The notes beneath the pieces are model-generated. The model worked only from the letters and a program-made list of their open reading frames with translations. It searched no databases and was not told where the DNA came from. A stretch of DNA of 64,000 bases from Candidatus Aenigmatarchaeota archaeon (lineage in GTDB: Archaea > Aenigmatarchaeota > Aenigmatarchaeia > QMZS01). Each line of letters opens with the position of its first letter. Positions within the stretch are counted from its first letter, which is position 1. The stretch lies in contig JAFGCN010000027.1 in NCBI GenBank assembly GCA_016932615.1, positions 15,277 through 79,276 on the forward strand, read 5' to 3'. Positions 1-64,000 of this stretch are shown here, in pieces. The translations under genes were made by a program, and so were the position numbers.

Positions 1-323
1 TCGCTATCTTTGCAGTTGTTTATAAGGCAGGACAGATAAATTCCATCCTCTTGAATATGTTTCCAGTTTCCACCAATCTTCCGGGCGACGATGGGGATTC
101 TTTCAGGAGGCAAATCTGTAGAGTACAATAAGTCCTTAGCGTTATCATAAAATGTGGCAACTTCAGCTTCCTCAAGGCCTCTCCCCCAAACGGGTCTAAT
201 TTCCTCTTCCAACATGTACTTTCTGAGCTCTCCCCTCCATTTAGAATAGTTCTGAAGCACTTCTCTTTCCTTAAGGCGGCTGGAAATGCCTTCTGTTAAT
301 CCCCCATATGTTTTGCTGGACAT
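1..323 (-). CDS. Hypothetical protein, partial. Its 3' end lies beyond the window start.
   Basis: Open minus-strand frame from the ATG at 321-323 to the window edge, about 107 codons with no stop (MSSKTYGGLTEGISSRLKEREVLQNYSKWRGEL...). It is not in the ORF track because it runs off the window. No recognisable family. Confidence 0.35.
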   Translation of the reverse strand, partial: MSSKTYGGLTEGISSRLKEREVLQNYSKWRGELRKYMLEEEIRPVWGRGLEEAEVATFYDNAKDLLYSTDLPPERIPIVARKIGGNWKHIQEDGIYLSCLINNCKDS

Positions 324-423
324 ATACGATAACTACACAAAAATGATTAATACTCATATTTGCAAGACTCTGGCGCCTATGCGCATTCTGGCTTGAAACC
401 AGCGGGCTAAAAAGTAGCTTGCT

Positions 424-433
424 ATATTAAAAT
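424..433 (+). promoter_or_regulatory. TATA-like box (tatattaaaa) about 15-24 nt upstream of the glyS ATG. This implies a leaderless or short-leader transcript.
   Basis: AT-rich TATA-like hexamer at the typical archaeal distance from the start codon at 447. Confidence 0.3.
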
Positions 434-446
434 CCCCATTTTTATT

Positions 447-2003
447 ATGGCGCAGGTAGAGAAAGAGAAGGTCGAAACACTCCAGAAAATTGCGAATTTA
501 TGCAAAAGGAGAGCGTTTGTTTTTCCTTCCTGCGAGATTTACGGCGGTTTTGCCGGGTTTTATGACTATGGCCCGCTTGGCTCCGAGATGAAGCTTAACC
601 TGAAGGAATCCTGGTGGAAGAGGTTTGTAAGAGGCAGGGAAGATGTTGTGGGGGTTGACGCCTGCACGGTAAACCACCCCCAGGTCTGGACCGCATCAGG
701 CCACGTCGACGGCTTTGCTGACCCGCTTGTGGACTGCAGGAAGTGCGGCTACAGGATACGTGCAGACCACCTGATTGAGGATGTTCTTGGAGTTTCAGCC
801 GACGGCTGGACTTTGGAGCAGTTCAACGAAAAGATAAGGGAGTGCAATCTTGTCTGCCCCAAGTGCAAGGGGGAACTGAGCCCTGCAAGAAAGTTCAACC
901 TGATGTTCAAGACTTTTGTCGGGCCAATCGAGGACGATGCGCACATAGCATACCTTCGCCCTGAAACCGCGCAGATGATTTTTACCAACTTCAAGTCCGT
1001 TGTCGAGACGGCAAGGGTAAAGCTTCCATTTGGAATCGCCCAGATGGGAAGGGCTTACCGAAACGAGATTTCGCCACGGGACTTTTTGTTTCGCTTGCGG
1101 GAATTCGAGCAGATGGAAATCGAGTTTTTTGTCCACCCAAAAAAGCTTGACGAGTGCCCATATCTCAAGGGCGATGTCCTGAAGTTTGAAGTGATGATTT
1201 ACAGCGCAGAAGCCCAGGAAAAGGAGGGCGAGCCGGTGAAAATGACAATTGGCTCTGCTGTTGAAAACAAGGTGATAAGCACGGGCTGGCACGCCTACTG
1301 GCTTTATGAGACTCTTAACTGGTTCTTGGAACTTGGCATTTCGCCTGAGAAGCTCCGTCTTCGCCAGCACTTGTCTGACGAGCGGGCGCACTATGCAGTG
1401 GACTGCTGGGACATAGAATACAAGTTCCCTTTCGGCTGGAAGGAAATACATGGCATGTCCAACAGGACTGACTTCGACTTGAAGCAGCACATAAAATTCA
1501 GCGGAAAAGACCTCACTTACTTTGAGGAGGAAACGCACGAAAAAGTCATACCTCATGTCATCGAGCCGTCACAGGGTCTTGACCGGGCGTTTTTGTCAGT
1601 CCTGATAGACGCTTACAGAGAGGATGGAGAACGGGTTTACCTTAAGCTTCACCCGACTTTAGCTCCAACAAAGATTGGCGTTTTCCCGATTGTCAAAAAA
1701 GACGGGCTTGCCGAGAAAGGAAGGGAAATTTACGAGTCCCTGAAGGATTGCTTTTCAAGCATGTACGACGACAAGGGAAGCATAGGGAAAAGGTACGCAA
1801 GGTCTGATGAGGTTGGAATTCCCATCTGCATCGCCGTGGATTATGACACGCTCAAGGATGATACCGTGACCCTGAGGGACAGGGACACGACAAAGCAAAT
1901 CAGGGTCCCGATAGCTGAGCTTAAGAGTATTTTGTGGGGCCTCCTCTACACAGGAGGGGACTTCGAAAAGGCGGGGGAAATCGCCGAGACGAGGAAGAAA
2001 TAA
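447..2003 (+). CDS. glyS: Glycyl-tRNA synthetase, archaeal/eukaryal-type class II (alpha2).
   Basis: The 518-aa ORF opens with FVFPSCEIYGGFAGFYDYGPLG. It carries class II motifs (FRLREFEQMEIEFF, GIAQMGRAYRNE) and a C-terminal anticodon-binding domain. Confidence 0.9.
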   Translation: MAQVEKEKVETLQKIANLCKRRAFVFPSCEIYGGFAGFYDYGPLGSEMKLNLKESWWKRFVRGREDVVGVDACTVNHPQVWTASGHVDGFADPLVDCRKCGYRIRADHLIEDVLGVSADGWTLEQFNEKIRECNLVCPKCKGELSPARKFNLMFKTFVGPIEDDAHIAYLRPETAQMIFTNFKSVVETARVKLPFGIAQMGRAYRNEISPRDFLFRLREFEQMEIEFFVHPKKLDECPYLKGDVLKFEVMIYSAEAQEKEGEPVKMTIGSAVENKVISTGWHAYWLYETLNWFLELGISPEKLRLRQHLSDERAHYAVDCWDIEYKFPFGWKEIHGMSNRTDFDLKQHIKFSGKDLTYFEEETHEKVIPHVIEPSQGLDRAFLSVLIDAYREDGERVYLKLHPTLAPTKIGVFPIVKKDGLAEKGREIYESLKDCFSSMYDDKGSIGKRYARSDEVGIPICIAVDYDTLKDDTVTLRDRDTTKQIRVPIAELKSILWGLLYTGGDFEKAGEIAETRKK

Positions 2004-2052
2004 ATCTGAAACTTAATATTTGCCTTGATAATTATTTTATCTACATATACTT

Positions 2053-3003
2053 ATGAACGCCAAGGAAATCGTGGCAAAAAAATGCGGGCTCGAGCCGGGC
2101 CACAGCATGTGCGCGGGCTGCGGAGTTCCGATAATTGTAAAGCAGATTCTTTCGTCGGTCGATAATCTTGTCGTTGCTAACGCGACCGGCTGCCTTGAGG
2201 TTGCAACAACCGCTTACCCTTACTCTTCCTGGAAAGTTCCCTGGATTCATAACGCTTTTGAAAACGCAGCGGCAACAATTTCCGGTGCGGAAGCTGCTTA
2301 TCAGGTCTTCAGGAGGAAAGGCAAGATAAAAAAGAAGATTAACTTCCTTGCAATAGGCGGCGACGGGGGCTTTTTTGACATTGGCCTTCAGTCCCTTTCA
2401 GGCGCCCTTGAGAGAGGACATGATTGTGTTTACATTGTTTACGACAACGAGGCCTACCAAAATACCGGAAGCCAGAGAAGCTCTGCAACCCCTCTTGGCG
2501 CAAGCTCCACGACAACCCCCGCCGGAAAGGTGAGCTACGGAAAGGAGGTTCCAAGAAAAGACCTTGCAAAGATTGCGATTGCCCACAATATACCCTATGT
2601 AGCGCAGATGGCGCTTCACAACTACGCAGACCTTACCAGAAAGGTAAAAACCGCCTTTGAAAACACCCCTGCTGTTCTTGTGGTGCTCCAACCGTGCCCC
2701 ACAAACTGGAAATTCGACTCCGGAAGGACAGTCGAGCTTTCAAAGCTTGCCGCCGAAACCTGCTACTGGCCGCTTTACGAGTACAACCGGGGAGTTTACA
2801 AGATAAATTACGTCCCCAAGAGAAAGGCGCCTGTTGAGGAATTCCTGAGGATGCAGGGGCGCTTCAGGCACCTTCTGACCGAACAAAACCGCCATGTGGT
2901 CGAGAAAATCCAGGAGGAAGTCGACAAAAACTGGGAAAACCTGCAGAAATTGGAGGAATTTACCAGGGTTTCCACCTCTGAAGCCATAGAAGAAATTAAT
3001 TAA
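2053..3003 (+). CDS. porB: 2-oxoacid:ferredoxin oxidoreductase beta subunit (TPP-binding, PorB-like).
   Basis: N-terminal Cys cluster CAGCG...ATGC, a TPP motif (AIGGDGGFFDIG) and YDNEAYQNTG. The length of 316 aa is typical. No alpha or gamma subunit is seen in the window. Confidence 0.7.
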   Translation: MNAKEIVAKKCGLEPGHSMCAGCGVPIIVKQILSSVDNLVVANATGCLEVATTAYPYSSWKVPWIHNAFENAAATISGAEAAYQVFRRKGKIKKKINFLAIGGDGGFFDIGLQSLSGALERGHDCVYIVYDNEAYQNTGSQRSSATPLGASSTTTPAGKVSYGKEVPRKDLAKIAIAHNIPYVAQMALHNYADLTRKVKTAFENTPAVLVVLQPCPTNWKFDSGRTVELSKLAAETCYWPLYEYNRGVYKINYVPKRKAPVEEFLRMQGRFRHLLTEQNRHVVEKIQEEVDKNWENLQKLEEFTRVSTSEAIEEIN

Positions 3004-3022
3004 AACTTATACAGCACTATTT

Positions 3023-3169
3023 ATGGCAGAAAAGAAAACCCATGAAACTCCAGCTACCTGCAGGAGATGCGGATGCACCACAGGAGTGATATCTAAATAC
3101 AAGCTTTTCTACTGTAGGCACTGCTTCAGGCAGGTCGCCCAGAGAATTGGGTTTAAGAAGTATAATTAG
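3023..3169 (+). CDS. rps14: Ribosomal protein uS14, zinc-binding type Z (S29e-like).
   Basis: A 48-aa ORF not in the track: MAEKKTHETPATCRRCGCTTGVISKYKLFYCRHCFRQVAQRIGFKKYN. It has a CxxC...CxxC zinc ribbon and the conserved FRxxAxxxGFxKY C-terminus. Confidence 0.75.
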   Translation: MAEKKTHETPATCRRCGCTTGVISKYKLFYCRHCFRQVAQRIGFKKYN

Positions 3170-3435
3170 GTCTTATCTGCGATTTTTACTAGCTTATCCG
3201 TCAGTTCCATAAATAATCCCTTTGCCTTTTCCCGGTTCTCCTCGTCGTAGGGAATCCATAGGGAAGCAACCTCTTCAGCCATTTCCCTGATTCGTTTCAT
3301 CTCCTGGTTGAGCTTCTTGCACTTTCTAAGCTCCATTATGATACTGGCGCAGACCCCATCCGGCTCGATGTCGGTTCGTTCGACAAGTGCCAGAAATTTT
3401 TCAGCAAGTTCCCTTTCTTTTTCTGTGCAGACCAT
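3166..3435 (-). CDS. Hypothetical small protein, possibly starting at the internal Met (MVCTEKERELAEKF...).
   Basis: ORF 3166-3513. The shorter version avoids overlap with the downstream gene. Charged helical sequence, no family recognised. Confidence 0.3.
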   Translation of the reverse strand: MVCTEKERELAEKFLALVERTDIEPDGVCASIIMELRKCKKLNQEMKRIREMAEEVASLWIPYDEENREKAKGLFMELTDKLVKIADKT

Positions 3436-3454
3436 AAATACAGAAAGCCAAACC

Positions 3455-4060
3455 TTATTCAAGCACAGGATAAACGTAATTGACAAAGCCGATGACCACC
3501 ATTGCTGTTCCAAACTTCTTTTTGGGGACGAAGCTTTCCGCCAGGAGCTTTATGTTTTTTAGCTCGTACTTTTCCGAAAACCCGTTGAAATACAATTCTT
3601 CTATGCTTGAGCGAAGCTGCTTTTCTGCCTCCGCTTCAGGCAGGTCGCCGTTGTACTCGCAGACAAGCCCGCCGAACTTTTCTCCGGTTTTCCTGTCATA
3701 AAGCCAGCCGAAAATTATCGCGGCAGTTGCGCGCGTTCCTTTCTCGGCAGTTGAAACCGCCATTATGGTTTCCATGACCGAGCCGTGGGCAAGCTCGTTT
3801 GGCCGCTCGATTTCTCTTGCTATTCCTGGAAGGATGGACGAGTAAGTCATGATGTTGCACATTTCAATTCCGGCATCCTTGAGGGCGAGGTGGTACGAGC
3901 CGGCGTGGACCGTTATGTCGCTTTCGCCCTTTCCCTGGGTCGTAAAAAAGTCCTTTGGAATTCTGCACCCTATGAGCGGTCCGTTTAGCTGCGCCTTCTT
4001 TTCATTGCTAGTTTCACCAGCACAAAAAGTTTTTCCCGTCATCTTTAGCGCAACATACAA
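3455..4060 (-). CDS. pdaD: Pyruvoyl-dependent arginine decarboxylase.
   Basis: FFTTQGKGESDITVHAGSYHLALKDAGIEMCNIMTYSSILP matches the PdaD core, including the serine in the GES motif that forms the pyruvoyl group. The true start is probably the Met at 4042. Confidence 0.7.
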   Translation of the reverse strand: MYVALKMTGKTFCAGETSNEKKAQLNGPLIGCRIPKDFFTTQGKGESDITVHAGSYHLALKDAGIEMCNIMTYSSILPGIAREIERPNELAHGSVMETIMAVSTAEKGTRATAAIIFGWLYDRKTGEKFGGLVCEYNGDLPEAEAEKQLRSSIEELYFNGFSEKYELKNIKLLAESFVPKKKFGTAMVVIGFVNYVYPVLE

Positions 4061-4147
4061 ATATGATTATGCGTAAATTGATTTAAAATTAAAATCGGAT
4101 TCTGCTTGCCAAATAGCTCCACTACAGCATATTTCCTGAAAAGTCGC

Positions 4148-5827
4148 TTACCTCATCTTGCCTGCTTCCCATTCCTTCATCTTGCCCTTTCCTACGGCCT
4201 GCCCTCCGATGAATCCGTGCTGCTCTTCCACGACCTGCAAGAGCCCCTTTATCGGGTCCATGAAGTGCTCCTGGATTTGGGTTTCCTGCATCTTGATGGC
4301 CGAATCCTCCAGCCCGTAAAAATGTAGATTTTCGGGCTCGGAAAGCTTTTCGGGGGGAACATCTTTTCGGAGAAACTCCACGTTTTTCTTGAGGGACATC
4401 GTGCTCTGGTCAACAGGGTCGCCGCCGACGCCGCCGGCTCTCTCGAAAATTATGAATCTAGTTTCGCTTTCGTCAAAGCCCCTTTTCCTGAGCATATACA
4501 TCCACCTGTAGAGCTGCTCCTGCTGCTCGGAGCCAAGGTAGATTGGGACGTGAGCCGGGCCAAGCGGAGTGGGCCAGCCGACGTGAAGCGTGTTCACATA
4601 CCTTGCGCTTCCAGAGCCCATTTCTTCTATGAACTTGTCAGGGTCAAGCTCGGCTCCAAGGCAGTGCTCAAAGTCGATTGCAGTCCTAAACCACTTGCAC
4701 CCTGCCTTTTCCATCTCCCTGCAAAGTATCACAAAGTGCGCGGGGTTGGCAGCTCTTGGCAGGTCCTCCATTCCTGACTTCATTGTTTCGGTCTCGATTA
4801 CGAATGGGATTTGGTATTGGCTTAGGAAGGGTTTAGGGTCCTTGAAGCAGTGCTCACCGCACTTCCCTTTTGCCTCTTCCGGGAAAAAATGCCCCCAGAT
4901 ATACTTCAGCGAAACTGCCGGGACCCAGATGTAAGGGTCGTTTTTCACGTTTTCCATCTTTTTGCCTTTTGTAATGTCTTTCCAGAGCGGGTCGCCCTTG
5001 TCGGACATCCACTTTCCAATCGAGAGATATGCCAGTCTTTCAGGGCCATAGCTAAGCTCAGATCTTTTTAGCTTTTCTACAGTATAGAACTTTACAATTT
5101 CTGGAGCGGATTTCTCAATAAGCTTTTTTATCCTTTCGTCAACCCTCTTCTGGAATTCCTGCAATAGTTTCTGAGCCTGTTCGGGTGGCGTTGACTGTGT
5201 AATAGTTTTCCCTTCTTTGTCCATTTCAGCTTTTACTTCTTCCTTGGCCTTTGGGCTGTATTTTTCTGGGTTCCGGGGATCTTCTATGATGTCTTCCACA
5301 GTGCTTCCTGCAACTATCCTTATCTCTTCCTGGTGTATGAGCCAGTTGAAGACATTCTCGTTTTCCTGCAGGAAAATCCAGAGCGGCCTTCCCCAGATAT
5401 CAACTACCTGAGTTGACTGGAAGTCTTTACCAAGCCAGCCATAGGGCTTGGTTTCAGAGGCGTGCTGAAGAAGGTACATTGCTTTTGCCTTGCCGCTTCT
5501 CTCTATATCACGAAGGAGGCATGCGTGCGTCCTTTCCCAGTCTTCTTTTACAGCCGAATCCAGGAGGATTCCGTTTGCGCCCATTGCAGTGGAGAGGCCG
5601 TGTATTCCGTAATGGATATTCATCTCCCTTAGCTGCTCTAGCTTTTTCATGACTCCTGGCGCAAGAAACTCTGCGGAAGTTTCGAGGTCAATCTGTGTAA
5701 ATGTAACGCCCTTAAATGCAGTATAAAAGCCCTTCTGGGCAAGGTCAATCTGGCCTATCTTTTCCTGCGGAGACGCCATGCTGAAAACCCCGGAGCTTAC
5801 GCCTATGGTATAACCCAGATTGGCCAT
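4148..5827 (-). CDS. Hypothetical 559-aa protein, possibly with two xylose-isomerase-like TIM-barrel halves.
   Basis: Long uninterrupted ORF with conserved-looking His/Glu-rich segments (IDFEHC, HVGW). The family assignment is only tentative. Confidence 0.45.
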   Translation of the reverse strand: MANLGYTIGVSSGVFSMASPQEKIGQIDLAQKGFYTAFKGVTFTQIDLETSAEFLAPGVMKKLEQLREMNIHYGIHGLSTAMGANGILLDSAVKEDWERTHACLLRDIERSGKAKAMYLLQHASETKPYGWLGKDFQSTQVVDIWGRPLWIFLQENENVFNWLIHQEEIRIVAGSTVEDIIEDPRNPEKYSPKAKEEVKAEMDKEGKTITQSTPPEQAQKLLQEFQKRVDERIKKLIEKSAPEIVKFYTVEKLKRSELSYGPERLAYLSIGKWMSDKGDPLWKDITKGKKMENVKNDPYIWVPAVSLKYIWGHFFPEEAKGKCGEHCFKDPKPFLSQYQIPFVIETETMKSGMEDLPRAANPAHFVILCREMEKAGCKWFRTAIDFEHCLGAELDPDKFIEEMGSGSARYVNTLHVGWPTPLGPAHVPIYLGSEQQEQLYRWMYMLRKRGFDESETRFIIFERAGGVGGDPVDQSTMSLKKNVEFLRKDVPPEKLSEPENLHFYGLEDSAIKMQETQIQEHFMDPIKGLLQVVEEQHGFIGGQAVGKGKMKEWEAGKMR

Positions 5828-5889
5828 AATTATACTAGATATTATCTATTTTTTGGAAAACCTTCTTAAACCGCCAAAAATCATTTCTT

Positions 5890-6219
5890 TCAGTCGTTTA
5901 GCGCCTGTATTATCTCGCCTCTTGACTTTAAAACGGTAATGCCTCCCTTTTTGAGCTTACCTATGAGCTGCTTGTCAAGCGTTGCTACGCTGCACCTGTA
6001 TTTTGAAGCCGCCTCGACAATCGACAGGTCTGCATTTTTTGCCTCAGTTTCTACGACTTTTACGCCTTCGACAAGGGTAAGGAGAACTTTTTCATTTTCC
6101 TCCCCCGCAAGCCGCTTTATTTCTCCAAGCACTGGGCCGGTGAACGCTATCTGGCTCTTGTGGAAAAACAAGGGTATTTTTTTGTACTCCAAAGCAACAT
6201 TTGCGTCAACCAGTATCAT
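5890..6219 (-). CDS. PIN-domain protein (Fcf1/VapC-like).
   Basis: 109 aa. N-terminal MILVDANV and C-terminal CSVATLDKQL resemble the acidic-residue quartet of PIN domains. Confidence 0.45.
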   Translation of the reverse strand: MILVDANVALEYKKIPLFFHKSQIAFTGPVLGEIKRLAGEENEKVLLTLVEGVKVVETEAKNADLSIVEAASKYRCSVATLDKQLIGKLKKGGITVLKSRGEIIQALND

Positions 6220-6254
6220 AACTTTAGGTATTGGCTAATAAGTAAGAAGCGCTT

Positions 6255-6659
6255 TTACATTGCGTAAGTAACTGAGCATTTGTTTTTAAGGCACTGTGGG
6301 AAGAAGTCGCACCGGATGTCTTCGGGCGTAATATCCGGGCAGGAAAACTCCTTGCACTCAGGCACCAGTTTTTTATTCCAGTAATCAGCATATTTTGCGT
6401 TTATTGCAATGGAGCTTCCGCCAAGCTCGCAGCCGCAGCAGTCTCCGTTAACCATCAGGCAGTCGCTGTCTGACTCGCATGCATAGAGCTCTTCTTCTGA
6501 GGGATCAAGGTCCTGGCTTGAATTGTCCGGCTTTTGCACATCGTCAGTTGATTTAAGGGAAATAAAGGCGAAAAAGCCGATTGCAATCAGGACGACCCCG
6601 GAAATGACAATGAATTTCAAAACCTTTTCAGGGTCTTTCCTCATAAAGTTATATCTCAT
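6255..6659 (-). CDS. Small membrane-anchored cysteine-rich protein.
   Basis: N-terminal TM helix (FIVISGVVLIAIGFFAFISL) followed by an approximately 90-aa ectodomain with 14 Cys. Confidence 0.5.
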   Translation of the reverse strand: MRYNFMRKDPEKVLKFIVISGVVLIAIGFFAFISLKSTDDVQKPDNSSQDLDPSEEELYACESDSDCLMVNGDCCGCELGGSSIAINAKYADYWNKKLVPECKEFSCPDITPEDIRCDFFPQCLKNKCSVTYAM

Positions 6660-6681
6660 AATATATATTCCCTGCTCCCAC

Positions 6682-7443
6682 TTAATCCCTGCAGAAATGC
6701 TTGCTTAAGTCCCAGACATTCTGGAATATGTGGTCTGGGTTTTCTTTTCTGAGGTGGTGGTCGAGGCCCGTTCCGCAAAGAATGGCTGCCGAAAGGCATC
6801 CTGCATCTTTGGCGGCGCGTATGTCGACTGCTGAGTCTCCAGTGTGCAGAGTTTCCTCAGGACCCATACCTAGAGAGTCCATGAGCTTTTTTATGCCTTC
6901 TCCTGACGGCTTGTTGCCGGGCAGGTCCTCTTTTGCAACTATTCCGGAAAATCCCTCCAGGCCAAGGTGATTTAGGTCTCGCCTGACAGTTTCAATCCCG
7001 GAGTTTGTAAGTATTGCAACCTTGTAATTTTTGCTTTTGAGTAGGTCAATTGCCCCAACTCCATAAGGGTAGACCTCTATGAGTTGTCGCGCCATGCTGG
7101 TTGTAAGAAACTTTGTGCTTATCTCGCAGATTTTCTCTATTCTTGCCCTGTCGGCGTCATTTAGGTTGTTTTGTGTCATGTAGTCCAGCTCTTTTTCGGC
7201 ATCGGGGTTTGAGAGAATTTCATTTATGTCTTTTTTGAGCATGCTGATGGCGTAAAGCGCTTCAATTAGCTTTAAGCGGGAGTTGTACTTTCCAACCCCC
7301 ATCAGGTTCCAGACTTCCTTTGTCTTGTAAGGGTATCTCTGGCCTATAGAAATAAAACCCGAGGAAATGCCTTCGCTTATGGCTTTAGATGAATCTCTAA
7401 ATGAGCCGTCTACGTCGAAAATAAATAGCTTGGGTTTTGCCAT
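6682..7443 (-). CDS. HAD-superfamily hydrolase (phosphatase).
   Basis: N-terminal FIFDVDGS motif I, and a downstream GDS.D motif (HTGDSAVDIRAA). Confidence 0.7.
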   Translation of the reverse strand: MAKPKLFIFDVDGSFRDSSKAISEGISSGFISIGQRYPYKTKEVWNLMGVGKYNSRLKLIEALYAISMLKKDINEILSNPDAEKELDYMTQNNLNDADRARIEKICEISTKFLTTSMARQLIEVYPYGVGAIDLLKSKNYKVAILTNSGIETVRRDLNHLGLEGFSGIVAKEDLPGNKPSGEGIKKLMDSLGMGPEETLHTGDSAVDIRAAKDAGCLSAAILCGTGLDHHLRKENPDHIFQNVWDLSKHFCRD

Positions 7444-7514
7444 AAGTATATTGGCTGCAAGATATATTTACGGTTTTATGATTTCAAAATTGAGCCTTTC
7501 CTGGGGTTCCCTAC

Positions 7515-7814
7515 TTATTTATGCTCCATCTTTATGGCTTTGACCGGGCATTCCAGAGCGCAGATTCCGCAGCCTTTGCAGTGTGTCAGGTCTGTCTCGA
7601 GCCGCTTTCCATCCTTCTCCGGAATGCAGCTTTCGGGGCAGTAGAGTGCGCAAAGCATGCAATTAACGCATTTTTTCTTGTCCCATACGGGCTTTACGGA
7701 ACTCCAGCTTCCAGTATTTCGGGTTCTTGAAATGGACTGTGGAATTACGGCTCCCTCAGGAAGGGCTTTCCATCCGGGCTTCTTGAAGGGGGCCTGCTTT
7801 TTCTTAGCTGCCAT
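7515..7814 (-). CDS. porD: 4Fe-4S ferredoxin, PorD-like (oxidoreductase delta subunit).
   Basis: Two CxxCxxCxxxCP-type clusters (CVNCMLCALYCPESC and CKGCGICALECP) and a basic N-terminal extension typical of PorD. Confidence 0.65.
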   Translation of the reverse strand: MAAKKKQAPFKKPGWKALPEGAVIPQSISRTRNTGSWSSVKPVWDKKKCVNCMLCALYCPESCIPEKDGKRLETDLTHCKGCGICALECPVKAIKMEHK

Positions 7815-7837
7815 AATAAATATCTATACCTAACTTA

Positions 7838-8386
7838 TTACTTGAGATACTTCACCATTGTTATCTGGTCATAATATTTTCCGTTTCTTTTGAGTGCCCG
7901 TTTTATGGTTCCCGCTTCCCTAAAGCCCATCTTTTTGTAAAGCCCGATTGCCGCCTTGTTTTGGGAAAACCCCTGAAGTTCGAGCATTTCAATTCTGAGG
8001 CGCTTTTTTGCCTCTTTGATTATTTCTTCCATCAGCGCCTGCCCCAGGCCTTTTCCGCGAAGAGCTTTGTCGAGGTTTATTCCCAGTTCCCCGACATGGC
8101 TTTTGACGCCTGTCTTTTTGTCTACCTTTGCTTCTCCGAAGATTCTGCCCTCATGCTCCACCAGCAGGAGGACTTTTGTTTTCCCTTCAATTCTTTTGAG
8201 GGTGGCTGCAGTATGCTCCATCTCTTCACTTGTGCTGCTTTTCCGGTCAGAGCCAATCATTGCGCCTTCCGCTATAAGCCGGTTGAAATATTTTCTCGTT
8301 TCAGGGTAGTCTTCAAAACAGGGGTAGCGGAAAGTGTATTTTTTCCCATCACTCTCAATAACCCTGACAACTTTGCCGCAGAGCAT
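7838..8386 (-). CDS. GNAT family N-acetyltransferase.
   Basis: Acetyl-CoA binding motif A (LRGKGLGQALMEEII) and a GNAT-fold tail (GLYKKMGFRE). Confidence 0.7.
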   Translation of the reverse strand: MLCGKVVRVIESDGKKYTFRYPCFEDYPETRKYFNRLIAEGAMIGSDRKSSTSEEMEHTAATLKRIEGKTKVLLLVEHEGRIFGEAKVDKKTGVKSHVGELGINLDKALRGKGLGQALMEEIIKEAKKRLRIEMLELQGFSQNKAAIGLYKKMGFREAGTIKRALKRNGKYYDQITMVKYLK

Positions 8387-8408
8387 AACCTAATATCAAA
8401 CTCTGCTA

Positions 8409-8759
8409 TTATTTGCGCCTGCTGCAGGGATTTTTGCCTTTTGCAAGATTCCTGAGGGTGTTTAGCCCGAAGAGCTCCATCACAAGGATTGAGGCTCCAA
8501 ATAGGTAAGTATCATAGATGCTTCTGCCGTAAACGTTCATAAGTTCCACTGGTGGCTGGTGGAGATAACAGTTGGCAATAGGTAGCCCGCCAAGAACTAT
8601 GGCGCCCGCAGCAACTCCCTTGGAAACATACGCCTTTGGAGTGAGCTGGGCCATTTCCGATTTGGCCTGTATAAACCGGTTTGCAGAATCCCTGTACTGT
8701 CCAAGCCGCTCAAACATAATTCTTAAAAACGCCTTTCTAGAAAACCCGCTTAAACTCAA
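8409..8759 (-). CDS. Hypothetical protein.
   Basis: 116-aa ORF with a hydrophobic segment. It overlaps the next gene by 23 nt. No family recognised. Confidence 0.3.
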   Translation of the reverse strand: MSLSGFSRKAFLRIMFERLGQYRDSANRFIQAKSEMAQLTPKAYVSKGVAAGAIVLGGLPIANCYLHQPPVELMNVYGRSIYDTYLFGASILVMELFGLNTLRNLAKGKNPCSRRK

Positions 8760-9375
8760 CCTTCTCGACAGGAACGTATTTTTTCATAAGTTCCGCCACT
8801 CTTTGCTTCAGGGCTTCCGGAAGCTGGGTTTTCTCCTCGATTACTGCTACTTTCTCCTCAACCTTTACCGGGGCATCCTTGCAGAAGAATTCCGATATCG
8901 CCGCGGCTTTTTCAGGCGCGCCTTCGAGCTTCTTGTTGACTTTTACGACATACTCCACGTCCCTTCCCGCAAGGGGATTGTTGAAGTCAATCCTTACCCT
9001 TCCGGAGTTTACTGACTGGATTTTTGCCTTTACCTCGCCCATATCAAGAATCATTCCCGGGTAAGGCATAATCTTCTGCCGCCTCAACTCCGACTCGGAC
9101 ACGACTTTTATGAGGTCTGCCTTTCTTTCGCCAAACGCGTCTTTTGCCTCAAGCTCTATTTTTTTCTCCTCGCCCACTTTCATCTGCCTTATGGCATCTT
9201 CAAGACCTTTTATCACAAAGCCCTCGCCCATTATAATTTTGAGCGGACCGTAGCGGGCGTCCTTGTTGTAAATGTCCTTTTCTTTTGCAAGCGATTCGCT
9301 TGTAAGGTCAAAAATCTCTCCGGTGTCCTTTAAAGTCCCGGTATATTCGATTTCCACAAAGTCTCCGTCCTGCAT
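8737..9375 (-). CDS. FKBP-type peptidyl-prolyl cis-trans isomerase, long archaeal SlyD-like form with an inserted-flap domain.
   Basis: N-terminus GDFVEIEYTGTLKDTGEIFD, plus an FKBP core, an IF-domain insert and a C-terminal extension. Confidence 0.8.
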   Translation of the reverse strand: MQDGDFVEIEYTGTLKDTGEIFDLTSESLAKEKDIYNKDARYGPLKIIMGEGFVIKGLEDAIRQMKVGEEKKIELEAKDAFGERKADLIKVVSESELRRQKIMPYPGMILDMGEVKAKIQSVNSGRVRIDFNNPLAGRDVEYVVKVNKKLEGAPEKAAAISEFFCKDAPVKVEEKVAVIEEKTQLPEALKQRVAELMKKYVPVEKVEFKRVF

Positions 9376-9488
9376 AACAAGACTTTGAAAAGTTTTAATT
9401 AGCCAGAAGCTCGCCAGGAAGGCATCTTGACAATTCGGGCTGGATTTTGCCGACAGGTGTATTATTTTTAGGAAATGGGTCTTAAATT

Positions 9489-10904
9489 ATGTCCCGCCAG
9501 ATTTACGAGGAAACCCTTCTCTTTGCAGGCATACTGAAATGGTCCCTTCTGGCAGGAGCAGTTGGGATTCTGGTAGGCCTTTCCACGGCATTCTTTCTCA
9601 GGGTTTTGGAATGGGCGCTCCGGCTTGGGGCAGGCCACCCGATGTATTTTCTCTTCCTCCCCTTTTCGCTGTTTCTGGTCGCTTTCATAAGAAAATATGT
9701 CTTTCCCGAGGCGGACGCATGCAGCACGGATGGGGTCATAAAATACGTGCACCACCTGAAGAAAATTCCGGCCATGTCGATTCCAAAGGCCTTTATTATG
9801 CCGATACTCACTATTGCTTCCGGCGGCTCCGCGGGAAAAGAAGCGCCGGCGGCGGATGTCGGCGCGGGTCTTGGCTCTCTTTTTGGGAGCTTCATGAACC
9901 TGAATGACGAAGACAGGCGAAAGCTTACTATCTGCGGCATAAGCGCGGGATTTGCGTCTGTCTTTGGAACGCCGATTGCAGGCGCGATTTTCGGAGTCGA
10001 AGTGCTTTTTATGGGAAGCCTTCTCTATGAAATTCTTCTGCCGGCGTTTATTGCGGGGGTTATTGGCTACCAGGTTTCTTCTGCAATGGGCATAACTTAT
10101 TTTTACCAGCCAATTGACATTGTGCCTGTATTCAGCCAGAGCTTCTTTTTTGACCTTATAATTGCTGGACTGTTTTTTGGCGTGTGCTCAGCGTTTTTCA
10201 TGTTTGCCTTGAAAAGCTGCAAGTCCTTTTCAGGCAAGTTCAACATCTGGGCACCCTTGAAGGGCTTTGTGGCGGGGCTTGTCCTGGTTGTCCTTGCATT
10301 CTCTTTTTCCACCCAGTATCTGGGCCTTGGCCTTGGCTCGGTGCAGTCCTCCTTGCAGGGAAACCCGGCCGACCCGGAAGCTTTCGCGCTTAAGACGATA
10401 TTTACTTCGATAACTCTCGGATTTGGGGGAAGCGGGGGGGTAATCACTCCGGTGTTTTTTGTCGGGGCGACTTCAGGAAATTTTTTTGCGCAGGTTTTTA
10501 GTGAGGACATGGCCACCTTTTCTGCAATAGGGCTTGTCGCGGTTTTGGCGGGCGTTACCGGAACGCCGATTGCCGCAAGCATTCTTGCAGTCGAGCTTTT
10601 CGGCTCCCACGTCGCGCCTTACGCTGCAATTGGCTGCCTCATCAGTTTCATAGTCGTGGGAAACAGGAGCATTTTCCCTTCGCAGGTGACGTCGGTCAAG
10701 AGGACATATGTGCCTATAAGCATTGACGAGGAAATTGGAAGGGTCAAGCCCCACATTGACAAGGGCTACCAGCTCCTGGTGGGTGCGGGCGAAGCGCTGA
10801 GCGAAAAGGTGCGCCCGGGAAAGTATGAATTTCGGAGGAAGACGCTGAAGCAGAAGATTTCCGACAAGGTGAAAAAGGCGAAAAGCTATGTCTGGGAGGA
10901 CTGA
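9489..10904 (+). CDS. ClC-family voltage-gated chloride channel / H+-Cl- antiporter.
   Basis: Selectivity motifs GSAGKEAP, GTPIAGAIFGVE and GTPIAASILAVELFG, with about 10 TM segments. Confidence 0.8.
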   Translation: MSRQIYEETLLFAGILKWSLLAGAVGILVGLSTAFFLRVLEWALRLGAGHPMYFLFLPFSLFLVAFIRKYVFPEADACSTDGVIKYVHHLKKIPAMSIPKAFIMPILTIASGGSAGKEAPAADVGAGLGSLFGSFMNLNDEDRRKLTICGISAGFASVFGTPIAGAIFGVEVLFMGSLLYEILLPAFIAGVIGYQVSSAMGITYFYQPIDIVPVFSQSFFFDLIIAGLFFGVCSAFFMFALKSCKSFSGKFNIWAPLKGFVAGLVLVVLAFSFSTQYLGLGLGSVQSSLQGNPADPEAFALKTIFTSITLGFGGSGGVITPVFFVGATSGNFFAQVFSEDMATFSAIGLVAVLAGVTGTPIAASILAVELFGSHVAPYAAIGCLISFIVVGNRSIFPSQVTSVKRTYVPISIDEEIGRVKPHIDKGYQLLVGAGEALSEKVRPGKYEFRRKTLKQKISDKVKKAKSYVWED

Positions 10905-10966
10905 AAATTTTGCCTTTTTTGGAATTTTTTAAAAAAGAAAAAATTGCTTTGCAGGTGTGGTTTGGG

Positions 10967-11272
10967 CTACTTTTTGGTCACTTTCTCTTCCTTTAGGACC
11001 ATCTTTGCGATTAGGAATACAACTGCGGCTATTATGACGAAATTTATGAGCTCGGCCAGGAAAGGCCCCCACCCAATTATGACAGGGCCTAACGCAAAGG
11101 TTGCTGTTTTCCATGCGCCTCCGGGTATGAAAAACGTCACCACGGGCATTATGACATTGTCGACAAGGGACTTGACAAGAGCAGTTACTGCAACGCCCAT
11201 TATGAACGCCACTGCAAGCCCCACAACCTTGTATTCCTTCAGGAAATCCTTGAATTCTTTTACTAGTGCCAT
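10967..11272 (-). CDS. mscL: Large-conductance mechanosensitive channel.
   Basis: MALVKEFKDFLKEYKVVGLAVAFIMGVAVTALVKSLVDNVIMP has the same layout as the MscL N-terminus and TM1. 101 aa with two TMs. Confidence 0.8.
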   Translation of the reverse strand: MALVKEFKDFLKEYKVVGLAVAFIMGVAVTALVKSLVDNVIMPVVTFFIPGGAWKTATFALGPVIIGWGPFLAELINFVIIAAVVFLIAKMVLKEEKVTKK

Positions 11273-11336
11273 AATTATCCAAGTGCCTGCTATATATGCT
11301 GTTTGGGAGAGAGCCGCAGAATAAGTGAGGGGGTGT

Positions 11337-11894
11337 TTAGGAAAGTCTTAATTTTGGGTGCTTAGAGGAAAGTTTTGCACACCAAAGCGACTCAAACCAA
11401 AGTTTTTTTTCGGCAATTATTTCCAGCCCGTATTTTTTCTTCAGCATTTCCACTTGGTTAAAACTTGAAAGCAGAACTATTGCCTCGCCCGTATTTTCTA
11501 GGTGATTTCCGACATTCTGCAAAAACCTTTCTGTCACCTCCTGCCCGTTCTTTCCGCCGCAGAGGCATTTTTCCCCCTTTCCCGGCAGGTATGGCGGGTT
11601 GAAGAAAACAAGGTCAAATTTTCCGGCTACTTTTTCGAACAGGTCGCTTTCGGCAAACTCGATGTTTTTTGCTCCTTTTTCCAATGCCTCCTTTTTTGCG
11701 CGCTTCAGGGCATCCGGATTGATGTCTATTGCGATAATCTTCCCTATTTTTGGGGAAAGTGCAATCGAGATGATTCCGCTTCCAGTGCCTATTTCAATCG
11801 CACTTTCAATTTTCCGGCTTCCAATTTCCTTTTCGATGCACTCCAGAAGAAAGTAGGTGTCTTCGCCCCCCTCGTATACGATTTCCTTCTCCAT
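11337..11894 (-). CDS. SAM-dependent methyltransferase, N5-glutamine (HemK/Mtq2-like) family.
   Basis: EIGTGSGIISIAL SAM-binding motif I and an NPPY motif (FFNPPYLP). Confidence 0.7.
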   Translation of the reverse strand: MEKEIVYEGGEDTYFLLECIEKEIGSRKIESAIEIGTGSGIISIALSPKIGKIIAIDINPDALKRAKKEALEKGAKNIEFAESDLFEKVAGKFDLVFFNPPYLPGKGEKCLCGGKNGQEVTERFLQNVGNHLENTGEAIVLLSSFNQVEMLKKKYGLEIIAEKKLWFESLWCAKLSSKHPKLRLS

Positions 11895-11921
11895 ACTGAT
11901 ATATATGGCTGTTTTTTCTAG

Positions 11922-13010
11922 ATGATTATGCCTAAGCGGTTTTTGTCGGCAGGCGTTTTTTCAGGTCACTTGCCAGTGCTTGCCCTTCTGCTTTTCCTGC
12001 TGTTCTCACAAGCTGCTTTTGCCCTGGAAGTTATTTCCGGAGATACTGTCTATGTAAGCGAGCCCATTCAGGATGATATATTCGTAACTGCAGGCACAAT
12101 CTATGTGGATGCTCCCGTCAGCGGCGCAATACTTGGGGGAGGCAAGGTTGTGCTGAACGAGCCGGTTCAAGGAGACGTGCTGGCAATCGGCGGGGATATT
12201 GACGTTAATTCTGAGGTATATGGCCGGCTGGTTGCTATTGGGGGGACAGTTAACGTCAAGGGAAACGTTTCCACGAACCTGCTATTTGCTGGCGGCTCGG
12301 CAAAAATCCTTCCAGGCGCAGTTATCGGGCGTGACGCAGTTTTCTATGCGGGGATGGTTTCAAATGAGGGGGAAGTTGGAGGTAATTTGAGAGTCGAGGG
12401 CGGAAACCTCGAAAACAACGGAAGCGCAGGAGAAGTTATCGTTAAAAAGAGTAACGGAACAAGCGACCTTGAGCTTTTGGCCCAGGCGCTAAACATTCTC
12501 CTTCTTGTGAGCATATTCGTAACCGGGCTTATAGTCCTGGCGGTATTTCCCTCTCTTTTCACCAGCACTGAGGAGACTGTCAGGGAGTCGCCGGTAAGGT
12601 CATTTCTCATGGGTTTTGTCCTTGCCTTTGTTTCCCCACTGCTTGTTATCCTGTTTCTCCTTTCCATAGTCGGCATCCCGGTCGCCTTTTTCCTTGCCCT
12701 TGCATTTGTCTTCTCACTCATGGTTTCCGTCCTCGTTATTTCTTATGCTGTTGGGGGGTACATTTTCCGCGCTCTTGGCTTGAAAAACCACAATTTTCTG
12801 GCCTATATCATCGGTTACTTCCTGTTTATCCTGGCGGTCAGGGAGCTTCCTTTTGGCGGGTGGCTTCTTGCTATATCGATGCTTATGGGCGGAGGGGCGC
12901 TGTACTTTGCCGGAAGGGAGGGATTTGGCAGGAACAAGGGCTGGCGACTTCTGGCCGTTTTGAGGGAATTATGGCCGAAATTTTCGGGCAAAAAGCCCCC
13001 TTCAGAATAA
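11922..13010 (+). CDS. Membrane protein with a signal peptide, a beta-helix-like repeat domain (bactofilin- or hexapeptide-like) and four C-terminal TM helices.
   Basis: Repeated G.V.G.I/V.V..GNV strands (GKVVLNEPVQGDVLAIGGDIDVNSEVYGRLVAIGGTVNVKGNV) followed by hydrophobic helices. Confidence 0.5.
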   Translation: MIMPKRFLSAGVFSGHLPVLALLLFLLFSQAAFALEVISGDTVYVSEPIQDDIFVTAGTIYVDAPVSGAILGGGKVVLNEPVQGDVLAIGGDIDVNSEVYGRLVAIGGTVNVKGNVSTNLLFAGGSAKILPGAVIGRDAVFYAGMVSNEGEVGGNLRVEGGNLENNGSAGEVIVKKSNGTSDLELLAQALNILLLVSIFVTGLIVLAVFPSLFTSTEETVRESPVRSFLMGFVLAFVSPLLVILFLLSIVGIPVAFFLALAFVFSLMVSVLVISYAVGGYIFRALGLKNHNFLAYIIGYFLFILAVRELPFGGWLLAISMLMGGGALYFAGREGFGRNKGWRLLAVLRELWPKFSGKKPPSE

Positions 13011-13062
13011 CACCCGCCCCTGCGGGAATATCTGGCTAATTTATTTCTTTCGGCTCTATGTT

Positions 13063-13440
13063 ATGGGAAAGGTCAGGAACAGGAAGTTTCGCGGTTCAAA
13101 CACCTGCGGATACGGGTCTAAGAAAAAGCACCGGGGAAAGGGCTCAAGAGGAGGAGTCGGCTTTGCGGGCTCTAAAAAGCACAGGATGCAGATGTTCAAG
13201 ATGAAGTGCCCGGAGCACTACGACCACAGGGCTTTGAAAAAGAAGGCAGTATGCAGAGTCATAAACCTGGAAGACCTTAATAAGTTCGAAACGCCTGAGG
13301 TAAACCTGACCGAAATGGGCTATGAAAAGCTCCTTGGCTTGGGCGAGCCGAAAAAGAAGCTTAAAGTCACCGTTGCCCGATGGAGCAAATCCGCCGAGGA
13401 AAAGATAAAGGCAGCAGGCGGCGAGATAATTGAAGGTTAG
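13063..13440 (+). CDS. rpl15: Ribosomal protein uL15.
   Basis: Gly- and basic-rich N-terminus (RGSNTCGYGSKKKHRGKGSRGGVGFAGSKKH) typical of uL15. It is the usual upstream neighbour of secY. Confidence 0.7.
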   Translation: MGKVRNRKFRGSNTCGYGSKKKHRGKGSRGGVGFAGSKKHRMQMFKMKCPEHYDHRALKKKAVCRVINLEDLNKFETPEVNLTEMGYEKLLGLGEPKKKLKVTVARWSKSAEEKIKAAGGEIIEG

Positions 13441-13543
13441 CTCATAGTATACTTTACTTCTGGATGATTTTCTCTTCTGGGATAATATCCTATTCTTTTT
13501 GGCTTTTAAAACTATTTATTCTTTTAAAGTAGCAATTATTTAG

Positions 13544-14041
13544 GTGAAAAAGATGGCAGGTATCAATAATTCGGAGATAGTTCATGTAGGGTTGCCTTCA
13601 GATAAAGGCATGGTCACCATCAATAGAACTGGAGACACATACCTCATTAACTTTTCAAGGATTATTGGAGACAGAAGCTATAGTTCAAATCTGGAGCTGG
13701 GTGATGGTCGTATCCTTAGGTATTCTTCCTGGGTTGATGCTGACGAGCATAGGGCTATCCCTGGGTCTAGTACTACCCTTACAGAGGGTATTATCTCGGA
13801 GGGGTATTATGGATATAATGACACTTCGTATGATTCTAGGTTGGGCCGTGCGAGAGATAGATTGAAAGATATGCGATTGCTTCAGGAATCGATCCTGCCG
13901 GCTCAGGTTCCGGAATTGGACCAGGCGGTACTTACTTTGGGCCTGATTGCCTCAGATATGGGTAACCCTCTTAGCAATCTCGAATATACACCAACTACAC
14001 CTCCACCAAGCCCTCTGTCGGATAGGCCGTTTGTAGGATAG
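13544..14041 (+). CDS. Hypothetical protein. The ORF begins at GTG, and the first ATG is at 13553.
   Basis: 165-aa ORF inserted between uL15 and secY. No family recognised. Confidence 0.35.
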   Translation: MKKMAGINNSEIVHVGLPSDKGMVTINRTGDTYLINFSRIIGDRSYSSNLELGDGRILRYSSWVDADEHRAIPGSSTTLTEGIISEGYYGYNDTSYDSRLGRARDRLKDMRLLQESILPAQVPELDQAVLTLGLIASDMGNPLSNLEYTPTTPPPSPLSDRPFVG

Positions 14042-14261
14042 TCTTTGTTAGTTTAAGAGGGCGAATAATTGAAGGGTGATTTTGGCGTTTGTCGCTTTCT
14101 GATGGATAATTGTTGGACTATTCTGTCTATTTTTCCCTTCTTGTTTGCCAAGGGTAGCCAAATAGACCAGGCCCGTATCTTTGAAGGGCACCCATAAAAA
14201 CAGTTTAATAAGGGCTATAAGTAGCTAGGGGGTCTTATTCGTCACGAAACGTATTTTTTAC

Positions 14262-14290
14262 AGACCCCTCCTTTTTGTGAGGGGTTTTCA
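14262..14290 (+). terminator. GC hairpin followed by a T tract (acccctcctttttgtgaggggtttt).
   Basis: Stem CCCCTC/GAGGGG with a T-rich tail, lying in a 468-bp intergenic region. Confidence 0.3.
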
Positions 14291-14518
14291 TAGCGCGCCA
14301 ATTATGTTGCCTTGCAGTAGTTTCTATCTCTAAGGATGTGCTTTTTTCCCGATATGCATCTCCTCTCAGTTTCCAGCCATTTGCCTTGTAAATAACTACC
14401 CTTTAGTAAAATTACAAAGTAAGCTACCTCTAAAATGGCTCTAAACGTCAATTAGCCGGCTTTTAAGCGGTTTGGTGGTGTATATAAGCTAAATATACAT
14501 TATTATTTAGTGACAACT

Positions 14519-15466
14519 ATGAAAGTAACCACTATTTGGTTGGACCTACTTGCCTTAGCAATAGTCGCAGGAATAGTCCTGCCGGGATTTGCAATGGCAG
14601 AAGGGCGCAGCGATGTAGAGACAGGAATTGCCTGGGCAAGACCATATTATCTTGCAATGCTTTCGGCCAGAGCTGAAACTGGAGCATGCCTTGATGAATT
14701 GGCAGTTTGCAACGAAACTCTCAATAAAACCCAGACAAAGCTTAAAAGGGTTATGAAACCACGCTCAAGCGGGCCCATAACCTCAGAAGGGCAGCGCTAC
14801 TATGATATGTGGCAGTCATGCCTTAGCGGAAGCCCAAATGGAGAAGGCACCGAGTGTGAGGACTGCACACCCGCAAACGAGGAGAACTGTGAGCAGTATT
14901 GCCCAGAACAGGACTGCGAGACAGATGAATGCACCCCGGTAAATGAGGAAACCTGCAGCGAATACATAAACGAGGATACTTGTGCGCAATACTTCCCAGA
15001 GGAAGAAGGATGCACCCCGGTTAACTACCAGACATGCCGGCCTTACATCAACGCTAACACCTGCAGCGGATACATCAACGCTAACACATGCAGACCTTAC
15101 GTAAACATGAATTCCTGCAGACCCTACATAAACATGAACACCTGCAGCGGATACATCAACGCCAACACCTGCAAGCCATACATAAATGAAGACTCCTGTG
15201 AGGAATATTGCCCGGACCAGGCCTGCAACGAGATAGAGATAGAAGTAACGCTTGACAAGTCAGAATCAATAACAATTGATGGAACAAAACTGACTTCTTC
15301 AGGGACAGAAACTTCGTGCGGACATAAGAAGGTAACAATAAATGGCGTCAAGATTGCAGAGCACGCAAGCCATACGTTTGGTCAGGTAACTGTTAAGGTA
15401 GAGGACATATCCGGAAATACTGCAGATTTAGAAATCTCAATTCAGGACTGCACGGATGAAAGATAA
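14519..15466 (+). CDS. Secreted cysteine-rich protein with tandem CxPYINxNT repeats.
   Basis: Signal peptide (TIWLDLLALAIVAGIVLPGFAMA), an acidic Cys-rich region, then about 7 tandem 9-10-aa repeats (CRPYINANTCSGYINANTCRPYVNMNSC...). The ORF track starts at a GTG at 14510. Confidence 0.6.
   Translation: MKVTTIWLDLLALAIVAGIVLPGFAMAEGRSDVETGIAWARPYYLAMLSARAETGACLDELAVCNETLNKTQTKLKRVMKPRSSGPITSEGQRYYDMWQSCLSGSPNGEGTECEDCTPANEENCEQYCPEQDCETDECTPVNEETCSEYINEDTCAQYFPEEEGCTPVNYQTCRPYINANTCSGYINANTCRPYVNMNSCRPYINMNTCSGYINANTCKPYINEDSCEEYCPDQACNEIEIEVTLDKSESITIDGTKLTSSGTETSCGHKKVTINGVKIAEHASHTFGQVTVKVEDISGNTADLEISIQDCTDER
15035..15210 (+). repeat. Tandem coding repeats of 27-30 nt.
   Basis: ccttacatcaacgctaacacctgcagc-like units repeated about 6-7 times inside the CDS at 14519-15466. 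Confidence 0.6.
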
Positions 15467-15492
15467 TTTTCTTTTGAGGTTTTGTAATAGTT

Positions 15493-16050
15493 TTACAAGA
15501 GAGCTTTCTTTATTGCTTCATATTTTTCGCTAAGCATTTCCTGTGCCTCAGGCATAAGCTTTTCCCAGCTTCTTTCAAGCTTTCCCAAAACCCAGTCCCT
15601 GCCTTCATCTATTCCCATTTCGTGCTTTGTGTAGGCAAGGTAGAGCAGGGAAGCGACATTGTCAAAATGCGCCATGGCGTCGCTACTGGCGACAATTTCG
15701 GCCTCAAGGGTCTCTCTTGGAATGTTTTTGCTTGCCCGGTGGGCCAGAATGCAGTGCTGCACGCGCTTTATGCGGTCTTCAGGGTAGTACATACTATAAA
15801 GGACCTCTCCGGCAAGCCGGGCGCTGTGTATGTGGTGCTCTGGGTATAGCTCTTTGTCCAGAACAGATGAATAATCGTGAAAAAGGGCTCCAAGCTCGCA
15901 GATTTCCTCGTCACCGCCGGTCTTTCGTGCCAGGGCTTTAGAGTATTTTACGACCGACTCTATGTGGTGCGTCCACGCCCCGTAGCCATAGGCATTGTTT
16001 TCACTCCTACAGGCCGATTCCACGAGGTTTCTGGCTTCTTCAGCAATCAT
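15493..16050 (-). CDS. HD-domain metal-dependent phosphohydrolase.
   Basis: H...HD motif (GALFHDYSS) and downstream His and Asp residues (ILAHRAS, SSDAMAHFD). Confidence 0.7.
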   Translation of the reverse strand: MIAEEARNLVESACRSENNAYGYGAWTHHIESVVKYSKALARKTGGDEEICELGALFHDYSSVLDKELYPEHHIHSARLAGEVLYSMYYPEDRIKRVQHCILAHRASKNIPRETLEAEIVASSDAMAHFDNVASLLYLAYTKHEMGIDEGRDWVLGKLERSWEKLMPEAQEMLSEKYEAIKKALL

Positions 16051-16097
16051 AAGCTTATAAGGAAAGCTTTATCTACGATTCTTTCGAGCAATTATTA

Positions 16098-16107
16098 TTT
16101 TTAAAAG
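16098..16107 (+). promoter_or_regulatory. TATA-like box upstream of secY (tttttaaaag).
   Basis: AT-rich box about 10-20 nt before the ATG at 16117. Confidence 0.3.
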
Positions 16108-16116
16108 AGTTATTTA

Positions 16117-17484
16117 ATGAACCTAGTGAACAAGATGCCGGGAGTCGTAAACCCTAAATCCCGGCTTAACTTCAAGGACCGGCTTAAATGGACTGTGCTT
16201 GTTCTTGTTCTTTTCTTTTTGATGGGTGAGACCCCGCTTATCGGAGTCGCACAGCAAAGCTATGATTACTTCAAGAATATATCCGTGCTTTTGGGTTCAG
16301 AATTCGGGACTCTTGGGACACTTGGTATTGGCCCGATTGTTACCGCTTCCATTCTTCTTCAGGTTTTGGTCGGGGCCAAGATTCTTGGTTGGGACCTGAG
16401 CAAAAGGGAAGGTAGGGTCAAGTTCCAGGGCACGCAGAAAATGCTTGCAATCGCTTTTTGTTTCCTTGAAGGTTTTGCGTACGTAATGTTTGGGGCCGTA
16501 CAGGCGGAAGTTCCGTCAATGGTCCTGTTTGTTGGCCTGCAGATTGCGGCAGGCGGCCTTATAATCCTATTCCTTGATGAGGTAAGCACAAAATGGGGCC
16601 TTGGGCCGGGTGTTTCCCTGTTTATTGCCGCAGGGGTTTCTAAAGTCATATTTGTCCGGATGCTGTCCGTTGTCCCATCAGGAGAATACTTTGCAGGCGC
16701 CATTCCAAGCCTTCTTGCAAGCCTTCCCGTGGGAAGAATTGACTTGGCCGCATTTTACCTGACCGCCATTCTTGCAACGGTTCTTATATTTGCCCTTTCA
16801 TTGTTCGCACAGTCCATAAAGGTTGAAATCCCTCTTGCTTTCTCGCAGGTGAGGGGCTTTGGAAGAAGGTGGCCTTTAAACCTGTTCTATACCTCCAACA
16901 TGCCGGTAATCCTTGCTTCTGCCTTCCTTATTAACATTTCCCTTTTCGGCTCAATTCTCGATAATCAGGGCATAACATCTATTCTTGGCACTTATGATGA
17001 TACCACGGGCCAGCCGATAAGCGGGCTTGGTTATTACCTTTCAGCGCCGCACAACCTTCTTCCAACAGTAATGTCTGGCCTTGTGTCCGGAGCAGAGATT
17101 CCTACCGCAGAGTTTGTGCGTGCGATAACCTATACGATATTCCTGACGGCTCTTTGCGTCGTATTTGCCTTCTTCTGGGTCGAAACCACCAATATGGGCC
17201 CTGAGCCGGTGGCAGACCAGATTACTTCGGTTGGTATGCAGATTCCGGGCTTTAGAAAGGACAAGAGAATCCTGGTTGGGATTCTGTCGAAATATATTTA
17301 CCCGCTTACAATAATGGGCGCCATTGCCGTTGGGCTTCTGGCAGCCATTGCCGACCTTACCGGCGCTTTTGGAACCGGAACCGGAATCCTTCTTACGGTA
17401 ATGATTCTCTACAACTTCTACGAGAGAATCGGCCAGCAGTATGCTGAAGACATGAACCCTGCGGTCAGGAAGTTCTTCGAATAA
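16117..17484 (+). CDS. secY: Preprotein translocase subunit SecY (Sec61alpha-type).
   Basis: 455 aa with 10 TMs and archaeal SecY signatures (GTLGTLGIGPIVTASILLQVL, plug and hinge regions). Confidence 0.9.
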   Translation: MNLVNKMPGVVNPKSRLNFKDRLKWTVLVLVLFFLMGETPLIGVAQQSYDYFKNISVLLGSEFGTLGTLGIGPIVTASILLQVLVGAKILGWDLSKREGRVKFQGTQKMLAIAFCFLEGFAYVMFGAVQAEVPSMVLFVGLQIAAGGLIILFLDEVSTKWGLGPGVSLFIAAGVSKVIFVRMLSVVPSGEYFAGAIPSLLASLPVGRIDLAAFYLTAILATVLIFALSLFAQSIKVEIPLAFSQVRGFGRRWPLNLFYTSNMPVILASAFLINISLFGSILDNQGITSILGTYDDTTGQPISGLGYYLSAPHNLLPTVMSGLVSGAEIPTAEFVRAITYTIFLTALCVVFAFFWVETTNMGPEPVADQITSVGMQIPGFRKDKRILVGILSKYIYPLTIMGAIAVGLLAAIADLTGAFGTGTGILLTVMILYNFYERIGQQYAEDMNPAVRKFFE

Positions 17485-17675
17485 AACTGCAAACAGTTTT
17501 ATCATTTAGGGCATCTTCACCTTCGGTTCGACACCCTGAAAGGGCCGACACCTCCAAAAGAAGCAGATTCGAAAAAGCCCCGGGCTTTTTTTAGTAAACA
17601 CTTTGCCTTGATTCCCCTAAACGGCCACAATATCAAAAGGATTGAGCAGGGCAAATATCTTGAAGGATATTAGTT

Positions 17676-19028
17676 ATGGCTCCTGATTTGCGCGCTCTGG
17701 CAATTGTTGCTGCCATCATTTTCCTGCCAGCGGCAGCTTTGGCTGTGGACACAGGCGCGCCTTATTTTCAAAATCCTTCTTCTGCAGGTTCCTGTATTGA
17801 CGTGCCCCTGACAGTGGACGTAGAGGAAAGGTGCAGGATGAATCGGCTTGAGGCAAGCCCAAGGGTTCAGGGCGGCTGCGTCGTTGGGTATGACTGTGTT
17901 TACCCCTCCAAGGTTGGCTCTGTTGCAGGAAACAGCGCAAACTTAACGGTCCTTTCAATTGAGCCCTGTCTTGAAATCTCTGTTGTTTCAAACATCAGCC
18001 GCATTTTGGAGGAAATGAAGGCAGCAGAAGATAGCGGCGACAAGGCGGCTTATGATGAACTTTCCAGGGAGCTTGAGAAGCTAAGCTTATCGGTGGAAGC
18101 AGCAAGAGCCCGGTGTATTGCCAAGCTTCCGGCAAGGCCTTCAGAGGACCCAGACCACCTTCTGGATACCCCGGTGGCTGCCCAGATTAGGGCCTGCGAC
18201 GCTTTAGAATCGAGAAGGGCGAAAGTTGCTTACCTTCAGGGCATCCTTTCAGACCAGCAGAAGCAGAAATATTCCGGAGTTTCTCCCGAGGCGATTTCTG
18301 CAACAATTGGGCAATTGGAAGCCCAGTCGGCTTTTCTGGGGGAGGGCTGCAAAGATTTGGAGAAAGCAGGCCTTGGCGAACTTCTGATGGAGGCGGTAGG
18401 GGAGAGTACCTCAGGAGCAGGAGATATACTTGTCTACTACCAGATGCGCCTTTCCGAGATTTCTGCCTCTAATGAGACTCCTTCTGCAAAGGCAGGGCAA
18501 TTTATCGGGCTTAAGAATGAAACAAATCAGCTGGCGGCACTTCTTGTGGAAAAGCAGGGCCAGGTCAATGTCAGTGAACTCCGCCCCCTTGTAAGGAAAA
18601 TTTCCGTAATGCAGGGGGCAACTGAGGTGGAGGGCATAAGAGTTTATCCTAAGGCAGGCAGCATTGTTTTCAGGGCGAATGGGCTTCCCACTGCAATAAG
18701 GTACAACCTTTCTGGAATATTCCTGGATTCTGAAGGCATTTACGCCAAAATTGATAATATTACGCTTAATGAGGGTAAGCTCTTTGCAGAGGGAGTGGAA
18801 ATACGAGTTCTCCCTTCACAGGTAACAAGAAAGCTTGGCATTACGCCAAAGGAAATGCGGGTCGTGCCCAGGGGGGAAGGTCTGGCTTACCGGCTCACTC
18901 AGGAAGAGAGAGGAAAATTCCTGTGGCTTTTCCCGGTAGAGTATGAAAGGATAATCGAAGCCAGTGCGGAAAGCGCAAGCGTAGTGGCTAATAACGCCCC
19001 CTGGTGGTCAGTATTTGTAGTAAAATGA
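17676..19028 (+). CDS. Secreted hypothetical protein.
   Basis: Signal peptide (LRALAIVAAIIFLPAAALA) followed by an approximately 420-aa soluble domain. It occupies the position normally taken by adk after secY. Confidence 0.5.
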   Translation: MAPDLRALAIVAAIIFLPAAALAVDTGAPYFQNPSSAGSCIDVPLTVDVEERCRMNRLEASPRVQGGCVVGYDCVYPSKVGSVAGNSANLTVLSIEPCLEISVVSNISRILEEMKAAEDSGDKAAYDELSRELEKLSLSVEAARARCIAKLPARPSEDPDHLLDTPVAAQIRACDALESRRAKVAYLQGILSDQQKQKYSGVSPEAISATIGQLEAQSAFLGEGCKDLEKAGLGELLMEAVGESTSGAGDILVYYQMRLSEISASNETPSAKAGQFIGLKNETNQLAALLVEKQGQVNVSELRPLVRKISVMQGATEVEGIRVYPKAGSIVFRANGLPTAIRYNLSGIFLDSEGIYAKIDNITLNEGKLFAEGVEIRVLPSQVTRKLGITPKEMRVVPRGEGLAYRLTQEERGKFLWLFPVEYERIIEASAESASVVANNAPWWSVFVVK

Positions 19029-19055
19029 AGCAAATAGGTTTTAAGGGCCTGTGAG

Positions 19056-19364
19056 CTAAATGTAGGTTTTAAGCTTCTTTTTGAGCGCCGGCTCAGGGTA
19101 GAAGCCGACAATCTGGTCTATTAGCTTTCCGTCTTTGAAGACAAGGATATTGGGAATTGACCTTATCTCGTACTCACCTGTCACCTCGGGGTTTTCGTCA
19201 GTATTCAGCTTTCCAAACTTTATCTCGGTAATCTCTCCAGACAGATTTTCAAGAACGGGGCTGAGCATCTTGCATGGAGGGCACCATTCGGCAAAGCAGT
19301 CGACAACAGATACGCCTTCCTTTACGAAATTTTTGAAGTTTTTGTCCGTTACTTCTTTTATCAT
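19056..19364 (-). CDS. trx: Thioredoxin.
   Basis: 102 aa with a WCPPCK active site (CPPC variant of CGPC) and a thioredoxin fold. Confidence 0.8.
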   Translation of the reverse strand: MIKEVTDKNFKNFVKEGVSVVDCFAEWCPPCKMLSPVLENLSGEITEIKFGKLNTDENPEVTGEYEIRSIPNILVFKDGKLIDQIVGFYPEPALKKKLKTYI

Positions 19365-19365
19365 C

Positions 19366-19560
19366 TTATACCTTAAATTTGGCTATTTCCTTGATGTTGT
19401 CCGAGTGCGTAAGAAATGTTGTTCTGCAGCAGTATCTTTTAAGCCCTATCTGGTCCATGACCTCTCCGGGCTTTTCTCCATTCTCGGTCTTTTTCTTGTA
19501 GTCAGACCAAAGATGGCCGATTACTTTTCCGCAGGTGAAACATCGAACAGGTATTATCAT
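19366..19560 (-). CDS. rpoN: DNA-directed RNA polymerase subunit N (Rpb10).
   Basis: MIIPVRCFTCGKVIGHLWSDY...YCCRTTFLTH, 64 aa with zinc-bundle cysteines. It is the C-terminal part of track ORF 19366-19944. Its stop lies 1 nt from the trx start codon. Confidence 0.8.
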   Translation of the reverse strand: MIIPVRCFTCGKVIGHLWSDYKKKTENGEKPGEVMDQIGLKRYCCRTTFLTHSDNIKEIAKFKV

Positions 19561-19660
19561 TAAATATACTTGGCTAAATAATTTAAAAAGGCATTTTAGC
19601 CCCTTTAGCTTTCCAAAGCCGTGGAAAACACCATTAAAAGCTTTTCCTCCATATAATGAA
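19561..19660. promoter_or_regulatory. Divergent promoter region between rpoN and rpl13, with several TATA-like boxes.
   Basis: taaatatactt, taaataatttaaaaa and ccatataatg elements in a 100-bp AT-rich spacer. Confidence 0.3.
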
Positions 19661-20080
19661 ATGAGAGTTATAAACGCTGAAGGGTGCGTCCTTGGGAGGA
19701 TGGCCGTTGAAGTGGCAAAACTTGCCCGTTCCGGAGAGGAAGTGGCAGTCGTAAACGCAGAGAGGGCCATAATTTCAGGCGCAAGGGATGCGGTTTTCCA
19801 TAAATATGAAGTAAGGAGGCACAGGGGTTGCCCTGAGCATGGCCCTTTTTTCCCAAGAGGCCCTGCAGAGATAGTTAGAAGGTCGGTTAGGGGAATGGTC
19901 CAGATAAGGTCTCCTGAAGGAAAACAGGCCTTTTCAAGAGTCAAGGTTTACGTTGGCGTCCCTGAGGAGTTCAAGGACAAAAAACTGGAGGTTTTCGGGA
20001 AGACCGCAGATAAGATAGACTGCGAGTTTGTCCTTATCGGCGAATTAAGTAAGCATTTGGGTTATGATTATGGCAAGTGA
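19661..20080 (+). CDS. rpl13: Ribosomal protein uL13.
   Basis: MRVINAEGCVLGRMAVEVAKL... is a typical archaeal uL13 N-terminus. The track ORF starts upstream at 19535, but the ATG at 19661 fits the expected length of 139 aa. Confidence 0.8.
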   Translation: MRVINAEGCVLGRMAVEVAKLARSGEEVAVVNAERAIISGARDAVFHKYEVRRHRGCPEHGPFFPRGPAEIVRRSVRGMVQIRSPEGKQAFSRVKVYVGVPEEFKDKKLEVFGKTADKIDCEFVLIGELSKHLGYDYGK

Positions 20081-20462
20081 AATCTTCGTTGGCAAAAGGC
20101 GTTTGGCAGTTTCAAGGGTAAAGCTTACCCCCGGAAACAAGAGGATTGTCCTTAATGACAAGCTCCTTGAGGCCTACCCGAAGACAATTCAGCTCAAGAT
20201 TCAGGAGCCGCTTATAGTTATTGGTGAAGATGGCTTTGACATCAGGATAAACGCTGCAGGAGGCGGAATAATCTCCCAGGCAGAGGCAGCAGCCCAGGGC
20301 ATTGCCCGTGCAATTGTCTCCCTTAAAGGGGACGAGGCAAAAAAGGCATTTTTGGATTATGACCGGGCTCTCTTGGTTCAGGACCCCAGAAGGGCCGAGC
20401 CGCACAAGCCCTCCAGGTCAAAGAAGGGAGCCAGGCGCCACAAGCAGAGAAGCAAGCGATAG
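20064..20462 (+). CDS. rps9: Ribosomal protein uS9.
   Basis: GKRRLAVSRVKLTPGNKRIVLN... and a C-terminal basic tail RSKKGARRHKQRSKR. It overlaps rpl13 by 17 nt. Confidence 0.85.
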   Translation: MIMASEIFVGKRRLAVSRVKLTPGNKRIVLNDKLLEAYPKTIQLKIQEPLIVIGEDGFDIRINAAGGGIISQAEAAAQGIARAIVSLKGDEAKKAFLDYDRALLVQDPRRAEPHKPSRSKKGARRHKQRSKR

Positions 20463-20510
20463 TTTAGCCAATTTGTAGAGATGGGCTTTTGAACTTTTTT
20501 TAAATAAGTT

Positions 20511-23500
20511 ATGGAATCTGAGGATAAAAGCTATGACCCAAAAATTGTCGAAAAAAGGGTTTCTCTGGCGTGGAGTGAAAAGAAAGTCCCCGAGAGCATA
20601 GTTTCCTCAAAAAGGGAGAAAAAATTTTACCTTCTTGACGGCCCTCCTTACGTAAACGCCCCGGCTCACGTGGGACACGTAAAGACAACAACCTTCAAGG
20701 ATATCTGGGGAAAATTCAAGTTCATGCAGGGCTATGGCGTGTGGTTTCAGCCGGGATTCGATTGCGGCGGGCTTCCAATTGAAAACAAGGTGGAGCAAAA
20801 GCTTGGCCTCCGGTGCAAGGCAGATATCGAAAAGGCGGGAATCGGGAAATTCATTAAGGAGTGCAGGGTTTTTGCCAGGGGGCACGAGACCGAATGGCTT
20901 GACCTCTACAGGAAAATCGGCGCCTGGAGGGGATACGTCGAGCCGTACCTGACTTCTGAAAATTACTACCGGGAGAGCGGCTGGTGGACAATAAAGAAGA
21001 TTTTCGAGAAGGGGCTTTTGGCGAGGGGCGAAAAGCCGACCTTCTGGTGCCCGCACTGCGAGACCGTGCTAAGCGGCTATGATGTTACCGACTCCTACAA
21101 GGAAATCGAAAGCCCTTCGATTTACATTAAGTTCAAGGCCAAGGGAAAGGAAAACGAGTTCTTCCTTGCCTGGACTACCACCCCCTGGACGCTTCCTGCC
21201 AATGTTTCCCTGTGCGTCCACCCGGACGAGACTTATGTAAGGGCTGAAGTGGGCGGCGAGATTTTCATAATGGCAAAGGACCGCCTTGACCTTCTTGAAA
21301 ATTTGGGGTGGGGCTACAGAATCTTAGAGGAGTTCCCTGGAAAGAAGCTTGAAGGAACCCCTTACGAGTCGCTTATTGACATCCCAATCCAGGCGGAAAT
21401 AGACCACCGCGTAATTCTTTCGATTCCTTTGATGAAAAAGAAGGTGTCCGGAAAAGTGGCTGCCAAAAAGGAAACTGCGGCAGACGAGGAGACACAGTTT
21501 GGCCACCTTGTTGACATAAGCACCGGAACAGGAATTGTCCACATCGCCCCCGGGCACGGTGAGGAGGACTACCGGATTGGAGAGCACTATGGCCTTTCGT
21601 CAATCTCCCCGGTTGATGAGGCGGGAAAATTGTCTGAAGGCACCGGAAAGTTCGAGGGAATCACGACCGACGAGGCGAATGTCTCAGTTTTGGATTATCT
21701 GAAGGAGAAAAACGCGCTTTTCCACAGCGAAAGAATCGTCCACTCGTACCCGCTTTGCTGGAGGTGCAAGACCCCGCTTATCTACAGGAAGACCAAGCAG
21801 TGGTTTTTGAAGCTTGATACGATTAGGGACAAGATGCTTCACGAAAACAAGTCTGTGAGGTGGCTTCCTTCATTTGCCGGCGAGCAATACCACAATGTCG
21901 TAGCGTCTTCCCCTGACTGGGCGATAACTAGGCAGAGGTACTGGGGAATTCCTTTCCCTCTCTGGGTCTGCAGGGATTGCGGCAGGATGAAGATGATTGG
22001 AAGCGTCGAGGAACTGAAGGAAAATGCAGTTTGCAAAGTGCCAGACGACCTGCAGCTTTCAGTCGACTATGTTGATGGCATTAAGTTCAAATGCGAGTGC
22101 GGAGGCGTTATGGAAAGGGAGAGGGAAGTTATGGATGTATGGTTTGATTCAGGAATTGCCCCCTGGGCATCTATTGGTTACCCTTACCAGAACAAGGATC
22201 TGTTTGAGAAGATGTGGAAGGTGGATATGATTACGGAAGGGATAGACCAGATAAGGGGTTGGTTTAATTCCCTGATGGTCTATTCGGTTGCTACCTTTGG
22301 GGAGGGATCTTACAAGGCAGTTGGGCTTAGTGGCTGGAACCTGGACGAGAAGGGGGAGAAAATGTCGAAATCCCTTGGAAACGTCGTTTGGGGGAAAGAT
22401 GCATACAATGACCTTGGGGCTGACATCCTGCGGCTATATGTTTGCTACACAAATGCCCCCTGGGAGGCACAGAGGTTTTCGCTTGAGGAAGCAGGCCAAC
22501 TCAAAAATACCCTGAACACCCTCTGGAACCTTTCGGCTTACCTTGAGACTTATGGCAGGAAAATCGAGGGCGGAAATGGTGTGGCGCTTGAAAATATCGC
22601 TGACCTTTGGCTTGTTTCAAGAATCAACACCCTGGTCGAGGAAGTAACTGACGACCTGGAGAACTTCCGGTTTCACTACGCGTCAAGAAAGCTCATGAAG
22701 TTTTTGATAAACGACTTTTCGCGGCTTTATGTGAAGCTTGTCAGGAGCAGGATTGCAAAGGAAGAGGAAGTCTCCTGCGCCTTCCAGTACGCTCTTATGC
22801 GGCTCGTAAAGCTTCTTGCGCCTTTTGCCCCGTTTTTGTCAGACGAAATCTGGATGAGGTCATTTGAGGGCTCGGTCCATATGTCAGAGTGGCCGGAGTG
22901 TGACAAAAAGAGGGTTGACAAAAAGCTCGAGGAAAGCTTTGAGCTTGCCAAAGAGATAACCGAGGCGATAAACGCCGAGAGGCAGAAGAATGGAGTGGGC
23001 TTAAGGCACCCGGTCCTGAAGGCAACCGTTTATGGAGGAAAAAACGTAAAGGAAGCGGTCAATCAGACCAAAGAAATTGTGCTTACTTTGTCAAACCTGA
23101 AGAACGTGGAGTTTACGGAAAGCGACAATGTCGAGATAAAGCCGAACTTTGCAACCCTTGGAAAGAAATTCGGAAAAGACACTCAAGCTGTTGCAAAGCT
23201 GATTTTGGCGCTTACTTCAAGCCAGGTCAAGGACGAAATGGACCTTGGAGGATTTAAGGTGGAAAAGTCTGACCTCATAATCAGACAAAAGCCGGTTGAG
23301 GGGACAACCTTTTCTGAAGGGTATGTGGCACTTGACCTGACCGAGACGCAGGAGCTTAAGGAGGAGCGCCTTTTAAGGGAGCTTGTCAGGGAAATCCAGA
23401 AGGCAAGAAAAGACGCGGGGCTAAAGGTTTCCGACAGCATAGCACTGGGACTTGAGGACAAGCCGTTTTTGAAGCGGTTCGAGGAGGAAATAAAGGAGGA

Positions 23501-23597
23501 AGTCGGGGCTTCTTCAGTGAAATATTCCGTAACTGACGGGAAGGGCTTTGGGGAGTACAAGGACCTGAAAGTCGGGTTTGGGTTTAAGAAGGCGTAG
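20511..23597 (+). CDS. ileS: Isoleucyl-tRNA synthetase.
   Basis: 1028 aa. HVGH motif (APAHVGHVKT) and KMSKS motif (GEKMSKSLGN), with CP1 editing and zinc-binding regions. Confidence 0.95.
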   Translation: MESEDKSYDPKIVEKRVSLAWSEKKVPESIVSSKREKKFYLLDGPPYVNAPAHVGHVKTTTFKDIWGKFKFMQGYGVWFQPGFDCGGLPIENKVEQKLGLRCKADIEKAGIGKFIKECRVFARGHETEWLDLYRKIGAWRGYVEPYLTSENYYRESGWWTIKKIFEKGLLARGEKPTFWCPHCETVLSGYDVTDSYKEIESPSIYIKFKAKGKENEFFLAWTTTPWTLPANVSLCVHPDETYVRAEVGGEIFIMAKDRLDLLENLGWGYRILEEFPGKKLEGTPYESLIDIPIQAEIDHRVILSIPLMKKKVSGKVAAKKETAADEETQFGHLVDISTGTGIVHIAPGHGEEDYRIGEHYGLSSISPVDEAGKLSEGTGKFEGITTDEANVSVLDYLKEKNALFHSERIVHSYPLCWRCKTPLIYRKTKQWFLKLDTIRDKMLHENKSVRWLPSFAGEQYHNVVASSPDWAITRQRYWGIPFPLWVCRDCGRMKMIGSVEELKENAVCKVPDDLQLSVDYVDGIKFKCECGGVMEREREVMDVWFDSGIAPWASIGYPYQNKDLFEKMWKVDMITEGIDQIRGWFNSLMVYSVATFGEGSYKAVGLSGWNLDEKGEKMSKSLGNVVWGKDAYNDLGADILRLYVCYTNAPWEAQRFSLEEAGQLKNTLNTLWNLSAYLETYGRKIEGGNGVALENIADLWLVSRINTLVEEVTDDLENFRFHYASRKLMKFLINDFSRLYVKLVRSRIAKEEEVSCAFQYALMRLVKLLAPFAPFLSDEIWMRSFEGSVHMSEWPECDKKRVDKKLEESFELAKEITEAINAERQKNGVGLRHPVLKATVYGGKNVKEAVNQTKEIVLTLSNLKNVEFTESDNVEIKPNFATLGKKFGKDTQAVAKLILALTSSQVKDEMDLGGFKVEKSDLIIRQKPVEGTTFSEGYVALDLTETQELKEERLLRELVREIQKARKDAGLKVSDSIALGLEDKPFLKRFEEEIKEEVGASSVKYSVTDGKGFGEYKDLKVGFGFKKA

Positions 23598-23706
23598 GGA
23601 TTATCGGGCTTAAGGCAGAACGTTTTTATGAATCATTGAGCAGTGCGTCGATTGCACTCCAAGCCACCTGGCTTTAAGGGTTAAATAGTATCCGGTTTCT
23701 AATTAT

Positions 23707-24468
23707 ATGGCGGAAAACAAAACCTTCAATGGAATAAATGTGACCCTGGTCGAGGATAAGGAAGAGATGACAAAAGTTGCAGCAGAGATTATCCTGGAAA
23801 GGATGAAATCAGCAAATCCGCTAAAGCTGTTGGTGCCGACAGGGACAACTCCCGAAGGGGTTTATGAGCTTTTAAGCCGGCAGGGCGCAGAGGTCCTTTC
23901 CAATGCCATTTTTTTCAATATGGACGAATACGGCCATCTGGAAAATGGGGTTTTCAGGTTTGTTTCCGAAGACCACCCGGCATCATACAGAAAATATATG
24001 AATGAGCGATTATTCTCGAAAATTGCCCCCCGGCCAAGGCATTATTTTCCGGGAATCGAGAACGCAAAGACGCCCGGCCATTACGATGAATTGATTGAAA
24101 ACCTGGGAGGGATTGACCTGTGCCTGAATGCTATGGGCGAGGATGGGCACATCTTTGGATTTAATTCCCCGCCCGAATCGGGCTTTGGCTCTGTGACAAG
24201 AATGGTCAAATTGACCGAAGACACGCAAAGCGTCAACCAGGGCTTGACGGGGCTGGAAACGCCCAGCCACGCTGTCACGGTTGGCCTGAAAACGGGGATG
24301 GCTTCAAAGGAAATCCTGTTTTTGGTGTGCGGGGAGAGAAAGGCGGATATTCTCCGAAAAGTCCTGTATTCCCCTGAGCCCACAGAAGAAATTCCAGCCA
24401 CGATACTTGCAAAACACCCCAACTGCCACTGGATTGTGGACAAGGCAGCGGCCAGCAAGCTTAACTGA
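23707..24468 (+). CDS. nagB: Glucosamine-6-phosphate deaminase / 6-phosphogluconolactonase family.
   Basis: LVPTGTTPEGVY and FFNMDEY motifs of the NagB/Pgl fold. Confidence 0.65.
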   Translation: MAENKTFNGINVTLVEDKEEMTKVAAEIILERMKSANPLKLLVPTGTTPEGVYELLSRQGAEVLSNAIFFNMDEYGHLENGVFRFVSEDHPASYRKYMNERLFSKIAPRPRHYFPGIENAKTPGHYDELIENLGGIDLCLNAMGEDGHIFGFNSPPESGFGSVTRMVKLTEDTQSVNQGLTGLETPSHAVTVGLKTGMASKEILFLVCGERKADILRKVLYSPEPTEEIPATILAKHPNCHWIVDKAAASKLN

Positions 24469-24500
24469 AGGGGCCCTAAGTCAGCAGAGCAAAAAGAACG

Positions 24501-25166
24501 TTATTGCTTTTCATTGATGACAAACCATTCACCTTCGCTAATCACTTCAATCTTATTGCCAATAATTTTCAGCGCGGAATTATCGTCAAGCGCATAGATT
24601 TTTCTGCTTATTTCCTGCCCGACTTTTTCTATGTTTTCTTTCCTCACTTTCTTGAACCATTCGGAGTTCAGGTGCGGCAGGAAATAAAAATCTACGAAAT
24701 TCAGGCCCTTTAATTCTTCGGTTTCCAGCATGTCTTCTTCAAAGAGCTCTTGCGATAGCTTTAATGACAGGTCGGGGTTTGTCACCATGCTTCCGGCGCT
24801 AAGGCCGACATACACCTTATCCTTCAATAGTTCGGGCAATGCCTTAGCCAAGCCGGACTTGTTCAGCCATCTCATCAGGTGGTAGGTGTTTCCGCCTTCA
24901 AAAAACAAAACGTCCGCCCTTTCCAGGCTTGGCTTCCAGATGGTTTCATCGACTGCCGAGATGTCAGTAATCTCGATGGCCTTGAAATTCAGTTTTTTCA
25001 GGTTAATCAGGTCGGCAATTAGCCAGCTTTTGTCCCCGGCTTCAGCATTGCTTGCGGTTGGAATAAAAACAAGGGTTGTTTCTTCTGGTCTTTTGCCAGT
25101 CATTTCAAACAGGGCACTGGCGATTGAATCATTGGTAAGCCCCATTGATGTCAGCAACAGTTTCAT
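24501..25166 (-). CDS. Peptidase family S51 (dipeptidase E / cyanophycinase-like).
   Basis: IPTAS...LFFEGGNTYHLMRWLNKSGL...VYVGLSAGSMV is the S51 catalytic Ser-His arrangement. Confidence 0.7.
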   Translation of the reverse strand: MKLLLTSMGLTNDSIASALFEMTGKRPEETTLVFIPTASNAEAGDKSWLIADLINLKKLNFKAIEITDISAVDETIWKPSLERADVLFFEGGNTYHLMRWLNKSGLAKALPELLKDKVYVGLSAGSMVTNPDLSLKLSQELFEEDMLETEELKGLNFVDFYFLPHLNSEWFKKVRKENIEKVGQEISRKIYALDDNSALKIIGNKIEVISEGEWFVINEKQ

Positions 25167-25336
25167 AATATTAGGTGGGGGAGGTATTAAAACTAACCTG
25201 AGGGGAGGTGGTGAAGTTTTTGCAGACCAAAAGCCGGCTTAGCCAAAGGACAAGGGAATTTGGGAGAGGCGAGGGTGGGCTGCTAAATTCTGGAGTAGGT
25301 CTTCGTTAATACAGCTAAGATGTAAACGGAGTGTTT

Positions 25337-26998
25337 CTAATCGGTGTACAGATTCATCAAGTCTTTTGCTTTAGCCATGATTAAACTGGCTCTTTGGTCA
25401 ATAAAGGAGTCATAATCGAGGTCTGCAAAATCTCTTGGAATTAACGATTCGTCGATATACTCATTAAAATGGCGCCTGTCAATTCGCCGAATATATTCGC
25501 TTGGTGCCTCATCCTTTATGGTATTGTTATCTCCTCGGGTTAAGAAACAAATATTGGCCAGCACATTTATTTTTCTTTTCTCAACACTACTTCGCTCCAA
25601 ATGCTTTTTGGGAAAAATGTGGTGAAATTCATGGGTATTTACTTTATTTAATACCCTTTCCAGCTTTATCGTTGTACCACTTACAAAAGAATGTGGCTCA
25701 AGTGAACCTAGTAAAAGAATTAACGTTTTTGAATCGGCACTTCCAGATGAGAACTTACTGTTCTTAAAGTCTACCTTAATTTCATCCAAAGGGTAATTGA
25801 AGCTATGATTTTCGTCATCCTTTAAAGCTTTAAACTCAGTAATATCAACAGCTTGCTTTTCATTAACGCCTGCAGAAAATCTTCGAGTAAAGACCGATCT
25901 CCAAAACCATTTCATCATTTTTTGTTTTTGCTTATCAGTATAAGGTGAACCTTCGGTTCTACAAGTTTCAAAGAAAACACTTAATGGGACAATGAGACCT
26001 GGGAACGGGAGCAATTTGTAATTCTTAATGTTTAATTCCCCTTTTAAGAAGTCAATTGCACCCAACATACCTCTCCTAATGTCTTCAAATCTTTCTCTAA
26101 TTTCTTGACCTTGCATTTCAAGGATTGCCTTGGGAGTAGTTTCTCCTCTAATAATCCCTGCACATATCCTTAATTGTAGGTCTCTATCTTTACACAACCC
26201 TTCGTACCCATGCTCTGCAATTTCTTCTTGAAGTTCGTCAAATTTTTCAACCAGGTCAAAATCTTCCGACCAGCTCCATGCGGACAAAAGTTGAAAGATG
26301 TCTAGCTCTGTACCCGCCCGATTTATTCTTTCAAAAACAATGGCTACACTATTCCGATCTTGTGACTCAAATGTCTCGTTGGGTATTAAGTATTCCTTAA
26401 ATCGGTCTTGAAGATTATCGATTTCTAATTTTTGCTTATCGGATAGCTTTTCCGTTGCTTTTCTATAACCTACCGTATCAAATAATACCTTCATGGGAAA
26501 ATATCTGTTTGAATCAACCTCTGATTCGTCAAGCGCTACAAATAACGATTCTTGGATACTTTCTTTAGCCTCCAAGTCAAAATATATATCCACCCATTCA
26601 TCATCTACTGGTGTAAGAGTGGTTTGAAAAACGCTAAATAAGCTAGTGATTCTTTGTTGCCCATCTAACACATAATTTACAGGATAATCTTTTAGCGGTT
26701 GAGGCAGAACAAATCTTCCCAGATCTTTTTCTGTTGTAAGGCGAGTATCAGTTTTCCATAAAATGATGGTTCCTATCGGAAAACCTTTGTAAATGCTATC
26801 TAGCAAAAATGCTACTTGATCAGGTTCCCAAACAAAATCTCGTTGAAAGGCCGGGATTCTTATATCTCCTGAAGAAATTCTCTCAATCAACTTCCTAATC
26901 GTAAGAGGGTCTCCCATTATAGTAGTTATATGGAATACCTCTGTACTCGGTCGTTTTCTGTTGATTTTAGACCCCTTGTTGAGTGCAACACTGTTCAA
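25337..26998 (-). CDS. DUF262-DUF1524 fusion protein: an N-terminal ParB/Srx-like NTPase domain and a C-terminal His-Me finger (HNH-like) nuclease, as in the GmrSD/SspE/BrxU family. Putative modification-dependent restriction or defence nuclease.
   Basis: N-terminal FQRDFVWEPDQVAFLLDSIYKGFPIGTIILW and DGQQRITSLF (DUF262 hallmarks). C-terminal HEFHHIFPKKHLERSSVEKRKINVLANICFLTRGDNNTIKDE (DUF1524-type H..H/N..N motif). The ORF begins at TTG (26998), and the first ATG is at 26917. Confidence 0.75.
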   Translation of the reverse strand: MNSVALNKGSKINRKRPSTEVFHITTIMGDPLTIRKLIERISSGDIRIPAFQRDFVWEPDQVAFLLDSIYKGFPIGTIILWKTDTRLTTEKDLGRFVLPQPLKDYPVNYVLDGQQRITSLFSVFQTTLTPVDDEWVDIYFDLEAKESIQESLFVALDESEVDSNRYFPMKVLFDTVGYRKATEKLSDKQKLEIDNLQDRFKEYLIPNETFESQDRNSVAIVFERINRAGTELDIFQLLSAWSWSEDFDLVEKFDELQEEIAEHGYEGLCKDRDLQLRICAGIIRGETTPKAILEMQGQEIRERFEDIRRGMLGAIDFLKGELNIKNYKLLPFPGLIVPLSVFFETCRTEGSPYTDKQKQKMMKWFWRSVFTRRFSAGVNEKQAVDITEFKALKDDENHSFNYPLDEIKVDFKNSKFSSGSADSKTLILLLGSLEPHSFVSGTTIKLERVLNKVNTHEFHHIFPKKHLERSSVEKRKINVLANICFLTRGDNNTIKDEAPSEYIRRIDRRHFNEYIDESLIPRDFADLDYDSFIDQRASLIMAKAKDLMNLYTD

Positions 26999-27033
26999 AA
27001 AACACGCAATAAATAACTCAAAAAAGGTTTTTT

Positions 27034-28110
27034 ATGGCGGAAAATGGAAATCCCCCCGGCGTTATGATTGTTGGCTATGGAGACATGGGAAAAATCCACT
27101 ACAAAAACCTTTTGCCCCTTCAGGAGGAGGGAAAGGTAAAAATTTCCTCGGTTGTTGACAGGGACTATTCCAAGGTGGAGGGGCTTGGCCCAATAGGATA
27201 CGAAAGCGTGCAGCAGGCGCTTGAAGAGACAAAGCCAGACATCGCCCTGGTCGTGGTCAACACGGATACTCACGCTGAGGTTATCGGCGAGCTAATCGAA
27301 TACGCCGGTAAGGAAAAATCCCCCGCAATCTACTGCGAAACCCCTTTCGCGGAGTCTCTTTCTGAGGCGCTTCCCCTGGCAGAAAAGCTTACCGCTCTTG
27401 GCTATGGAAGCGAAATCCCCCTGGGCTTTGCCTACCTCATAAGGTATTCTCCGGCCACCGATGCCCTTATTTCTTACATAAACGACAAAAACCTTCCGGT
27501 CGAAAGCGTTGACATCGCCTGGAGAAAGCTTCGAAAGCCGGCCCGCCCGTCTGCGGGAGTCCACATAGACGAGACGACCCACTCGGCGGACACGGCTCTG
27601 CAGTACATACTTCCGATGACCGGAAACCGCGTAAAGGGAGTAGCCCTTGAAAAAATCCGCCAGGTTTACACCGACAGCATCATCGACAAGGAAAAGCAGA
27701 CCGAGCTTTACGGAAAAGGTTCAGAGAAGATGGTCCCGATGGCGGAAGTTGAGTACACATTGAAGTGCCTGACCGAAGGCGGGAAGCTGATTCCTCTTCA
27801 CGGCTTTTCGTCTTACATGAACCCTGATTTTGTCAGGAGAATCTCGGTTTCATGCGAAAACGGCGAAACCCTGACCACCTATTACGACAAGGCGGGAAAG
27901 GACGAGCTGACAGTCAGGAGAGAGGGTAAAGCTGGGGAGGAGATGCTCGGCTCGTGGAACATGAGCACCCCCGGGAAAAACCGCGTCCGAATGGAGCTTG
28001 AGGACTTCCTTGATTACTACAAAACCGGAAAGCGCTCTCCAAGAATCGCCGGCCTCGATAGTGCGCTCTTTGACCTTCAGGTGACGGGTCTTCTTGAGTC
28101 TTCGCCCTGA
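27034..28110 (+). CDS. Gfo/Idh/MocA family NAD(P)-dependent oxidoreductase.
   Basis: N-terminal Rossmann fold (VMIVGYGDMGKIHYKN) with EKP and a C-terminal alpha/beta domain. Confidence 0.65.
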   Translation: MAENGNPPGVMIVGYGDMGKIHYKNLLPLQEEGKVKISSVVDRDYSKVEGLGPIGYESVQQALEETKPDIALVVVNTDTHAEVIGELIEYAGKEKSPAIYCETPFAESLSEALPLAEKLTALGYGSEIPLGFAYLIRYSPATDALISYINDKNLPVESVDIAWRKLRKPARPSAGVHIDETTHSADTALQYILPMTGNRVKGVALEKIRQVYTDSIIDKEKQTELYGKGSEKMVPMAEVEYTLKCLTEGGKLIPLHGFSSYMNPDFVRRISVSCENGETLTTYYDKAGKDELTVRREGKAGEEMLGSWNMSTPGKNRVRMELEDFLDYYKTGKRSPRIAGLDSALFDLQVTGLLESSP

Positions 28111-28190
28111 AGCTGAAAATAAGCAGCCCTAATAAGCGCAGCAACGCCAACTTATGGTTTAAAGCCAATCCAGATAATGAGGGTTTCAAT

Positions 28191-28829
28191 ATGACAAAAA
28201 TTTTCATCTTTGGAGACAGCTTGCCTTATGGCAAGTGGGACTCTGAAAAAGCCGGGTGGGCAAACCGTTTGAGGGTCTGGCTTGACGAGAAAGTCCTTTC
28301 AGGCCACGGCTACTACGAGACGTTCAACTTCGGCGTGCCTGGCGACTTTTCGGAAGGTCTTTTGAACCGATTCGAGTCAGACCTGAAGCCAAGGTTTCGG
28401 GATGGCGAGGACATCGCGATAATTTTCCAGATTGGGATAAATGATACGCAGTTCATCCCCGCAAAAAGCGTCCTAAAGTCCACAAAGGAAGAGTTCGAAA
28501 AAAACATAGGCCACTTGGCGGCAATCGCCTTGAAGTACACGTCGAAAGTTGCTTTTCTGGGGCTCACCCCGATAGACGAGGAGAAGACGCTTACCGTTCC
28601 CTGGTACCACGACAGCTACTACAAGAACAAGTCCATCCAGGAATACAATGAAATTATAAAAGAAGTATGCGAGAAAAAACAGGTTTATTTCCTCGGCCTT
28701 TTCGAGAAATTAAACCAGAAAAAATATTTCGACAACCTTGTCGACGGGCTCCACCCGAACGCGCTCGGCCACGAGTGGCTTTTCAAGTTCGTAAGGGATT
28801 TTGTGCAGGACAAGAACTTCCTTGGGTAG
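28191..28829 (+). CDS. SGNH/GDSL hydrolase.
   Basis: IFIFGDSLPYG block I Ser, GINDT block III, and DGLHPN block V with the catalytic His. Confidence 0.7.
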   Translation: MTKIFIFGDSLPYGKWDSEKAGWANRLRVWLDEKVLSGHGYYETFNFGVPGDFSEGLLNRFESDLKPRFRDGEDIAIIFQIGINDTQFIPAKSVLKSTKEEFEKNIGHLAAIALKYTSKVAFLGLTPIDEEKTLTVPWYHDSYYKNKSIQEYNEIIKEVCEKKQVYFLGLFEKLNQKKYFDNLVDGLHPNALGHEWLFKFVRDFVQDKNFLG

Positions 28830-28990
28830 GGATGTGGTGTTTTTATCTCTCAGGTATTTTTGGAAAAATTTTCCTGCCAAATATGACGTAGTCCGAAAGT
28901 AACACTGCCGTATCCTTTTGCAACCACAAACCCTAAGTCAATTGACTTAGTTGGGCAAAACAATATTTAATTACTTGCCTAAGATTACCT

Positions 28991-30184
28991 ATGGCTATTG
29001 CTATAATAGGCACAGGCATTACGCAGTTTGGCGAGCTTTGGGATTCCTCCTGGGAGGAGCTGGTGAGAGAAGCATGCATGGAGGCGATAAAAAATGCCAA
29101 TGTTGAAGTTAACGAAATTGATTGCGGATATTTTGGAAACATGAACCTTTCAAGGTTCGATGGGCAGGACCACTTAGTTGCGAGGATAAATGAATTTTTG
29201 GGGCTAAGCCATGTATTCAGGACAGAGGCCGCCTGCGCATCCGGAAGCGTTGCACTGAAGCTTGCGGCAACACAAGTCGAGCTTGCAGCACTCCGGGGAG
29301 AAAATGACGTTGCCCTTGTCTGCGGATTTGAAAAAATGACCGACCAGATGACGGGCAGGACAACAAACATCCTTGCAAGCGCTTCCCACTTTGACACTGA
29401 GGTCATGAATGGCGCTACCTTTCCGGGGCTTTACGCGCTTCTTGCCCAGAGGTACCTGCACGAGACAGGCGCAACAGAGCAGGACCTTCATGCAATTGCA
29501 ATAAAAAACCACAAGAATGCAACGCAAAACAAGAAGGCGATGTACAGAAAGGAAATTACGATGAGCCACTTCAAGAGCCATGTTGCAACCCCGCTTTCGC
29601 TTTTCGACTGCTCTCCGATTTCAGACGGCGCAGCGGCGATGCTGGTGACTACAGAAAAGTGCGCCAAGTACCTTGGAGTTGAGTACGTGAAGCTCGAGGA
29701 TATTGAGGTCTGCAACTCCTCGATTTCACTGGCAAAAAGGTTTGACCCTCTTGTGCTTGATGCCGGGGTTTGCGCGTCAAAGCGTGTTTACAAGCGAATG
29801 GGCATTTCACCTAGGGACATTGACCTGATAGAAGTTCATGACTGCTTTACTATTAACGAGATTTTGTGCCTTGAGGCGGCGGGATTTGCAAAGCGCGGTG
29901 AAGGGTACAATCTCATAAGGAGCATCCTTCCATATGACAGCATAAACCAGCTTACCCCGCCGGTTCCTTATACAGTGGATGGAAGGCAGCTTTATGTCAA
30001 CACTTCAGGCGGGCTGAAGGCAAAGGGACACCCTGTCGGGGCGACGGGAGTTGCACAGATTATCGAAGTCTGCGACCAGATTCTTGGAAAGGCGGGCGGC
30101 AGGAACGTAAACCCCAATATTGGGGCAGCCCTCAATATCGGAGGGACCGGAGGAACAGCGGTTTTTTCTGTTCTGAGGAGGTGA
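28991..30184 (+). CDS. Archaeal-type acetyl-CoA acetyltransferase (thiolase).
   Basis: Thiolase fold with the active Cys (EAACASGSVAL) and the CH..N..GGT C-terminal region (NTSGGLKAKGHPVGATG). It is co-located with HMG-CoA synthase. Confidence 0.8.
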   Translation: MAIAIIGTGITQFGELWDSSWEELVREACMEAIKNANVEVNEIDCGYFGNMNLSRFDGQDHLVARINEFLGLSHVFRTEAACASGSVALKLAATQVELAALRGENDVALVCGFEKMTDQMTGRTTNILASASHFDTEVMNGATFPGLYALLAQRYLHETGATEQDLHAIAIKNHKNATQNKKAMYRKEITMSHFKSHVATPLSLFDCSPISDGAAAMLVTTEKCAKYLGVEYVKLEDIEVCNSSISLAKRFDPLVLDAGVCASKRVYKRMGISPRDIDLIEVHDCFTINEILCLEAAGFAKRGEGYNLIRSILPYDSINQLTPPVPYTVDGRQLYVNTSGGLKAKGHPVGATGVAQIIEVCDQILGKAGGRNVNPNIGAALNIGGTGGTAVFSVLRR

Positions 30185-30186
30185 TT

Positions 30187-31551
30187 ATGCCAAGGCCAGC
30201 AAAAGCTCAGCGGATAAACCATTTTGAAAACGTGGGTCTTGAGGGAGAGGTCTACTCGAAGACAAAGCTTCATGTGGCGTCCGACCTGTTCCAGTTCGAA
30301 AAAAAGCTCCCCTATGTAACTGCGCTTATAAAGACCGAGACCAAGACGATATTCGGTCTTGTCGATGAGCACAACGTCGAGATTGGTGACTGGGTTGTTT
30401 CAAGAGCCGGGCTTATTGGGGTTAATGACAGGGGTCTTAGGATTTACGGTTCTGTCTGGGAAAAGAAGCACTACTTCGAGGAGCCGCTTATGAAGCCGCC
30501 AACAACCAAAAGAGAAGCTCCCAAGTACAACTTTGTAGGCATCGAGGGATATGGAGTATATGTCCCGCGCCACCGGCTTGACCTGTCACAGCTTGGAAAA
30601 GTCTGGGGAAAGGATGCAGCCGGCTTCAAGAGTTTTCCCGGAAGCTTCGATGACCAGGCGAGCTACGCGTGCAATGCAACTCTTTCGGCAATGAGGCACG
30701 CCGGGGTAGACAAGCAGCAGGTTCGCTTTATTGAGGTCGGAAGCGAAAGCAAGGTCTATGCTGTAAAGCCGACGGCAAGCATAATCGCGGGAATGCTTAG
30801 GACAAGCAACTGCTTTGCAGCGGATAACGAGTTTGCGTGCAAAGCGGGCCTGCAGAGCTTTGTGAATGCGCATAATTTTGTCATGGCTCATGGGGGCTTT
30901 GGAATTGCAGTCGGGGCGGACTCCGCGCAGGGGGAGCCGAATGACGTGCTTGAAATGACTGCCGGGGATGGGGCTGCTGCATTCGTACTTGGAGCGGAAA
31001 GCCCTATTGCGCTTGTCGAGGGCATGACAAGCTACACGACAGACACGGCAGACTTCTGGAGAAACGAGGGGGATAGATTCCCGCAGCATGCAGGAAGGTT
31101 TTCGGGCGAGCCGGCTTATTATAAGCACGTCCTTGCTTCGGCAAAGCACTTATTCAACAAGCTAAAGCTTGAGGCGCAGGACTTTGATTTTGTAGTCTTC
31201 CACCAGCCAAACGCGAAGTTCCCGAGAATCGCAGCCACAATACTTGGCTTCAATAAGGAGCAGTTCGAGCCGGGAATTGTTTTTGACTGGATAGGAAACA
31301 CCTATTCTGCAAACTGCATGCTAGGGCTTGCAAAGGTCCTGGATATTGCAGGGCCTTACCAGAGAATACTTGTGGTTTCCTACGGGTCAGGCGCAGGAAG
31401 CGATGCCATGTCTCTTGTAACAACTCCTGAGATAGAAAAAAAGCGCGGCAGAAGGGCAAGGTCAGTAAAGAGCTGGATAGGCCAGACAGATATAGGAAAC
31501 CTCATTGTTGAGGGGTATGGAAGGTACCTTCGGAACAAAGGGCTTATCTAG
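30187..31551 (+). CDS. Fusion of a DUF35/OB-fold scaffold domain (N-terminal, about 110 aa) with hydroxymethylglutaryl-CoA synthase.
   Basis: The N-terminus (HFENVGLEGEVYSKTKL...IGDWVVSRAGLIGVNDRGLRIYGSV) looks like DUF35. It is followed by an HMGCS core (VGIEGYGVYVPRHRL, FIEVGSESKVY, Cys in NCFAADNEFACKAG, VFHQPN). The track ORF starts at a GTG at 30181. A GGAGGTGA sequence overlapping the thiolase stop lies 5 nt before the ATG. Confidence 0.7.
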   Translation: MPRPAKAQRINHFENVGLEGEVYSKTKLHVASDLFQFEKKLPYVTALIKTETKTIFGLVDEHNVEIGDWVVSRAGLIGVNDRGLRIYGSVWEKKHYFEEPLMKPPTTKREAPKYNFVGIEGYGVYVPRHRLDLSQLGKVWGKDAAGFKSFPGSFDDQASYACNATLSAMRHAGVDKQQVRFIEVGSESKVYAVKPTASIIAGMLRTSNCFAADNEFACKAGLQSFVNAHNFVMAHGGFGIAVGADSAQGEPNDVLEMTAGDGAAAFVLGAESPIALVEGMTSYTTDTADFWRNEGDRFPQHAGRFSGEPAYYKHVLASAKHLFNKLKLEAQDFDFVVFHQPNAKFPRIAATILGFNKEQFEPGIVFDWIGNTYSANCMLGLAKVLDIAGPYQRILVVSYGSGAGSDAMSLVTTPEIEKKRGRRARSVKSWIGQTDIGNLIVEGYGRYLRNKGLI

Positions 31552-31555
31552 AACG

Positions 31556-31939
31556 ATGTTTCAGGATTTTGTTGAAGAGCTAAAGCAGCTTAATCTTCCA
31601 ATGGGTGAATATGCGATATTTGGGAGCGGGCCGCTTGCTGTCAGGGGAGTCAGGGAGTCTCAGGACATAGACCTTGTCGTAAAGGATGGGCTCTGGCAGG
31701 AACTGTCCCAAAAATATGCTCCGGAAGGCAGGAGAATTTACGTGGGAAATGTTGAGATATATGCCGACTGGAGCCCCTGGACGGACACGGGCTTTCTGGT
31801 GGATTCTGCGGAGATTATAGAGGGCATGCCTTATGTCCGGCTTGAGTATGTGCAGGAGTGGAAAGCATACCTGAGTCGGGATAAGGATAAGGCAGACCTA
31901 AAACTGATTGAAAAGTACCTTTCAGAGGGAGGAAGGTAA
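31556..31939 (+). CDS. Minimal nucleotidyltransferase-fold protein (putative).
   Basis: YAIFGSGPLAVRG...QDIDLVV resembles the GS...DxD motif of the pol-beta NTase superfamily. The start was chosen at the internal Met to avoid overlap with the HMGCS gene. Confidence 0.4.
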   Translation: MFQDFVEELKQLNLPMGEYAIFGSGPLAVRGVRESQDIDLVVKDGLWQELSQKYAPEGRRIYVGNVEIYADWSPWTDTGFLVDSAEIIEGMPYVRLEYVQEWKAYLSRDKDKADLKLIEKYLSEGGR

Positions 31940-31959
31940 GTATTTTTTTGGTATGGCGT

Positions 31960-34900
31960 TTAGCTTGTAACTTCCATGACGAGCACTGAACCGGAATAAA
32001 TCAGGTACTCCGAATCGCTGCTTATGTCAGCAGTAATTTTTGCCTTGTATATGAAGGGCACAGTAGTCTCATAGCCGCTACCCGATAAAGGGAGCTCTAT
32101 CGATTCAAGCGCGATGCCTTCATAATCCAAGGCCCCTACGGGGCTTTCCGTCATTCTTATTTCAAGACTGCCGCCGAAGTTTCCGGTCTGGAAGTAATGG
32201 TAGACCTTTATTTTCACTCTTTCGCCAGGGTTTATATCGGACTTTGTGACGCTAAGCGTTATGTCTTTTTCAGGATTTTTCTTTGAAAGGACCGCCGTTT
32301 CGTAGCTTGATTTTATCCTGATTCCAGACCCCTCCCAGGCACCTTCCCTGCACACATAGAGCGAGCCCTTTCTCATTGCAGTGTATCCGTTTCCGACACA
32401 GGAATTTTCAAGGGCGCATTGTCCATTGAAGCAGCATATGCTTTTTGATTCATCTATGAGGGTGGGCGAGCAAGTGTAATCTGACGTTCCGGGAAGGTTG
32501 CAGTCGCAGTCATGAAGGCACTCCGCGTTTCCGACTCCGCCTTTACCCCAGACGCCGTTCTTGCACATCCACATGCACCCGTTAAGGTCGTTTTGCCCTT
32601 CCGGGTAGCACTCTATATTTGTAGGGCCTGTGGCGTGAGCGCACTGCCCCTTAGGGCAGCAGTAAAAGCAGGTGTCGTTTTTTATGGAAGTGTCCGTTTC
32701 GTAGAAACCGGGTTTGCCGGAAGTATATCCGCTTAGCCGATAGGTCACCATCTTGTAGGTCTGGCAGGTTTTTTCTCCGGGGCTTGAAAGAGTCGAGGGG
32801 CTGTCCTCCACACAAAACGAGTTTGGATAGCAGTCGGGGCTTTCAGAGTAGCAGAATGTCTTGTCGGGGGTATAGCAGTCGACGGTAATATTATATACAT
32901 TTTCGGTTGGCTTTCCTGCAAAGCTGATTTCATATGAGCCTGTTGCCTCCTTCAGCTCAAGCTTTTGCTTTCCGTTTGACTCAGGAACGGCAGGAACTTC
33001 TTCTTTGTTTTCGCTGAGCTCATAGATGTAGTCGCTGAAGGGGCTGTTGCCGTTATCCTCATACTGCTCGTATCCCTGCATTGAATGGCTAATCTTTGAA
33101 GCTTTTATCTGTATTTCATCATCAGCGCTTGGCTGTGGAATGACGTAGGCAATGGCGTCCCTTGGCCTGTCGAAGATTATGCTGTAGCTTAAGGGAGCAT
33201 TGCTGAAGCTGCTCTTCGGTGTGTTTACTCCATTGCAAAGGTTATAGTATTTATAATAATGGTCTGCCCGGTGATTGTCACACGGGTGGCTTATTTCGGT
33301 GTAGAGGGGTATTTTTTCAGTTTCTGATTCAAGTTTATAATTGAATATGGTTTCGCCACAGCTCTGGGAGTTAGTCCACTTGCCGTTATCACACTTTAGC
33401 TTTAGCCCCCCATATAGGATTTCAGTTCCATGCCTGTAGCATCCGACAGATGAATCTTCGTTAAGCGATTCGTAGCCATCCGTTCCTAAAACCTGCTTGC
33501 AATCTTTCCAGGTCGAATCTGAGCTGTCCCAGCATAGGGTAGGGCTGTCTGGGATTTCCACATGGGCGCAGTATGAAACCGTGCTGGTGAAGTCGCTCCA
33601 GGACTCCATTCCGGGGGATATAACTACGCCATCGTCTTGGACATTGCTGATTTGCTCTGTCGGGCAGCAAAAGCTCTGCCCGCCGGCAAAGTCTGCTGCG
33701 CAGTTTCCGGATGCACAGGGGTGAGAGTCATCGATTACCGTGTCTTCGCATTCGTAGAAATCCTTTATGGCAAGATAATTGCAGTAGCAGGCTTGTTTTG
33801 AGTTGAGGTAGGCATCCCTTTCTCCAATGCAGCTGCTGTGGTCTGAGCTTCCCGTTACACTCTCACAGCGGTAAGTTTTGCCTACGCTTGTCGGGCTGTC
33901 CCGGGGGTCAGCAATCATCGTGTACTTCTCGTTGTATATGAAATCTTCCTCGTCGGAGGCCTGCTCTTCTACCGGAACGCAGCAGTATTCGCCGTCAGGG
34001 CAAAGGGAGCCCTTCACTACTCCCCCATTTTTAACCACGGAAATTTTCCAGGAATATCTATTTGGATAATCACCGTAGTCAAGAAGGGGCTGGTTGCAGT
34101 ACTGCCAGTTGTTTACGGATAAGCTTGTTCTCTTGTACCAGGGTATGCTGGAGTCCACTTCCATACAGGTGCCACCTATGTCAGAGCAGGTTTTGGACTC
34201 ATCGATTGTACACTTGACTCCTGCCGGGCACATATTTGTGCCAACCCCTCTGGAAATAAAAAGCTGCTTTCCGCTTCCCCCGCACTCTCCGCCAAGCTTT
34301 ACTTCACAGAAGGCCTCATCGGGGTTGCTGTCCTGCATGTCTTTATAGTTCTGGCTTTGGTCGCTGCATCCTGCAAACCCGTCATAAACAGGGGCGTTAT
34401 CCATGCACCAGCCCTTGCAAAGTTCGTCCTCACACAGGCAGCCTGTTGAGCCGTCTTCTCCGCCGGGGCAGCCGGTGAAGTAGCGGGTGAGAAAGGAGCC
34501 GTCATGGTAGTAGTGACCCTCTGGATCGCCGCTGGGGAAGTGGTCCAGGCTAGAACTGTAGCCGCATCTATCCGTGCAGGTTACTTTTTTATTTGCATTG
34601 TCGTCTATGCACGTTTGCCATGGCTGGCAGTCTTTTACTGAGGAACTTCCCTCAGTCATTGCTGCTATTTTGCATAAATTGTCGCACCCGTCCTCACAGT
34701 AATAGAAATAGAGTTTGGTTTTATAGTCCGTGAACTTACTCATTGTCTCAAGGTAGTTTTTTGGGTCATAGGAGATCAGCTGGCTTTCCGTCCCACTAGA
34801 GTACCAGACCTCTTTGGCTTCAGAATAGGTTGGGTTTCCATCAGTACATTGGTCATCGAAGGGTGTGCAGTCAAACGTCCTGCTAAGACTGTCGCAATAG

Positions 34901-35055
34901 TTACAATCTCCTTCACAGTGAAACCCTTCAGAGTCGTCTTCACAGTGCGCTGTCGGGGCTATTAAGGTCAGGGTTATGAACAGTACAATCAAAGGTAAAA
35001 CTATCTCACTTCTCATACTCCTTAAGCTTCCCCTCAAGTTTTTCGACACCCTCAT
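31960..35055 (-). CDS. Giant secreted cysteine-rich protein, 1031 aa with about 130 Cys.
   Basis: N-terminal signal peptide (EIVLPLIVLFITLTLIAPTAHC), then Cys-dense sequence throughout with Gly/Asp/Tyr/Trp-rich segments. No obvious C-terminal anchor. Confidence 0.7.
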   Translation of the reverse strand: MRVSKNLRGSLRSMRSEIVLPLIVLFITLTLIAPTAHCEDDSEGFHCEGDCNYCDSLSRTFDCTPFDDQCTDGNPTYSEAKEVWYSSGTESQLISYDPKNYLETMSKFTDYKTKLYFYYCEDGCDNLCKIAAMTEGSSSVKDCQPWQTCIDDNANKKVTCTDRCGYSSSLDHFPSGDPEGHYYHDGSFLTRYFTGCPGGEDGSTGCLCEDELCKGWCMDNAPVYDGFAGCSDQSQNYKDMQDSNPDEAFCEVKLGGECGGSGKQLFISRGVGTNMCPAGVKCTIDESKTCSDIGGTCMEVDSSIPWYKRTSLSVNNWQYCNQPLLDYGDYPNRYSWKISVVKNGGVVKGSLCPDGEYCCVPVEEQASDEEDFIYNEKYTMIADPRDSPTSVGKTYRCESVTGSSDHSSCIGERDAYLNSKQACYCNYLAIKDFYECEDTVIDDSHPCASGNCAADFAGGQSFCCPTEQISNVQDDGVVISPGMESWSDFTSTVSYCAHVEIPDSPTLCWDSSDSTWKDCKQVLGTDGYESLNEDSSVGCYRHGTEILYGGLKLKCDNGKWTNSQSCGETIFNYKLESETEKIPLYTEISHPCDNHRADHYYKYYNLCNGVNTPKSSFSNAPLSYSIIFDRPRDAIAYVIPQPSADDEIQIKASKISHSMQGYEQYEDNGNSPFSDYIYELSENKEEVPAVPESNGKQKLELKEATGSYEISFAGKPTENVYNITVDCYTPDKTFCYSESPDCYPNSFCVEDSPSTLSSPGEKTCQTYKMVTYRLSGYTSGKPGFYETDTSIKNDTCFYCCPKGQCAHATGPTNIECYPEGQNDLNGCMWMCKNGVWGKGGVGNAECLHDCDCNLPGTSDYTCSPTLIDESKSICCFNGQCALENSCVGNGYTAMRKGSLYVCREGAWEGSGIRIKSSYETAVLSKKNPEKDITLSVTKSDINPGERVKIKVYHYFQTGNFGGSLEIRMTESPVGALDYEGIALESIELPLSGSGYETTVPFIYKAKITADISSDSEYLIYSGSVLVMEVTS

Positions 35056-35350
35056 TTTCCTTGACTTTAGCTTCTTCAGTCTTTATCTCCTCGACAATTT
35101 TCTCAAGCTCTATTTCGACCTTTGCTGCCATGTCTTTTTTTGCCCAGCGGTTCATCCCTTCCTCTTCTTCAAGGGTCCTGATTTTCTGCTCGGCCACGTC
35201 GAGTTTCTGTAGAAGGTCTTTCTTTGAGGCATACCCTTTCTTGTCGACTTTTTCCCGGAGGCGGTCCCATTTTTTCCGAAGTCTACTTATTCTCCTCCTG
35301 AAGGCGCCTTCAGAGTTGAACATGCAGAGTACCGATGAGAGGAAACCCAT
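35006..35350 (-). CDS. Hypothetical coiled-coil protein.
   Basis: Lys/Glu-rich heptad-like sequence (KLDVAEQKIRTLEEEEG...KVKENEGVEKLEGKLKEYEK). It overlaps the start of the giant gene by up to 50 nt. Confidence 0.35.
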   Translation of the reverse strand: MGFLSSVLCMFNSEGAFRRRISRLRKKWDRLREKVDKKGYASKKDLLQKLDVAEQKIRTLEEEEGMNRWAKKDMAAKVEIELEKIVEEIKTEEAKVKENEGVEKLEGKLKEYEK

Positions 35351-35410
35351 AAATATAGCAATATAGAATCTATTTGGCTTTTCTCTTATAGATTAGTTAG
35401 CTATACTTTT

Positions 35411-37663
35411 ATGGCTCATTTGAAGGGCATGGACACCTGGATTTGGCTTGTCGGAGGAATTATCGTTACAATCCTTTCCATGTTTCTGTTCTTAAACCTT
35501 TTTGCGAGCATCAATCTTCAAAGCCACACACAGGCCTCAGTTGAGACCTCTGGAAACCTTGCTTCTGACATAAACCGGCTTTGCTCGATGAAGGAGGGCG
35601 AGGCGATGAACCGGGAAATGAAGTTCTCGACCATTGTAACAGAGTTTTATGCTTCACATAATGGCTCTATTGAAATTGATTCCGGGAGGACATACGGGCA
35701 GCTTTTGTGCGTAAATATATCCGGGAAAAGCTCCTGCAGCGAGCTTGACTGCCCCCTTGAGATTTCGACGATAATAACAGAGAAGAAAATCCTCTCCCTC
35801 ATCGACAAAATGCGAGGCGACATAAGCTACAGGGACTATTCCGTGGAAGCAGTAAGGACTTCCTGTGGGGTGTCAGTACTTTTGAAAGGTGAGCGGTCTG
35901 GCTGCATCTGCGGGCTCGGGGAGTTTGATACCCCGGTTTACTGCGACTATAACGGTCACCAGCCCATAGTTATTTCCAAGGATCACTCGGTTGTCCTTGC
36001 CGATACCGAGCCATGGCTTTCTCCAGATGAAGACTCACTTCAGCTCTTCTCTAACATTGCCGGATACCTTGGCGGAAATTCAATTCTCATCCTTTATGAT
36101 GATGATTCAGTTGACCCTGCCCTGACCCAGGCGTCTCAGGTAATAGATCAGGTAATCTCTGAAGGGTATAGCGTAGACTCTGTGCTCCATGAAGCCGCTG
36201 TTGACTTTTCAGCGTATGACCAGGTCTGGCTAGTCACACCTGGATTTTGCGAGCTTTCTTCGAGGAACTGCAGCCAGCATTACCGGTGGAGCGTTAATGA
36301 GGAAAAGCGGCTTATCGAATATGCGGATTCCGGAGGCAAAATTTTGCTTGTCACCGATTCTGGTCTTGTAAATGGGGTTTATGGCCAGATGGGGCTTGAC
36401 TTAATAAACTCCCTCCTGATTGAGCTGGGCTATCCTCTTGAGCAGTTGCCGAGTTGTGTCTGCGGCTGTGAAGGAAGGCCGACTAACCAGACCGTTCTTG
36501 AAGCGGGCGGCATTGGCGATGGGCTTAGCGTTCTTAACGTGCTTGGCGCGGCTGTCTTCAGGGAGACTTGCATATATGACCCGAAGGAAAGCGGAGGCGA
36601 TTCCGGCGTTGGTGGGTGCGGCTCTGACAGGCTATGTTACCCGAACTGCCCTTCGGGAGACCCCGACTGTTCCTGCATAGAGCAAAATGGCTTTGTCTGC
36701 GACGAGGAAAAGGACTGCCCTGGAACAAAGCTAAAGCATGCCGGCGGGCGTACCTGCTGCTCTGAGCAATGTTCCGCTTCAGGCCCGCAGGTCTGCCAGA
36801 ATACAAGCGATGTTCCGGAAGGGGGCCTGTGCGTTTGCACAGGGCAGTGCCAGCCCGGCCTGTCTTGCGGGGATAAGAAGCGCTGCTGCCCTGCTGGAGC
36901 CGAATGGAACGGTTCTAAATGCTCAAAATCCGAAATCTGCTCGAGTTCTATTTCAAAGTGCTATGGCCAGGGCCATTGGGAGCATTATGGCTCACGGAAT
37001 TTTTTCAGTAATGTGGGCCGCGCCTGCGAATGCAAAATATATTCTGGCATGACAACGCCAGCGCCGCAGTCTCAGCGGTGCTATGGCTGCGATTATGTTG
37101 AAGTCTGCCAGTCCAGCGTGGTCAAGCCCATTGCAGAGGAAATCATAAATTGCTGCAATTCAAAATGCACTGATAGCGGAGGGCATGGAAGCTGCATGAA
37201 GTATTGTTCCAATGCAGTCCAGAATTCAGGGCTTTCCTCGACAGAAACTGACGACACACTGAAGAAATGCTATGGCCTTTACGCAATATATGGGATGGGC
37301 CCTGGCGCCAAATGGACAAGGGGATACATGCTCCATATAGAGGCGCCTGCTTCGGTCATGTTTAGCGGCGGAACATGGATGTGCAGCGGGTATTCCCTGA
37401 TGCTCACCACGCTTTTGAGAAGCGTGGGCTACACGACTTCAGAGGCATATTCAATTTCTTCAGATGACCATGCATACAACCTGGTGAAATTTCCTGGCGA
37501 CACGAAATATACTCTTGCAGACACGGTTAATAATCGCCCCAGTCCTGTTAGGCTGGGGTCTGTTCCGGGCGGATACCTTCACTGCAGCTATATCTCCAAC
37601 ACCTGCGGCAATGATGCCGGGATGTTCACATGCCCTTCAAGGGGCAATGTTTATGGGTGCTGA
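35411..37663 (+). CDS. Membrane-anchored cysteine-rich protein with a C-terminal transglutaminase-like (Cys-His-Asp) core.
   Basis: N-terminal TM (WIWLVGGIIVTILSMFLFLNLF), a middle region with 60+ Cys, and a C-terminal GGTWMCSGYSLMLTTLLRSVGYT...SDDHAYNLVKF that matches the transglutaminase-like cysteine peptidase signature. Confidence 0.6.
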   Translation: MAHLKGMDTWIWLVGGIIVTILSMFLFLNLFASINLQSHTQASVETSGNLASDINRLCSMKEGEAMNREMKFSTIVTEFYASHNGSIEIDSGRTYGQLLCVNISGKSSCSELDCPLEISTIITEKKILSLIDKMRGDISYRDYSVEAVRTSCGVSVLLKGERSGCICGLGEFDTPVYCDYNGHQPIVISKDHSVVLADTEPWLSPDEDSLQLFSNIAGYLGGNSILILYDDDSVDPALTQASQVIDQVISEGYSVDSVLHEAAVDFSAYDQVWLVTPGFCELSSRNCSQHYRWSVNEEKRLIEYADSGGKILLVTDSGLVNGVYGQMGLDLINSLLIELGYPLEQLPSCVCGCEGRPTNQTVLEAGGIGDGLSVLNVLGAAVFRETCIYDPKESGGDSGVGGCGSDRLCYPNCPSGDPDCSCIEQNGFVCDEEKDCPGTKLKHAGGRTCCSEQCSASGPQVCQNTSDVPEGGLCVCTGQCQPGLSCGDKKRCCPAGAEWNGSKCSKSEICSSSISKCYGQGHWEHYGSRNFFSNVGRACECKIYSGMTTPAPQSQRCYGCDYVEVCQSSVVKPIAEEIINCCNSKCTDSGGHGSCMKYCSNAVQNSGLSSTETDDTLKKCYGLYAIYGMGPGAKWTRGYMLHIEAPASVMFSGGTWMCSGYSLMLTTLLRSVGYTTSEAYSISSDDHAYNLVKFPGDTKYTLADTVNNRPSPVRLGSVPGGYLHCSYISNTCGNDAGMFTCPSRGNVYGC

Positions 37664-37691
37664 GGATATTAGTTAAAGATAAGCTAATATT

Positions 37692-38558
37692 ATGCATTGC
37701 AAAGATGCTTTCAAGGTAAGGGTCTTTTGCGCCCTGGTTTTTTGCCTTATCCTGGCCCCCATTTCTTTTGCTGAAAGTGTTCATGTCTACCGAGACTTTC
37801 CTGGCGAAGCCCGGATTGGCTCTGTGATTCAGATAAACCTGACCGTGGAAAATTTAGGGGCTTCTGTTATAGAAGCAACCATTCAGGAAAACGTGGGTGA
37901 CTATACTGTTATTGAGCCCACGCCAGTGTCTTATGTAGGCACTCCTGGAATTATTGGGTTTAGGCTGCCTTATTTTGAATGGAATGTTACGGTTGGCCCT
38001 ATGCAGAATGAAACAGTCTATTACCGTGTAAACCTTACCTCTCCCGGGGAGGTGCTGCTTTCTCCTGCAACTGTCATTGTCGGGGACGAATATATTTATT
38101 CGGATTCGGGAAGTATCAGCGTTATTTGCAATCAGAATGGGGACTGCGAGTCCCTTTTGAATGAGAACTGTTTCAACTGTCCTGAAGACTGCCCTACAGG
38201 CGCCAGTGACGGAATATGTGACCTTGTAGCGGACGGCAGATGCGACCCTGATTGCGAAGAGGGATCCGACGAGGATTGCCCGTATTGTGGGGATGGTATT
38301 TGCAGCCCGAAAGAAGATGAGTCAACTTGCCCTGGGGACTGCCGGGTAGATAGGCCACAGGATCCGGAGGAATCAGGAGATACAGAGTCGCCTGGTTCGG
38401 AAGGAATGGATTATGGCCTTATCCTGGGCATTGTTTTTGCCTTAGCCATTCTCATTTTAATTGCAGTTTACCTTAAGAGGCGAGCCTCCAAAACTTCTGA
38501 GATTCCTCCTGAAGCGCCTGCACAAAGCCAACCTATTTACCCGGAATATCCTCAATAG
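37692..38558 (+). CDS. Type I membrane protein with a Cys-rich module, a C-terminal TM and a short cytoplasmic tail.
   Basis: Signal peptide, a soluble domain, a Cys cluster (CNQNGDCESLLNENCFNCPEDCPTG...CPYCGDGICSPKEDESTCPGDC), then a TM (LILGIVFALAILILIAVYL) and a proline-rich tail. Confidence 0.55.
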   Translation: MHCKDAFKVRVFCALVFCLILAPISFAESVHVYRDFPGEARIGSVIQINLTVENLGASVIEATIQENVGDYTVIEPTPVSYVGTPGIIGFRLPYFEWNVTVGPMQNETVYYRVNLTSPGEVLLSPATVIVGDEYIYSDSGSISVICNQNGDCESLLNENCFNCPEDCPTGASDGICDLVADGRCDPDCEEGSDEDCPYCGDGICSPKEDESTCPGDCRVDRPQDPEESGDTESPGSEGMDYGLILGIVFALAILILIAVYLKRRASKTSEIPPEAPAQSQPIYPEYPQ

Positions 38559-38623
38559 GCCTCTGGTCTTCGCTTTGAAGACTCAAGCCGCTTTTTCAAA
38601 CCTCCCTCTTGTTAACTTGCAGA

Positions 38624-39307
38624 TTAATTTGTGCTTTCAACAACTGTTCCGTTTTCAAGCACGATTGCTGGCTCAACCCCCTCTTGGCTTTTCAGGGATA
38701 CGAATACTTCAATGCCGACTTCGTTTTGGTAGGTTACTGTTGTGTTCGTTATCGTGAAGTTTGAGAGGGCCATGCCTTTTGCGGAGTAGTGGGCATCTAG
38801 GACTTCGCCAATCCGCATTTCCGAAAGGGTGAATGCCTTCTCTACGCAGGAGTCAGCAGCGCTGTCGTAAACCTGGCCTTGCCAGCACCCGCAGTCCTTG
38901 TTGCAGTTGTTTGGGTCTTCAAAATATTCGCATTCTCCGTTTCCGCAGATTGGAGATACGCAGGATTTTTTCTCAAGCGAGCAGTACTCTCCCTGCCGGC
39001 AGGTGCAGTCTTCCCTGTCGTCAAGGCAGTTTTCTCCGGATTCACAGACCCCGTTATTTTTGACGCTCTGCAGTTTTTCCGTTTTTTCACTATTCTCCTG
39101 GGGGATGTCTTTATTGTCATCAAGATTTTCACCACTTCCTCCAAATAGGTAGCTGCTTAGAAATGCAATCGAAACAATTACGATGATGATTCCAATCACG
39201 GCCAGAAGGTATTTCTTCCGGCTTGTGGAATAGTTTTTCTGGTTTTCCTCCGGGGGTGGGCTTTGGGGCGGCGGATCCTGAGGGACAATTGGATATATTT
39301 CATCCAT
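38624..39307 (-). CDS. Type II membrane protein with a proline-rich cytoplasmic N-terminus and an extracellular Cys-rich module.
   Basis: PQDPPPQSPPPEE, a TM (LLAVIGIIIVIVSIAFL), then CESGENC...CGNGECEYFEDPNNCNKDCGC, which shares the CG[DN]GxC...NC.xDC pattern with the protein at 37692-38558. Confidence 0.55.
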   Translation of the reverse strand: MDEIYPIVPQDPPPQSPPPEENQKNYSTSRKKYLLAVIGIIIVIVSIAFLSSYLFGGSGENLDDNKDIPQENSEKTEKLQSVKNNGVCESGENCLDDREDCTCRQGEYCSLEKKSCVSPICGNGECEYFEDPNNCNKDCGCWQGQVYDSAADSCVEKAFTLSEMRIGEVLDAHYSAKGMALSNFTITNTTVTYQNEVGIEVFVSLKSQEGVEPAIVLENGTVVESTN

Positions 39308-39337
39308 AACTTACTATTGGAAGTATTAAACTAGATT

Positions 39338-39877
39338 ATGGTGGAGCAAAAGCCCTTTGAAAATTATCCCTGCCGGACTTTGGCGCTTTCCAATTTGCTG
39401 ACACTTTCGATTTACTTTCTGGGCGGATACATTCTCTACCAGTTTGGTGCCCTGTGGCTTGGGCTTTACCTCCTTTATGCCCTTGCCCTTGAATTCCGGG
39501 TGATGAAAAACAGTTGCGTGAGCTGCCACTACTATGGCAAAACCTGCGCCTTTGGGAAGGGAAAACTCGCCGCATTGTTTTTCAAAAAGGGAAGCCCCGG
39601 CAAATTCGCCAAAAGGGAAATTTCCCCGAAGGACCTAATTCCTGAGCTTCTCGCGTCACTCGTTCCGTTAATTGCAGGCCTCGGGCTTTTAATATTCAGT
39701 TTCAGCTGGGCGGTGCTGGCTTCTGTTGTCCTGCTGGCAGTTCTTACTTCTGCTGGGAACGGCTTTGTCCGGGGAAAACTTGCCTGCAGGTTCTGCAGGC
39801 AGAGAGAACTTGGCTGCCCTGCCGAGAGGATGTTTAGGAAGGGCAGAAAGTTGGGTCGAGCGTTAGCGAGCCGCTAA
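39338..39877 (+). CDS. Membrane protein with CxxC pairs.
   Basis: Four hydrophobic helices with CVSCHYYGKTC and CRFCRQRELGC motifs. Confidence 0.45.
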   Translation: MVEQKPFENYPCRTLALSNLLTLSIYFLGGYILYQFGALWLGLYLLYALALEFRVMKNSCVSCHYYGKTCAFGKGKLAALFFKKGSPGKFAKREISPKDLIPELLASLVPLIAGLGLLIFSFSWAVLASVVLLAVLTSAGNGFVRGKLACRFCRQRELGCPAERMFRKGRKLGRALASR

Positions 39878-40041
39878 ATTCCTGTTAGTTTCGTTTCCAG
39901 TTACGAAGTTCTGGAAACCTGCGTCCGCAGAGTCGGGAGAAAGGGCGTTCTATCAAATGAGCGAATGCTATACATCAAGAACAAGAATCTAGAGGCGTTT
40001 GCAATTATATTTATATAGAAGTAAGCATTATTAAATTTATA

Positions 40042-41283
40042 ATGGAAAAAGATGAAATATTGAAAGAGATAACAGATAAATATCTTGGTTCAGAAGAATT
40101 CAATGGTTATGCTCTTTATAATTTGGAAAATGAAATACAAAAGATAATTGAATTAGTTAAGGATGAAAAAATTGAAATAAATTTTGGTGATGGGCATCCG
40201 AATTTTCATATTAAAGCATTTGATTGTGATAATGTAGATACTCAATTAAAAAAAATTGATTCAATGGGACTTAATAATTCATGTGCATATCCAACAAAAA
40301 AATATCTCAAAACAAAAATACCTTATGGAAAATATAAAGATAAACCATTTACGAGATTGATTGCATTAGGTGAAGCAACACTAAACTTTGCGGTGTTTGA
40401 TTTAAGTGTTCTAGAAATATATAGAAATGATCCTAGGTTTTCATATTCTACTGATGATGTTGGTGGGCAAATTAACATCTCTGATGATTACTATAAATCT
40501 ACAGAAGTAAAATCCTCCGATAAAATTTTACTTCAGACGTTTGGTTTTTGTTATGAAAAAGAAAAGTTTAATAGAGCAGTTGCAGTATTTTATAGATATC
40601 TGGCTAATTTATCTGATGAACATCAAAAAATATGGCATGCTAAACTTTTGAGTGGAGATTATTTTTTACACCCGGATTATGCCCGAAGTTCTATGGGACA
40701 TTGGCCTGAAAAAGTTTCAATTTTTGAAGCATTTATTGAAGAACTAAAAACGATTAATGAGTTTTCTAAATTAATGAATAGACCAACTTTATTTAAGGAA
40801 GATTTCAAAAATAATAAACCTAGAGATTTTGCATTTTTAATCCGACCAACACTTAAAGAATTTAATTCATTTATTCATTTGTTAGATAAAATGATTTCTG
40901 ACAATATCAATAAAGATTTTTTTAAGGATGATATTGAGTTAGAATCTGAAGAAATTAGAACAGATGGTAAGATTATTGTTAGACAAAAAGCAACGATTAC
41001 TCTACTGAAAGACTGGTTAGATAAAGTAGTCAAATTTCCTGATCCAAAACCTAAGGAAGAAATGATAAAAACAATAAGAAATATTAGAACTATGCGTCAA
41101 CATCCTGCTCATAAAGTTGATGAAGATGTTTTTGACCAAAAATATTTCAAAGAACAAAGAGAGTTAGTTATTGAAGCATATAATGCAATAAGAACTTTGA
41201 GATTAATTCTTGCAAATAATCCTAGAACCAGATCTTATGAAGTGCCAGATTGGTTATATAAAGGAGAAATTTGGTCATTTTGA
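40042..41283 (+). CDS. Hypothetical 413-aa protein on a strongly AT-rich segment, carrying a C-terminal HEPN-like Rx4H motif. Possible Abi-like defence protein.
   Basis: Codon usage and base composition differ sharply from the flanks (roughly 30% G+C by eye). IRNIRTMRQHPAHK contains Rx4H twice. No other family recognised. Confidence 0.55.
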   Translation: MEKDEILKEITDKYLGSEEFNGYALYNLENEIQKIIELVKDEKIEINFGDGHPNFHIKAFDCDNVDTQLKKIDSMGLNNSCAYPTKKYLKTKIPYGKYKDKPFTRLIALGEATLNFAVFDLSVLEIYRNDPRFSYSTDDVGGQINISDDYYKSTEVKSSDKILLQTFGFCYEKEKFNRAVAVFYRYLANLSDEHQKIWHAKLLSGDYFLHPDYARSSMGHWPEKVSIFEAFIEELKTINEFSKLMNRPTLFKEDFKNNKPRDFAFLIRPTLKEFNSFIHLLDKMISDNINKDFFKDDIELESEEIRTDGKIIVRQKATITLLKDWLDKVVKFPDPKPKEEMIKTIRNIRTMRQHPAHKVDEDVFDQKYFKEQRELVIEAYNAIRTLRLILANNPRTRSYEVPDWLYKGEIWSF

Positions 41284-41401
41284 TGTAAACGCCCCCTTCT
41301 ATTTTTTAGCCCTTTCTCCCGATTGAAACTAACAACTGTTTAACGAACTTTATTCTCCTTTGCCTCGTCTTTTATGAGTATTAACGAAATAAGCGGTTAA
41401 C

Positions 41402-43522
41402 TTAATACACAAACAGCATCTCCCTGAACTTGGGCACAGGCCAAAGCTTGTCCTCGACTTCTCCTTCAAGCCCGTCGATTGCTTCCCGAAGGTTTGCCAT
41501 TACGTTCAGCACTTCGCTGGTCTTTCCTGCTTCGATAATTCTTTCAAGGTTTTCCGATTCATGCATGGCCTTTGATATGAGGTTTGAAACCCTGTTCAGT
41601 CTCTTTTCCATTCCGGATATGCTTTTGGCGTTTTTGTTTGCTTCTTTTAGGAGCAAGACCTCTCTGCAAAGATTTCTCTGGTGGCGAAGGGCGGCAGGCA
41701 GAATCATTGTTTTTGCAAGGTCGAGCATGCACTTTCCCTCGAGGTCGATTGTTTTTTCATACATCTCCCAGAGTATGTGGTACCTTGACTCAAGCTCCCT
41801 TTTTGAGTAGACCCCGTACTTTTCAAAAAGCTTTTGGGCTTTTTCGGACCTGAGGTATTCAAGGGCTTCGGGAGTTGCCCTGATGTTTAAAAGCCCCCTT
41901 CTTTTTGCCTCTTCCTGCCACTCGGGGCTGTAGTTGTCGCCGTTGAAGATTATCCTCTTGTGCTTTCGTATTGTTTCAAGCAGCACTTTCTGAAGCGCCT
42001 GATTGAAGATTTCCCCTTTTTTGGTAAGGGCTTCGGCTTGGCTGCATATTTCGTCCAGCGCTTCTGCGATAATTGTATTGAGGACCGTGTTTGCTCCCGC
42101 GCATGACTGGCTTGAGCCAACTGCCCGAAACTCGAATTTGTTTCCGGTAAAAGCAAATGGAGAAGTCCTGTTTCTGTCTGTCGTGTCTTTTGGTATCGGT
42201 GGAATTGAGCTTACACCGATTTTCAGCATTTCCTTTGGCTTTCCGGTGCCATTTCTGCCGCTTTCAATCCGAGAAATTATCTCCGTAAGCTCGTCGCCAA
42301 GCGAGATGGAGATTATTGCTGGAGGCGCTTCATTTGCGCCGAGCCGGTGGTCGTTTCCGCTTGAAGCAACTGACGCGCGAAGAAGGTCTGCGTGCTTGTC
42401 AACAGCCATAATGACCGCGCAAATGGCTGTGAGGAATTTTGCGTTTTCCTGCGGGTTGTGCCCCGGGTCAAGCAGGTTTTTTCCGTCAGGGCCAAACAAG
42501 CTCCAGTTGTTGTGTTTTCCGGAGCCGTTTACTCCCTTGAATGGCTTTTCGTGAAGCAGGCATACAAGGCCGTGCTTTTCTGCGGTTTCTTTCAGTATCT
42601 GCATGATCAGCATGTTGTGGTCCACCGCAAGGTTTTGCTCCTCATAGAGGGGCACTATCTCGAACTGGGCGGGGGCGACTTCATTGTGCCTCATCTTTGC
42701 GGGTATGCCAAGCTTCCAGCACTCCTTGTCAACTTCCTCCATGAAGCAAATGACTCTTTTCCTTATGCTTCCGAAATAATGGTCTTCCATCTGCTGGTGC
42801 TTTGAGCCGATTCTTCCAAAAAGAGACCTCCCCGTCAGTATGATGTCCGGCCTTTCCAGGTAAAAGTCCCTGTCGATTAGAAAATACTCCTGCTCTATTC
42901 CCACCATCGGGACGGCTTTCTTGTCTGGAAGTTCTTCGCCGAATAGCTTCAGAAGCCGCCTCGTGGACTTGGAAAGCGCTTCGGCAGACCTTAGAAGAGG
43001 GGTTTTCTTGTCAAGCGCATCCCCGTTGTAAGAGTAGAACGCGGAAGGAATGCAAAGTGTCGGGCTCTCGCCGATGTACTTTATGAATGCCGGGCTTGTC
43101 GGGTCCCAGGTTGTGTGGCCTCTTGCCTCGAATGTTGCGCGAAGTCCGCCTGAGGGAAAGCTTGAAGCATCCGGCTCCCCGGAAACGAGGTTTTTGGCCG
43201 AAAATTTCATTATTGCCCTTCCGTCCGAAAGGGGCTCCAAAAATGCCTCGTGTTTTTCTGCAGTGAGTCCCGTCATCGGCTGGAACCAGTGGGTGAAATG
43301 CGTTGCGCCTTTTGAAATCGCCCAGTTTTTCATGCCTTCAGCGACGTCACCCAGCAGCTCTTCAGGGAAAGGGTCTCCCCGGTCCAGGGTGTTTTTGAGC
43401 GCGGTAAAAGCGGGGGTTGGCAGATATGCGCTCATTGCATTAAGCCCAAAGGAATTCTCGCCGTAGGTTTCCGTGATTTCTGTTTTTCCGGCGTTATCTG
43501 CGGCCATACCTAATCTTTCCAT
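41402..43522 (-). CDS. glnN: Glutamine synthetase type III.
   Basis: 706 aa. The GS catalytic core is present with the GSIII-specific long N- and C-terminal extensions (NGSGKHNNWSL, MAVDKHADLLRASVASSGNDHRLGANEAPPAIISI). Confidence 0.75.
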   Translation of the reverse strand: MERLGMAADNAGKTEITETYGENSFGLNAMSAYLPTPAFTALKNTLDRGDPFPEELLGDVAEGMKNWAISKGATHFTHWFQPMTGLTAEKHEAFLEPLSDGRAIMKFSAKNLVSGEPDASSFPSGGLRATFEARGHTTWDPTSPAFIKYIGESPTLCIPSAFYSYNGDALDKKTPLLRSAEALSKSTRRLLKLFGEELPDKKAVPMVGIEQEYFLIDRDFYLERPDIILTGRSLFGRIGSKHQQMEDHYFGSIRKRVICFMEEVDKECWKLGIPAKMRHNEVAPAQFEIVPLYEEQNLAVDHNMLIMQILKETAEKHGLVCLLHEKPFKGVNGSGKHNNWSLFGPDGKNLLDPGHNPQENAKFLTAICAVIMAVDKHADLLRASVASSGNDHRLGANEAPPAIISISLGDELTEIISRIESGRNGTGKPKEMLKIGVSSIPPIPKDTTDRNRTSPFAFTGNKFEFRAVGSSQSCAGANTVLNTIIAEALDEICSQAEALTKKGEIFNQALQKVLLETIRKHKRIIFNGDNYSPEWQEEAKRRGLLNIRATPEALEYLRSEKAQKLFEKYGVYSKRELESRYHILWEMYEKTIDLEGKCMLDLAKTMILPAALRHQRNLCREVLLLKEANKNAKSISGMEKRLNRVSNLISKAMHESENLERIIEAGKTSEVLNVMANLREAIDGLEGEVEDKLWPVPKFREMLFVY

Positions 43523-43604
43523 TTTGGGATATATCCCCCGGTAATATGAAATATTACCTGTCGTTGATATTCTGCTTTGTGATTAGTTATCTATTGATTT
43601 AGTT

Positions 43605-44318
43605 ATGAACCTCTACGGAAAGCGGCCGGTAATCGAAAGAATGAGGGTTGACCCCGAAAGCATAAGGGCAATCTATGTTGAGGGAGGAACCCATATCGAG
43701 GAGCTCTCAAGGATTGCCCATGAAATCGGCTTTCGCCTTAACAAAATACCGAGGGACAAGTTCTACCGCATGTCGAGGGGGCTTAACACCCAGGGTGTGA
43801 TTGCAGAGGTCGAGGACTTTGTTTACAACGATTATGAGGACATAGTCTCCGCGCCTGACGAAATAAAGCCGATACTGGTTTTTCTTGACGGGGTCACTGA
43901 CCCGCAGAACCTTGGCTCGATTATCAGGAGCTTGGCGTGCCTGGGCGGCTTTTGCCTTGTCCTTCCCAGAAGAGAATCCGTTGACGTAAATGAGACGGTT
44001 CTCCGGGTCGCTAGCGGCGGCGAAAGCCACATGCCCATTTGCCAGGTTTCAAACCTCAGCAATGCGATTATCCGCGCTAAACGGGAGGGCTACTGGATTG
44101 GCGCAACAGTCGTAGAGGGGGGAGTGAACCCTGCCAAAGCCCGCTTGAATTTTCCGCTTGGCCTGATTTTCGGCTCGGAAGGCCAGGGGATAAGGCCGGG
44201 GCTGATGAACAGGGTGGACTATATGCTCACGATTCCAATGAAGGGCGCTGACCTGTCCTTCAATGTCGCGGTGGCGGCAACCCTTTTCTGCTACGAAGCT
44301 GCAAAACAGAGGGAATGA
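43605..44318 (+). CDS. SpoU/TrmH-family RNA 2'-O-methyltransferase (RlmB-like).
   Basis: SPOUT motifs (VFLDGVTDPQNLGSIIRS, LIFGSEGQGI, NVAVAATL). Confidence 0.75.
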   Translation: MNLYGKRPVIERMRVDPESIRAIYVEGGTHIEELSRIAHEIGFRLNKIPRDKFYRMSRGLNTQGVIAEVEDFVYNDYEDIVSAPDEIKPILVFLDGVTDPQNLGSIIRSLACLGGFCLVLPRRESVDVNETVLRVASGGESHMPICQVSNLSNAIIRAKREGYWIGATVVEGGVNPAKARLNFPLGLIFGSEGQGIRPGLMNRVDYMLTIPMKGADLSFNVAVAATLFCYEAAKQRE

Positions 44319-44386
44319 TTTCCAAAAGCCCATCTTTTGACTTTTTCTGGGCTTCCTGAAAAATAACTTATAAATAATAGCTATTT

Positions 44387-44704
44387 ATGGACAGCCCTGA
44401 AACAAGGCCCACCGCAATAAAGGATTCTGTAACTGATGCGGGCATCTCAAGAAATGAGCTTAAGCGGCTTTATTCCGAATTCCGCTCTTTTGGCGAAGGC
44501 GAGCAGGCAATGCCCATAGGTGACCCCAAGGGACTTATGGGCAGGTTCAAGTACCGTGAAGGGGACTTCAAGATGTTTATGCGTGCTTTCAACAAGGCGG
44601 CAATGGAATTCAATATTCCCATCTTCATAAAGCTTGACAGAAACACGCATCGCTCTTTTCTCTGCTACGAGAACAAAGGAGGGGTCTTATTTAGCGTTTT
44701 CTAG
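44387..44704 (+). CDS. Hypothetical protein.
   Basis: 105-aa ORF, no family recognised. Confidence 0.3.
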   Translation: MDSPETRPTAIKDSVTDAGISRNELKRLYSEFRSFGEGEQAMPIGDPKGLMGRFKYREGDFKMFMRAFNKAAMEFNIPIFIKLDRNTHRSFLCYENKGGVLFSVF

Positions 44705-44739
44705 GTTATCTAGAATTTTATTTATTTTTCAGTAGTTTT

Positions 44740-45090
44740 ATGGAAGGAACTTACAAGGTTCAGTTGCTTGACGCCGGCCCCAACAGCCCGTTTGGAAATG
44801 GTATGATGGTATATAAGGAGAATTCTCCTTTTGCCTGGATTAAAGTACCTTCAGGCAGTGGTGAGCTTAAGGAAGGTTTGCCGGGTTTCCTGAAAAATTC
44901 ATTCAAACTGCCTGAAAAGCCGGTTATGAGCGTATTGAAGCCCTTTGGCCATTTTGGCAAGGAACTTGCCTGGGAAACAAAGCCCTTTAATTTTAGATGC
45001 GGATTGGGCTTGGTGTATAGTTTGATTGATTATGCCACCCGTAATAAATTAAAGCCCTCAGACCCAATTTACCTGAACGCAAGCCCATGA
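44740..45090 (+). CDS. Hypothetical protein.
   Basis: 116-aa ORF, no family recognised. Confidence 0.3.
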   Translation: MEGTYKVQLLDAGPNSPFGNGMMVYKENSPFAWIKVPSGSGELKEGLPGFLKNSFKLPEKPVMSVLKPFGHFGKELAWETKPFNFRCGLGLVYSLIDYATRNKLKPSDPIYLNASP

Positions 45091-45130
45091 AAATTGCAAA
45101 ACCAAATATCTACTTTAAACTCATTTGATT

Positions 45131-46216
45131 ATGGACGCCATGCAGAGGATGGATCTGGTAAAACTTGACCCTATAGAGGAAATTATAACTGAGGATGAGC
45201 TTTTGGAGCTTCTGAAGATAAAGGAGCGGCCCATTGTCTATGACGGCTTTGAGCCTAGCGGAGTAGCCCACCTTGGGACAGGAGTTCTCCGGGCGATAAA
45301 GATTCAGGACCTTCTTGATGCGAACTGCCGGTTCAAGCTTCTTCTGGCTGACTGGCACGCAATGCTTAACAACAAGATGGGCGGCGACCTTGAAAGGATA
45401 CAGAAGGCGGGAAAGTACCTTATCGAGGTCTGGAAGGCCTGCGGAGTCGACACGAGCAAGGTCGAGGTCGTATGGGCGTCTGAAATGGTCAAAAACCCCG
45501 ACTACTGGAAGCGCGTCCTGGAAATCGCAAAGCTTACCACTGTGAGCAGGATGGTGCGCTGTTCGACGATAATGGGGAGAAGCGAGGGTGAAATGCAGTA
45601 TGTTTCCCAGCTTTTCTACCCCGCGATGCAGGCATCTGACATTTTCGAGCTTGAAGTCGACATCTGCCAGCTTGGAATAGACCAAAGAAAAGTCAACATC
45701 CTTGCAAGGGAAATCGCCCCGAAGCTTGGCTACAATAAGCCGGTTTGCGCCCACCACCACCTTCTTATGGGTCTTCAGGGAGCAGCCAAGATGAATTACG
45801 GCGAAGGCGAGGAGGAAAATAAGGAGATTGACGCGAAGATGAGCAAGTCAAAGCCAGAAACCTGCATATATGTCCATGATTCGCCTGAAGACATTGCAAA
45901 GAAGCTGAAAAATGCCTACTGCCTTACAAAAGTTGTCGAGGGAAACCCTGTCCTTGAGCTTTCGCGCTACATAATATTCAGGAAGCAGAAAACCCTGCTG
46001 ATTGAGAGGCCGGAAAAGTTTGGCGGAAACACAGAGTACTCAAGCTACAGCGAGCTTGAAAACGCCTTCAGGGAGGGATTAGTCCACCCCATGGACCTTA
46101 AAACTGCGGTTTCAAGGGACTTAGCAAAGATACTTGAGCCAGTAAGAGTGCATTTTGAAAACAACCCTGAGGCGCGGGAATTATATGAAATTGTAAGGGG
46201 AGGAATCACCCGCTAA
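45131..46216 (+). CDS. tyrS: Tyrosyl-tRNA synthetase, archaeal type.
   Basis: YDGFEPSGVAHLGTG class I HIGH-equivalent and KMSKS. The C-terminus (KKLKNAYC...VVEGNPVLELSRY...RPEKFGGNTEYSSYSELE...HPMDLKTAV) parallels the Methanocaldococcus TyrRS. The track ORF begins at a TTG at 45125. Confidence 0.9.
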   Translation: MDAMQRMDLVKLDPIEEIITEDELLELLKIKERPIVYDGFEPSGVAHLGTGVLRAIKIQDLLDANCRFKLLLADWHAMLNNKMGGDLERIQKAGKYLIEVWKACGVDTSKVEVVWASEMVKNPDYWKRVLEIAKLTTVSRMVRCSTIMGRSEGEMQYVSQLFYPAMQASDIFELEVDICQLGIDQRKVNILAREIAPKLGYNKPVCAHHHLLMGLQGAAKMNYGEGEEENKEIDAKMSKSKPETCIYVHDSPEDIAKKLKNAYCLTKVVEGNPVLELSRYIIFRKQKTLLIERPEKFGGNTEYSSYSELENAFREGLVHPMDLKTAVSRDLAKILEPVRVHFENNPEARELYEIVRGGITR

Positions 46217-46240
46217 AAAGGGCTTCCCGGGTGTTCGAGT

Positions 46241-46486
46241 ATGCGCGCAGAGCTTAAGCCGGTGGACTTAAAGCCGGGCTATCTTGAATGGGTTGGGCTA
46301 AGGCAGCCGTTGGAGTTGGCGGAAATAGATTATGGTGTGGCGAGGGAACTTGCTGGGGAACTGAATGCTCAGATGACTGGAAACAAATACCACGTTTATT
46401 TTCTTCCTTCAAAAGGAATTTTTGACCCGTGGGATAGCGGCTGGAAGGGCTTTAGACAACCACTTGAAGTGACTGGGGTGGACTAA
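46241..46486 (+). CDS. Hypothetical small protein with an internal duplicated segment. Coding status uncertain.
   Basis: G[LF]RQPLE[LV].. occurs twice. It lies in a 530-bp intergenic region. Confidence 0.2.
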   Translation: MRAELKPVDLKPGYLEWVGLRQPLELAEIDYGVARELAGELNAQMTGNKYHVYFLPSKGIFDPWDSGWKGFRQPLEVTGVD

Positions 46487-46747
46487 GCAACTCTTTGCCC
46501 AACTTCGGGAAGGGGGATTAGGTTCGAGTTTGGCAGCAAAGTTTACTGCCCCAGCCCGTTTACATGCGTTGCCGGACGTATGCTGTCAGGCAATGCCTCA
46601 ATTTACCTTGCGCTTGGGGTCCGCACCGAAAATAATCCTGAAGTCTATATTGAAGGGTCTCCTGAAGTCCTTAAAGTCTCCAAGAAAAAGGGGCCGAATT
46701 TTGACAGCAGTATCTTTGACGGGCGTTTTGTATAAAAAGATTATATT

Positions 46748-47371
46748 ATGGCATTTAGCGTCAGGCAGAATATTCTTACCGCAGGAATCGCCATTCTGAT
46801 GGTGTTTTTTGTCTCTTATGGGATTGGCTCTTTTTATCCCGCCCCGGAGTATTCCGACTTCTGCACGCAGGGAATTTTGGGCTTTGCAATAGAGTCGGAA
46901 AGCCAGTGCCAGGAGTATGGAGGGAAGTGGATGAATTACACGGCTCTGCAGATTCCCACCCTTCAGGAGCAGTATGTCTGTACGCGCATGCCTTCGGACA
47001 ACCAGACCGAGGTTCGCCTTTCATGCACAGTTGCACCCGAAAGGAGCGGGTACTGCGAAGTCGACTATTACTGCTCAAAAGATTTCGAGGCGGCAAATGA
47101 AATTTACCGGAGGAACTTTTTTGTCGCTTCCGCCTTTTTAGGCATAATTGTTCTTGTCCTTGGAGGAGCCGTCCTGAAGCTTGAAAACGTTGGAGCAGGG
47201 ATAATGGGCGGCGGCCTTCTGGTAATTCTCTACGGGATAGTCAAGTACTGGGGGCTTGCAACAGACATGATTAAGTTTTTGATGACCGGAATTGCCCTGG
47301 CAGTTCTGCTGTGGCTTGGTTACAAAAAGCTGAATCCGGAAAAGAAAAAGAAAGGCAGATTTCTGAGATAA
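46748..47371 (+). CDS. Membrane protein with a Cys-containing ectodomain.
   Basis: N-terminal TM, 8 Cys in the middle, and two C-terminal TMs. Confidence 0.45.
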   Translation: MAFSVRQNILTAGIAILMVFFVSYGIGSFYPAPEYSDFCTQGILGFAIESESQCQEYGGKWMNYTALQIPTLQEQYVCTRMPSDNQTEVRLSCTVAPERSGYCEVDYYCSKDFEAANEIYRRNFFVASAFLGIIVLVLGGAVLKLENVGAGIMGGGLLVILYGIVKYWGLATDMIKFLMTGIALAVLLWLGYKKLNPEKKKKGRFLR

Positions 47372-47402
47372 CCTCCCACTAGTATTGATTGTAGCTAAAT
47401 TT

Positions 47403-48659
47403 ATGGAGCCGGACAGAAAACAAAAGGTTCTAAGGAAGGGGGAGCGGGCGGTACAGGTTTCTGCGGCAGTTTCGATAGTGCTTATTGTTTTGAAGGCGGC
47501 GGCGGGGCTTTTGTCCGGAAGTATAGCCCTTCTTTCAAGCGCGCTTGACAGCTTTGTCGACACCCTGGGGATGCTTGCGGGCTGGCTTGGCCTTAAAATC
47601 GCCCAGAGAAAGCCGGACAAAAGATTCCATTACGGGTATTACCGCGCCGAAACGCTTGCAACGCTTTTCATGTCCTTTATCATCCTTTATGCGGCATTAA
47701 GGTTGCTCCTGGAGGGGTACTCCCGCCTCTTTTCTGCAGCGGACATTAGCTATCCCCTTTTGGGCCTTGCTGTTGCGGCAGTAAATATCCTGGCCTCTTT
47801 TTTTCTCTCCCGATATCTGGCTCGGGTGGGAGAAGAAACTTCCTCTCCACTTCTTACAGTTGCCTCAAGGGAGCGCCTAACGGACATCCTTTCGGGCATT
47901 GTTGTTTTTATCGCGGTCCTTACAAGCTACCTTAAGGTTCCTTATGTTGAGGGGCTTGTGGTAATTGGAATTTCGCTTCTTATTCTCAGGGTGGGCATGG
48001 CATCTGTTAAGGATTCGGTTTTGGTGCTGATGGACGTGTCCCCCAGCAAGGCATTTGCGTCAAAGATCGGCGAGGCGGTTATGTCTGTCGGGGGCGTGTC
48101 GTCTTACAATCACCTTCGCATGAGAAAGAGCGGGCCCTTCGTGTTTTGCGAGCTTAGCATCAGGGTTAAAAAGTTGGCAAGCGTATATAAAGCCCATGAG
48201 ATAGCTGAAACTGTAGAAATGAAGATTAAGGAGAAATTGGGCGAAATCGCTTCAGTGACAGTCCATATAGAGCCAGACAATGAAGGCAAAAGCAGGATTG
48301 CAATTCCCGTAAGCTCTTGCGTCGGCCTTGAGTCCAAAATATACCCGGATATTGCCGAAGCGCCATGCATACTTTTTGTGGATGTCGACCGTGATGGAGG
48401 TAAAATAGATAGGCATTATGTGCGAAAGAATCCTGCGCTTGGGCTTAAGGAGAAAAAGTGCATAAAAGCCGCGAAGATGATTCTAAAGGAAAAGCCGGAT
48501 GTTCTCATCGTTTCCCGGATGTGCGTACCTCCGTTTCACCTTCTAAAAGAGCAGGGGCTTGTTGAAATATACTCCTCGAGGGGAGCCACAGCCAAATCTG
48601 CAGTAAGCAATTTTCTTAAGGGAAACTTGAAAAAGATGAAGACAAAGCAACTGGATTAG
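47403..48659 (+). CDS. Cation diffusion facilitator (CDF) transporter fused to a C-terminal dinitrogenase FeMo-cofactor-binding-like (NifX/NafY-fold) domain.
   Basis: The CDF TM core carries both metal-site motifs (SALDSFVD, HYGYYRAE). The C-terminal 110 aa (RIAIPVSSCVGLESKIYPDIAEAPCILFVDVDRDGGKI...) resemble the pfam02579 fold. The track ORF starts at a TTG at 47385. Confidence 0.65.
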   Translation: MEPDRKQKVLRKGERAVQVSAAVSIVLIVLKAAAGLLSGSIALLSSALDSFVDTLGMLAGWLGLKIAQRKPDKRFHYGYYRAETLATLFMSFIILYAALRLLLEGYSRLFSAADISYPLLGLAVAAVNILASFFLSRYLARVGEETSSPLLTVASRERLTDILSGIVVFIAVLTSYLKVPYVEGLVVIGISLLILRVGMASVKDSVLVLMDVSPSKAFASKIGEAVMSVGGVSSYNHLRMRKSGPFVFCELSIRVKKLASVYKAHEIAETVEMKIKEKLGEIASVTVHIEPDNEGKSRIAIPVSSCVGLESKIYPDIAEAPCILFVDVDRDGGKIDRHYVRKNPALGLKEKKCIKAAKMILKEKPDVLIVSRMCVPPFHLLKEQGLVEIYSSRGATAKSAVSNFLKGNLKKMKTKQLD

Positions 48660-48686
48660 GGTGCAATTTTGTGTTTATGGTTTTGG

Positions 48687-49607
48687 CTAGTCTGCTTTTT
48701 TAAGAATGTCTTTTGTAAGGAAATATGTGGCCTTGAGTATATCTGACTTTTCGGATTCGTTTTCGGGATGGATTATCAGCTTTATCTTCAGGTACCAGTG
48801 AGGGCCGTCGGCGTCAATCTGGACATTCGCGCTTTCTCCGTCTTTAAGACCGGAATTTACGAAGGATTTTATCTTCTTTATTCTTGCATCTATGTCTTTA
48901 GGTACCCTCGAGATTTCAAGCTTTATCTCCTGGTACATTCTGTCGCGCCCCATGTTTAGGACGTTCTTTTCCAGGATTTGCTTGTTGGGTATCTTTACGG
49001 TTTCCTTGGGGTCTGAAACCGACTCGATGGTGATGAAGAAAGTTCCGATTTTGGTGACCATTCCAACATCCTCGCCCATCTTTATAACATCCCCTATCCG
49101 GAAGGGCTTTTTCTGCAGTACTATCAGCCATATGAAAAAGGAAAGTATTATTTCCCTGATTGCAAAGGCGACGCCTGTTGTTACGAAACCGAGGTATATC
49201 GCGATATTTTCCTGGGAAACCCCAAGTCGCCAGAGTATGATCCCTAGGGCAACCATATAAATAAAACTGGAGTAGAGTTTGGTGAATATGATGTTCTGCT
49301 CGACTTCAAACTCCCCCTCGAACAGGTGAAAAATCTTGTCGACAGTCAGACGGACAAAAAGAGAGGCTGCAAGAAAGGATATTACAGTTACGAAAAAAAT
49401 GTCGGCAATATTGATTATTATCTCAGGCACATTAAGATAACCATTCCTGTAGGCGACAATCGGCACAAGAATGAGGAGTGCAAGGGCAAGGAGCATTACC
49501 GCACGCTTCTGGAACTTATCCTTTAGCTGGGACAGGCGTTCTTTTCTAGCTCTAAACTGCTCTTCAATGTGGTTTCGTTCGAATTTCAGCTTTTTGGAGT
49601 AAAGCAT
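48687..49607 (-). CDS. Small-conductance mechanosensitive channel (MscS family).
   Basis: TM region followed by the conserved beta-domain (GDVIKMGEDVGMVTKIGTFFITIES...KIPNKQI). Confidence 0.75.
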   Translation of the reverse strand: MLYSKKLKFERNHIEEQFRARKERLSQLKDKFQKRAVMLLALALLILVPIVAYRNGYLNVPEIIINIADIFFVTVISFLAASLFVRLTVDKIFHLFEGEFEVEQNIIFTKLYSSFIYMVALGIILWRLGVSQENIAIYLGFVTTGVAFAIREIILSFFIWLIVLQKKPFRIGDVIKMGEDVGMVTKIGTFFITIESVSDPKETVKIPNKQILEKNVLNMGRDRMYQEIKLEISRVPKDIDARIKKIKSFVNSGLKDGESANVQIDADGPHWYLKIKLIIHPENESEKSDILKATYFLTKDILKKAD

Positions 49608-49651
49608 ATATTATATACCCGCTTGAATATAAATCCTGCAGCTAATTGGGG

Positions 49652-49909
49652 CTAAAGAGACATGTCAGGATCTTCATTTTCCTCTATTTCAAACATGGAA
49701 TAGAGCTTTGATACAAGCCCCGCATAAAGTGCCATCGCCTGCTGGGGGTGCTCGGTCATAATGTGATTTACCAGGGCTAAAAGCTCTTTGCTCATCATTG
49801 CGGCATTGAACATGTCTTCATTGTCTGTTGCAAAGTTCAGTTTTATTCCTGACTCAGAGGAGGATTTCGTGTCTATAGTCTTGTCGCAGATTTTGCATTT
49901 GACTCTCAT
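49652..49909 (-). CDS. Hypothetical small protein with an N-terminal CxxC.
   Basis: 85-aa ORF (MRVKCKICDKTID...). Confidence 0.3.
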   Translation of the reverse strand: MRVKCKICDKTIDTKSSSESGIKLNFATDNEDMFNAAMMSKELLALVNHIMTEHPQQAMALYAGLVSKLYSMFEIEENEDPDMSL

Positions 49910-49979
49910 AAATGGTATTTAAAAAAGTACTTAACCATCATGCTACAGAGCAGTTGGCAAGAGATAATATGTTTTTTCG

Positions 49980-50600
49980 CTAATCCTGCCCCCGAAGGTT
50001 AATCAGGATCATCAGGATGTTTATGAACAGGTTTATGAAGTCGATGTAAAGCGCGGCAACTGCGGGGACATAATCCTCGTTTGGGTAGTTCTTCAAAATT
50101 GATGACATATCGTAGAGGACAAAGCCCGCGAAAAGAAGCGTGAAAAACGCGCTGATAATAAGGCCGTACCCGGTGAGCCCCAGGAAAGTTACCGCAAGGG
50201 ATGCGACAATTCCGAATATCAGGAGGACAAACAGCATCCCCCCAAGAAACGTGAAATCCTTCTTTGAAAAATACGCGTATCCGGCAAGCCCTGCAAAGAC
50301 AACTGTGGTTATGGCGAATGCCTGGAGTATCAGCCCCGGGTCAATGTATATAGCAAGCCCGAGAATTGGCGCCATAAGTGCGCCCATCAGAATGTTGAAG
50401 AAGTACAGAAGCGGCAGGCTTTTTGTCGAGTATATAGCGTACATTACCACAAAACCCATCAGGCCCAGGCCAAGGAGCACCCAGATGTTTGACAGGTATG
50501 GCAAAAGGAAAAGCAGCCCTATGAGAGAGCCTATTGTGCTCACTACGAGAGTTGTAGCAAAGAGAGGCATCACCTTCCTCTTGAAAACCTTCTGTTCCAT
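49980..50600 (-). CDS. Bax inhibitor-1 / YccA (TMBIM) family membrane protein.
   Basis: 7-TM protein of about 206 aa with the characteristic C-terminal ...YLDFINLF... region (YIDFINLFINILMILI). Confidence 0.65.
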   Translation of the reverse strand: MEQKVFKRKVMPLFATTLVVSTIGSLIGLLFLLPYLSNIWVLLGLGLMGFVVMYAIYSTKSLPLLYFFNILMGALMAPILGLAIYIDPGLILQAFAITTVVFAGLAGYAYFSKKDFTFLGGMLFVLLIFGIVASLAVTFLGLTGYGLIISAFFTLLFAGFVLYDMSSILKNYPNEDYVPAVAALYIDFINLFINILMILINLRGQD

Positions 50601-50629
50601 AATATAAAATATAAATTTAGCGTAGGTGT

Positions 50630-51052
50630 ATGAAGGGCGCTTATGTTATTGTCCTCGAAGTTGAAAAAGACTGCTCGCTTGCCGTGGGGGCTTTAGGCGA
50701 ACTGCATTTCAGGAAAGGGATTTACCTGTATGTCGGCTCTGCGATGAACAATTTGGAAAAGCGGACTAGGCGGCACCTGAGAAAAGAGAAAACTCTGCGC
50801 TGGCACATAGATTACCTGACAGTTTCGCCTTTCGTAAATGTAAGAGCGGTTTACTTTCGGGAGTCCTCCCGAAAGGAGGAGTGCGAAATAGCAGGTCTTG
50901 TGGCAAAACACGGCACTCCTGTTATGGGGTTTGGCTGTTCTGACTGCCGGTGCCATAGCCACCTTTTTCAGGTAAGCGATGAGGAATTTTTGAAAGGTAC
51001 GATGAAACGATTCTTTGGCGCTCAAGACAGTAGGTTAACTCTGCCCTTTTAA
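50630..51052 (+). CDS. GIY-YIG-like nuclease-fold protein (archaeal DUF123-like).
   Basis: GIYLYVGSA and a downstream R..RH motif, with a C-terminal Cys cluster (CSDCRCHSH). Confidence 0.55.
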   Translation: MKGAYVIVLEVEKDCSLAVGALGELHFRKGIYLYVGSAMNNLEKRTRRHLRKEKTLRWHIDYLTVSPFVNVRAVYFRESSRKEECEIAGLVAKHGTPVMGFGCSDCRCHSHLFQVSDEEFLKGTMKRFFGAQDSRLTLPF

Positions 51053-51131
51053 ATATGCTTTCTACTTTTTCATAATTCTTGCGGCTACATTCTTGCATTT
51101 TGATTAAATATCTGGAGGGGTAAACGGCTCT

Positions 51132-51476
51132 ATGGGAGAAGCTATTGTTGAGAGGAGAGCGCTGTCCGAGTGCCCCGTTGGGAGATTGTCTTGTGGAGAC
51201 GTTGTCAATGCTTTGGAAGCCGGACGCTCCAGTCGGGAGATTCTGGACTTGGCCGGATGCTGCAAAGATTGTCCTGCTTACAGGGCTTCATCTGATGGGG
51301 CATGGTTGGGGTCTGGAGATAGCCGATACGTAAGAATGGGGGGCGATTGCGGATTTTGTGTGCCGGGCTGGAATGAGGCGCTGGGATTGGGTCCTGTGTG
51401 CCGCATCAAGGAGTGCGTGGATACTCTGGGAATGATATACCGAGGTGACGGAGCCAGTATAGCCCGCACGCCTTAA
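51132..51476 (+). CDS. Hypothetical Cys-containing protein. Coding status uncertain.
   Basis: 114-aa ORF in a G+C-richer segment with several Cys pairs. Confidence 0.25.
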   Translation: MGEAIVERRALSECPVGRLSCGDVVNALEAGRSSREILDLAGCCKDCPAYRASSDGAWLGSGDSRYVRMGGDCGFCVPGWNEALGLGPVCRIKECVDTLGMIYRGDGASIARTP

Positions 51477-51557
51477 GGATGGCTCTTGGGCTTTTGTTTT
51501 GTCTTGTTTTGATATTTTCTGACAGAGCCGATGCTTTATTTTAATCCAAATTATATT

Positions 51558-51857
51558 GCGGGAGTGTCCGAGTCTGGCCAACGCTTTTTCTGCCTTTAAA
51601 TCCCATGAAGGAATGGGGCGGAATGATGGTTAAAGGAGCAGGACTTAAGAAATTAAGTTTGGAGCCGAAAAACGGCGATGACTGCCGAAAAAGCTCTTTT
51701 AAGAAATCCTGTGCGTTAGTCGCTGCGAGGGTGAATCTTTTTCTTTTGAAAAAGAAAAAGCTCCAGGACCAAAAAGAAAACAAATATTTCGCTTCGCGGA
51801 ATAATGCCTGAAGGTCGGGGAAGAAGATTTCCTTGAATTCGAATCCCTTCTCCCGCA
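51558..51857 (+). tRNA. tRNA-like gene of class II (Leu/Ser) type, with about 210 nt of intervening sequence. Putative multi-intron tRNA. The anticodon is not resolved.
   Basis: The 5' GCGGGAG and 3' CTCCCGC are perfect complements. The 3' end carries a canonical T-loop and stem (TTCGAAT-CCCTT) immediately before the acceptor strand, with discriminator A. The 5' end carries TG plus a Leu/Ser-like D-arm (TCCGAGTCTGGCCAA). A T-rich tract follows the 3' end. Confidence 0.4.
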
Positions 51858-51876
51858 CATTTTTAAGGTCTGGCTT

Positions 51877-53259
51877 CTAGTTAAGCTTCTCTATGCAGCT
51901 TCCAAGCTGGAAAACTTTTCCTTCCTGCAAATGGTCGCCGATTATGTGAAGCCCTATTGGCATTCCTTCGCTTCTGCCGACAGGAACGGACAGGTGAGGC
52001 ACTCCGCAAAGGTTTGGCCCCACAGTCAGGATGTCCATTGCGTAGTGCTGGGCAGGCGTAAGCTCTGCGATGTCTGTGAACTTGGGAGCGACAATCGGCA
52101 TTGTGGGCGTAACGATGCAGTCGAACTTCTGGAAAGCAGACTTGAATTCCTTTATCAAATGTGCTCGGACCTTCAGGGCTTTAAGGTAATACTTGTCCCT
52201 GTAGCCGGATTTCCTGTAGAATGTCCCAAGAATGCACCTCCTTTTTGCCTCGAGCCCAAAGTACTTCCCGCGGACTTTCGAGAAAAACTCGTTGTACCCT
52301 CCTTCAATCTCAAGGGTTGAGCCGTACCTTATGCCGCAGAACTTGGCAAGGTTTGTAGATGCCTCGCTCATCGCGATTATGTAGTATGACGGAAGCGCAT
52401 ACTTTGTGGAAGCAAGGGAGAACTCTTCGTACTTTATCCCGGCAGACTCTAGCTTTTTTATCTGCCTCCAGATTTCCTGCTTAATCTCTTCATTGACACC
52501 CTCGAAATATTCTTTGGGAACGCCCACCCTCATTTTCGAGGGATCTTTTTCAAGAAAGCTCGTATAATCCTCATCTTTTCGGTTTATTGAGGTGGAATCC
52601 CTTTCGTCAAATCCGGCAATTTTCGATAGGCCCCATGCGGCCTCAAAGCAGTTTTTGCCGATTATGCCGACCTTGTCGAGGGAAGAGGCGTAGTCTATCA
52701 TTCCATATCTTGAAACCCTTCCGTATGTGGGTGTTATTCCGACCACTCCGCAAAAAGAGGCGGGGCAGGATATGGAGCCGCCGGTTGATTCTGCCATTGC
52801 AACGTGTGGCAGGTTCTGGAGTGCTGCAGTCAGGCATGCGGCGCCGCCCGAAGAGCCGCCGCAGCTTCTTCTGGGGTCAAGCGGGTTTTTGGGAACGCCG
52901 AAAGCGCAGTTCATGGAAAAAGTGCCAAAGCCAAACTCGTCCATTGCGGTCTTTCCTATGATGTAACCGAAGTTCTTTATTTTTTCAACCACGTGGGCGT
53001 CAAATGGGGGGACATAAGTTTCAAGTATCCTGCTCCCTGCGGTCGTCCTTATCCCGCTTGTGCAGAGGCAGTCCTTTACGGAAATTGGGACTCCTGGAAA
53101 GCTTTCCTTTGCGCCCATTTTCTCGCAGTGGCTTAGCGCTTCGTCTCTTGAAACTGTAATAAAGGGCCCGAATTTGCCCTGAATTCTGTCAACTTCCTTC
53201 CATATCTTTTCAAATACTTCCCCCTGGTTGGGGTTTTCGAGATATTCCTTAAGGTCCAT
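51877..53259 (-). CDS. gatA: Glutamyl/aspartyl-tRNA amidotransferase subunit A (amidase signature family).
   Basis: GGSSGG signature (CGGSSGGAACLTAA), the Ser-cisSer-Lys triad context and a typical length of 460 aa. Confidence 0.85.
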   Translation of the reverse strand: MDLKEYLENPNQGEVFEKIWKEVDRIQGKFGPFITVSRDEALSHCEKMGAKESFPGVPISVKDCLCTSGIRTTAGSRILETYVPPFDAHVVEKIKNFGYIIGKTAMDEFGFGTFSMNCAFGVPKNPLDPRRSCGGSSGGAACLTAALQNLPHVAMAESTGGSISCPASFCGVVGITPTYGRVSRYGMIDYASSLDKVGIIGKNCFEAAWGLSKIAGFDERDSTSINRKDEDYTSFLEKDPSKMRVGVPKEYFEGVNEEIKQEIWRQIKKLESAGIKYEEFSLASTKYALPSYYIIAMSEASTNLAKFCGIRYGSTLEIEGGYNEFFSKVRGKYFGLEAKRRCILGTFYRKSGYRDKYYLKALKVRAHLIKEFKSAFQKFDCIVTPTMPIVAPKFTDIAELTPAQHYAMDILTVGPNLCGVPHLSVPVGRSEGMPIGLHIIGDHLQEGKVFQLGSCIEKLN

Positions 53260-53385
53260 AAAATACCTAGATTTTATAAGGTTTTGAAAGTGCCGCGTTT
53301 TTCCTCTTTTTTTGCTTAAATACGCTCTTTGGGCTGCAGCCGGACCCCTGCTGAGCCATATTTAACATTTAGCCCTTCTTTCTAA

Positions 53386-53643
53386 ATGGGAAAAGCAATT
53401 CTTTGTTACGAAATAATGCCGGAAAGCATTGAGTCAGTTGACCTGGTGGAGGAAGGGCTCAAAAAGCTTAATCCCGGAAAAATCGAAAAAAAGCCGATTG
53501 CCTTCGGGCTCAGCGCATTTGAGGTGACCTTTATCATCGAGGATGCGGAAGGGGCTGCAGGCAACACCGACGAAATCGAGACAAACCTTGAGAAAGTAGA
53601 GGGAGTCGGCTCGGTGAAGAGCATGGGCGTAACCCTTGCTTAG
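53386..53643 (+). CDS. Elongation factor 1-beta (aEF-1beta).
   Basis: 85 aa. MGKAILCYEIMPESIESVDL...PIAFGLSAFEVTFIIEDAEGAAGNTDEIE...VEGVGSV matches the archaeal EF-1beta fold consensus. Confidence 0.7.
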   Translation: MGKAILCYEIMPESIESVDLVEEGLKKLNPGKIEKKPIAFGLSAFEVTFIIEDAEGAAGNTDEIETNLEKVEGVGSVKSMGVTLA

Positions 53644-53668
53644 ACACAGTTTGCTGTTTGTTTTTGGC

Positions 53669-53884
53669 TTATATGATGCCCATTGATACTGACAGGGCAA
53701 GCTCGTGCTTTCTGAAGTAAAAATTCGCTTTTAGGGCTGCTTTTGGGTCCGGGCTTTTGCAATAAATTTCTCCAAGCGCAGAGTAGACGGGAACCAGACG
53801 ACGGGCCAGCTGGGGGTAGAAGTTCCAGTGTATGTCTGGATGAAGCTTTTCTGCCCTTTTGTTCGCGTCTTCGTAATTTTTCAT
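53669..53884 (-). CDS. Hypothetical protein. The same frame continues upstream through one TAA to an ATG at 54037.
   Basis: 71-aa ORF. The upstream 24 codons (MAELGYLGPAYSHDFWVERDPELV) are in frame, separated by a single TAA. Confidence 0.3.
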   Translation of the reverse strand: MKNYEDANKRAEKLHPDIHWNFYPQLARRLVPVYSALGEIYCKSPDPKAALKANFYFRKHELALSVSMGII

Positions 53885-54265
53885 TGCTCTCTCAAGGGCA
53901 CTAATTCTTTTGGACCCGTTCAGCCGTTTTGAAGCTTCATAGTCTTTGGCTCCGCTTACAATCAGTTATACCAGTTCCGGGTCTCTTTCAACCCAGAAGT
54001 CGTGGCTGTAAGCCGGGCCCAGATAACCCAATTCTGCCATGCATACCCTTAGGTTTTTTGGAATTTAAGTTTCTCAAGTATTGCTATTAAAACAAGTACA
54101 TTTAGATGACGAAAACAAAAAATTGAGCCGATTTCGGCGATGATTGGTGATGGGCGAACGGATACTCTATTTTCTTTTTCTGGAACTTTGTACGTTTTTT
54201 GTAATGCTTTTGCCAGACAATCGTATTTTTTTCCAGCTTAAAAAAAAGCATTGCTTTCTCTAGTT

Positions 54266-54727
54266 ATGCCTTTCAGGAAAACTCTTCCCGGTTCTAACCT
54301 CTATCGTGGGGAGTTGCTCTTTTTCAAAGTACTGGAAGGATGCAACGGGGGAAGTTCAGGCAGATCGGATTATTCTGCTGTCTTGGATTTTCCGCCAAGT
54401 TACTTGATCTTTGCAGATGAGAATATACCGCAGATGCTGATAGCTGCAGTTGGCGAAAATGCTACGGCGCACAGGATTTCCAGTGTTGTCAGAGAAGAGC
54501 CTATTTTTGGGCTAAAGCGTCGTATGCTCGATATGGATATTGAAGATATCGCCTTTCTTTATGGAGGGGCTTATATACTTAGTTCTGACCGTGATTTTAG
54601 GAATTATCCTCGCAGAATTTACATCAAGCAAAGTTCCGTAGGATATAAAACGCCTCAACTGGAGAAAGACCTTCAGGTGGTTATGGAGCGCCTTTCCCAG
54701 GATTTTCCAGAATACTCTCCTAGATAG
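54266..54727 (+). CDS. Hypothetical protein.
   Basis: The ORF from the ATG is about 153 aa (the track starts at a TTG at 54251). No family recognised. Confidence 0.35.
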   Translation: MPFRKTLPGSNLYRGELLFFKVLEGCNGGSSGRSDYSAVLDFPPSYLIFADENIPQMLIAAVGENATAHRISSVVREEPIFGLKRRMLDMDIEDIAFLYGGAYILSSDRDFRNYPRRIYIKQSSVGYKTPQLEKDLQVVMERLSQDFPEYSPR

Positions 54728-54763
54728 ATTATTGTTTTTTTTAAATAATTACTTTTTACTTTC

Positions 54764-55435
54764 ATGGGCACTGGACTTAGTAGCGTTAATTCTGGTCTTC
54801 CAGATAGGTTTCCAATCGGTCTTTGTTTGGACGAGAAAGGCCGGTATAGAGACACTTCTGTTTACTTGGAGATGCCAGAAACCCTTCTTCTTGGAAATGT
54901 TGAACAAATACGCTCAAGGAAGACTCGTGGTGGCAAAACTGGAACACAAATGTATCGGGATGCAGGTTCCTTGGAATTTAGCGCCTCCTCAGAACCGTAT
55001 AAAGAAGCTCATGATCTGCTATATTGTTATGCTGATCAACTGTCCCGTGAGATATTGACTCCGCCTAATGATCCACAGGAACACTTTCTTAAGGGGTATA
55101 TTCTTACAAATCTGGGCAAAAATCCTTCAGGCTCCAAAAGAAGGTCAGTTTTGGAGGTTCTTGAGAGAACTCCAAGAAGTACCAACCTGGAATTTTCCCT
55201 TGCGGTCTGCAATGCGTTTGAGGTATCTCCAGGAGTTTTTGTTGAGCTAGACACCCCTTATCCCAATTCAGTCAGGTATTTTGCTGAATTTCACATAGAA
55301 GCATCTCCTGGCGAGATAAGAGTTATCCCTGCAAGGATAAGGGATGCTGGTAGAGGAAGCGGAGAAAGCGAACTTGAATTTAATAAGGTAGTTTTAGCAC
55401 GATTTCTTTATGATTTTTCCAGGGCTCACCGGTAG
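54764..55435 (+). CDS. Hypothetical protein.
   Basis: 223-aa ORF, no family recognised. It forms a pair with the preceding ORF. Confidence 0.35.
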   Translation: MGTGLSSVNSGLPDRFPIGLCLDEKGRYRDTSVYLEMPETLLLGNVEQIRSRKTRGGKTGTQMYRDAGSLEFSASSEPYKEAHDLLYCYADQLSREILTPPNDPQEHFLKGYILTNLGKNPSGSKRRSVLEVLERTPRSTNLEFSLAVCNAFEVSPGVFVELDTPYPNSVRYFAEFHIEASPGEIRVIPARIRDAGRGSGESELEFNKVVLARFLYDFSRAHR

Positions 55436-55472
55436 ATCTGGCATTAATTGATTTAAATTCAAATAGAATTAC

Positions 55473-55623
55473 GCGGAGGTGGCAGAACAGCTATGCATCC
55501 GGCTGCAGTCCTACCCTTTCTTTGCAAAAGAAAGGCTGAGGTTCACCCAAAGAAAGCAGATTCCTGCTTCGCAGAAACAAAAGCGGTTACCGGACCAAGA
55601 GGGTGCGACTCCCTCCCTCCGCT
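55473..55623 (+). ncRNA. tRNA-like structured RNA locus. Acceptor-stem complements GCGGAGG/CCTCCGC and a T-arm-like hairpin enclose an approximately 75-nt insertion.
   Basis: 5' GCGGAGG-TG-GCAG...CTGC (D-stem-like) and 3' GAGGG-TGCGACT-CCCTC-CCTCCGC-T. The T-loop is non-canonical (G at position 55) and the D-loop is over-long, so this may be a degenerate or intron-containing tRNA. Confidence 0.3.
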
Positions 55624-55702
55624 GTCAGACCTTTTCTTTAGGAAAGAAAAGGGCCGACACCCCCAAAAGAACCCTATTCCTGCTTCGCAGGAATAACAGC
55701 GG
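55514..55702 (+). repeat. Two tandem copies (about 116-nt period) of a structured element. A third, diverged copy lies at about 51737-51806, inside the tRNA-like locus.
   Basis: Each unit has a T-rich/A-rich hairpin (CCTTTCTTT...AAAGAAAGG), CCCAAAGAA, and a second hairpin ATTCCTGC-TTC-GCAGGAAT. The copy at 51786-51802 reads ATTTCGC-TTC-GCGGAAT, with compensatory changes that keep the stem. Confidence 0.55.
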
Positions 55703-55733
55703 TCTGATAAGCGCAAGAGAAGCTATTGGCAGC

Positions 55734-56153
55734 TTAAGACACCTTTTTCCAAATAAGCCGTCCTTTTTGTTCGTGATCTATACCCTTGTTAACCCAAATG
55801 ACGCTTATATTTCCATTGGGCAGTATGTGCAAAGTATGTTCTCCCCAAGCGTTCAAATTTGAAGTAGGTCTCCAGTCATAAAATCCGGTAAGAACAGAAT
55901 TTCCAAGATATCTCAGGTGGCTTTCCCATTCAATCCCGTTACGTTCCCGACCTATTGCCTTAAAATCATTTCCGATTAAATGTACTACTCGTACCTTTCC
56001 ATTGTCGTGCACATAAGTACCAATAATATTTTTGAACTTTCTTTTTAGATAGCGTTTATCATAAAATTCACGCTTGAAGAGGACTATAACTGCTTCTGCA
56101 ATAAATGTGGCGATTATTCCAAGTAAGAATGCAATCGTAAAATCATTCTCCAT
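55734..56153 (-). CDS. Hypothetical membrane-anchored protein.
   Basis: N-terminal TM (FTIAFLLGIIATFIAEAVIVLF) and a 110-aa soluble domain. Confidence 0.4.
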   Translation of the reverse strand: MENDFTIAFLLGIIATFIAEAVIVLFKREFYDKRYLKRKFKNIIGTYVHDNGKVRVVHLIGNDFKAIGRERNGIEWESHLRYLGNSVLTGFYDWRPTSNLNAWGEHTLHILPNGNISVIWVNKGIDHEQKGRLIWKKVS

Positions 56154-56208
56154 AATTCTTTTTTGCAGAGTATATTCTAGGCGTTAATGGTGTTAGTCTG
56201 GCTTTAGA

Positions 56209-57645
56209 CTAAATCATATCCTTAATCATCTCCCTTATCCTTCCCGGTGACGCATGACGCCCGGATTTCTTCATCACCTGCCCGACGAGGTAGTTGAATG
56301 CCTCTTCATGCCCGTTCTCGTAGTCCCGAACCGCCTTTGCGTTGCCCCGTATGACGTCCCGGACATACTTTTCGAGCTGCTCTTCTTCCAGGGGCTTGTC
56401 AAGCTTCAGGTCTCGCAGAACATGGTCCGGCTCCCTTACCTTCTGCTTTTTGACGGCGTCGTAAACCATCTCCCTGATGACAAGCTCGGCAACATCGTCC
56501 ATTATCTTGTAATCCTGGAGCAGGTCGAGAAGCCTCCTCAGGTGCCTTATCTCGATTCCGCTGTCCTTAAGCGAAATGTTGTGGTAGTTGAGGGTCTTTT
56601 TCACGTATTTTGCAAGTATTGTCGCGGCTGGCTTTTCGCTGTGGGTTTCGCAAAGGTACTCGAAGTAATTTGCCATTTCGGGCTCCGTAAGAATTGTGTC
56701 AATAATCTCCTCAGAAATCGTGCCCATTTTCAGGTATCTCTTTTTCTTCAGGTCAGGAAGCTCCGGGAGGTTTGACTGGACCTTGTTAAGAAGCTCGTCA
56801 TCAATTTCCATGATGGGCAGGTCCGGCTCAAATATATATCCGTAGTCTTCCTCCTCTTCCTTTGCCCTGGCGCTTGTGGTGGTCTTGGTCTTCTCATTCC
56901 AGAGCCGGGTTTCCCTCTTTACTTCCTGCACGTTTTTCTGGCGTATTATCTCAAAGCTCAGGCTCTTTTCGACGTCCTTTATGCCGGAGATATTTTTGAT
57001 TTCAACCCTTTCGCCATCTTTTTTCTGCTCGACCATCCTTCCGAGGAATGGGTCGAAAACGTTTTCAAATCGGGTGACGGAAATGTTTGCGTCCATCCTC
57101 ATGCATCCCTCTTTTCTAAAGTCAGTTACGTAAAGGTATTCAATAATCTGCTGGAGCTTTTGCAGGAAAAGCCGCGCTTCGGCGGGGCTTGACAGGTCCG
57201 GCTCGGTCACTATCTCGACCAGGGGAGTTCCGGAGCGGTTGTAATCAAGAAGGCAGCAGTCATCTTTTCTTACAATCCTTGCAGGGTCTTCCTCGAGGTG
57301 AATGCCCCGGAGCCGAATCTCTTTGTTGTTGATTTTAACTGACCCACCTCTTGCAAGCTTTACCTCCTGCTGGGTAATCTGGTAATCCTTGGACAAGTCC
57401 GGGTAAAAGTAAGTTTTCCTCGAGAACAGAAATCTCCTGTTGAGGTTGCAGCCGAGGGCAAGTGCTATCTTTATGCCCTGCTCTATCGCTTTTTCGTTTA
57501 GCCGCGGCTTGGTTCCCGGAAAGCCGAGGCACACATCGCATACATTTGTGTTTGGCTCTGCGTTTTCGTTTGCGCAGGAGCAGAATAATTTTGAGCGCGT
57601 GTCTAGCTGCACATGGACTTCAAGCCCTATTCTTATGCCTTCCAT
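56209..57645 (-). CDS. gatB: Aspartyl/glutamyl-tRNA amidotransferase subunit B.
   Basis: 478 aa. N-terminal IGLEVHVQL, the Zn/cradle domain CSCAN...CDVCLGFPG and a C-terminal YqeY-like tail. Confidence 0.85.
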   Translation of the reverse strand: MEGIRIGLEVHVQLDTRSKLFCSCANENAEPNTNVCDVCLGFPGTKPRLNEKAIEQGIKIALALGCNLNRRFLFSRKTYFYPDLSKDYQITQQEVKLARGGSVKINNKEIRLRGIHLEEDPARIVRKDDCCLLDYNRSGTPLVEIVTEPDLSSPAEARLFLQKLQQIIEYLYVTDFRKEGCMRMDANISVTRFENVFDPFLGRMVEQKKDGERVEIKNISGIKDVEKSLSFEIIRQKNVQEVKRETRLWNEKTKTTTSARAKEEEEDYGYIFEPDLPIMEIDDELLNKVQSNLPELPDLKKKRYLKMGTISEEIIDTILTEPEMANYFEYLCETHSEKPAATILAKYVKKTLNYHNISLKDSGIEIRHLRRLLDLLQDYKIMDDVAELVIREMVYDAVKKQKVREPDHVLRDLKLDKPLEEEQLEKYVRDVIRGNAKAVRDYENGHEEAFNYLVGQVMKKSGRHASPGRIREMIKDMI

Positions 57646-57718
57646 AAAATAACCTATAGATATTTCTTATCCCTTTTTCCAGGCACTGTCGGATTATAAA
57701 TTCTCGCCTATATTCTTT

Positions 57719-59821
57719 ATGGTCCATGCTGACCCTTACCTTTTTGGTTTCGTAATGATTACGCTTGCTGCCCTCGTAATTGGACTTATAATGGGATTTA
57801 TGCGCCAGCCCTCTGTAATTGCCTACCTGCTTGCCGGGGTTCTGGTTGGCCCATATGGGCTTAAGCTTATTTCTGAAGGGAGCATGATTTCCGGCCTGGG
57901 AAACCTCGGCGTTATGCTGCTGCTGTTTTTTGTAGGAGCAAGCATTTCCCTTTCGACGCTCGTGAAGCGCTGGAAGCTTGCGATTTTTGGAACCCTCATC
58001 CAAATTATTCTCAGTCTTGGCGTGGTTTTTCTTATAGGCCATATATTTTCCTGGCCTCTTGGGCAGATGGTTTTGATGGGCTTTGTGATAAGCCTGAGCA
58101 GCACTGCAGTAATCGTCAAGATTCTTGAGTCCAGAGAGGAGATTGGCACAAAGCTTGGGCAGGATGTGATTGGGATCCTTGTAATGCAGGACCTGGCAGT
58201 AATTCCAATGATAATGATTTTGTCAGCCCTGTCGGGTGAAGCGACAAACGTAACAGGGCTTCTGCTGAACCTTGCCGGAGGGATATTTGTAATTGTTCTT
58301 GTCCTGAGCATTGTCAGGAACGGATTTTTGAAGCTTCCATTTGGGAAAAGGATAGAATCGGACCCTGAACTTCAGGTTTTGGCAGCTCTTGCCATGTGCT
58401 TTGGAATTGCAGTTCTGAGCGAGTCATTTCAGCTCTCTGCAGCATTTGGCGCATTTATTGCAGGAATGTCCATTTCCTCAGTAAGGGAGATGAAATGGAT
58501 TACCCAAAACCTTCAGCCATTTAAGGTTCTTTTCATTGCGCTTTTTTTCATTTCAATTGGCATGATGGTTGACCTGGAATACCTAAGCGCCCACGCTTTT
58601 GAGCTTGGCCTGCTTCTGCTTGCCCTTTTCTTTGTCAACAGCATTCTGAATGCCTTTATCTTCAGGTGGAGCGGGGAATCCTGGAGAAACAGTCTTTATG
58701 GCGGCTCTTACCTGGCCCAGATTGGAGAGTTCAGCTTTGTGCTTATCGCAATGGGGCTTGGCCTGGGGCTTATTTCATCAAGCGCTTACCAGTTGACCCT
58801 GCAGCTGATTGCCCTTTCCCTTATAATAAGCCCGTTCTGGATAAGCTTTTTCCGCCAATTTGTGGACAAGTCCACTTTGATAAGGGAAGCGATTCATTCC
58901 GGAGAGGGCAGACGAGAGGGCATACAATTCATAAAGCACCTTGTCGATGCCAACAAGCTGCAGGTTATCGTTGACGAACAGAGGATGGAGCGGCGCGTCC
59001 GCCGGCTTCAAACCTGGGTTGACAAGCTCACGTTTACGAGAATTTTTGCACTGTGGTTCTTCGTAATATTTTCATTTGGCCTGATTTATTTCTATGGCCA
59101 GACTCCCGAAAACAGCCTTATCTACCAAAATGGTGGCTCGGTGAATAACCTGATGGATACAATCTACTTTAGTTTCATCTCAGCCACAACCACGGGCTAT
59201 GGAGACATTCTTCCTTTTGGGCTGTTCAAGATACTTGCCATTATTGAAGTTGTCTGCGGGTGGCTGCTTCTGGCTGCGGTAACAACACGGCTTATTTCCG
59301 TAAAGCAGGATATAATCATCGGAGAGCTTTATAAGGCATCGCTCAGAAGCGAGATTTCGGGCCTTAGGACGGCATTACGGCTTTTCAGGCAGAATATCGA
59401 TGACTTTATTATCCGGATGGAAGAAGGGGCGCTTAAGAAAAGGTCTCTTAATGACCTTTCGAGATATCTTGCTTCTTTCGAGGAGAACCTGCTAAGAGTC
59501 AAGCTCATAATTCCAAAAGATAATGAGGATGGGTTCAGGACAGCTCCCGAAGAGGAAGATTTGGAGATTCTGGTAAATAGCGCAATGAACTCTTTTGAAA
59601 AGCTCTTGGAGCTAATCAATACCAACCACCGCGAAACCCTTGATTGGAGAACTGAGTCGGCGATGAATCGCATTAAAGTTTCCGTTCAGATTGGAGAGGA
59701 CATATTCAAACTTGCAGACCGGTCCGGCTTTTTCAAGCCCGAATTTATGAAGGGATTAAATGAGCGGCGGGAAAGCATAATTTCTGAGATAAGGTCAAAA
59801 GTCGGGCATAGGCCAAAATAA
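57719..59821 (+). CDS. Fusion of a CPA2-type monovalent cation:proton antiporter domain (about 390 aa) with a two-TM potassium-channel pore module (TTTGYGD selectivity filter) and a C-terminal helical cytoplasmic domain.
   Basis: KefB/NapA-like TM core (YLLAGVLVGPYGL, IGEFSFVL). After a cytoplasmic linker come M1, a pore helix, SFISATTTGYGDILPFG and M2 (ILAIIEVVCGWLLLAAV). Confidence 0.7.
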   Translation: MVHADPYLFGFVMITLAALVIGLIMGFMRQPSVIAYLLAGVLVGPYGLKLISEGSMISGLGNLGVMLLLFFVGASISLSTLVKRWKLAIFGTLIQIILSLGVVFLIGHIFSWPLGQMVLMGFVISLSSTAVIVKILESREEIGTKLGQDVIGILVMQDLAVIPMIMILSALSGEATNVTGLLLNLAGGIFVIVLVLSIVRNGFLKLPFGKRIESDPELQVLAALAMCFGIAVLSESFQLSAAFGAFIAGMSISSVREMKWITQNLQPFKVLFIALFFISIGMMVDLEYLSAHAFELGLLLLALFFVNSILNAFIFRWSGESWRNSLYGGSYLAQIGEFSFVLIAMGLGLGLISSSAYQLTLQLIALSLIISPFWISFFRQFVDKSTLIREAIHSGEGRREGIQFIKHLVDANKLQVIVDEQRMERRVRRLQTWVDKLTFTRIFALWFFVIFSFGLIYFYGQTPENSLIYQNGGSVNNLMDTIYFSFISATTTGYGDILPFGLFKILAIIEVVCGWLLLAAVTTRLISVKQDIIIGELYKASLRSEISGLRTALRLFRQNIDDFIIRMEEGALKKRSLNDLSRYLASFEENLLRVKLIIPKDNEDGFRTAPEEEDLEILVNSAMNSFEKLLELINTNHRETLDWRTESAMNRIKVSVQIGEDIFKLADRSGFFKPEFMKGLNERRESIISEIRSKVGHRPK

Positions 59822-59925
59822 GCCCCCTTTCGTAAAAGCAATGGCCTTGCCGGCGAGAAGATTTTTAAAACTTTTAAAATTTATAAAAATGGTCGATTTT
59901 GGATTGGCTTTTGCTTCTTTTGGCT

Positions 59926-60609
59926 TTAGTAGTGGATTGGCTCTCCCCTTCGGATAACCATCATCTCGATCGATTTCTTGTCGAATTGCCCGAATTTCTT
60001 CTCTCCGGCCTCGATTGACGAAACGACGAGCTTTTTTGCCTGTTCTTCAGTCATATCGTCTTTGTAGTTGCTTTCCAGGTATTTCTGCGCATCTTCCTCC
60101 CCTCTTCCAAGGGCTTTTGCAAGCCACCGGTCAAGAGTTCCTGAAGGGTTTATTACGTAAAGTATCGATTCTTCGTTTACGCCACCCAGGAGAATTGCAA
60201 CCCCATAAGGCCTTGCTCCTGCAAACTGAGTGTAGAGCTGCATCCTGTCTGCGATTTTCTTTCCCAGGACAAAAACGTCAATCGGCTCCCCGAAGGTCAT
60301 CTTGTGTATCTGCGCGTGCACCCTTAAGATGTCAATTAGGGCCCTTGCGTCTCCAGTAAACCCACAGGCGGTAGCGCCCATGTGCTTGTCGATTGCGGCA
60401 ACTTTTGTCGCCTTTCCCTTCAGCTGGAGTTTTGTGTCTGGGGTATATGCGGCAAGGACTATTCCATCCTTGAATACCACTCCAACGCAGGTCTTTCCAA
60501 GCTTTACTGCCTGGAGAGCGTACTCTACCTGGTAAATCCTCCCTTCTGGTGAGAATACTACAATCGCCCTGTCATAACCCATTTGGCTAGGTAAGTCCAT
60601 ATCTGCCAT
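59926..60609 (-). CDS. psmA: Proteasome alpha subunit.
   Basis: YDRAIVVFSPEGRIYQVEYALQAV N-terminus, the alpha-specific helix H0 and Ntn-hydrolase fold motifs. Confidence 0.9.
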   Translation of the reverse strand: MADMDLPSQMGYDRAIVVFSPEGRIYQVEYALQAVKLGKTCVGVVFKDGIVLAAYTPDTKLQLKGKATKVAAIDKHMGATACGFTGDARALIDILRVHAQIHKMTFGEPIDVFVLGKKIADRMQLYTQFAGARPYGVAILLGGVNEESILYVINPSGTLDRWLAKALGRGEEDAQKYLESNYKDDMTEEQAKKLVVSSIEAGEKKFGQFDKKSIEMMVIRRGEPIHY

Positions 60610-60654
60610 AGATTAACTAGGGTTTAAATAATATATCTTTTTGCCCTTCCCCGA

Positions 60655-61593
60655 TTAAGCCGATGCATAGTCGGCTGCTTTTGCGGTTTTGGTTCCTTGC
60701 GAGGGCTCGGGAGCATCTTCAGAAGGTCCCCCTTTCCACCTTCTTAGCTTATTCACTGCGGCCCGACCGAGGCCATAGGTAGTTCCCGCCACAGCAATTC
60801 CTGCAAGGAAAGAAATACCCAGCATAGCAATTACATAAGGATACATTTCCGGGCTGTAAACTAATTCTGCAGCTTCTGCTCCATTTTCTTCAAAAATACG
60901 GCTTAGGGCATTCAAGGGTTCAAAGACCAGTTCTCCGCCAGCTGCGCTGAAATCGCCTACATTAAAGGCGGGGACCCCTTCTGGAAGTTCCTTAAACATA
61001 TCCGTTGCTTTTACAACTTCTTCATCTACCGATGAAATGCGTAGCTGATAAACAGGAACCGCAACTAAAGAGCTTCCGGCAATAGCGAGCGGGAGGGACT
61101 TTCTTTTTTTAGCTTCATAAAGCAATTCAGCTCCCAGCGCCATGGATATGGCGTTCGGGGCTATAGCAACTAGCGCATCAGAAGGCCAGGGGCCAAAAGT
61201 GTCTGGATTTACATAACCCGCAATGTCTAATTGGGAGAGGTCTTTGGATTCAATCAGTGGGAAAATCTCACGAAGGAAGTCGCCCCCAAGAGCACTATCT
61301 ATCACTATCTCTTCGTTTGTGCCTCCGGTTGCAATATTAGTGGCTGCGTGAGTAAGTTCATGCGCTACAACATAGGGCTTTATTAAAGGGGTCCCCATTA
61401 GGGCATAAAAGGAAGCGGGAATCGCAGCGACATTAAGCGCCTTTTGAGTGGTTTTCCCGCCAGGCAGGCTTTCGGGGAATAGGTCATAGTAAGTCAGGTC
61501 CCGATACAAGTCTTTCCATCCATTAACGGGATTAAGCGCTCTGACAAGGCTTGAATCCTTGTAGAGATTTTCCGAGCCAGTTTCTTTAATCAT
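60655..61593 (-). CDS. Putative zinc metalloprotease with an HExxH motif and a C-terminal TM.
   Basis: VVAHELTHAATN contains HELTH. A hydrophobic helix sits near the C-terminus (YVIAMLGISFLAGIAVAGTTYGL). Confidence 0.45.
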   Translation of the reverse strand: MIKETGSENLYKDSSLVRALNPVNGWKDLYRDLTYYDLFPESLPGGKTTQKALNVAAIPASFYALMGTPLIKPYVVAHELTHAATNIATGGTNEEIVIDSALGGDFLREIFPLIESKDLSQLDIAGYVNPDTFGPWPSDALVAIAPNAISMALGAELLYEAKKRKSLPLAIAGSSLVAVPVYQLRISSVDEEVVKATDMFKELPEGVPAFNVGDFSAAGGELVFEPLNALSRIFEENGAEAAELVYSPEMYPYVIAMLGISFLAGIAVAGTTYGLGRAAVNKLRRWKGGPSEDAPEPSQGTKTAKAADYASA

Positions 61594-61713
61594 ATTACCA
61601 CTAATAGATAATGATTAATACTATATAAGCTTTTCTAAGCATTAATTTTTGCCTAAAGTCACTCCCTTTCGGGTTAATTGCCATTTTAGACTCTCTTCTT
61701 TCCAAAGCTCCCT

Positions 61714-61724
61714 TAATTTAAACT
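61714..61724 (+). promoter_or_regulatory. TATA-like box (ttaatttaaac) about 16-26 nt upstream of the rps13 ATG.
   Basis: AT-rich element at the archaeal promoter distance from the ATG at 61740. Confidence 0.3.
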
Positions 61725-61739
61725 TTTCAATTGATTGTT

Positions 61740-62213
61740 ATGGCAGAAACCAAGAAGATTATCCGAATTGCAAGAAAGGACGTTGATTCCGCCCTACCCA
61801 TAGAGAGGGCTCTCTGGGGCATTAAGGGCGTCGGAAAAGCGTATGCGCACGCAATAAGGGTTCAGCTTGGAGCAGACTCCAGGAAGAAAGTAGCCGATCT
61901 TACGGAGAAAGAGATAGAAAAGCTTGAGGATATTATATTTAACCCTTCAAAATACGATTTGCCTGTCTGGATGCTAAACCACAGAAAAGAAAGGGAAACC
62001 GGTGAGGATGCTCATTATGTTGAGGCAAACCTTGATTTCAAGAAGAAAATTGACATTGATTTTGTCAAAAAACTTAGATGCTGGAGAGGAATAAGGCACC
62101 AGCAGGGCCAGCCGGTAAGAGGACAGCGGACAAAGTCCCACTTCAGGGGCGGCTCTGCGATAGGAGTCTCAAAGAAGAAGGAAGCGCCAGGCAAGGCGGG
62201 AGGTAAGAAGTAA
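61740..62213 (+). CDS. rps13: Ribosomal protein uS13.
   Basis: ARKDVDSALPIERALWGIKGVGKAYAHAI...CWRGIRHQQGQPVRGQRTKS... The track ORF begins at a TTG at 61731, and the first ATG is at 61740. Confidence 0.85.
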   Translation: MAETKKIIRIARKDVDSALPIERALWGIKGVGKAYAHAIRVQLGADSRKKVADLTEKEIEKLEDIIFNPSKYDLPVWMLNHRKERETGEDAHYVEANLDFKKKIDIDFVKKLRCWRGIRHQQGQPVRGQRTKSHFRGGSAIGVSKKKEAPGKAGGKK

Positions 62214-62214
62214 T

Positions 62215-62787
62215 ATGGGAAGCCCAAGGAAACTAAGGAGTTCATTTGGAAGGCCGCTTAAGCCGTTCGACAGGGCCAGAATAGAGTACGAGGCAGGGCT
62301 TAAGAAAGAGTATGGCTTTAGGAGAAAAAGGGAAATCTGGAAGCTCAGCCAGTACTTTAAAAACCTCAAGAGGCGTGCAAGAAACATTCTTGCAACACAC
62401 GACATCAATGATGAAAAGGTCCTTATGGCAAAACTGACCCGGCTTGGCATCGGAAGCGAGGGCTTCACGCTTGATGACGTTTTGAACCTGAACCTTGAGG
62501 ATGTCTGTGAAAGGCGGCTTCAGACCCTTGTCGTGAAAAAGGGCATCGCAACAACACTTAAGCAGGCAAGGCAGTTCATTGTGCACAGGAGGATTCTCAT
62601 TGGAAATACAATCGTCGATATGCCTAACTACATTGTAAATGTCGAAGAGGAGGCAAACATAAAGCTTAGGGCAAAACAGCTAAAGCCAAAACCAGAGGAA
62701 AAACCAAAGGAAGCGGAAACAGAAGGGGTCGAGTCTGAGGCAAAGCAGGAGGAAGTGTCGGCAGAAGCCGAGCAGAAGAGTGAATAA
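62215..62787 (+). CDS. rps4: Ribosomal protein uS4.
   Basis: GSPRKLRSSFGRPLKPFD...YGFRRKREIWK... plus an S4 RNA-binding domain (LQTLVVKKGIATTLKQARQFIVHRRILIGNTIVDMPNYIV). Confidence 0.85.
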   Translation: MGSPRKLRSSFGRPLKPFDRARIEYEAGLKKEYGFRRKREIWKLSQYFKNLKRRARNILATHDINDEKVLMAKLTRLGIGSEGFTLDDVLNLNLEDVCERRLQTLVVKKGIATTLKQARQFIVHRRILIGNTIVDMPNYIVNVEEEANIKLRAKQLKPKPEEKPKEAETEGVESEAKQEEVSAEAEQKSE

Positions 62788-62892
62788 AACCAGCCAAACC
62801 CGAATTTTTTAGCGTTTGAATCATCTTATGCGGGATTTATCATTTCGCTTCAGGATTGTTTTGTTTAACTGCTTTATCTCTTTTTTAAGGGT

Positions 62893-63177
62893 ATGGCAAG
62901 TATGGCAAAGGAAGAAATAATTGATTTTCTAAGGGGAGAGTTCATAGGGAAAACTGTCCGGGTAGTGGAAAGCTCAAATAAAGACCTTATCGGGCTTGAG
63001 GGTCGGCTTGTCGATGAAACAAGAAATATGTTTGAGATTGAAACCCCCGCAGGCACAAAGAAAGTCCAGAAGAAAATCTGCAAGTTCCTTTTCGTTTCAG
63101 AGAAGATTTTGGTGGACGGGAAAATCATAAACCTGCGCCCCGAAAACCGGCTTACGGGCAAGTTTAAGGACTGGTAA
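62893..63177 (+). CDS. rnp1: RNase P protein component 1 (Rpp29/Pop4 homologue).
   Basis: FIGKTVRVVESSNKDLIGLEGRLVDETRNMFEIET...KKVQKKICKFLF fits the Sm-like Rpp29 core signature (G..V.V..S.....G.EG.VVDET.N...I). It is unusually placed after uS4 rather than between L29 and S17. Confidence 0.55.
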   Translation: MASMAKEEIIDFLRGEFIGKTVRVVESSNKDLIGLEGRLVDETRNMFEIETPAGTKKVQKKICKFLFVSEKILVDGKIINLRPENRLTGKFKDW

Positions 63178-63237
63178 CCATAAACTCTGCAGGGAGACTT
63201 GTAACAGTCAAATAACTATTAAATCCAATCAATATTT

Positions 63238-63648
63238 ATGGACGTTCGCAAGGAAATCGTTTCCGCGCTTTTGTACTTTGGTGTTCCTTTGCTGATTTTA
63301 CTTCCACAATCCATAGTCGAGCAGAGGGTGGGCTGGCTTGGGCCTGAGGCAGACATGATATTGTCGGTTCTGCTCCTTTCAGTGATGCTGGTGGCTGCCT
63401 ATGTGATTTCTGTAAGGTACTACTTCAAGAACTGCAAAATGGGAGACCCTGTAAGGGAAGGGCTGATGCTTGGGATTCTCTATGTGGCGATGTTTGTAAC
63501 CTTGGCTATGGTTTGGGAGTACCTTGGAGGGCCTTATCTATACGGTGATGATCTGATTCTGCTAGCCCTTGCAATGACACCTGCAGTAACAGTTGTGGCG
63601 GCAATAGACGCTAAGCCAAAGAGAAAGAAGCTTTTCGGCCTGTTCTAG
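63238..63648 (+). CDS. Hypothetical membrane protein with four TMs.
   Basis: 136-aa hydrophobic ORF. Confidence 0.4.
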   Translation: MDVRKEIVSALLYFGVPLLILLPQSIVEQRVGWLGPEADMILSVLLLSVMLVAAYVISVRYYFKNCKMGDPVREGLMLGILYVAMFVTLAMVWEYLGGPYLYGDDLILLALAMTPAVTVVAAIDAKPKRKKLFGLF

Positions 63649-63692
63649 AAACTTTTTTTCAGGTTTGTTTTATTTTGGCCTTTCTTGTATTT

Positions 63693-64000
63693 TTAAAAGT
63701 CCCCTAAATTCATCTGCTTTTTCTTAAACTGCTCGACTTCTGCCTTCTGGCCGAGCGGAAGAAGCTTTCCATAAACCCCTCCGCCTCCCGGTATATGCTC
63801 TATTTTGTCTTCCCGGAACGCCCGGATATATTGGGCGGTTTTTTCGTCAATTTTGGCAATTTCTTCGATTGGCGCGTTAATCAGGACTTCGATTTCGTTT
63901 CCGAACTTTTCCACGAACATTTCCCAGATTCTGGAAACCCTGCTTGAGGAGAGGGTTGTTATCCCATAGGCAGTTGCTATTATTTCGGTCAATGGGTAGA
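63693..64000 (-). CDS. Hypothetical protein, probably the C-terminal part of a longer gene that runs off the window.
   Basis: The ORF is open to the window edge. The track start at 63992 is a TTG with no upstream stop. It contains the PGGGGVYGKL motif. Confidence 0.3.
   Translation of the reverse strand, partial: YPLTEIIATAYGITTLSSSRVSRIWEMFVEKFGNEIEVLINAPIEEIAKIDEKTAQYIRAFREDKIEHIPGGGGVYGKLLPLGQKAEVEQFKKKQMNLGDF

Follow-up and report, generated by a model that had tools for sequence, protein, structure and literature searches.

A BrxU-like DUF262-DUF1524 gene in a variable locus of a Candidatus Aenigmarchaeota archaeon, probably a type IV restriction enzyme gene acquired from bacteria

A single gene for a BrxU-like protein was analysed in a 64-kb stretch of DNA (hereafter the window). 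The gene was probably acquired horizontally from bacteria, lies in a variable locus of a DPANN archaeon (Ca. Aenigmarchaeota) and is likely to encode a single-gene, modification-dependent (type IV) restriction enzyme. The features of the gene and of its locus are collected in Table 1.

RESULTS

Gene model

The longest open reading frame at the locus (25337..26998, minus strand) comprised 553 codons, the first of which was TTG. The product read from the ATG at 26917 was identical to MBN2095633.1 (526 aa), recorded as 'MAG: DUF262 domain-containing protein [Candidatus Aenigmarchaeota archaeon]' and encoded on a contig of 108 kb. About 120 close homologues of ~522 aa were found, and these spanned 94% of the 553-aa query. 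Their N-termini lined up with the Met at 26917 (MSEPITIRKLI vs MGDPLTIRKLI). The 27 extra residues added by the TTG start were present in none of the about 120 close homologues, and the Pfam domain began only downstream of them. The gene was taken to start at the ATG because the identical 526-aa protein and the homologues begin at that Met. As judged from this alignment, the TTG start given in the preliminary description almost certainly arose from choosing the longest ORF, and the ATG at 26917 is the likely start.

The spacer of 170 bp that had been described on the downstream side was exact, and the downstream gene encodes a peptidase S51. The spacer holds one weak terminator-like hairpin (25246..25234, minus strand). 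A scan for sigma-70 promoters and terminators, which is ill-suited to archaea, gave no signal exceeding the shuffled expectation, and the region upstream of the ATG showed neither a convincing promoter of archaeal type nor a convincing ribosome-binding signal.

Table 1. Features of the BrxU-like gene, its product and its surroundings in the window. Residue numbers refer to the 526-aa protein unless BrxU is named.
Feature	Position	Strand	Basis or remark
HemK/MTS-type methyltransferase ORF, 185 aa, NPPY motif	11340..11894		13.4 kb from the target gene; found by NPPY, typed by Pfam
Variable slot, IleRS to GDSL-thiolase-HMG-CoA synthase	23598..28190	.	Content in the window: NagB-like, peptidase S51, target gene, GFO/IDH/MocA oxidoreductase
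170-bp spacer, target stop to peptidase S51 start	25167..25336	.	Coordinates
CDS of the GmrSD/BrxU-like protein	25337..26917	-	526 aa + stop; database identity, homologue N-termini, checked translation
Putative divergent DUF1524 (GmrSD_C) His-Me finger domain, residues 425-526	25340..25645	-	PF07510 in relatives; structure model; BrxU top fold match
NVLAN...DNN, putative His-Me finger Asn (N455 about BrxU N509; N464, N465 about N518, N519)	25523..25567	-	Weak profile alignment; (nearly) invariant
EFHHIFP nuclease motif, counterpart of BrxU DHIYP (H433 = BrxU H475; H432 for D474)	25610..25630	-	E430, H432, H433 and P436 invariant
Alpha-helical linker/middle domain, residues about 222-420	25658..26254	-	AlphaFold2 all-helical, pLDDT about 85-95
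GmrSD_N (DUF262, ParB-like NTPase) domain, residues 7-214	26276..26899	-	PF03235, E 7.7e-30; pairs with BrxU residues 7-106
FERIN, FxxxN motif of the GmrSD family	26321..26335	-	F195 and N199 invariant (41 members); motif named in PMC12137116
DGQQR, NTP-hydrolysis motif (Q88, R89 = BrxU Q101, R102)	26651..26665	-	Same in 41/41 members
FLLDS, counterpart of the BrxU RLFDS nucleotide-binding/dimer-switch motif (S41 = BrxU S42)	26795..26809	-	7P9K alignment; invariant in the family
FQR, 'QR' motif of DUF262	26840..26848	-	Same in 41/41 members
In-frame extension to TTG, 81 nt	26918..26998	-	Probably untranslated 5' region, outside the protein

Domain architecture and structure model

DUF262 is a member of the ParB/Srx fold. 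Residues 34-241 of the 553-aa ORF were matched by Pfam PF03235 (GmrSD_N/DUF262) with an E-value of 8.5e-30. The DUF262 hallmarks noticed earlier in the N-terminal part were borne out by this match and by the FQR, FLLDS, DGQQR and FERIN motifs, which were invariant in 41 family members.

The C-terminal part was more divergent. When PF07510 (GmrSD_C/DUF1524) was searched with the window protein alone, no match was obtained even at E<=1. The same model was matched by 31 of 41 family members, which are 60-70% identical to the window protein (best E-value 2.3e-5), and the family profile paired weakly with BrxU C-terminal residues 502-574. The DUF1524 assignment made beforehand is therefore upheld by the relatives and by structure, and not by Pfam on the window protein itself. 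The EFHHIFP...N...DNN signature was present and invariant in the family. H433, N455 and N464 were the same in all members and N465 in 40 of 41, so that the loss of catalytic His or Asn residues, which had been named as a possible refutation, was not seen on alignment.

A structure was predicted with AlphaFold2 for the monomer. The mean pLDDT was 71; it was about 85-95 over residues 220-520 and below 50 over residues 1-101, where the model of the N-terminal domain was poor. A strand (429-433), a second strand (456-460) and a helix (461-467) formed a strand-strand-helix unit. Foldseek against the PDB gave BrxU (7P9K/7P9M) as the sole significant match (E-value 1.4e-9, probability 1.00, TM 0.43), aligned over the full length. 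The next matches were marginal Cas9 chains; Cas9 includes an HNH domain. From the family alignment and the model, the C-terminal domain was concluded to be a divergent DUF1524 His-Me finger with HH for the canonical D/E-H. Such an HH pair is an accepted form of the His-Me/HNH motif and is found, for example, in colicin DNases.

Comparison with BrxU

The PADLOC model HEC-05 (PDLC04151) was matched over its full length (E-value 2.3e-39, residues 25-548 against positions 17-593 of the 600 in the model). HEC-05 corresponds to the BrxU type (bioRxiv 10.1101/2024.01.29.577857). BrxU (7P9K) was also the only PDB match by sequence, with an E-value of 1.3e-11 for the protein alone and of 5.3e-16 with the profile.

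In both proteins, a single chain carries DUF262 at the N-terminus and a DUF1524 His-Me nuclease domain at the C-terminus, joined by a helical linker. Mutagenesis of BrxU has shown that S42, Q101, R102, D474, H475, N485, N519 and E528 matter for function (PMC8565348). S42 corresponds to S41 of the window protein, Q101 and R102 to Q88 and R89, and H475 to H433, all of which are invariant in the family, and N519 corresponds to N465, which is kept in 40 of the 41 members. BrxU D474, whose replacement in the D474A mutant led to loss of function (PMC8565348), is matched by H432, which is invariant as His. This correspondence of HHIFP with DHIYP was based on motif resemblance and position and not on a printed alignment. 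E528 corresponds to E474, which is variable in the family, and no counterpart of N485 could be mapped in the window protein.

Beyond the replacement of DHIYP by HHIFP, the two proteins differ in several respects. Their identity is about 17% overall in the structural alignment, and BrxU has 587 aa whereas the window protein has 526 aa. BrxU is encoded within BREX, Hma or type I R-M loci, none of which surrounds the window gene, and the host of the window protein is an archaeon. BrxU/HEC-05 proteins form an intertwined dimer that opens upon ATP binding, and the window protein, modelled here as a monomer, may do the same.

Comparison with GmrSD, SspE and multi-gene systems

The label given at the outset, GmrSD/SspE/BrxU-like, held for GmrSD and BrxU (Pfam, HEC-05 and PDB matches) and failed for SspE. 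With GmrSD (Eco94GmrSD/EcoCTGmrSD), the window protein shares GmrSD_N, the QR, DGQQR and FxxxN motifs, the alpha-helical linker and a stand-alone gene without a cognate methyltransferase; GmrSD_C is shared at the family level, the C-terminus of the window protein itself being too divergent for the Pfam model. GmrSD enzymes cut DNA with modified bases in an NTP-dependent manner, and by analogy the window protein may do the same.

SspE and the window protein both have an N-terminal DUF262 with DGQQR. SspE models matched only residues about 32-129, with E-values of 2e-7 or weaker, the window protein falls short of these models by about 220-245 aa, and neither ssp nor dnd genes were detected in the window. 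With only the ~100 N-terminal residues matching, and weakly, SspE serves poorly for comparison.

The GrwAB/TgvAB systems of Vibrio cholerae are modification-dependent, and GrwA and TgvB have the DUF262-linker-DUF1524 arrangement (PMC12137116). They differ from the window gene in requiring a second DUF262 protein, which was found neither in the window nor beside the bacterial homologues. The best PADLOC match of all was PDC-M55C (E-value 5.3e-59, residues 34-481 of 553). No other ORF of the 64-kb window matched a PDC-M55 model, the partner genes A and B included, and no publication on PDC-M55 was found in the literature searched. The same literature yielded no experimentally characterised member of the ~522-aa subfamily. 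None of the NCBIfam models, housekeeping families included, matched the window protein, and no profile placed it in a housekeeping ParB/sulfiredoxin clade, the other refutation that had been named.

Partner genes in the window

PADLOC gave no match on ten large flanking ORFs. On the 65 other ORFs of the window (rough calls), it gave one match, 'mad2' (MADS methyltransferase). The matching ORF is probably the 185-aa methyltransferase of Table 1, whose product, from its Pfam type and motif, looks like a housekeeping enzyme that methylates protein or RNA. Assignment of the 'mad2' match to the low-GC ORF 40042..41283 or to nine other ORFs did not hold. The stated lack of methyltransferase, dnd/ssp and brx genes within 10 kb agreed with the PADLOC result, the probable 'mad2' ORF being 13.4 kb away, and the nuclease gene proved to be stand-alone, with no partner system in the window.

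Host and origin of the gene

Archaeal markers were identified in the flanks, namely RNA polymerase subunit N and an archaeal-type HMG-CoA synthase with its thiolase partner. The flanks also matched models of archaeal-type SecY, GlyRS and TyrRS. The GC content of the target gene was 0.37 and its GC3 0.32, compared with a GC3 of 0.45-0.66 in the neighbouring genes, and the GC drop coincided with the gene borders. All named close relatives were bacterial (LCP-89, Desulfolithobacter, Vibrio, Brucella, Rhizobium and Pseudomonas). The best 80 loci among 185,579 GTDB species genomes were likewise all bacterial and belonged to more than ten phyla. The host is a DPANN archaeon, known from a Ca. Aenigmarchaeota MAG, and not a bacterium; the gene is apparently a bacterial-type import.

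Across more than ten bacterial phyla, members of the ~522-aa family share 60-70% identity. In a neighbour-joining tree the window protein was nested in this bacterial family, and its mean identity to the other members was 0.64, compared with 0.66 among those others. The donor is considered unsampled, because even the closest bacterial genes in the sample shared only about 70% DNA identity with the window gene.

More distant relatives were found in other settings. Plasmids of Halobacterium and Methanosphaera carry distant GmrSD-like genes (29% identity or less), and GenBank phage records held distant relatives only, again with 29% identity or less. Among Halobacteria, about 21% of genomes are reported to carry HEC-05-type genes. 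GmrSD-like genes in archaea are therefore not new. By its sequence relationships, unlike these distant archaeal genes, the window gene is assigned to a bacterial subfamily.

Family context in bacteria

In Pseudomonas aeruginosa, the gene was found at the edge of a filamentous, Pf-like prophage that encodes an Arc repressor, Zot and an integrase. An IMG/VR viral contig repeats this region, including the gene, at 96% identity, and family members were present on 5 IMG/VR contigs. In Desulfolithobacter, a copy of IS66 is present on either side of the gene. The V. cholerae copy stands alone, with carAB on one side and a TauE gene on the other, and the LCP-89 copy is likewise alone. From the placements in these four genera or lineages, a stand-alone gene on or beside mobile DNA is the family rule.

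A variable locus between IleRS and GDSL

Relatives of the archaeon were located with IleRS as a probe; the flanking GFO-type gene, used in the same way, gave none among contigs of genomes or metagenomes. Two relatives were compared with the window. In L102 (IleRS identity 68%), the order is IleRS, GDSL, thiolase and HMG-CoA synthase, and a gap of ~640 bp contains one unrelated gene of 175 aa. L097 (IleRS identity 73%) contains a homologue of this 175-aa gene together with a HepT/MNT toxin-antitoxin pair (Pfam E-values 1.4e-29 and 1.1e-18). The target gene was absent from the IleRS/GDSL slot in both. The junction between IleRS and GDSL is thus a variable spot that gathers accessory cargo, and the variability proposed as a check for a defence-island signature was observed. 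The earlier placing of the gene among housekeeping genes was right with regard to the annotations of the neighbours, but the slot itself differs between relatives. No border repeats or target-site duplications were found around the gene; only short matches at chance level were seen.

Alternative explanations

The GmrSD-fold nuclease could be cargo with which mobile elements exclude rival phages and plasmids, and the archaeal copy could be a leftover with hardly any present function or none. The prophage edge and viral contig of the P. aeruginosa copy, the IS66 elements on either side of the Desulfolithobacter copy, the lack of clear archaeal expression signals upstream of the ATG and a gene composition without drift toward that of the host are all in line with this reading. 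We consider it unlikely nonetheless. A full-length ORF in which all family-invariant residues are kept argues against decay, and no mobile-element gene, such as one for an integrase or transposase, flanks the gene within the window. The biochemical mechanism would moreover be the same as that of the type IV enzyme preferred here, and the beneficiary alone would differ. Misjoining of a bacterial gene into an archaeal contig during assembly or binning is very improbable, although the source is a metagenome-assembled genome, the GC drop is sharp and falls exactly over the gene, and the close relatives are without exception bacterial. The archaeal flanks on both sides make an assembly chimera unlikely: the anomaly extends over about 1.7 kb only, and archaeal hallmark genes (for RNA polymerase subunit N and for HMG-CoA synthase and SecY of archaeal type) and host-like composition are found to its left and right on one contig, whereas a chimeric join normally leaves bacterial sequence up to the contig end. 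The IleRS...GDSL-thiolase-HMGCS synteny also recurs in independent relatives.

There is even less reason to expect a housekeeping NTPase of the ParB/sulfiredoxin type, active in chromosome maintenance or repair and not in defence. The fold to which DUF262 belongs and the housekeeping neighbours would suit such a role, but the same locus lacks the gene in two relatives, its composition is foreign, and its spread is patchy and crosses domains with 60-70% identity between hosts. The conserved His-Me nuclease domain, the full-length match to defence models and the lack of any NCBIfam housekeeping match also speak against it. Equally far-fetched is a role as an SspE-like phosphorothioate sensor or as component C of a system of several genes (PDC-M55 or GrwAB/TgvAB-type) with partners elsewhere in the genome. 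PDC-M55C was indeed the top PADLOC match, SspE models matched weakly over the ~100 N-terminal residues, and GmrSD-like systems of two genes exist (PMC12137116). However, the PDC-M55C match ends at residue 481 of 553, the SspE models cover residues about 32-129 only, no other ORF of the 64-kb window matched PDC-M55, Ssp or Dnd, and the bacterial homologues are consistently alone among unrelated neighbours.

DISCUSSION

By analogy with BrxU, the DUF262 domain of the acquired type IV enzyme would bind and hydrolyse a nucleotide by means of FLLDS and DGQQR. The nucleotide cycle would drive opening and re-closing of a dimer through the helical linker. This cycle may then license the His-Me finger (HH...N...NN) to cut incoming DNA with modified bases, for example the modified cytosines of viruses. 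Unmodified host DNA would be left uncut. No partner methyltransferase would be needed, because the unmodified DNA of the host would be spared. The enzymatic activity, the dependence on modification, the target and the expression of the gene in the archaeon are all presumed in this scheme.

A different role for the subfamily can be imagined, with a small chance of being correct. The ~522-aa proteins with the HH motif might be a functionally distinct type IV enzyme of undescribed specificity and role. In an ultra-small symbiotic archaeon, such a role might go beyond antiviral defence; the enzyme could, for example, degrade modified DNA from the host cell or from neighbouring cells for nucleotide scavenging and spare the unmodified genome of the symbiont itself.

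Read as a horizontally acquired type IV restriction enzyme gene, the locus would be a clean case of a single-gene defence nuclease having crossed between domains into a DPANN archaeon; the junction that received it has also captured a toxin-antitoxin module in a relative. Horizontally acquired virus-defence genes have been reported for Aenigmarchaeota (PMC8407114), and the window gene is an added example. It does not open a new category, since GmrSD-like/HEC-05-type genes are already known to be common, haloarchaea included (bioRxiv 10.1101/2025.11.08.687337), and the case is clear but fairly ordinary for a mobile defence gene. The subfamily with the HH nuclease motif is uncharacterised and unusually conserved, and its members in P. 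aeruginosa and V. cholerae are directly testable. The wider superfamily to which it belongs comprised 519 clusters at 50% identity (E<=1e-30).

Neighbourhood and relatives of the nuclease gene

The Pseudomonas aeruginosa homologue of the GmrSD/BrxU-like nuclease (loci L001-L005) is 62% identical to the window protein. It immediately adjoins the end of a Pf-like filamentous prophage that carries the Arc-type repressor, and it is also taken in by a viral contig from IMG/VR (L091). The P. aeruginosa homologue may be defence cargo borne by the prophage. In L097, a locus from a relative of the archaeon whose IleRS is 73% identical, the slot between the IleRS and GDSL genes was occupied by a toxin-antitoxin pair (Table).

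In the window, the NagB-like, peptidase S51 and nuclease genes of this slot are enclosed between two copies of a 15-nt direct repeat. One copy is located at the start codon of the NagB-like gene and the other at that of the GFO/IDH/MocA oxidoreductase (GFO) gene, and both proteins begin with MAEN; the repeat may be due to chance. The peptidase S51 protein was 75-87% identical to proteins labelled Pacearchaeota and Patescibacteria/CPR (Minisyncoccales, Moranbacteria and Dojkabacteria). Its gene appears to be common to ultra-small bacteria and DPANN archaea.

Other ORFs of the window

The PADLOC methyltransferase model 'mad2' was matched by one ORF of the window (E 7e-22), probably the 185-aa methyltransferase. 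By its size and domain, this methyltransferase looks like a housekeeping enzyme acting on protein or RNA. The 413-aa ORF has a GC content of 0.279 and a GC3 of 0.152, compared with a window mean of 0.47. It was matched neither in Pfam nor in PADLOC and is probably another foreign gene. The two large ORFs were likewise without a match in Pfam or PADLOC; the 1031-aa protein has a counterpart (29% identity) at the same position in a second relative (L102).

Table. Features of the window and of the related locus L097
Feature	Position	Strand	Remark
Methyltransferase, NPPY motif, MTS/HemK type, 185 aa	11340..11894	-	
Large ORF, 450 aa	17676..19028	+	
Direct repeat, 15 nt	23703..23717 and 27030..27044		TT(A/T)TATGGCGGAAAA
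Peptidase S51 (dipeptidase E-like) gene	24501..25166	-	Adjoins nuclease gene
Large ORF, 1031 aa	31960..35055	-	
ORF, 413 aa	40042..41283	+	Extremely low GC
HepT-like (HEPN)/MNT nucleotidyltransferase toxin-antitoxin pair	L097 3521..4170		IleRS|GDSL slot

Follow-up and report, generated by a model that had tools for sequence, protein, structure and literature searches.

The window that we analysed, a stretch of DNA 64 kb in length to which all positions below refer, carries at 51558-51857 on the plus strand a tRNA-Leu(UAA) gene that is interrupted by three introns. With a probability that we put at about 0.93, this is a functional gene whose introns would be removed by the protein-based splicing of Archaea. 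Its exon/intron anatomy, the bulge-helix-bulge (BHB) geometry of its junctions and the selection acting on its spliced product are all evident from the locus and its relatives; that the precursor is actually spliced, and by which enzymes, is what we infer from them. Genes of this type, i.e., archaeal tRNA genes with several introns, are already known, and standard tRNA finders miss the present one. The host belongs to the Candidatus Aenigmarchaeota (DPANN archaea): GatA, encoded next to the tRNA gene, matches at 100% identity an NCBI protein titled 'MAG: Candidatus Aenigmarchaeota archaeon', DNA matches to exon 3 lie on contigs titled as Aenigmatarchaeota MAGs, and the window also carries archaeal ribosomal, proteasome and RNA polymerase subunit genes.

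A tRNA-Leu(UAA) gene in four exons

The features of the locus, all on the plus strand, are as follows (slashes in the bulges mark intron boundaries):

51535..51557 (+): A/T-rich promoter-like block TTTATTTTAATCCAAATTATATT, abutting the mature 5' end
51558..51581 (+): exon 1, GCGGGAGTGTCCGAGTCTGGCCAA; acceptor 5' strand, U8 G9, D-stem 5' strand, D-loop to A21
51582..51633 (+): intron 1, 52 nt, D-loop 21/22; 4/4 helix pairs; BHB of GGCC (51576-51579) with GGTT (51628-31), bulges AA/C and AA/A
51634..51649 (+): exon 2, AGGAGCAGGACTTAAG; D-stem 3' strand, G26, anticodon stem 5' strand, loop to G37
51646-51648 (+): anticodon TAA, in exon 2
51650..51705 (+): intron 2, 56 nt, canonical 37/38; 4/4 helix pairs; flanked by the 5-bp anticodon stem; BHB of CTTA (51644-47) with TAAG (51700-03), bulges AG/A and AA/A
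51706..51731 (+): exon 3, ATCCTGTGCGTTAGTCGCTGCGAGGG; A38, anticodon stem 3' strand, long variable arm, T-stem 5' strand
51732..51837 (+): intron 3, 106 nt, T-arm 53/54; 4/4 helix pairs; long closing helix h'; BHB of CGAG (51726-29) with CTTG (51832-35), bulges GG/T and AA/T
51734..51801 (+): conserved core of intron 3; U-rich/A-rich hairpin, CCAAAAAGAAAAC, CGCTTCGCG hairpin
51838..51857 (+): exon 4, TTCGAATCCCTTCTCCCGCA; T-loop, T-stem 3' strand, acceptor 3' strand, discriminator A73
51860..51864 (+): T5 tract, 2 nt past the discriminator

The four exons are thus colinear and in order on one strand within 300 nt, with the A/T-rich block upstream and the T tract downstream, and the gene does not encode CCA. 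An earlier, sequence-only reading had picked out the outer parts of this structure, and it was accurate in each of them: the acceptor strands GCGGGAG (51558) and CTCCCGC (51850) are complementary at 7/7 positions, the discriminator A at 51857 is followed by CA and TTTTT (51860-51864), TTCGAAT at 51838 is followed by CCCTT, and TG plus TCCGAGTCTGGCCAA lies directly 3' of the 5' acceptor strand. Its proposal of a multi-intron class II archaeal tRNA is borne out: the gene, which comes from an Aenigmarchaeota MAG, specifies a tRNA-Leu(UAA) and has three introns, each of them flanked by a BHB. The removal of some 210 nt that it called for is close to the 214 nt of intron (52+56+106), which are spread over three introns rather than forming a single block, and its mature tRNA of about 88 nt becomes one of 86 nt, or 89 nt with CCA.

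In-silico removal of the three introns yields this 86-nt class II tRNA, which ARAGORN calls as Leu(taa). Read directly, the spliced tRNA has U8, A14, G18G19, U33, G37, T54-T55-C56, A58 and A73, the pairs G53:C61 and G15:C48, and a long variable arm. The unspliced DNA of the locus gives neither an ARAGORN call nor an Rfam match, and at a permissive E-value Rfam returns only chance hits to the locus (IRES, miRNA, ctRNA). The intron boundaries are also singled out by an unbiased enumeration: among 306,114 BHB-compatible double deletions within 51540-51875, only 32 leave a sequence that receives any tRNA call, and 29 of these 32 use exactly 51732-51837. Because so few deletions yield a tRNA, and because the exons are 100% identical in relatives, the locus is far beyond what chance would produce.

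Selection on the spliced product and turnover of the introns

Thirteen distinct orthologous versions of the gene (relatives are designated here by L numbers; L001 comes from SRR17234074 and L003 from ERZ27252300) were reached through a protein database, contig look-ups and the exact DNA pattern of exon 3; peptide-seeded GatA searches of genome contigs and metagenome contigs returned no relative, and looking up the exact GatA of the window gave no match either. Across the 13 versions the exons are near-invariant and the few changes are compensatory, and there are relatives in which the exon pieces match those of the window at 100% although the GatA next door has an identity of no more than 74-82%. 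Exon 1, for instance, is the same in L003, L004, L009, L019, L021 and L011, and is split by an extra intron in L001 and L002. In the six distinct mature sequences obtained by splicing, 138/138 cloverleaf cells are paired; six pairs have changed on both sides, which none of 500 shuffles matched, and several of the compensatory pairs join different exons. Pairing falls to 49-64% when the partners are slid out of register. The promoter-like block, whose consensus in relatives is TTTTTAAWNCYAAATWATATT, is kept in position and sequence in 12 of the 13 distinct orthologous genes and would probably be an archaeal TATA-type promoter; T-rich tracts lie 3' of the gene in most orthologs, and the T5 tract at 51860-51864 is likely to act as a transcription stop signal.

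The introns, by contrast with these exons, differ among orthologs in sequence, length (12-173 nt), position and presence. Intron 2 occurs in 13/13 orthologous versions (41-56 nt), and every non-canonical intron is precisely missing from some ortholog: intron 1 (21/22) from L002, the L008 family, L012, L025 and L026, in which TGGCCAAAGGAG is uninterrupted; the 53/54 intron from L007, where the T-arm is uninterrupted; and the 17/17a intron of relatives from the window gene itself. In L019 and the L008 family the T-arm intron lies at 54/55 instead, in L026 it lies at 59/60, and the close relative L001 has four introns in its tRNA-Leu gene.

This pattern bears on the idea that the region encodes protein and that its tRNA-like pieces are coincidental, an idea that we consider extremely improbable. 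Open reading frames do exist (one of 105 aa at 51541-51858 on the minus strand and one of 68 aa at 51605-51811 on the plus strand), and gene callers put small ORFs over the equivalent region in some relatives (e.g., L004, 3733-3942). Neither ORF, however, has a Pfam match at E<=0.01, the ortholog indels of 12-173 nt are not multiples of three and fall exactly at tRNA exon boundaries, and invariant short blocks with free variation between them are the opposite of coding conservation.

The junctions themselves follow one fixed BHB rule, under which 34 of 38 junction pairs, including those of all three window introns, have 4/4 central-helix pairs (the chance being 2.3-2.5% for each) and the remaining four have 3/4. 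At both non-canonical introns, the outer helices (h and h') are either short or offset. Free folding gives a different picture: none of the three BHB helices appears in the minimum-free-energy (MFE) structure of the full precursor, their pair probabilities being 0.15-0.17 at intron 1 and 0.00 at the other two introns, and in single-intron precursors the BHB conformer costs +4.2 (intron 1), +2.2 (intron 2) and +11.1 kcal/mol (intron 3) over the MFE. Since unconstrained folding fails to recover the BHBs, thermodynamics alone cannot define the introns. Among the roughly 60 ORFs of the 64-kb window there are no genes for EndA, RtcB, L7Ae, Nop5 or fibrillarin.

Group I introns are known from the anticodon loop of bacterial tRNA-Leu(UAA) genes, and this lends some interest to the view that the inserts are self-splicing group I or II introns. 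A related view, that the tRNA is split or permuted and joined in trans, can point to Nanoarchaeum equitans, a split-tRNA organism that belongs to the DPANN (PMC4033280). We think either route most improbable, in that the inserts match no Rfam intron family at the gathering score or at E<=10 and, at 52-106 nt (and as little as 12 nt in relatives), are far too short for ribozymes, whereas the four colinear exons share one strand and one promoter, and BHB geometry fits every junction.

The folding results, together with the failure of ARAGORN and Rfam on the locus as it stands, could instead be taken to mean that this is a dead tRNA-Leu pseudogene with three unrelated insertions and no functional tRNA. 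Such a view would also draw on the T5 tracts inside introns 1 and 3 (51585-89 and 51738-42), which resemble archaeal termination signals within the gene and could halt transcription, and on the L011 ortholog, whose T-loop is aberrant (TAAAGAAT). It is nevertheless very unlikely: the exons stay identical across lineages in which GatA identity is down to 66-82% while the inserts diverge freely, the six compensatory changes keep the cloverleaf intact, some of them spanning inserts, a BHB in correct register bounds every insert, and the promoter block is conserved, none of which would be expected to persist in a pseudogene.

The statement of the earlier reading that no other canonical tRNA occurs in the window applies to intron-less genes, of which ARAGORN finds none; with its intron option, however, ARAGORN detects a tRNA-Cys(GCA) with an 80-nt intron at 55473-55623. 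Rfam gives only chance hits around this gene, while an intact tRNA-Cys in L005, used as a positive control, reaches 52.6 bits. A heuristic acceptor/T-arm scan for hidden tRNAs was too noisy, and it recovered both real genes. Judging by sequence similarity, one intron family is shared between tRNA-Cys and tRNA-Leu: the core of intron 3 (51734-51801) is common to the tRNA-Cys intron family (nhmmer E=8.2e-12), and its local alignment with the tRNA-Cys intron of the window reaches z=7.3, a score equalled in 0/200 shuffles.

A K-turn in the canonical intron and a possible guide for U34

It had also been suggested that the insert encodes an intronic box C/D guide. The letters on which this was based are present (AATGATGG at 51622, CTGA at 51808), but they cannot form one intronic box C/D RNA because they lie in different introns, the first in intron 1 and the second in intron 3. 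Neither is conserved, orthologs having AATGTTAGG where the window has AATGATGG, and CGTGAAG or CGTAAT where it has CTGAAGG, and no intron of the gene holds both a terminal box C (RUGAUGA) and a terminal box D (CUGA). The AATGATGG of intron 1 was rejected as a K-turn because the strand facing it has no GA adjoining the helix. The broader notion that an intron carries a guide appears to be supported by another element, a K-turn hairpin in intron 2 (51660-51681), which forms part of the following module:

51653..51681 (+): K-turn or guide-like module inside intron 2
51653-59 (+): antisense TTAAGTT
51660-63 (+): D'-like TGGA
51664-76 (+): C-helix hairpin GCCG-AAAAA-CGGC
51677-79 (+): 3-nt bulge GAT
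51680-81 (+): GA

The K-turn signature (NNGA, C-helix hairpin, NNU bulge, GA), an arrangement that agrees with the K-turn layout in PMC4316175, is present in all distinct intron-2 sequences (12/12). Pairing in the C-helix is 100%, with double-sided changes in 3/3 counted pairs; this pairing is partly by construction in that the helix was extracted by motif search in a fixed frame with a placeholder loop (MAFFT lost the register of the 3' strand of the K-turn, and fixed-frame extraction was used instead). The NC helix is 37% paired, with no Watson-Crick support, and when introns are shuffled, 6-17% of them still show the loose K-turn pattern. A scan for this loose pattern over 221 kb gave many chance hits inside coding sequence; only the G+C-rich hairpins are credible, namely those in the introns of tRNA-Leu and tRNA-Trp and the one in a putative free box C/D sRNA of L003.

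The spacing from the antisense element to the D'-like GA is constant in 12/12 versions, and the fifth nucleotide upstream of the D'-like box would pair with U34, within a duplex with the anticodon loop of only 7 bp, one G-U included. The tRNA-Trp intron of L005 contains the same module with a canonical CUGA; there the antisense has changed exactly as the anticodon loop changes, and the fifth nucleotide pairs with C34, which PMC6313347 and PMC2584109 give as the target of the tRNA-Trp intron guide. The module with CUGA recurs in the putative L003 sRNA, whose internal D'/C' hairpin shares 17 identical nt with that of the intron. In bacteria and yeast, tRNA-Leu carries a 2'-O-methyl group at position 34 (PMC6313347, PMC6847430). 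It is quite possible, and we put it forward tentatively, that the 37/38 intron contains a box C'/D'-type K-turn that binds L7Ae and guides fibrillarin to 2'-O-methylate U34 before splicing. The tRNA-Leu intron would then act on U34 of its precursor as the tRNA-Trp intron acts on C34 in other archaea. Formation of the antisense hairpin excludes that of the BHB, and vice versa.

A K-turn need not be a guide, and the gene could be a real three-intron tRNA gene in which the element is only architectural or L7Ae-binding (it might, for instance, help the RNA to fold or stabilise the intron once it is excised) and the 'antisense' is kept only for its local hairpin with the anticodon loop. This account, which we hold to be possible if somewhat doubtful, accommodates a single K-turn that has no terminal C/D box pair, a 7-bp duplex and an unsupported NC helix, as well as the MFE structure, in which GGACUUAA-GAAA-UUAAGUUU is a plain hairpin; moreover, L7Ae binds many K-turns unrelated to methylation, in RNase P RNA, rRNA and mRNA leaders (PMC4245976, PMC5539422). 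It is at odds with the constant distance that places position 34 at N+5 in 12/12 versions, with the tRNA-Trp module of L005, whose antisense tracks the anticodon loop and whose N+5 is the known target C34, and with the 17 nt shared with the D'/C' hairpin of a putative free box C/D sRNA.

If the module does guide Um34, intron-directed wobble methylation extends from tRNA-Trp to tRNA-Leu, and a single K-turn can suffice in vivo. A broader proposal, which we regard as on balance unlikely, combines the two peculiarities of the gene: the 37/38 intron would be a minimal, single-K-turn (C'/D'-only) cis guide for U34, and the other introns would belong to a mobile family of structured RNAs, found also with tRNA-Cys, both in its intron and as a 3' trailer, whose spread would have led to up to four introns per gene. 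If true, the 37/38 intron would count as the first guide carried by an intron outside tRNA-Trp and as a natural 'half-mer' box C/D RNP.

Proposed expression of the gene and its place among disrupted tRNA genes

The tRNA-Leu(UAA) gene would first be transcribed, from the conserved A/T-rich promoter, into a precursor some 300 nt long. EndA, the splicing endonuclease of Archaea, would then cut after the second nucleotide of each bulge, and an RtcB-type ligase would join the four exons into the 86-nt class II tRNA, with CCA being added after exon ligation. Because standard tRNA finders and Rfam see nothing at this locus, the MAG and its relatives would be scored as having no tRNA that reads UUA/UUG, and a tRNA missed in this way feeds false conclusions about genome completeness and about the host dependence of DPANN archaea, for which missing tRNAs are named as an open issue (PMC5829648). 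With introns gained, lost, slid by one nucleotide (53/54 vs. 54/55) and shared between tRNA-Cys and tRNA-Leu, the 13 related versions make up a compact natural data set on the spread of archaeal tRNA introns outside the Thermoproteales.

The closest counterpart to the proposed guide is the intron of pre-tRNA-Trp, a box C/D RNA that guides Cm34 and Um39 (Clouet d'Orval 2001 and Singh 2004, as cited in PMC4090602, PMC6313347 and PMC2584109). Like that intron, intron 2 lies at 37/38, has a K-turn with a D'-type GA and a C'-type GAUGA, carries, directly upstream, an antisense whose pairing with the anticodon loop would set position 34 opposite the fifth nucleotide from the box, and can form its guide pairing or its BHB but not both. 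Unlike it, intron 2 sits in a tRNA-Leu(UAA) and has one K-turn, with no terminal C/D, no second guide and no position-39 target; its D' and C' elements are separated by a mini-hairpin of 3-7 bp rather than a short K-loop, and its duplex, in what is a putative guide role, measures 7 bp as opposed to about 10-12.

In the DPANN, disrupted tRNA genes go with EndA enzymes of broad specificity, namely epsilon2 in ARMAN-2 and alpha4 with an L3 loop in several lineages (PMC3239211, PMC5829648), and the window gene resembles such genes in its non-canonical and multiple introns, relaxed BHBs and weak outer helices. Incomplete tRNA sets in new DPANN genomes have been taken to hint at unidentified disrupted tRNA genes (PMC5829648); the sample of that paper did not include tRNA genes of Aenigmarchaeota, and the present locus fits its remark.

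Multi-intron tRNA genes with BHBs have been described from the Thermoproteales (Pyrobaculum calidifontis, Thermofilum pendens), Nanoarchaeum equitans, Korarchaeum and ARMAN-1/2 (Sugahara 2007/2008, as cited in PMC4033280; PMC8450103). The window gene shares with them the occurrence of several introns, at 37/38 and at non-canonical sites in the D-loop and T-arm, each bounded by a 4-bp helix and two 3-nt bulges, and a fast turnover of introns among relatives; related introns also appear at different sites, which in the Thermoproteales is termed 'intron transposition'. It differs in that its host belongs to the Aenigmarchaeota, for which we found no description of multi-intron tRNAs in the literature, and its introns are long (52-106 nt) where such introns are typically short (median 12-25 nt; PMC4090602). 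By the literature count, its three introns equal the published maximum for multi-intron archaeal tRNAs, and the four introns of its relative L001 exceed it.

The tRNA-Leu(UAA) gene and its predicted splice signals

The locus at 51558-51857 (+) is, with a probability of about 0.93, a functional three-intron tRNA-Leu(UAA) gene. Every motif listed by the sequence-only reading was found where it had been placed, but the DNA that separates the two halves is not a single insert. Because two further tRNA pieces lie between the acceptor halves, the gene consists of four exons and three introns, whose helices and bulges (slash, cut site) are given with each intron.

Features of the tRNA-Leu(UAA) gene
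51558 (+): acceptor 5' strand GCGGGAG, exact complement of CTCCCGC
after the 5' acceptor strand (+): TG followed by TCCGAGTCTGGCCAA
51582-51633 (+): intron 1, 52 nt, D-loop 21/22; helix GGCC:GGTT (4/4 pairs), bulges AA/C and AA/A
51634-51649 (+): AGGAGCAGGACTTAAG, D-stem 3' strand, anticodon stem 5' strand and loop with anticodon TAA
51650-51705 (+): intron 2, 56 nt, canonical 37/38; helix CTTA:TAAG (4/4 pairs), bulges AG/A and AA/A
51706-51731 (+): ATCCTGTGCGTTAGTCGCTGCGAGGG, anticodon stem 3' strand, long variable arm and T-stem 5' strand
51732-51837 (+): intron 3, 106 nt, T-arm 53/54; helix CGAG:CTTG (4/4 pairs), bulges GG/T and AA/T
51838 (+): TTCGAAT
51850 (+): acceptor 3' strand CTCCCGC, exact complement of GCGGGAG
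51857 (+): discriminator A
51860-64 (+): T5 tract

When joined in silico, the exons form an 86-nt molecule with a long variable arm that ARAGORN calls tRNA-Leu(taa), which supports the core of the earlier interpretation, a multi-intron class II tRNA; the unspliced locus DNA gave no match with ARAGORN or Rfam.

The archaeal splice signal, the bulge-helix-bulge (BHB), is a 4-bp helix between two 3-nt bulges (PMC4090602). The sequence-only reading had suggested a search for such motifs, and all three introns have 4/4 helix pairs under one fixed rule, in which exon and intron each contribute to the helix the 4 nt preceding their final two, with the cut after the second bulge nucleotide. Over all versions of the gene, 34 of 38 junction pairs show 4/4 pairs and the other four show 3/4; random junction pairs within the window reach 4/4 at a rate of 2.3-2.5%. 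In an unbiased enumeration, 1,204 BHB-compatible deletions in 51540-51875 yielded 306,114 compatible pairs, which were spliced and judged by ARAGORN with a canonical intron allowed. Thirty-two gave a tRNA call, the proposed combination among them, and 29 of these contain exactly the deletion 51732-51837. The boundaries of intron 1 were ambiguous after this enumeration and were settled by orthologs that lack it: since orthologs that lack a given intron are uninterrupted across its predicted junction, the splice points are fixed without recourse to a folding rule.

Some observations count against this reading. At minimum free energy, the complete 300-nt precursor forms no BHB helix at any of the three introns. 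With one intron per precursor, adopting the BHB costs 4.2, 2.2 and 11.1 kcal/mol relative to the optimum for introns 1, 2 and 3, respectively. Because the outer helices are weak at both non-canonical introns, their BHBs are relaxed motifs, which require a broad-specificity endonuclease (PMC5829648).

A further counterpoint is that the gene contains T5 tracts at 51585-51589 (intron 1) and 51738-51742 (intron 3), both (+), with comparable tracts in relatives. Because archaeal transcription terminates at oligo-T, these tracts, which resemble such signals, might attenuate tRNA-Leu transcription.

Exon conservation and intron turnover

Relatives were gathered from contigs encoding homologues (66-82% identical) of GatA, the convergent neighbour of the tRNA-Leu gene at 51877-53259 (-), and by scanning the exact exon-3 sequence against genome and metagenome collections. 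All 13 distinct versions of the gene belong to Aenigmarchaeota; the exons are identical in most of them, and the differences elsewhere are compensatory. Among six distinct in-silico-spliced sequences, cloverleaf pair cells are standard in 138/138 and six pairs are changed on both sides, values matched by 0 of 500 shuffles, and sliding the cloverleaf partners lowers pairing to 49-64%. Several pairs connect different exons: 10:25 bridges intron 1, 50:64 bridges the T-arm intron, and the acceptor pairs bridge all of the introns. It is thus the spliced tRNA-Leu molecule on which selection acts.

Intron sequence varies freely across versions, and length ranges from 12 to 173 nt. Only the 37/38 intron is universal. 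The 21/22 intron is absent from the contigs L002, L012, L025 and L026 and from a group of like versions (the L008 family); all of these, together with L001, have a 17/17a D-loop intron that the window gene lacks. L007 has no T-arm intron. The window lineage carries it at 53/54 (helix CGAG:CTTG), the homologous intron of L019 and the L008 family is found at 54/55 (helix GAGG:CCTC), and L026 has a T-arm intron at 59/60. The difference between 53/54 and 54/55 looks like a one-nucleotide slide of the splice site that left the mature tRNA unaltered. The closest relative, at 3083-3441 (-) of L001 (Logan SRR17234074_49042), has the same 86-nt mature sequence as the window gene and four introns (17/17a, 44 nt; 21/22, 58 nt; 37/38, 54 nt; 53/54, 117 nt).

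One contig, L011 (about 249-432, +), has the T-arm GAGGG-TAAAGAAT-CCCTT in place of intron 3 and TTCGAAT, without the universal T54-Psi55-C56. The intron may have been lost imprecisely, or the copy may be a pseudogene or misassembled. Downstream of gatA, L005 and identically L006 carry a tRNA-Gly(GCC) with a T-loop intron of about 40 nt (L005 4585-4698, -).

Elements within the introns

The sequence-only reading had further proposed one intronic box C/D RNA. Its C-box-like AATGATGG and its CTGA fall in introns 1 and 3, respectively, which rules out a single excised RNA holding both; in orthologs, AATGTTAGG replaces AATGATGG, and CGTGAAG or CGTAAT replaces the CTGA stretch. We rejected the pair on both grounds.

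Guide-like candidate in intron 2
51660-51681: K-turn candidate (UGGA, GCCG-AAAAA-CGGC, GAU, GA)

Its layout is that of a simple K-turn (nomenclature after PMC4316175), with one GA flush against the C helix (non-bulged strand), a bulge of 3 nt and another GA (bulged strand), and is kept in all 12 distinct intron-2 sequences. The C helix varies (GCCG/CGGC, GCC/GGC, GCCC/GGGC, GAAC/GTTC, GTTC/GAAC, AACCTTT/GAAGGTT); its three counted pairs are paired in all versions, and 3/3 covary. Directly upstream, UUAAGUU is complementary to tRNA G30-A36, and in every version U34 lies opposite the fifth nucleotide counted from the D'-like box, in line with the rule for box C/D targeting. In tRNA-Leu of bacteria and yeast, position 34 carries a 2'-O-methyl group, added by TrmL and Trm7-Trm734, respectively (PMC6313347, PMC6847430).

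As an independent counterpart, a similar module occurs in a gene downstream of gatA in L005 (4738-4942, +; identical in L006). This gene, best read as tRNA-Trp(CCA) among many alternative ARAGORN calls, has introns of 40 nt in the D-loop and 96 nt at 37/38. The 37/38 intron contains GGAGUU-CUGA-UGC-AUAAU-GCA-GAU-GA, and the Trp and Leu antisense stretches differ exactly as the two anticodon loops do. In the Trp module C34 lies opposite the fifth nucleotide, and C34 is also what the tRNA-Trp intron guide is known to target (PMC6313347, PMC2584109). A putative free box C/D sRNA (AUGAAGA, about 10 nt, GGA-[GCC-GAAA-GGC]-GAUGA, 15 nt, CUGA) is found in L003 (about 2553-2606, +), flanked by tRNA-Cys and the EF-1-beta gene, and likewise in L004 and L009. 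Its internal hairpin is identical, across 17 nt, to the Leu intron 2 K-turn of L002 and L019.

The K-turn and antisense stretch may be a guide for Um34, a tentative reading whose chances fall somewhat short of even: there is only one K-turn, the antisense duplex is 7 bp, the NC helix is without support, and a loose K-turn pattern arises by chance in 6-17% of shuffled introns. That the K-turn is instead a purely architectural L7Ae site is nearly as plausible, at slightly lower odds.

The window also holds a tRNA-Cys(GCA) gene at 55473-55623 (+), with T-loop TGCGACT and an 80-nt intron at 37/38, found only by ARAGORN with its intron option and missed by the default run and Rfam. This 80-nt intron and the core of Leu intron 3 are homologous, with local-alignment z scores of 7.3 inside the window, 12 against L002 and 20 against L019 (0/200 shuffles).

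Copies of the shared element
51734-51801 (+): in tRNA-Leu intron 3 (nhmmer E 8e-12)
55513-55576 (+): in the tRNA-Cys intron (nhmmer E 4e-13)
55629-55692 (+): 3' trailer directly after tRNA-Cys (core HMM, E = 2.6e-7)

The tRNA-Cys 3' trailer of L001 has the same element, which spans about 65 nt (a U-rich/A-rich hairpin, CCAAAAGAAARCAG and a CCGCUUCGCGG hairpin) and is matched by no Rfam family. It could represent a mobile intron family or a small RNA carried on tRNA transcripts.

Genomic setting and known multi-intron tRNAs

An NCBI protein from a 'Candidatus Aenigmarchaeota archaeon' MAG matches the window GatA at 100% identity. Otherwise the window is unremarkable archaeal chromosomal DNA, with genes for aminoacyl-tRNA synthetases, SecY, ribosomal proteins, the proteasome alpha subunit, GatB and type III glutamine synthetase. 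Among about 60 ORFs of the 64 kb, none encodes a splicing endonuclease, L7Ae, Nop5 or fibrillarin. The genome does encode a candidate stand-alone enzyme for ribose methylation of tRNA or rRNA, a SpoU-family RNA 2'-O-methyltransferase with an L7Ae-like SpoU_sub_bind N-terminal domain (43605-44318, +). At 40001-42000, G+C drops to 0.34 (about 0.47 elsewhere) over a 413-aa ORF (40042-41283, +) that adjoins the glutamine synthetase gene and has no Pfam match; this patch may be foreign DNA. Among the ORFs at 25337-26998 (-), 31960-35055 (-), 35411-37663 (+) and 4148-5827 (-), one has a GmrSD-type restriction endonuclease N-terminal domain, and the three large ones (1031, 750 and 559 aa) have zero Pfam matches.

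Multi-intron archaeal tRNAs are already known: genes with several BHB introns are well documented, with a stated maximum of three introns (PMC4033280, PMC8450103), and in DPANN they are reported for N. equitans and ARMAN-1/2 (PMC4033280); further undiscovered disrupted tRNAs have been predicted in DPANN (PMC5829648). Since our literature search found no description of multi-intron tRNAs in Aenigmarchaeota, the window gene is a further example of a known gene type; the four-intron ortholog in L001, outside the window, exceeds the published maximum. Of specialist interest, and directly testable, are the way introns turn over between relatives, the intron family common to tRNA-Cys and tRNA-Leu, and the possible single-K-turn Um34 guide. 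The occurrence of one element at Cys 37/38, at Leu 53/54-54/55 and beside a tRNA matches the pattern of intron transposition described for Thermoproteales in work cited by PMC4033280 and PMC8450103.

Follow-up and report, generated by a model that had tools for sequence, protein, structure and literature searches.

An archaeal tRNA-Trp intron houses a box C/D RNA that is released by splicing. More broadly, archaeal tRNA genes carry introns with bulge-helix-bulge (BHB) splice motifs, including multiple introns per gene and introns at non-canonical sites (Marck and Grosjean, 2003; Sugahara, 2007, 2008; as reviewed in PMC4090602). Sites 20/21 and 53/54 are already listed for archaea as non-canonical, and 37/38 is the canonical site (PMC4090602). 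In the Thermoproteales, near-identical introns are common to different tRNA genes, which has been termed 'tRNA intron transposition' (Fujishima et al., 2010, as relayed in PMC4090602). The potential intrastrand triplex (PIT/BoxC) motifs of bacteria have been divided into classes I-IV (Hoyne/Maher, 2000; Holder et al., 2015, PMC4666352). As set out there, class II comprises pyrimidine, purine and mirror-purine tracts on one strand (purine motif, reverse-Hoogsteen), and its complement is class IV, of the pyrimidine motif (PMC4666352). Among RNAs, the known natural triple helices are of the pyrimidine motif, with U.A-U triples in parallel orientation (PMC7583470).

We analyzed a 64-kb stretch of chromosomal DNA from an Aenigmatarchaeota (DPANN) archaeon (hereafter the window, meaning the whole stretch) that carries archaeal housekeeping genes, among them those for aminoacyl-tRNA synthetases, SecY, ribosomal proteins, the proteasome and glutamine synthetase, and whose GatA and GatB proteins have their closest relatives on Aenigmatarchaeota contigs. 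Two tRNA genes were detected in the window, tRNA-Cys(GCA) and tRNA-Leu(UAA), and a repeated unit was seen at both (Table 1). Default ARAGORN reported no tRNA at either locus, and the calls depend on introns being allowed or removed. After removal of its intron, tRNA-Cys is a 71-nt cloverleaf that ARAGORN, run on the spliced sequence, calls tRNA-Cys(gca); its discriminator is U73 and CCA is not encoded. Spliced tRNA-Leu is 86 nt long with a long variable arm and is called tRNA-Leu(taa). A search of the 64-kb window with Rfam 15 returned nothing reaching the gathering threshold, with only sub-threshold noise in 51000-56500, and no EndA or RtcB genes were found within the window. A preliminary description of this DNA had spoken of tRNA-like loci; the tie to tRNA stands, but the loci are genuine Cys(GCA) and Leu(UAA) genes rather than merely tRNA-like. 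The complementary ends GCGGAGG/CCTCCGC and the segment GAGGG-TGCGACT-CCCTC that it had pointed out are indeed the acceptor strands and T arm of tRNA-Cys. The GCAG/CTGC pairing that it had read as the D stem has to be given up: CTGC occupies anticodon-loop positions 32-35, its last two bases being the first two of the anticodon, and the D stem is GCA/UGC.

Table 1. Coordinates of the tRNA genes, their introns and the repeated units in the 64-kb window.
Feature	Coordinates	Strand	Details
tRNA-Leu(UAA) gene	51558-51857	+	three introns; introns removed by hand, then ARAGORN
tRNA-Leu(UAA) exons	51558-51581, 51634-51649, 51706-51731, 51838-51857	+
tRNA-Leu intron 1	51582-51633	+	D loop, about 20/21
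tRNA-Leu intron 2	51650-51705	+	position 37/38
tRNA-Leu intron 3	51732-51837	+	T arm, position 53/54; 106 nt
Copy C	51737-51802	+	within tRNA-Leu T-arm intron, first ~70 of 106 nt
Copy C hairpin 1	51737-51760	+	CTTTTTCTTTT-GA-AAAAGAAAAAG
Copy C mirror tract	51769-51780	+	CCAAAAAGAAAA
Copy C hairpin 2	51786-51802	+	ATTTCGC-TTC-GCGGAAT
TATA-box-like sequence	55442-55449	+	TTTAAATT; ~27 nt upstream of tRNA-Cys
tRNA-Cys(GCA) gene	55473-55623	+	ARAGORN with introns allowed (-i); 80-nt intron, position 37/38
tRNA-Cys exon 1	55473-55508	+
BHB splice motif of Cys intron	55503-55594	+	outer helix UCCGG/CCGGA; bulges AG^U and UU^A
tRNA-Cys intron	55509-55588	+
Copy A hairpin 1	55515-55535	+	pyrimidine arm CCTTTCTTT, loop GCA, purine arm AAAGAAAGG
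Copy A mirror purine tract	55546-55556	+	CCCAAAGAAAG; unpaired in minimum-free-energy fold
Copy A hairpin 2	55560-55578	+	ATTCCTGC-TTC-GCAGAAAC; one C.A mismatch
tRNA-Cys exon 2	55589-55623	+
Copy B	55624-55706	+	3' trailer; begins directly after tRNA-Cys discriminator
Copy B hairpin 1	55630-55652	+	CCTTTTCTTT-AGG-AAAGAAAAGG
Copy B mirror tract	55660-55671	+	CCCCCAAAAGAA
Copy B hairpin 2	55676-55694	+	ATTCCTGC-TTC-GCAGGAAT

For comparison, we gathered related loci (51 and about 15 more, numbered with the prefix L) by scanning metagenome contigs with a pattern for the 5' half of tRNA-Cys and by walking from GatA/GatB homologs. A scripted check of 14 introns, four from the window and ten orthologous, found BHB geometry in every one, defined by two 3-nt bulges in which cleavage follows the second nucleotide and by one or more flanking helices; 13 of the 14 have a complete central helix H (4/4 bp), and the remaining one has 3/4 bp. 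The window introns use the relaxed hBH or HBh' forms. At the Cys intron the outer helix h has 5 bp and the inner helix h' 0-2 bp, and the central helix is formed by CUGC (positions 32-35) and GCGG (55583-55586). The same geometry recurs in L001, L035, L058, L082, L046 and L080, and the central helix co-varies among the orthologs, with GCGG, GCAG or UUAG opposite CUGC. All three tRNA-Leu introns likewise have BHB geometry, with an h' of 3 bp at the 53/54 intron. The preliminary description had proposed looking for BHB motifs at the borders of the repeated element; they are present, but at the borders of the introns, of which the unit fills only part (about 70 of 106 nt at the Leu intron).

The exons of tRNA-Cys are conserved among orthologs and the intron is variable or missing, as is characteristic of BHB tRNA introns: its length is 59, 72, 80, 82, 101, 106 or 152 nt, and it is lacking from L032, which has the same exons, and from L081 and others. 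The Leu T-arm intron ranges from 106 to 173 nt among relatives; the L001 tRNA-Leu ortholog also has three introns, and L088 has four in one gene. The spliced cloverleaves, the BHB geometry, the known intron sites and the intronless ortholog L032 together identify both loci as real intron-containing tRNA genes, with all four introns predicted to be of the BHB type. The TATA-box-like TTTAAATT may be the archaeal promoter of tRNA-Cys, and TTTAAA motifs resembling it also lie upstream of the orthologs.

The repeated unit, of about 65-75 nt, consists of a pyrimidine/purine hairpin (hairpin 1), a CCAAAAGAA purine tract (the CCAAAGAA tract) and a second hairpin (hairpin 2). A pattern scan and a covariance model agreed on exactly three copies in the 64-kb window, all on the + strand: one in the Cys 37/38 intron (copy A, which occupies most of that intron), one in the Cys 3' trailer (copy B) and one in the Leu 53/54 intron (copy C). 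This model (R1), which drew on one window copy and five copies from relatives (six in all), was run with filters off; it scored the window copies at 57.2, 31.2 and 23.7 bits, and the next best hit had E = 0.2. The three copies announced in the preliminary description, including those downstream of the Cys gene and in the first locus (51732-51802), are thus borne out. Copies A and B, spaced 116 nt apart, are 70% identical without gaps, and copies A and C are 74% identical. Each copy has the orientation of its tRNA, with hairpin 1 starting 5-8 nt past the end of the upstream exon or tRNA, and the unit was found only in parts of the tRNA precursors that are discarded (two introns and one trailer). 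The label 'intron-like' therefore suits copies A and C, which lie inside BHB-bordered introns, but not copy B, a 3' trailer that is not within a tRNA and has no conserved BHB at its borders. Two candidate closing helices around copy B, CCGCUGU/ACAGCGG and UCAGAC/GUCUGA, were rejected, being mutually exclusive in the window and not conserved; the former pairing is missing from L058, L082 and L080.

Pairing in both hairpins is supported by comparison. Hairpin 1 is perfect in all copies. Across 31 distinct model hits, whose alignment was fitted to the model, it is 93.5% paired, as against 82.7% in shuffles; seven of the 11 pairs are altered on both sides, and slid controls are 54-67% paired. In copy A, hairpin 1 is lengthened by pairing of its flanks (CCU/AGG, 55510-55512 with 55539-55541). 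The preliminary description had noted paired changes that preserve hairpin 2, and reading the sequences confirmed them: the third pair from the loop changes from U-A to C-G or A-U, and the fifth from C-G to U-A. Its broader view of units that are structured, selected on pairing and associated with tRNA genes gains support from this hairpin covariation. Hairpin 2 is diverse in sequence (CCUGC/GCAGG, UUCGC/GCGGA, CGAGC/GCUC, GAAAAAGC/GCUUUUUC and UGGG/CCCA) and occurs in most copies but not all; because the Cys intron of L088 retains the tract and hairpin 1 without it, hairpin 2 is dispensable.

An unexpected regularity links hairpin 1 to the tract that follows it. The layout is a pyrimidine arm CC-U(a)-C-U(b), a loop, a purine arm A(b)-G-A(a)-GG and a linker of 10-15 nt, followed by a purine tract CC-A(a)-G-A(b) and then usually hairpin 2. 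The run lengths a and b vary across species, and the three tracts change together, as in the orthologous Leu copies of the window (5,4|5,4), L088 (5,5|5,5) and L089 (4,4|4,4), with hairpin and tract to either side of the bar. The tract repeats the purine arm in mirror order (antiparallel-identical) and is not a Watson-Crick partner of the pyrimidine arm; it is unpaired in every minimum-free-energy fold. Mirror order is exact in 13 of 14 copies with a single G, and direct order in three of the 14, all of them symmetric; among the asymmetric copies, in which a differs from b, mirror order holds in 10/11 and direct order in 0/11. The one deviant is copy B of the window, off by one A (4,3|4,2). 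Nine distinct (a,b) states are represented, of which eight are matched, the imperfect copy standing for its state, and an exact permutation test gives p = 5.5e-6, a value that ignores shared ancestry and gene conversion. Where the hairpin has two internal C-G pairs (L082 B, L088 B), the tract has two Gs with matching spacing. We also asked whether the CCAAAGAA tract might repeat the purine arm in direct order, and so be a potential Watson-Crick partner of the pyrimidine arm. This alternative was rejected, as none of the 11 asymmetric copies fits it; a longest-common-substring test that included the loop bases was ambiguous on the direct repeat.

Copying errors yield direct or inverted repeats, not mirror repeats. 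This, together with the joint change of the three tracts, argues for selection on a three-strand contact. At the level of sequence, the unit follows the rule of an intramolecular class II purine-motif triplex (Y-R-R, with A.A-U and G.G-C triples). The CCAAAGAA tract co-varies with hairpin 1 in mirror symmetry and is more than a conserved spacer, a point that the preliminary description had missed. We know of no earlier description of a three-strand covariation signature in tRNA introns.

Run over 505 kb of related contigs, model R1 recovered all copies found by eye and added new ones. Site A (the Cys intron) is occupied in L001/L079/L080, L035/L036/L054, L058, L082 (= L033/L034), L046 and L088; site B (directly after tRNA-Cys) in L058, L082, L080 and L088, with a degenerate copy in L035; and site C (the Leu T-arm intron) in L088 and L089, the L001 copy being broken by an insertion. 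A B-like hairpin also follows the intronless tRNA-Cys of L081. The L046 intron contains a second Y/R hairpin, which is compatible with a direct repeat and with the class IV pattern alike. Relatives that share the unit sites have GatB and GatA proteins of 72-73% and 81-82% identity, and the three-site arrangement is older than the split of lineages whose GatB proteins are 72-73% identical. Since the unit occupies the same three sites in relatives, it is not a fresh local duplication; the covariance search of relatives that the preliminary description had put forward thus spoke against simple duplication. Synteny is only partly conserved, as GatA-linked L090/L091 and GatB-linked L030/L031 have no tRNA close to the gene.

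In the identity matrix the copies group by site (window A with L058 A, 91%; window C with L088 C, 88%; window B with L058 B, 80%), which indicates predominantly vertical descent on these sequence comparisons. Two exceptions, L058 A versus B (88%) and the L035 Cys intron versus the L089 Leu intron (84%), indicate copying between sites; L035 and L089 come from the same assembly and have the linker CUCCAGGACC in common, and their 84% exceeds the identity of most orthologous pairs. The suggestion that the elements are mobile accordingly receives weak support: these two pairs speak for it, and the clustering by site speaks for vertical descent. Copy B is missing from L001/L079 and present in the near-identical L080, where the breakpoint relative to L001 falls exactly at the junction of the tRNA-Cys 3' end and copy B, inside an inverted segment. 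The tract or module has been multiplied in tandem in L088 B and L068. Scans of viral contigs with T-arm and element patterns returned only unrelated phage tRNA genes and one chance match to a phage sequence.

Our tentative reading, which we hold at a little less than an even chance, is that the unit is a cis-acting, triplex-like fold in the sense transcript that has been copied among discarded pre-tRNA segments over a background of vertical descent. In the sense RNA, the unit would be a self-contained hairpin held shut by the purine strand downstream of it and would act in cis as a rigid closed fold, its function being the weakest step of the proposal. Such a fold could stop the U-rich/A-rich insert from pairing with the tRNA body, present the splice sites and stand in for the inner helix that is missing at relaxed BHB sites. 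Its spread among disposable pre-tRNA segments could have involved DNA-level copying or gene conversion, besides vertical descent. Relatives without the intron show that the tRNA can do without the unit, a point against this reading.

The sense RNA is the most likely carrier of the predicted fold, because the copies keep a fixed orientation relative to the tRNA, lie in transcribed segments and have sense-strand G.U pairs in their flanking helices (in hairpin 2 of window copy C, L089 C and L088 B, and in the extension of L088 A). Counting against a sense-strand triplex, the C run that leads into the tract varies in step with the purine arm's G run, and an antiparallel purine motif is not expected to have C in its third strand; read on the antisense strand, these positions would yield ordinary U.A-U, C+.G-C and G.G-C triples. 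Minimum free energies of the sense and antisense strands showed no preference for the sense strand. Natural RNAs do contain single A.A-U and G.G-C triples, in the spliceosomal and group II catalytic cores and in tRNA-like contexts (PMC7583470). RNA strands reportedly fail to assemble into purine-motif triplexes in vitro (PMC4666352), and the evidence is also described as mixed (PMC7583470). More specifically, 7-10 consecutive A.A-U/G.G-C triples may make the unit an extended RNA triple helix of the purine motif, natural in origin and kept by three-way covariation, a possibility that we take seriously while thinking it rather unlikely. A purine-motif RNA helix of 7-10 triples would be unprecedented, and we know of no natural example.

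The main rival, in our judgement unlikely, holds that the element works at the DNA level: while single-stranded, the three tracts would fold into an H-DNA-like structure or intrastrand triplex, of class II if the sense strand folds and of class IV if the template strand does. Such an element would promote recombination or slippage, spread as selfish DNA and persist only where the transcript is discarded, like PIT/BoxC. Purine- and pyrimidine-motif intrastrand DNA triplexes are well established chemically and tied to genomic instability (PMC4666352), and the fluid intron length and content among close relatives (59 to 152 nt at Cys, 106 to 173 nt at the Leu T arm), the tandem multiplication in L088 B and L068 and the breakpoint at the tRNA-Cys/B junction of L080 versus L001 could all be read in this way; the correlation of C and G runs also suits antisense-strand triples better. 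On the other hand, all copies are fixed in orientation relative to tRNA transcription and sit at orthologous sites rather than being scattered, none having been found outside tRNA loci in the 64-kb window or about 500 kb of related contigs; the sense-strand G.U pairs point to RNA-level selection, and the window copies have no transposase or integrase nearby. A MITE- or IS-derived repeat was rejected separately, the copies being only at tRNA loci and the window holding no transposase, nor an integrase. It seems very improbable that the copies lack a selected structure and owe their likeness to chance or to a recent local duplication, in tandem, of low-complexity sequence. The sequence is low in complexity, and copies A and B are adjacent, at a spacing of 116 nt, and 70% identical. 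Yet the A+B arrangement occurs in at least four other lineages, A and B are each closer to copies in other genomes than to copies in their own, and hairpin pairing exceeds that of shuffles and slid controls, with strong three-way covariation, so that this reading is already contradicted by the comparative data.

Two readings would give the unit a role of another kind. It could be a small RNA gene, freed by splicing (possibly as a circle) or by tRNA 3'-end cleavage and acting in trans, for instance by binding a protein or as a stabilised RNA, by analogy with the box C/D RNA of the archaeal tRNA-Trp intron. Conservation and covariation exceed the needs of splicing, two different processing routes deliver the unit, and the neighbouring Leu intron 2 has a motif of protein-binding type (a kink-turn consensus, outside the repeated unit); functional RNAs in tRNA introns also have precedent (PMC4090602). 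We nonetheless consider a small RNA improbable, given that the unit has no Rfam match and no C/D or H/ACA boxes, that hairpin 2 and overall length are poorly conserved, L088 A lacking hairpin 2, and that no copy is indispensable, as the L001 Leu copy is broken by an insertion and L001/L079 have no copy B. It could instead be a signal for transcription termination or attenuation, a reading that we find quite doubtful. The T-rich arm CCTTTTCTTT, 6-8 nt past the tRNA end, would serve tRNA-Cys as its archaeal oligo-T terminator. The convergent transcripts of GatA and the GatB operon would likewise be stopped, by the palindrome and the complementary T-rich tract, and the copies in introns would have arisen by duplication. 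T4-T6 comes directly after tRNA-Cys in most of the related genes, the intronless tRNA-Cys of L081 is also followed by its B-like hairpin, GatA/GatB converge with both tRNA genes in the window, and T4-T5 runs are found on the unit's antisense strand. Termination, however, leaves the mirror covariation of the third tract unexplained, and T-rich signals would do harm when placed within the introns of essential, single-copy tRNA genes. Copy B is followed in L058 and L082 by a gene that is co-directional rather than convergent, which contradicts a bidirectional terminator as a general reading.

The loci themselves are ordinary in kind, being split-up archaeal tRNA genes that standard tools detect poorly. 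Standard tRNA finders overlook multi-intron tRNA genes of Aenigmatarchaeota, such as the three-intron gene here and the four-intron gene of a relative; since default ARAGORN and Rfam missed them, DPANN tRNA complements are probably under-called. Two tRNA genes have one and the same structured module in their introns, and it also sits in a 3' trailer, which bears on the origin and movement of archaeal tRNA introns. Comparative evidence for a triple-stranded structure is rare, and the covariation of three tracts in mirror order provides such evidence. A fold in RNA, which we tentatively prefer, would make the unit a new natural class of RNA triple helix; a fold in DNA would make it the archaeal equivalent of the intrastrand-triplex repeats of bacteria, linked to tRNA genes.

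Compared with described BHB tRNA introns, those that hold copies A and C show all of the sequence features, namely a 4-bp central helix, two 3-nt bulges, known sites and relaxed forms, with several introns per gene here too (up to three, or four in L088); copy B does not. The host differs in being a mesophilic-looking DPANN archaeon (Aenigmatarchaeota) rather than a member of the Thermoproteales, and the introns differ in having a conserved internal module that is unneeded for splicing and is also present outside an intron. The intron families of the Thermoproteales, as relayed in PMC4090602, resemble the pair of Cys 37/38 and Leu 53/54 introns from one assembly, which are 84% alike. Cross-gene intron likeness at different positions is above expectation both for this pair, L035 Cys and L089 Leu, and for window copies A and C (74%). 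In contrast to those families as there summarised, the present one has so far two or three sites per genome and mostly vertical inheritance, and the shared part is a structured core and not the whole intron. In addition, one copy is a 3' trailer, which suggests that the intron may derive from a trailer, or the reverse.

The box C/D RNA of tRNA-Trp is similar in being a conserved structured RNA within a tRNA intron; our unit differs in having no C/D boxes, guide logic or Rfam match. A box C/D or H/ACA guide RNA was also considered as a candidate and rejected, as RUGAUGA/CUGA or ACA boxes are absent from all three units. With the PIT/BoxC motifs, as classified in the cited accounts, the unit shares consecutive pyrimidine, purine and mirror-purine tracts on one strand, an order that makes the sense strand class II and the antisense strand class IV. 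Its tracts are A/U-rich instead of G/C-rich, it is archaeal and confined to discarded transcribed parts of tRNA genes, and its support comes from run-length covariation rather than copy number. Finally, the known natural RNA triple helices (telomerase RNA, MALAT1/PAN ENE, and the SAM-II and preQ1-II riboswitches; PMC7583470) likewise have a tract that co-varies with a helix. The unit differs from them in being of the purine motif and antiparallel in the sense RNA, a type of which no extended example is described there (PMC7583470); as in those RNAs, the tract would lie in the major groove, with a possible stabilising or protective role.

In the window, GatA and GatB are each followed by a convergent tRNA gene bearing the module. 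The T4-T5 runs just beyond the GatA and GatB stop codons come from the module antisense strand.

At tRNA-Cys, comparison of related metagenome-contig loci revealed a rearrangement. The gene is 98% identical in L080 and in L001 (11314-12636) or L079, and these loci have common flanks, reversed orientation and differing cargo. One breakpoint falls exactly at the tRNA 3' end, and copy B, the module in the tRNA-Cys 3' trailer, is confined to L080.

Coordinates of features in the window and in related loci (L-handles)
Feature	Position	Strand	Remarks
GatA and GatB	window 51877-53259 and 56209-57645	-	3 kb apart
Altered tRNA-Cys D-loop and T-loop regions	window 55482-55497 and 55604-55610		
tRNA-Leu(UAA) of close relative	L088:3085-3440	-	four introns
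tRNA-Leu(UAA) of close relative	L089:2710-3055	-	D-loop intron and 173-nt T-arm intron
Kink-turn consensus match GGAGCCG-AAAAA-CGGCGATGAC	window 51661-51682		canonical intron of tRNA-Leu
Kink-turn match beyond tRNA-Leu intron	L001:12553-12575		

The body of tRNA-Cys is also unusual in this lineage, with the D loop reading AACAGCU, without G18G19, and the T loop UGCGACU, in which position 55 is G. The usual loops (D, AGGGGCU; T, UUCAAAU) are found in the intronless tRNA-Cys of relative L032. From these loop sequences, the elbow contacts of this lineage's tRNA-Cys seem to have been jointly remodelled.

The closest relatives, L088 and L089, have GatA proteins 81-82% identical to that of the window, and their tRNA-Leu(UAA) genes are unlike that of the window; the D-loop intron of L089 is placed at another site. 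Introns are gained and lost rapidly in this group.

Module-like elements were observed in other relatives as well. Two 63-nt direct repeats located 3' of tRNA-Cys in L057 (2440-2600, minus strand) bracket a pyrimidine/purine hairpin and a mirror tract that agrees with it in run lengths (5,2|5,2). The 152-nt Cys intron of L046 contains a second long pyrimidine/purine hairpin (CCUUUUUCUCUUU/AAAGAGAAAAAGG; 1690-1745), and the pyrimidine tract upstream of it is compatible with a direct repeat and with the class IV (pyrimidine-motif intrastrand) triplex pattern. In a more distant lineage, another tRNA (L068:10270-10490) carries a T-loop intron of ~190 nt made up of three tandem hairpin-plus-CCAAAA modules with CCUUUU/AAAAGG hairpins, so the module type extends beyond the studied clade.

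Elsewhere in the window, G+C content drops to 0.34 at 40001-42000, against ~0.47 in the rest, and neither ORF 40042-41283 nor its neighbours at 35411-39877 had a Pfam match; this low-G+C region may be foreign DNA. ORF 25337-26998, surrounded by housekeeping genes, encodes a GmrSD restriction-endonuclease N-terminal domain (a defence gene). At 54102-54165, in the interval that separates the EF-1beta-like ORF from ORF 54251-54727, the archaeal box C/D sRNA families sR18, sR2 and sR1 gave three sub-threshold hits that overlap one another (12.6-15.2 bits, E 6.5-9.7).

The canonical intron of tRNA-Leu combines a GCCG/CGGC stem, a bulge of 3 nt and G.A/A.G pairs in tandem. This kink-turn match is kept in all four orthologous tRNA-Leu introns (window, L001, L088 and L089), and L001 has a free-standing copy 90 nt 3' of tRNA-Cys. 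By its sequence, the intron motif is a predicted L7Ae-type binding site.
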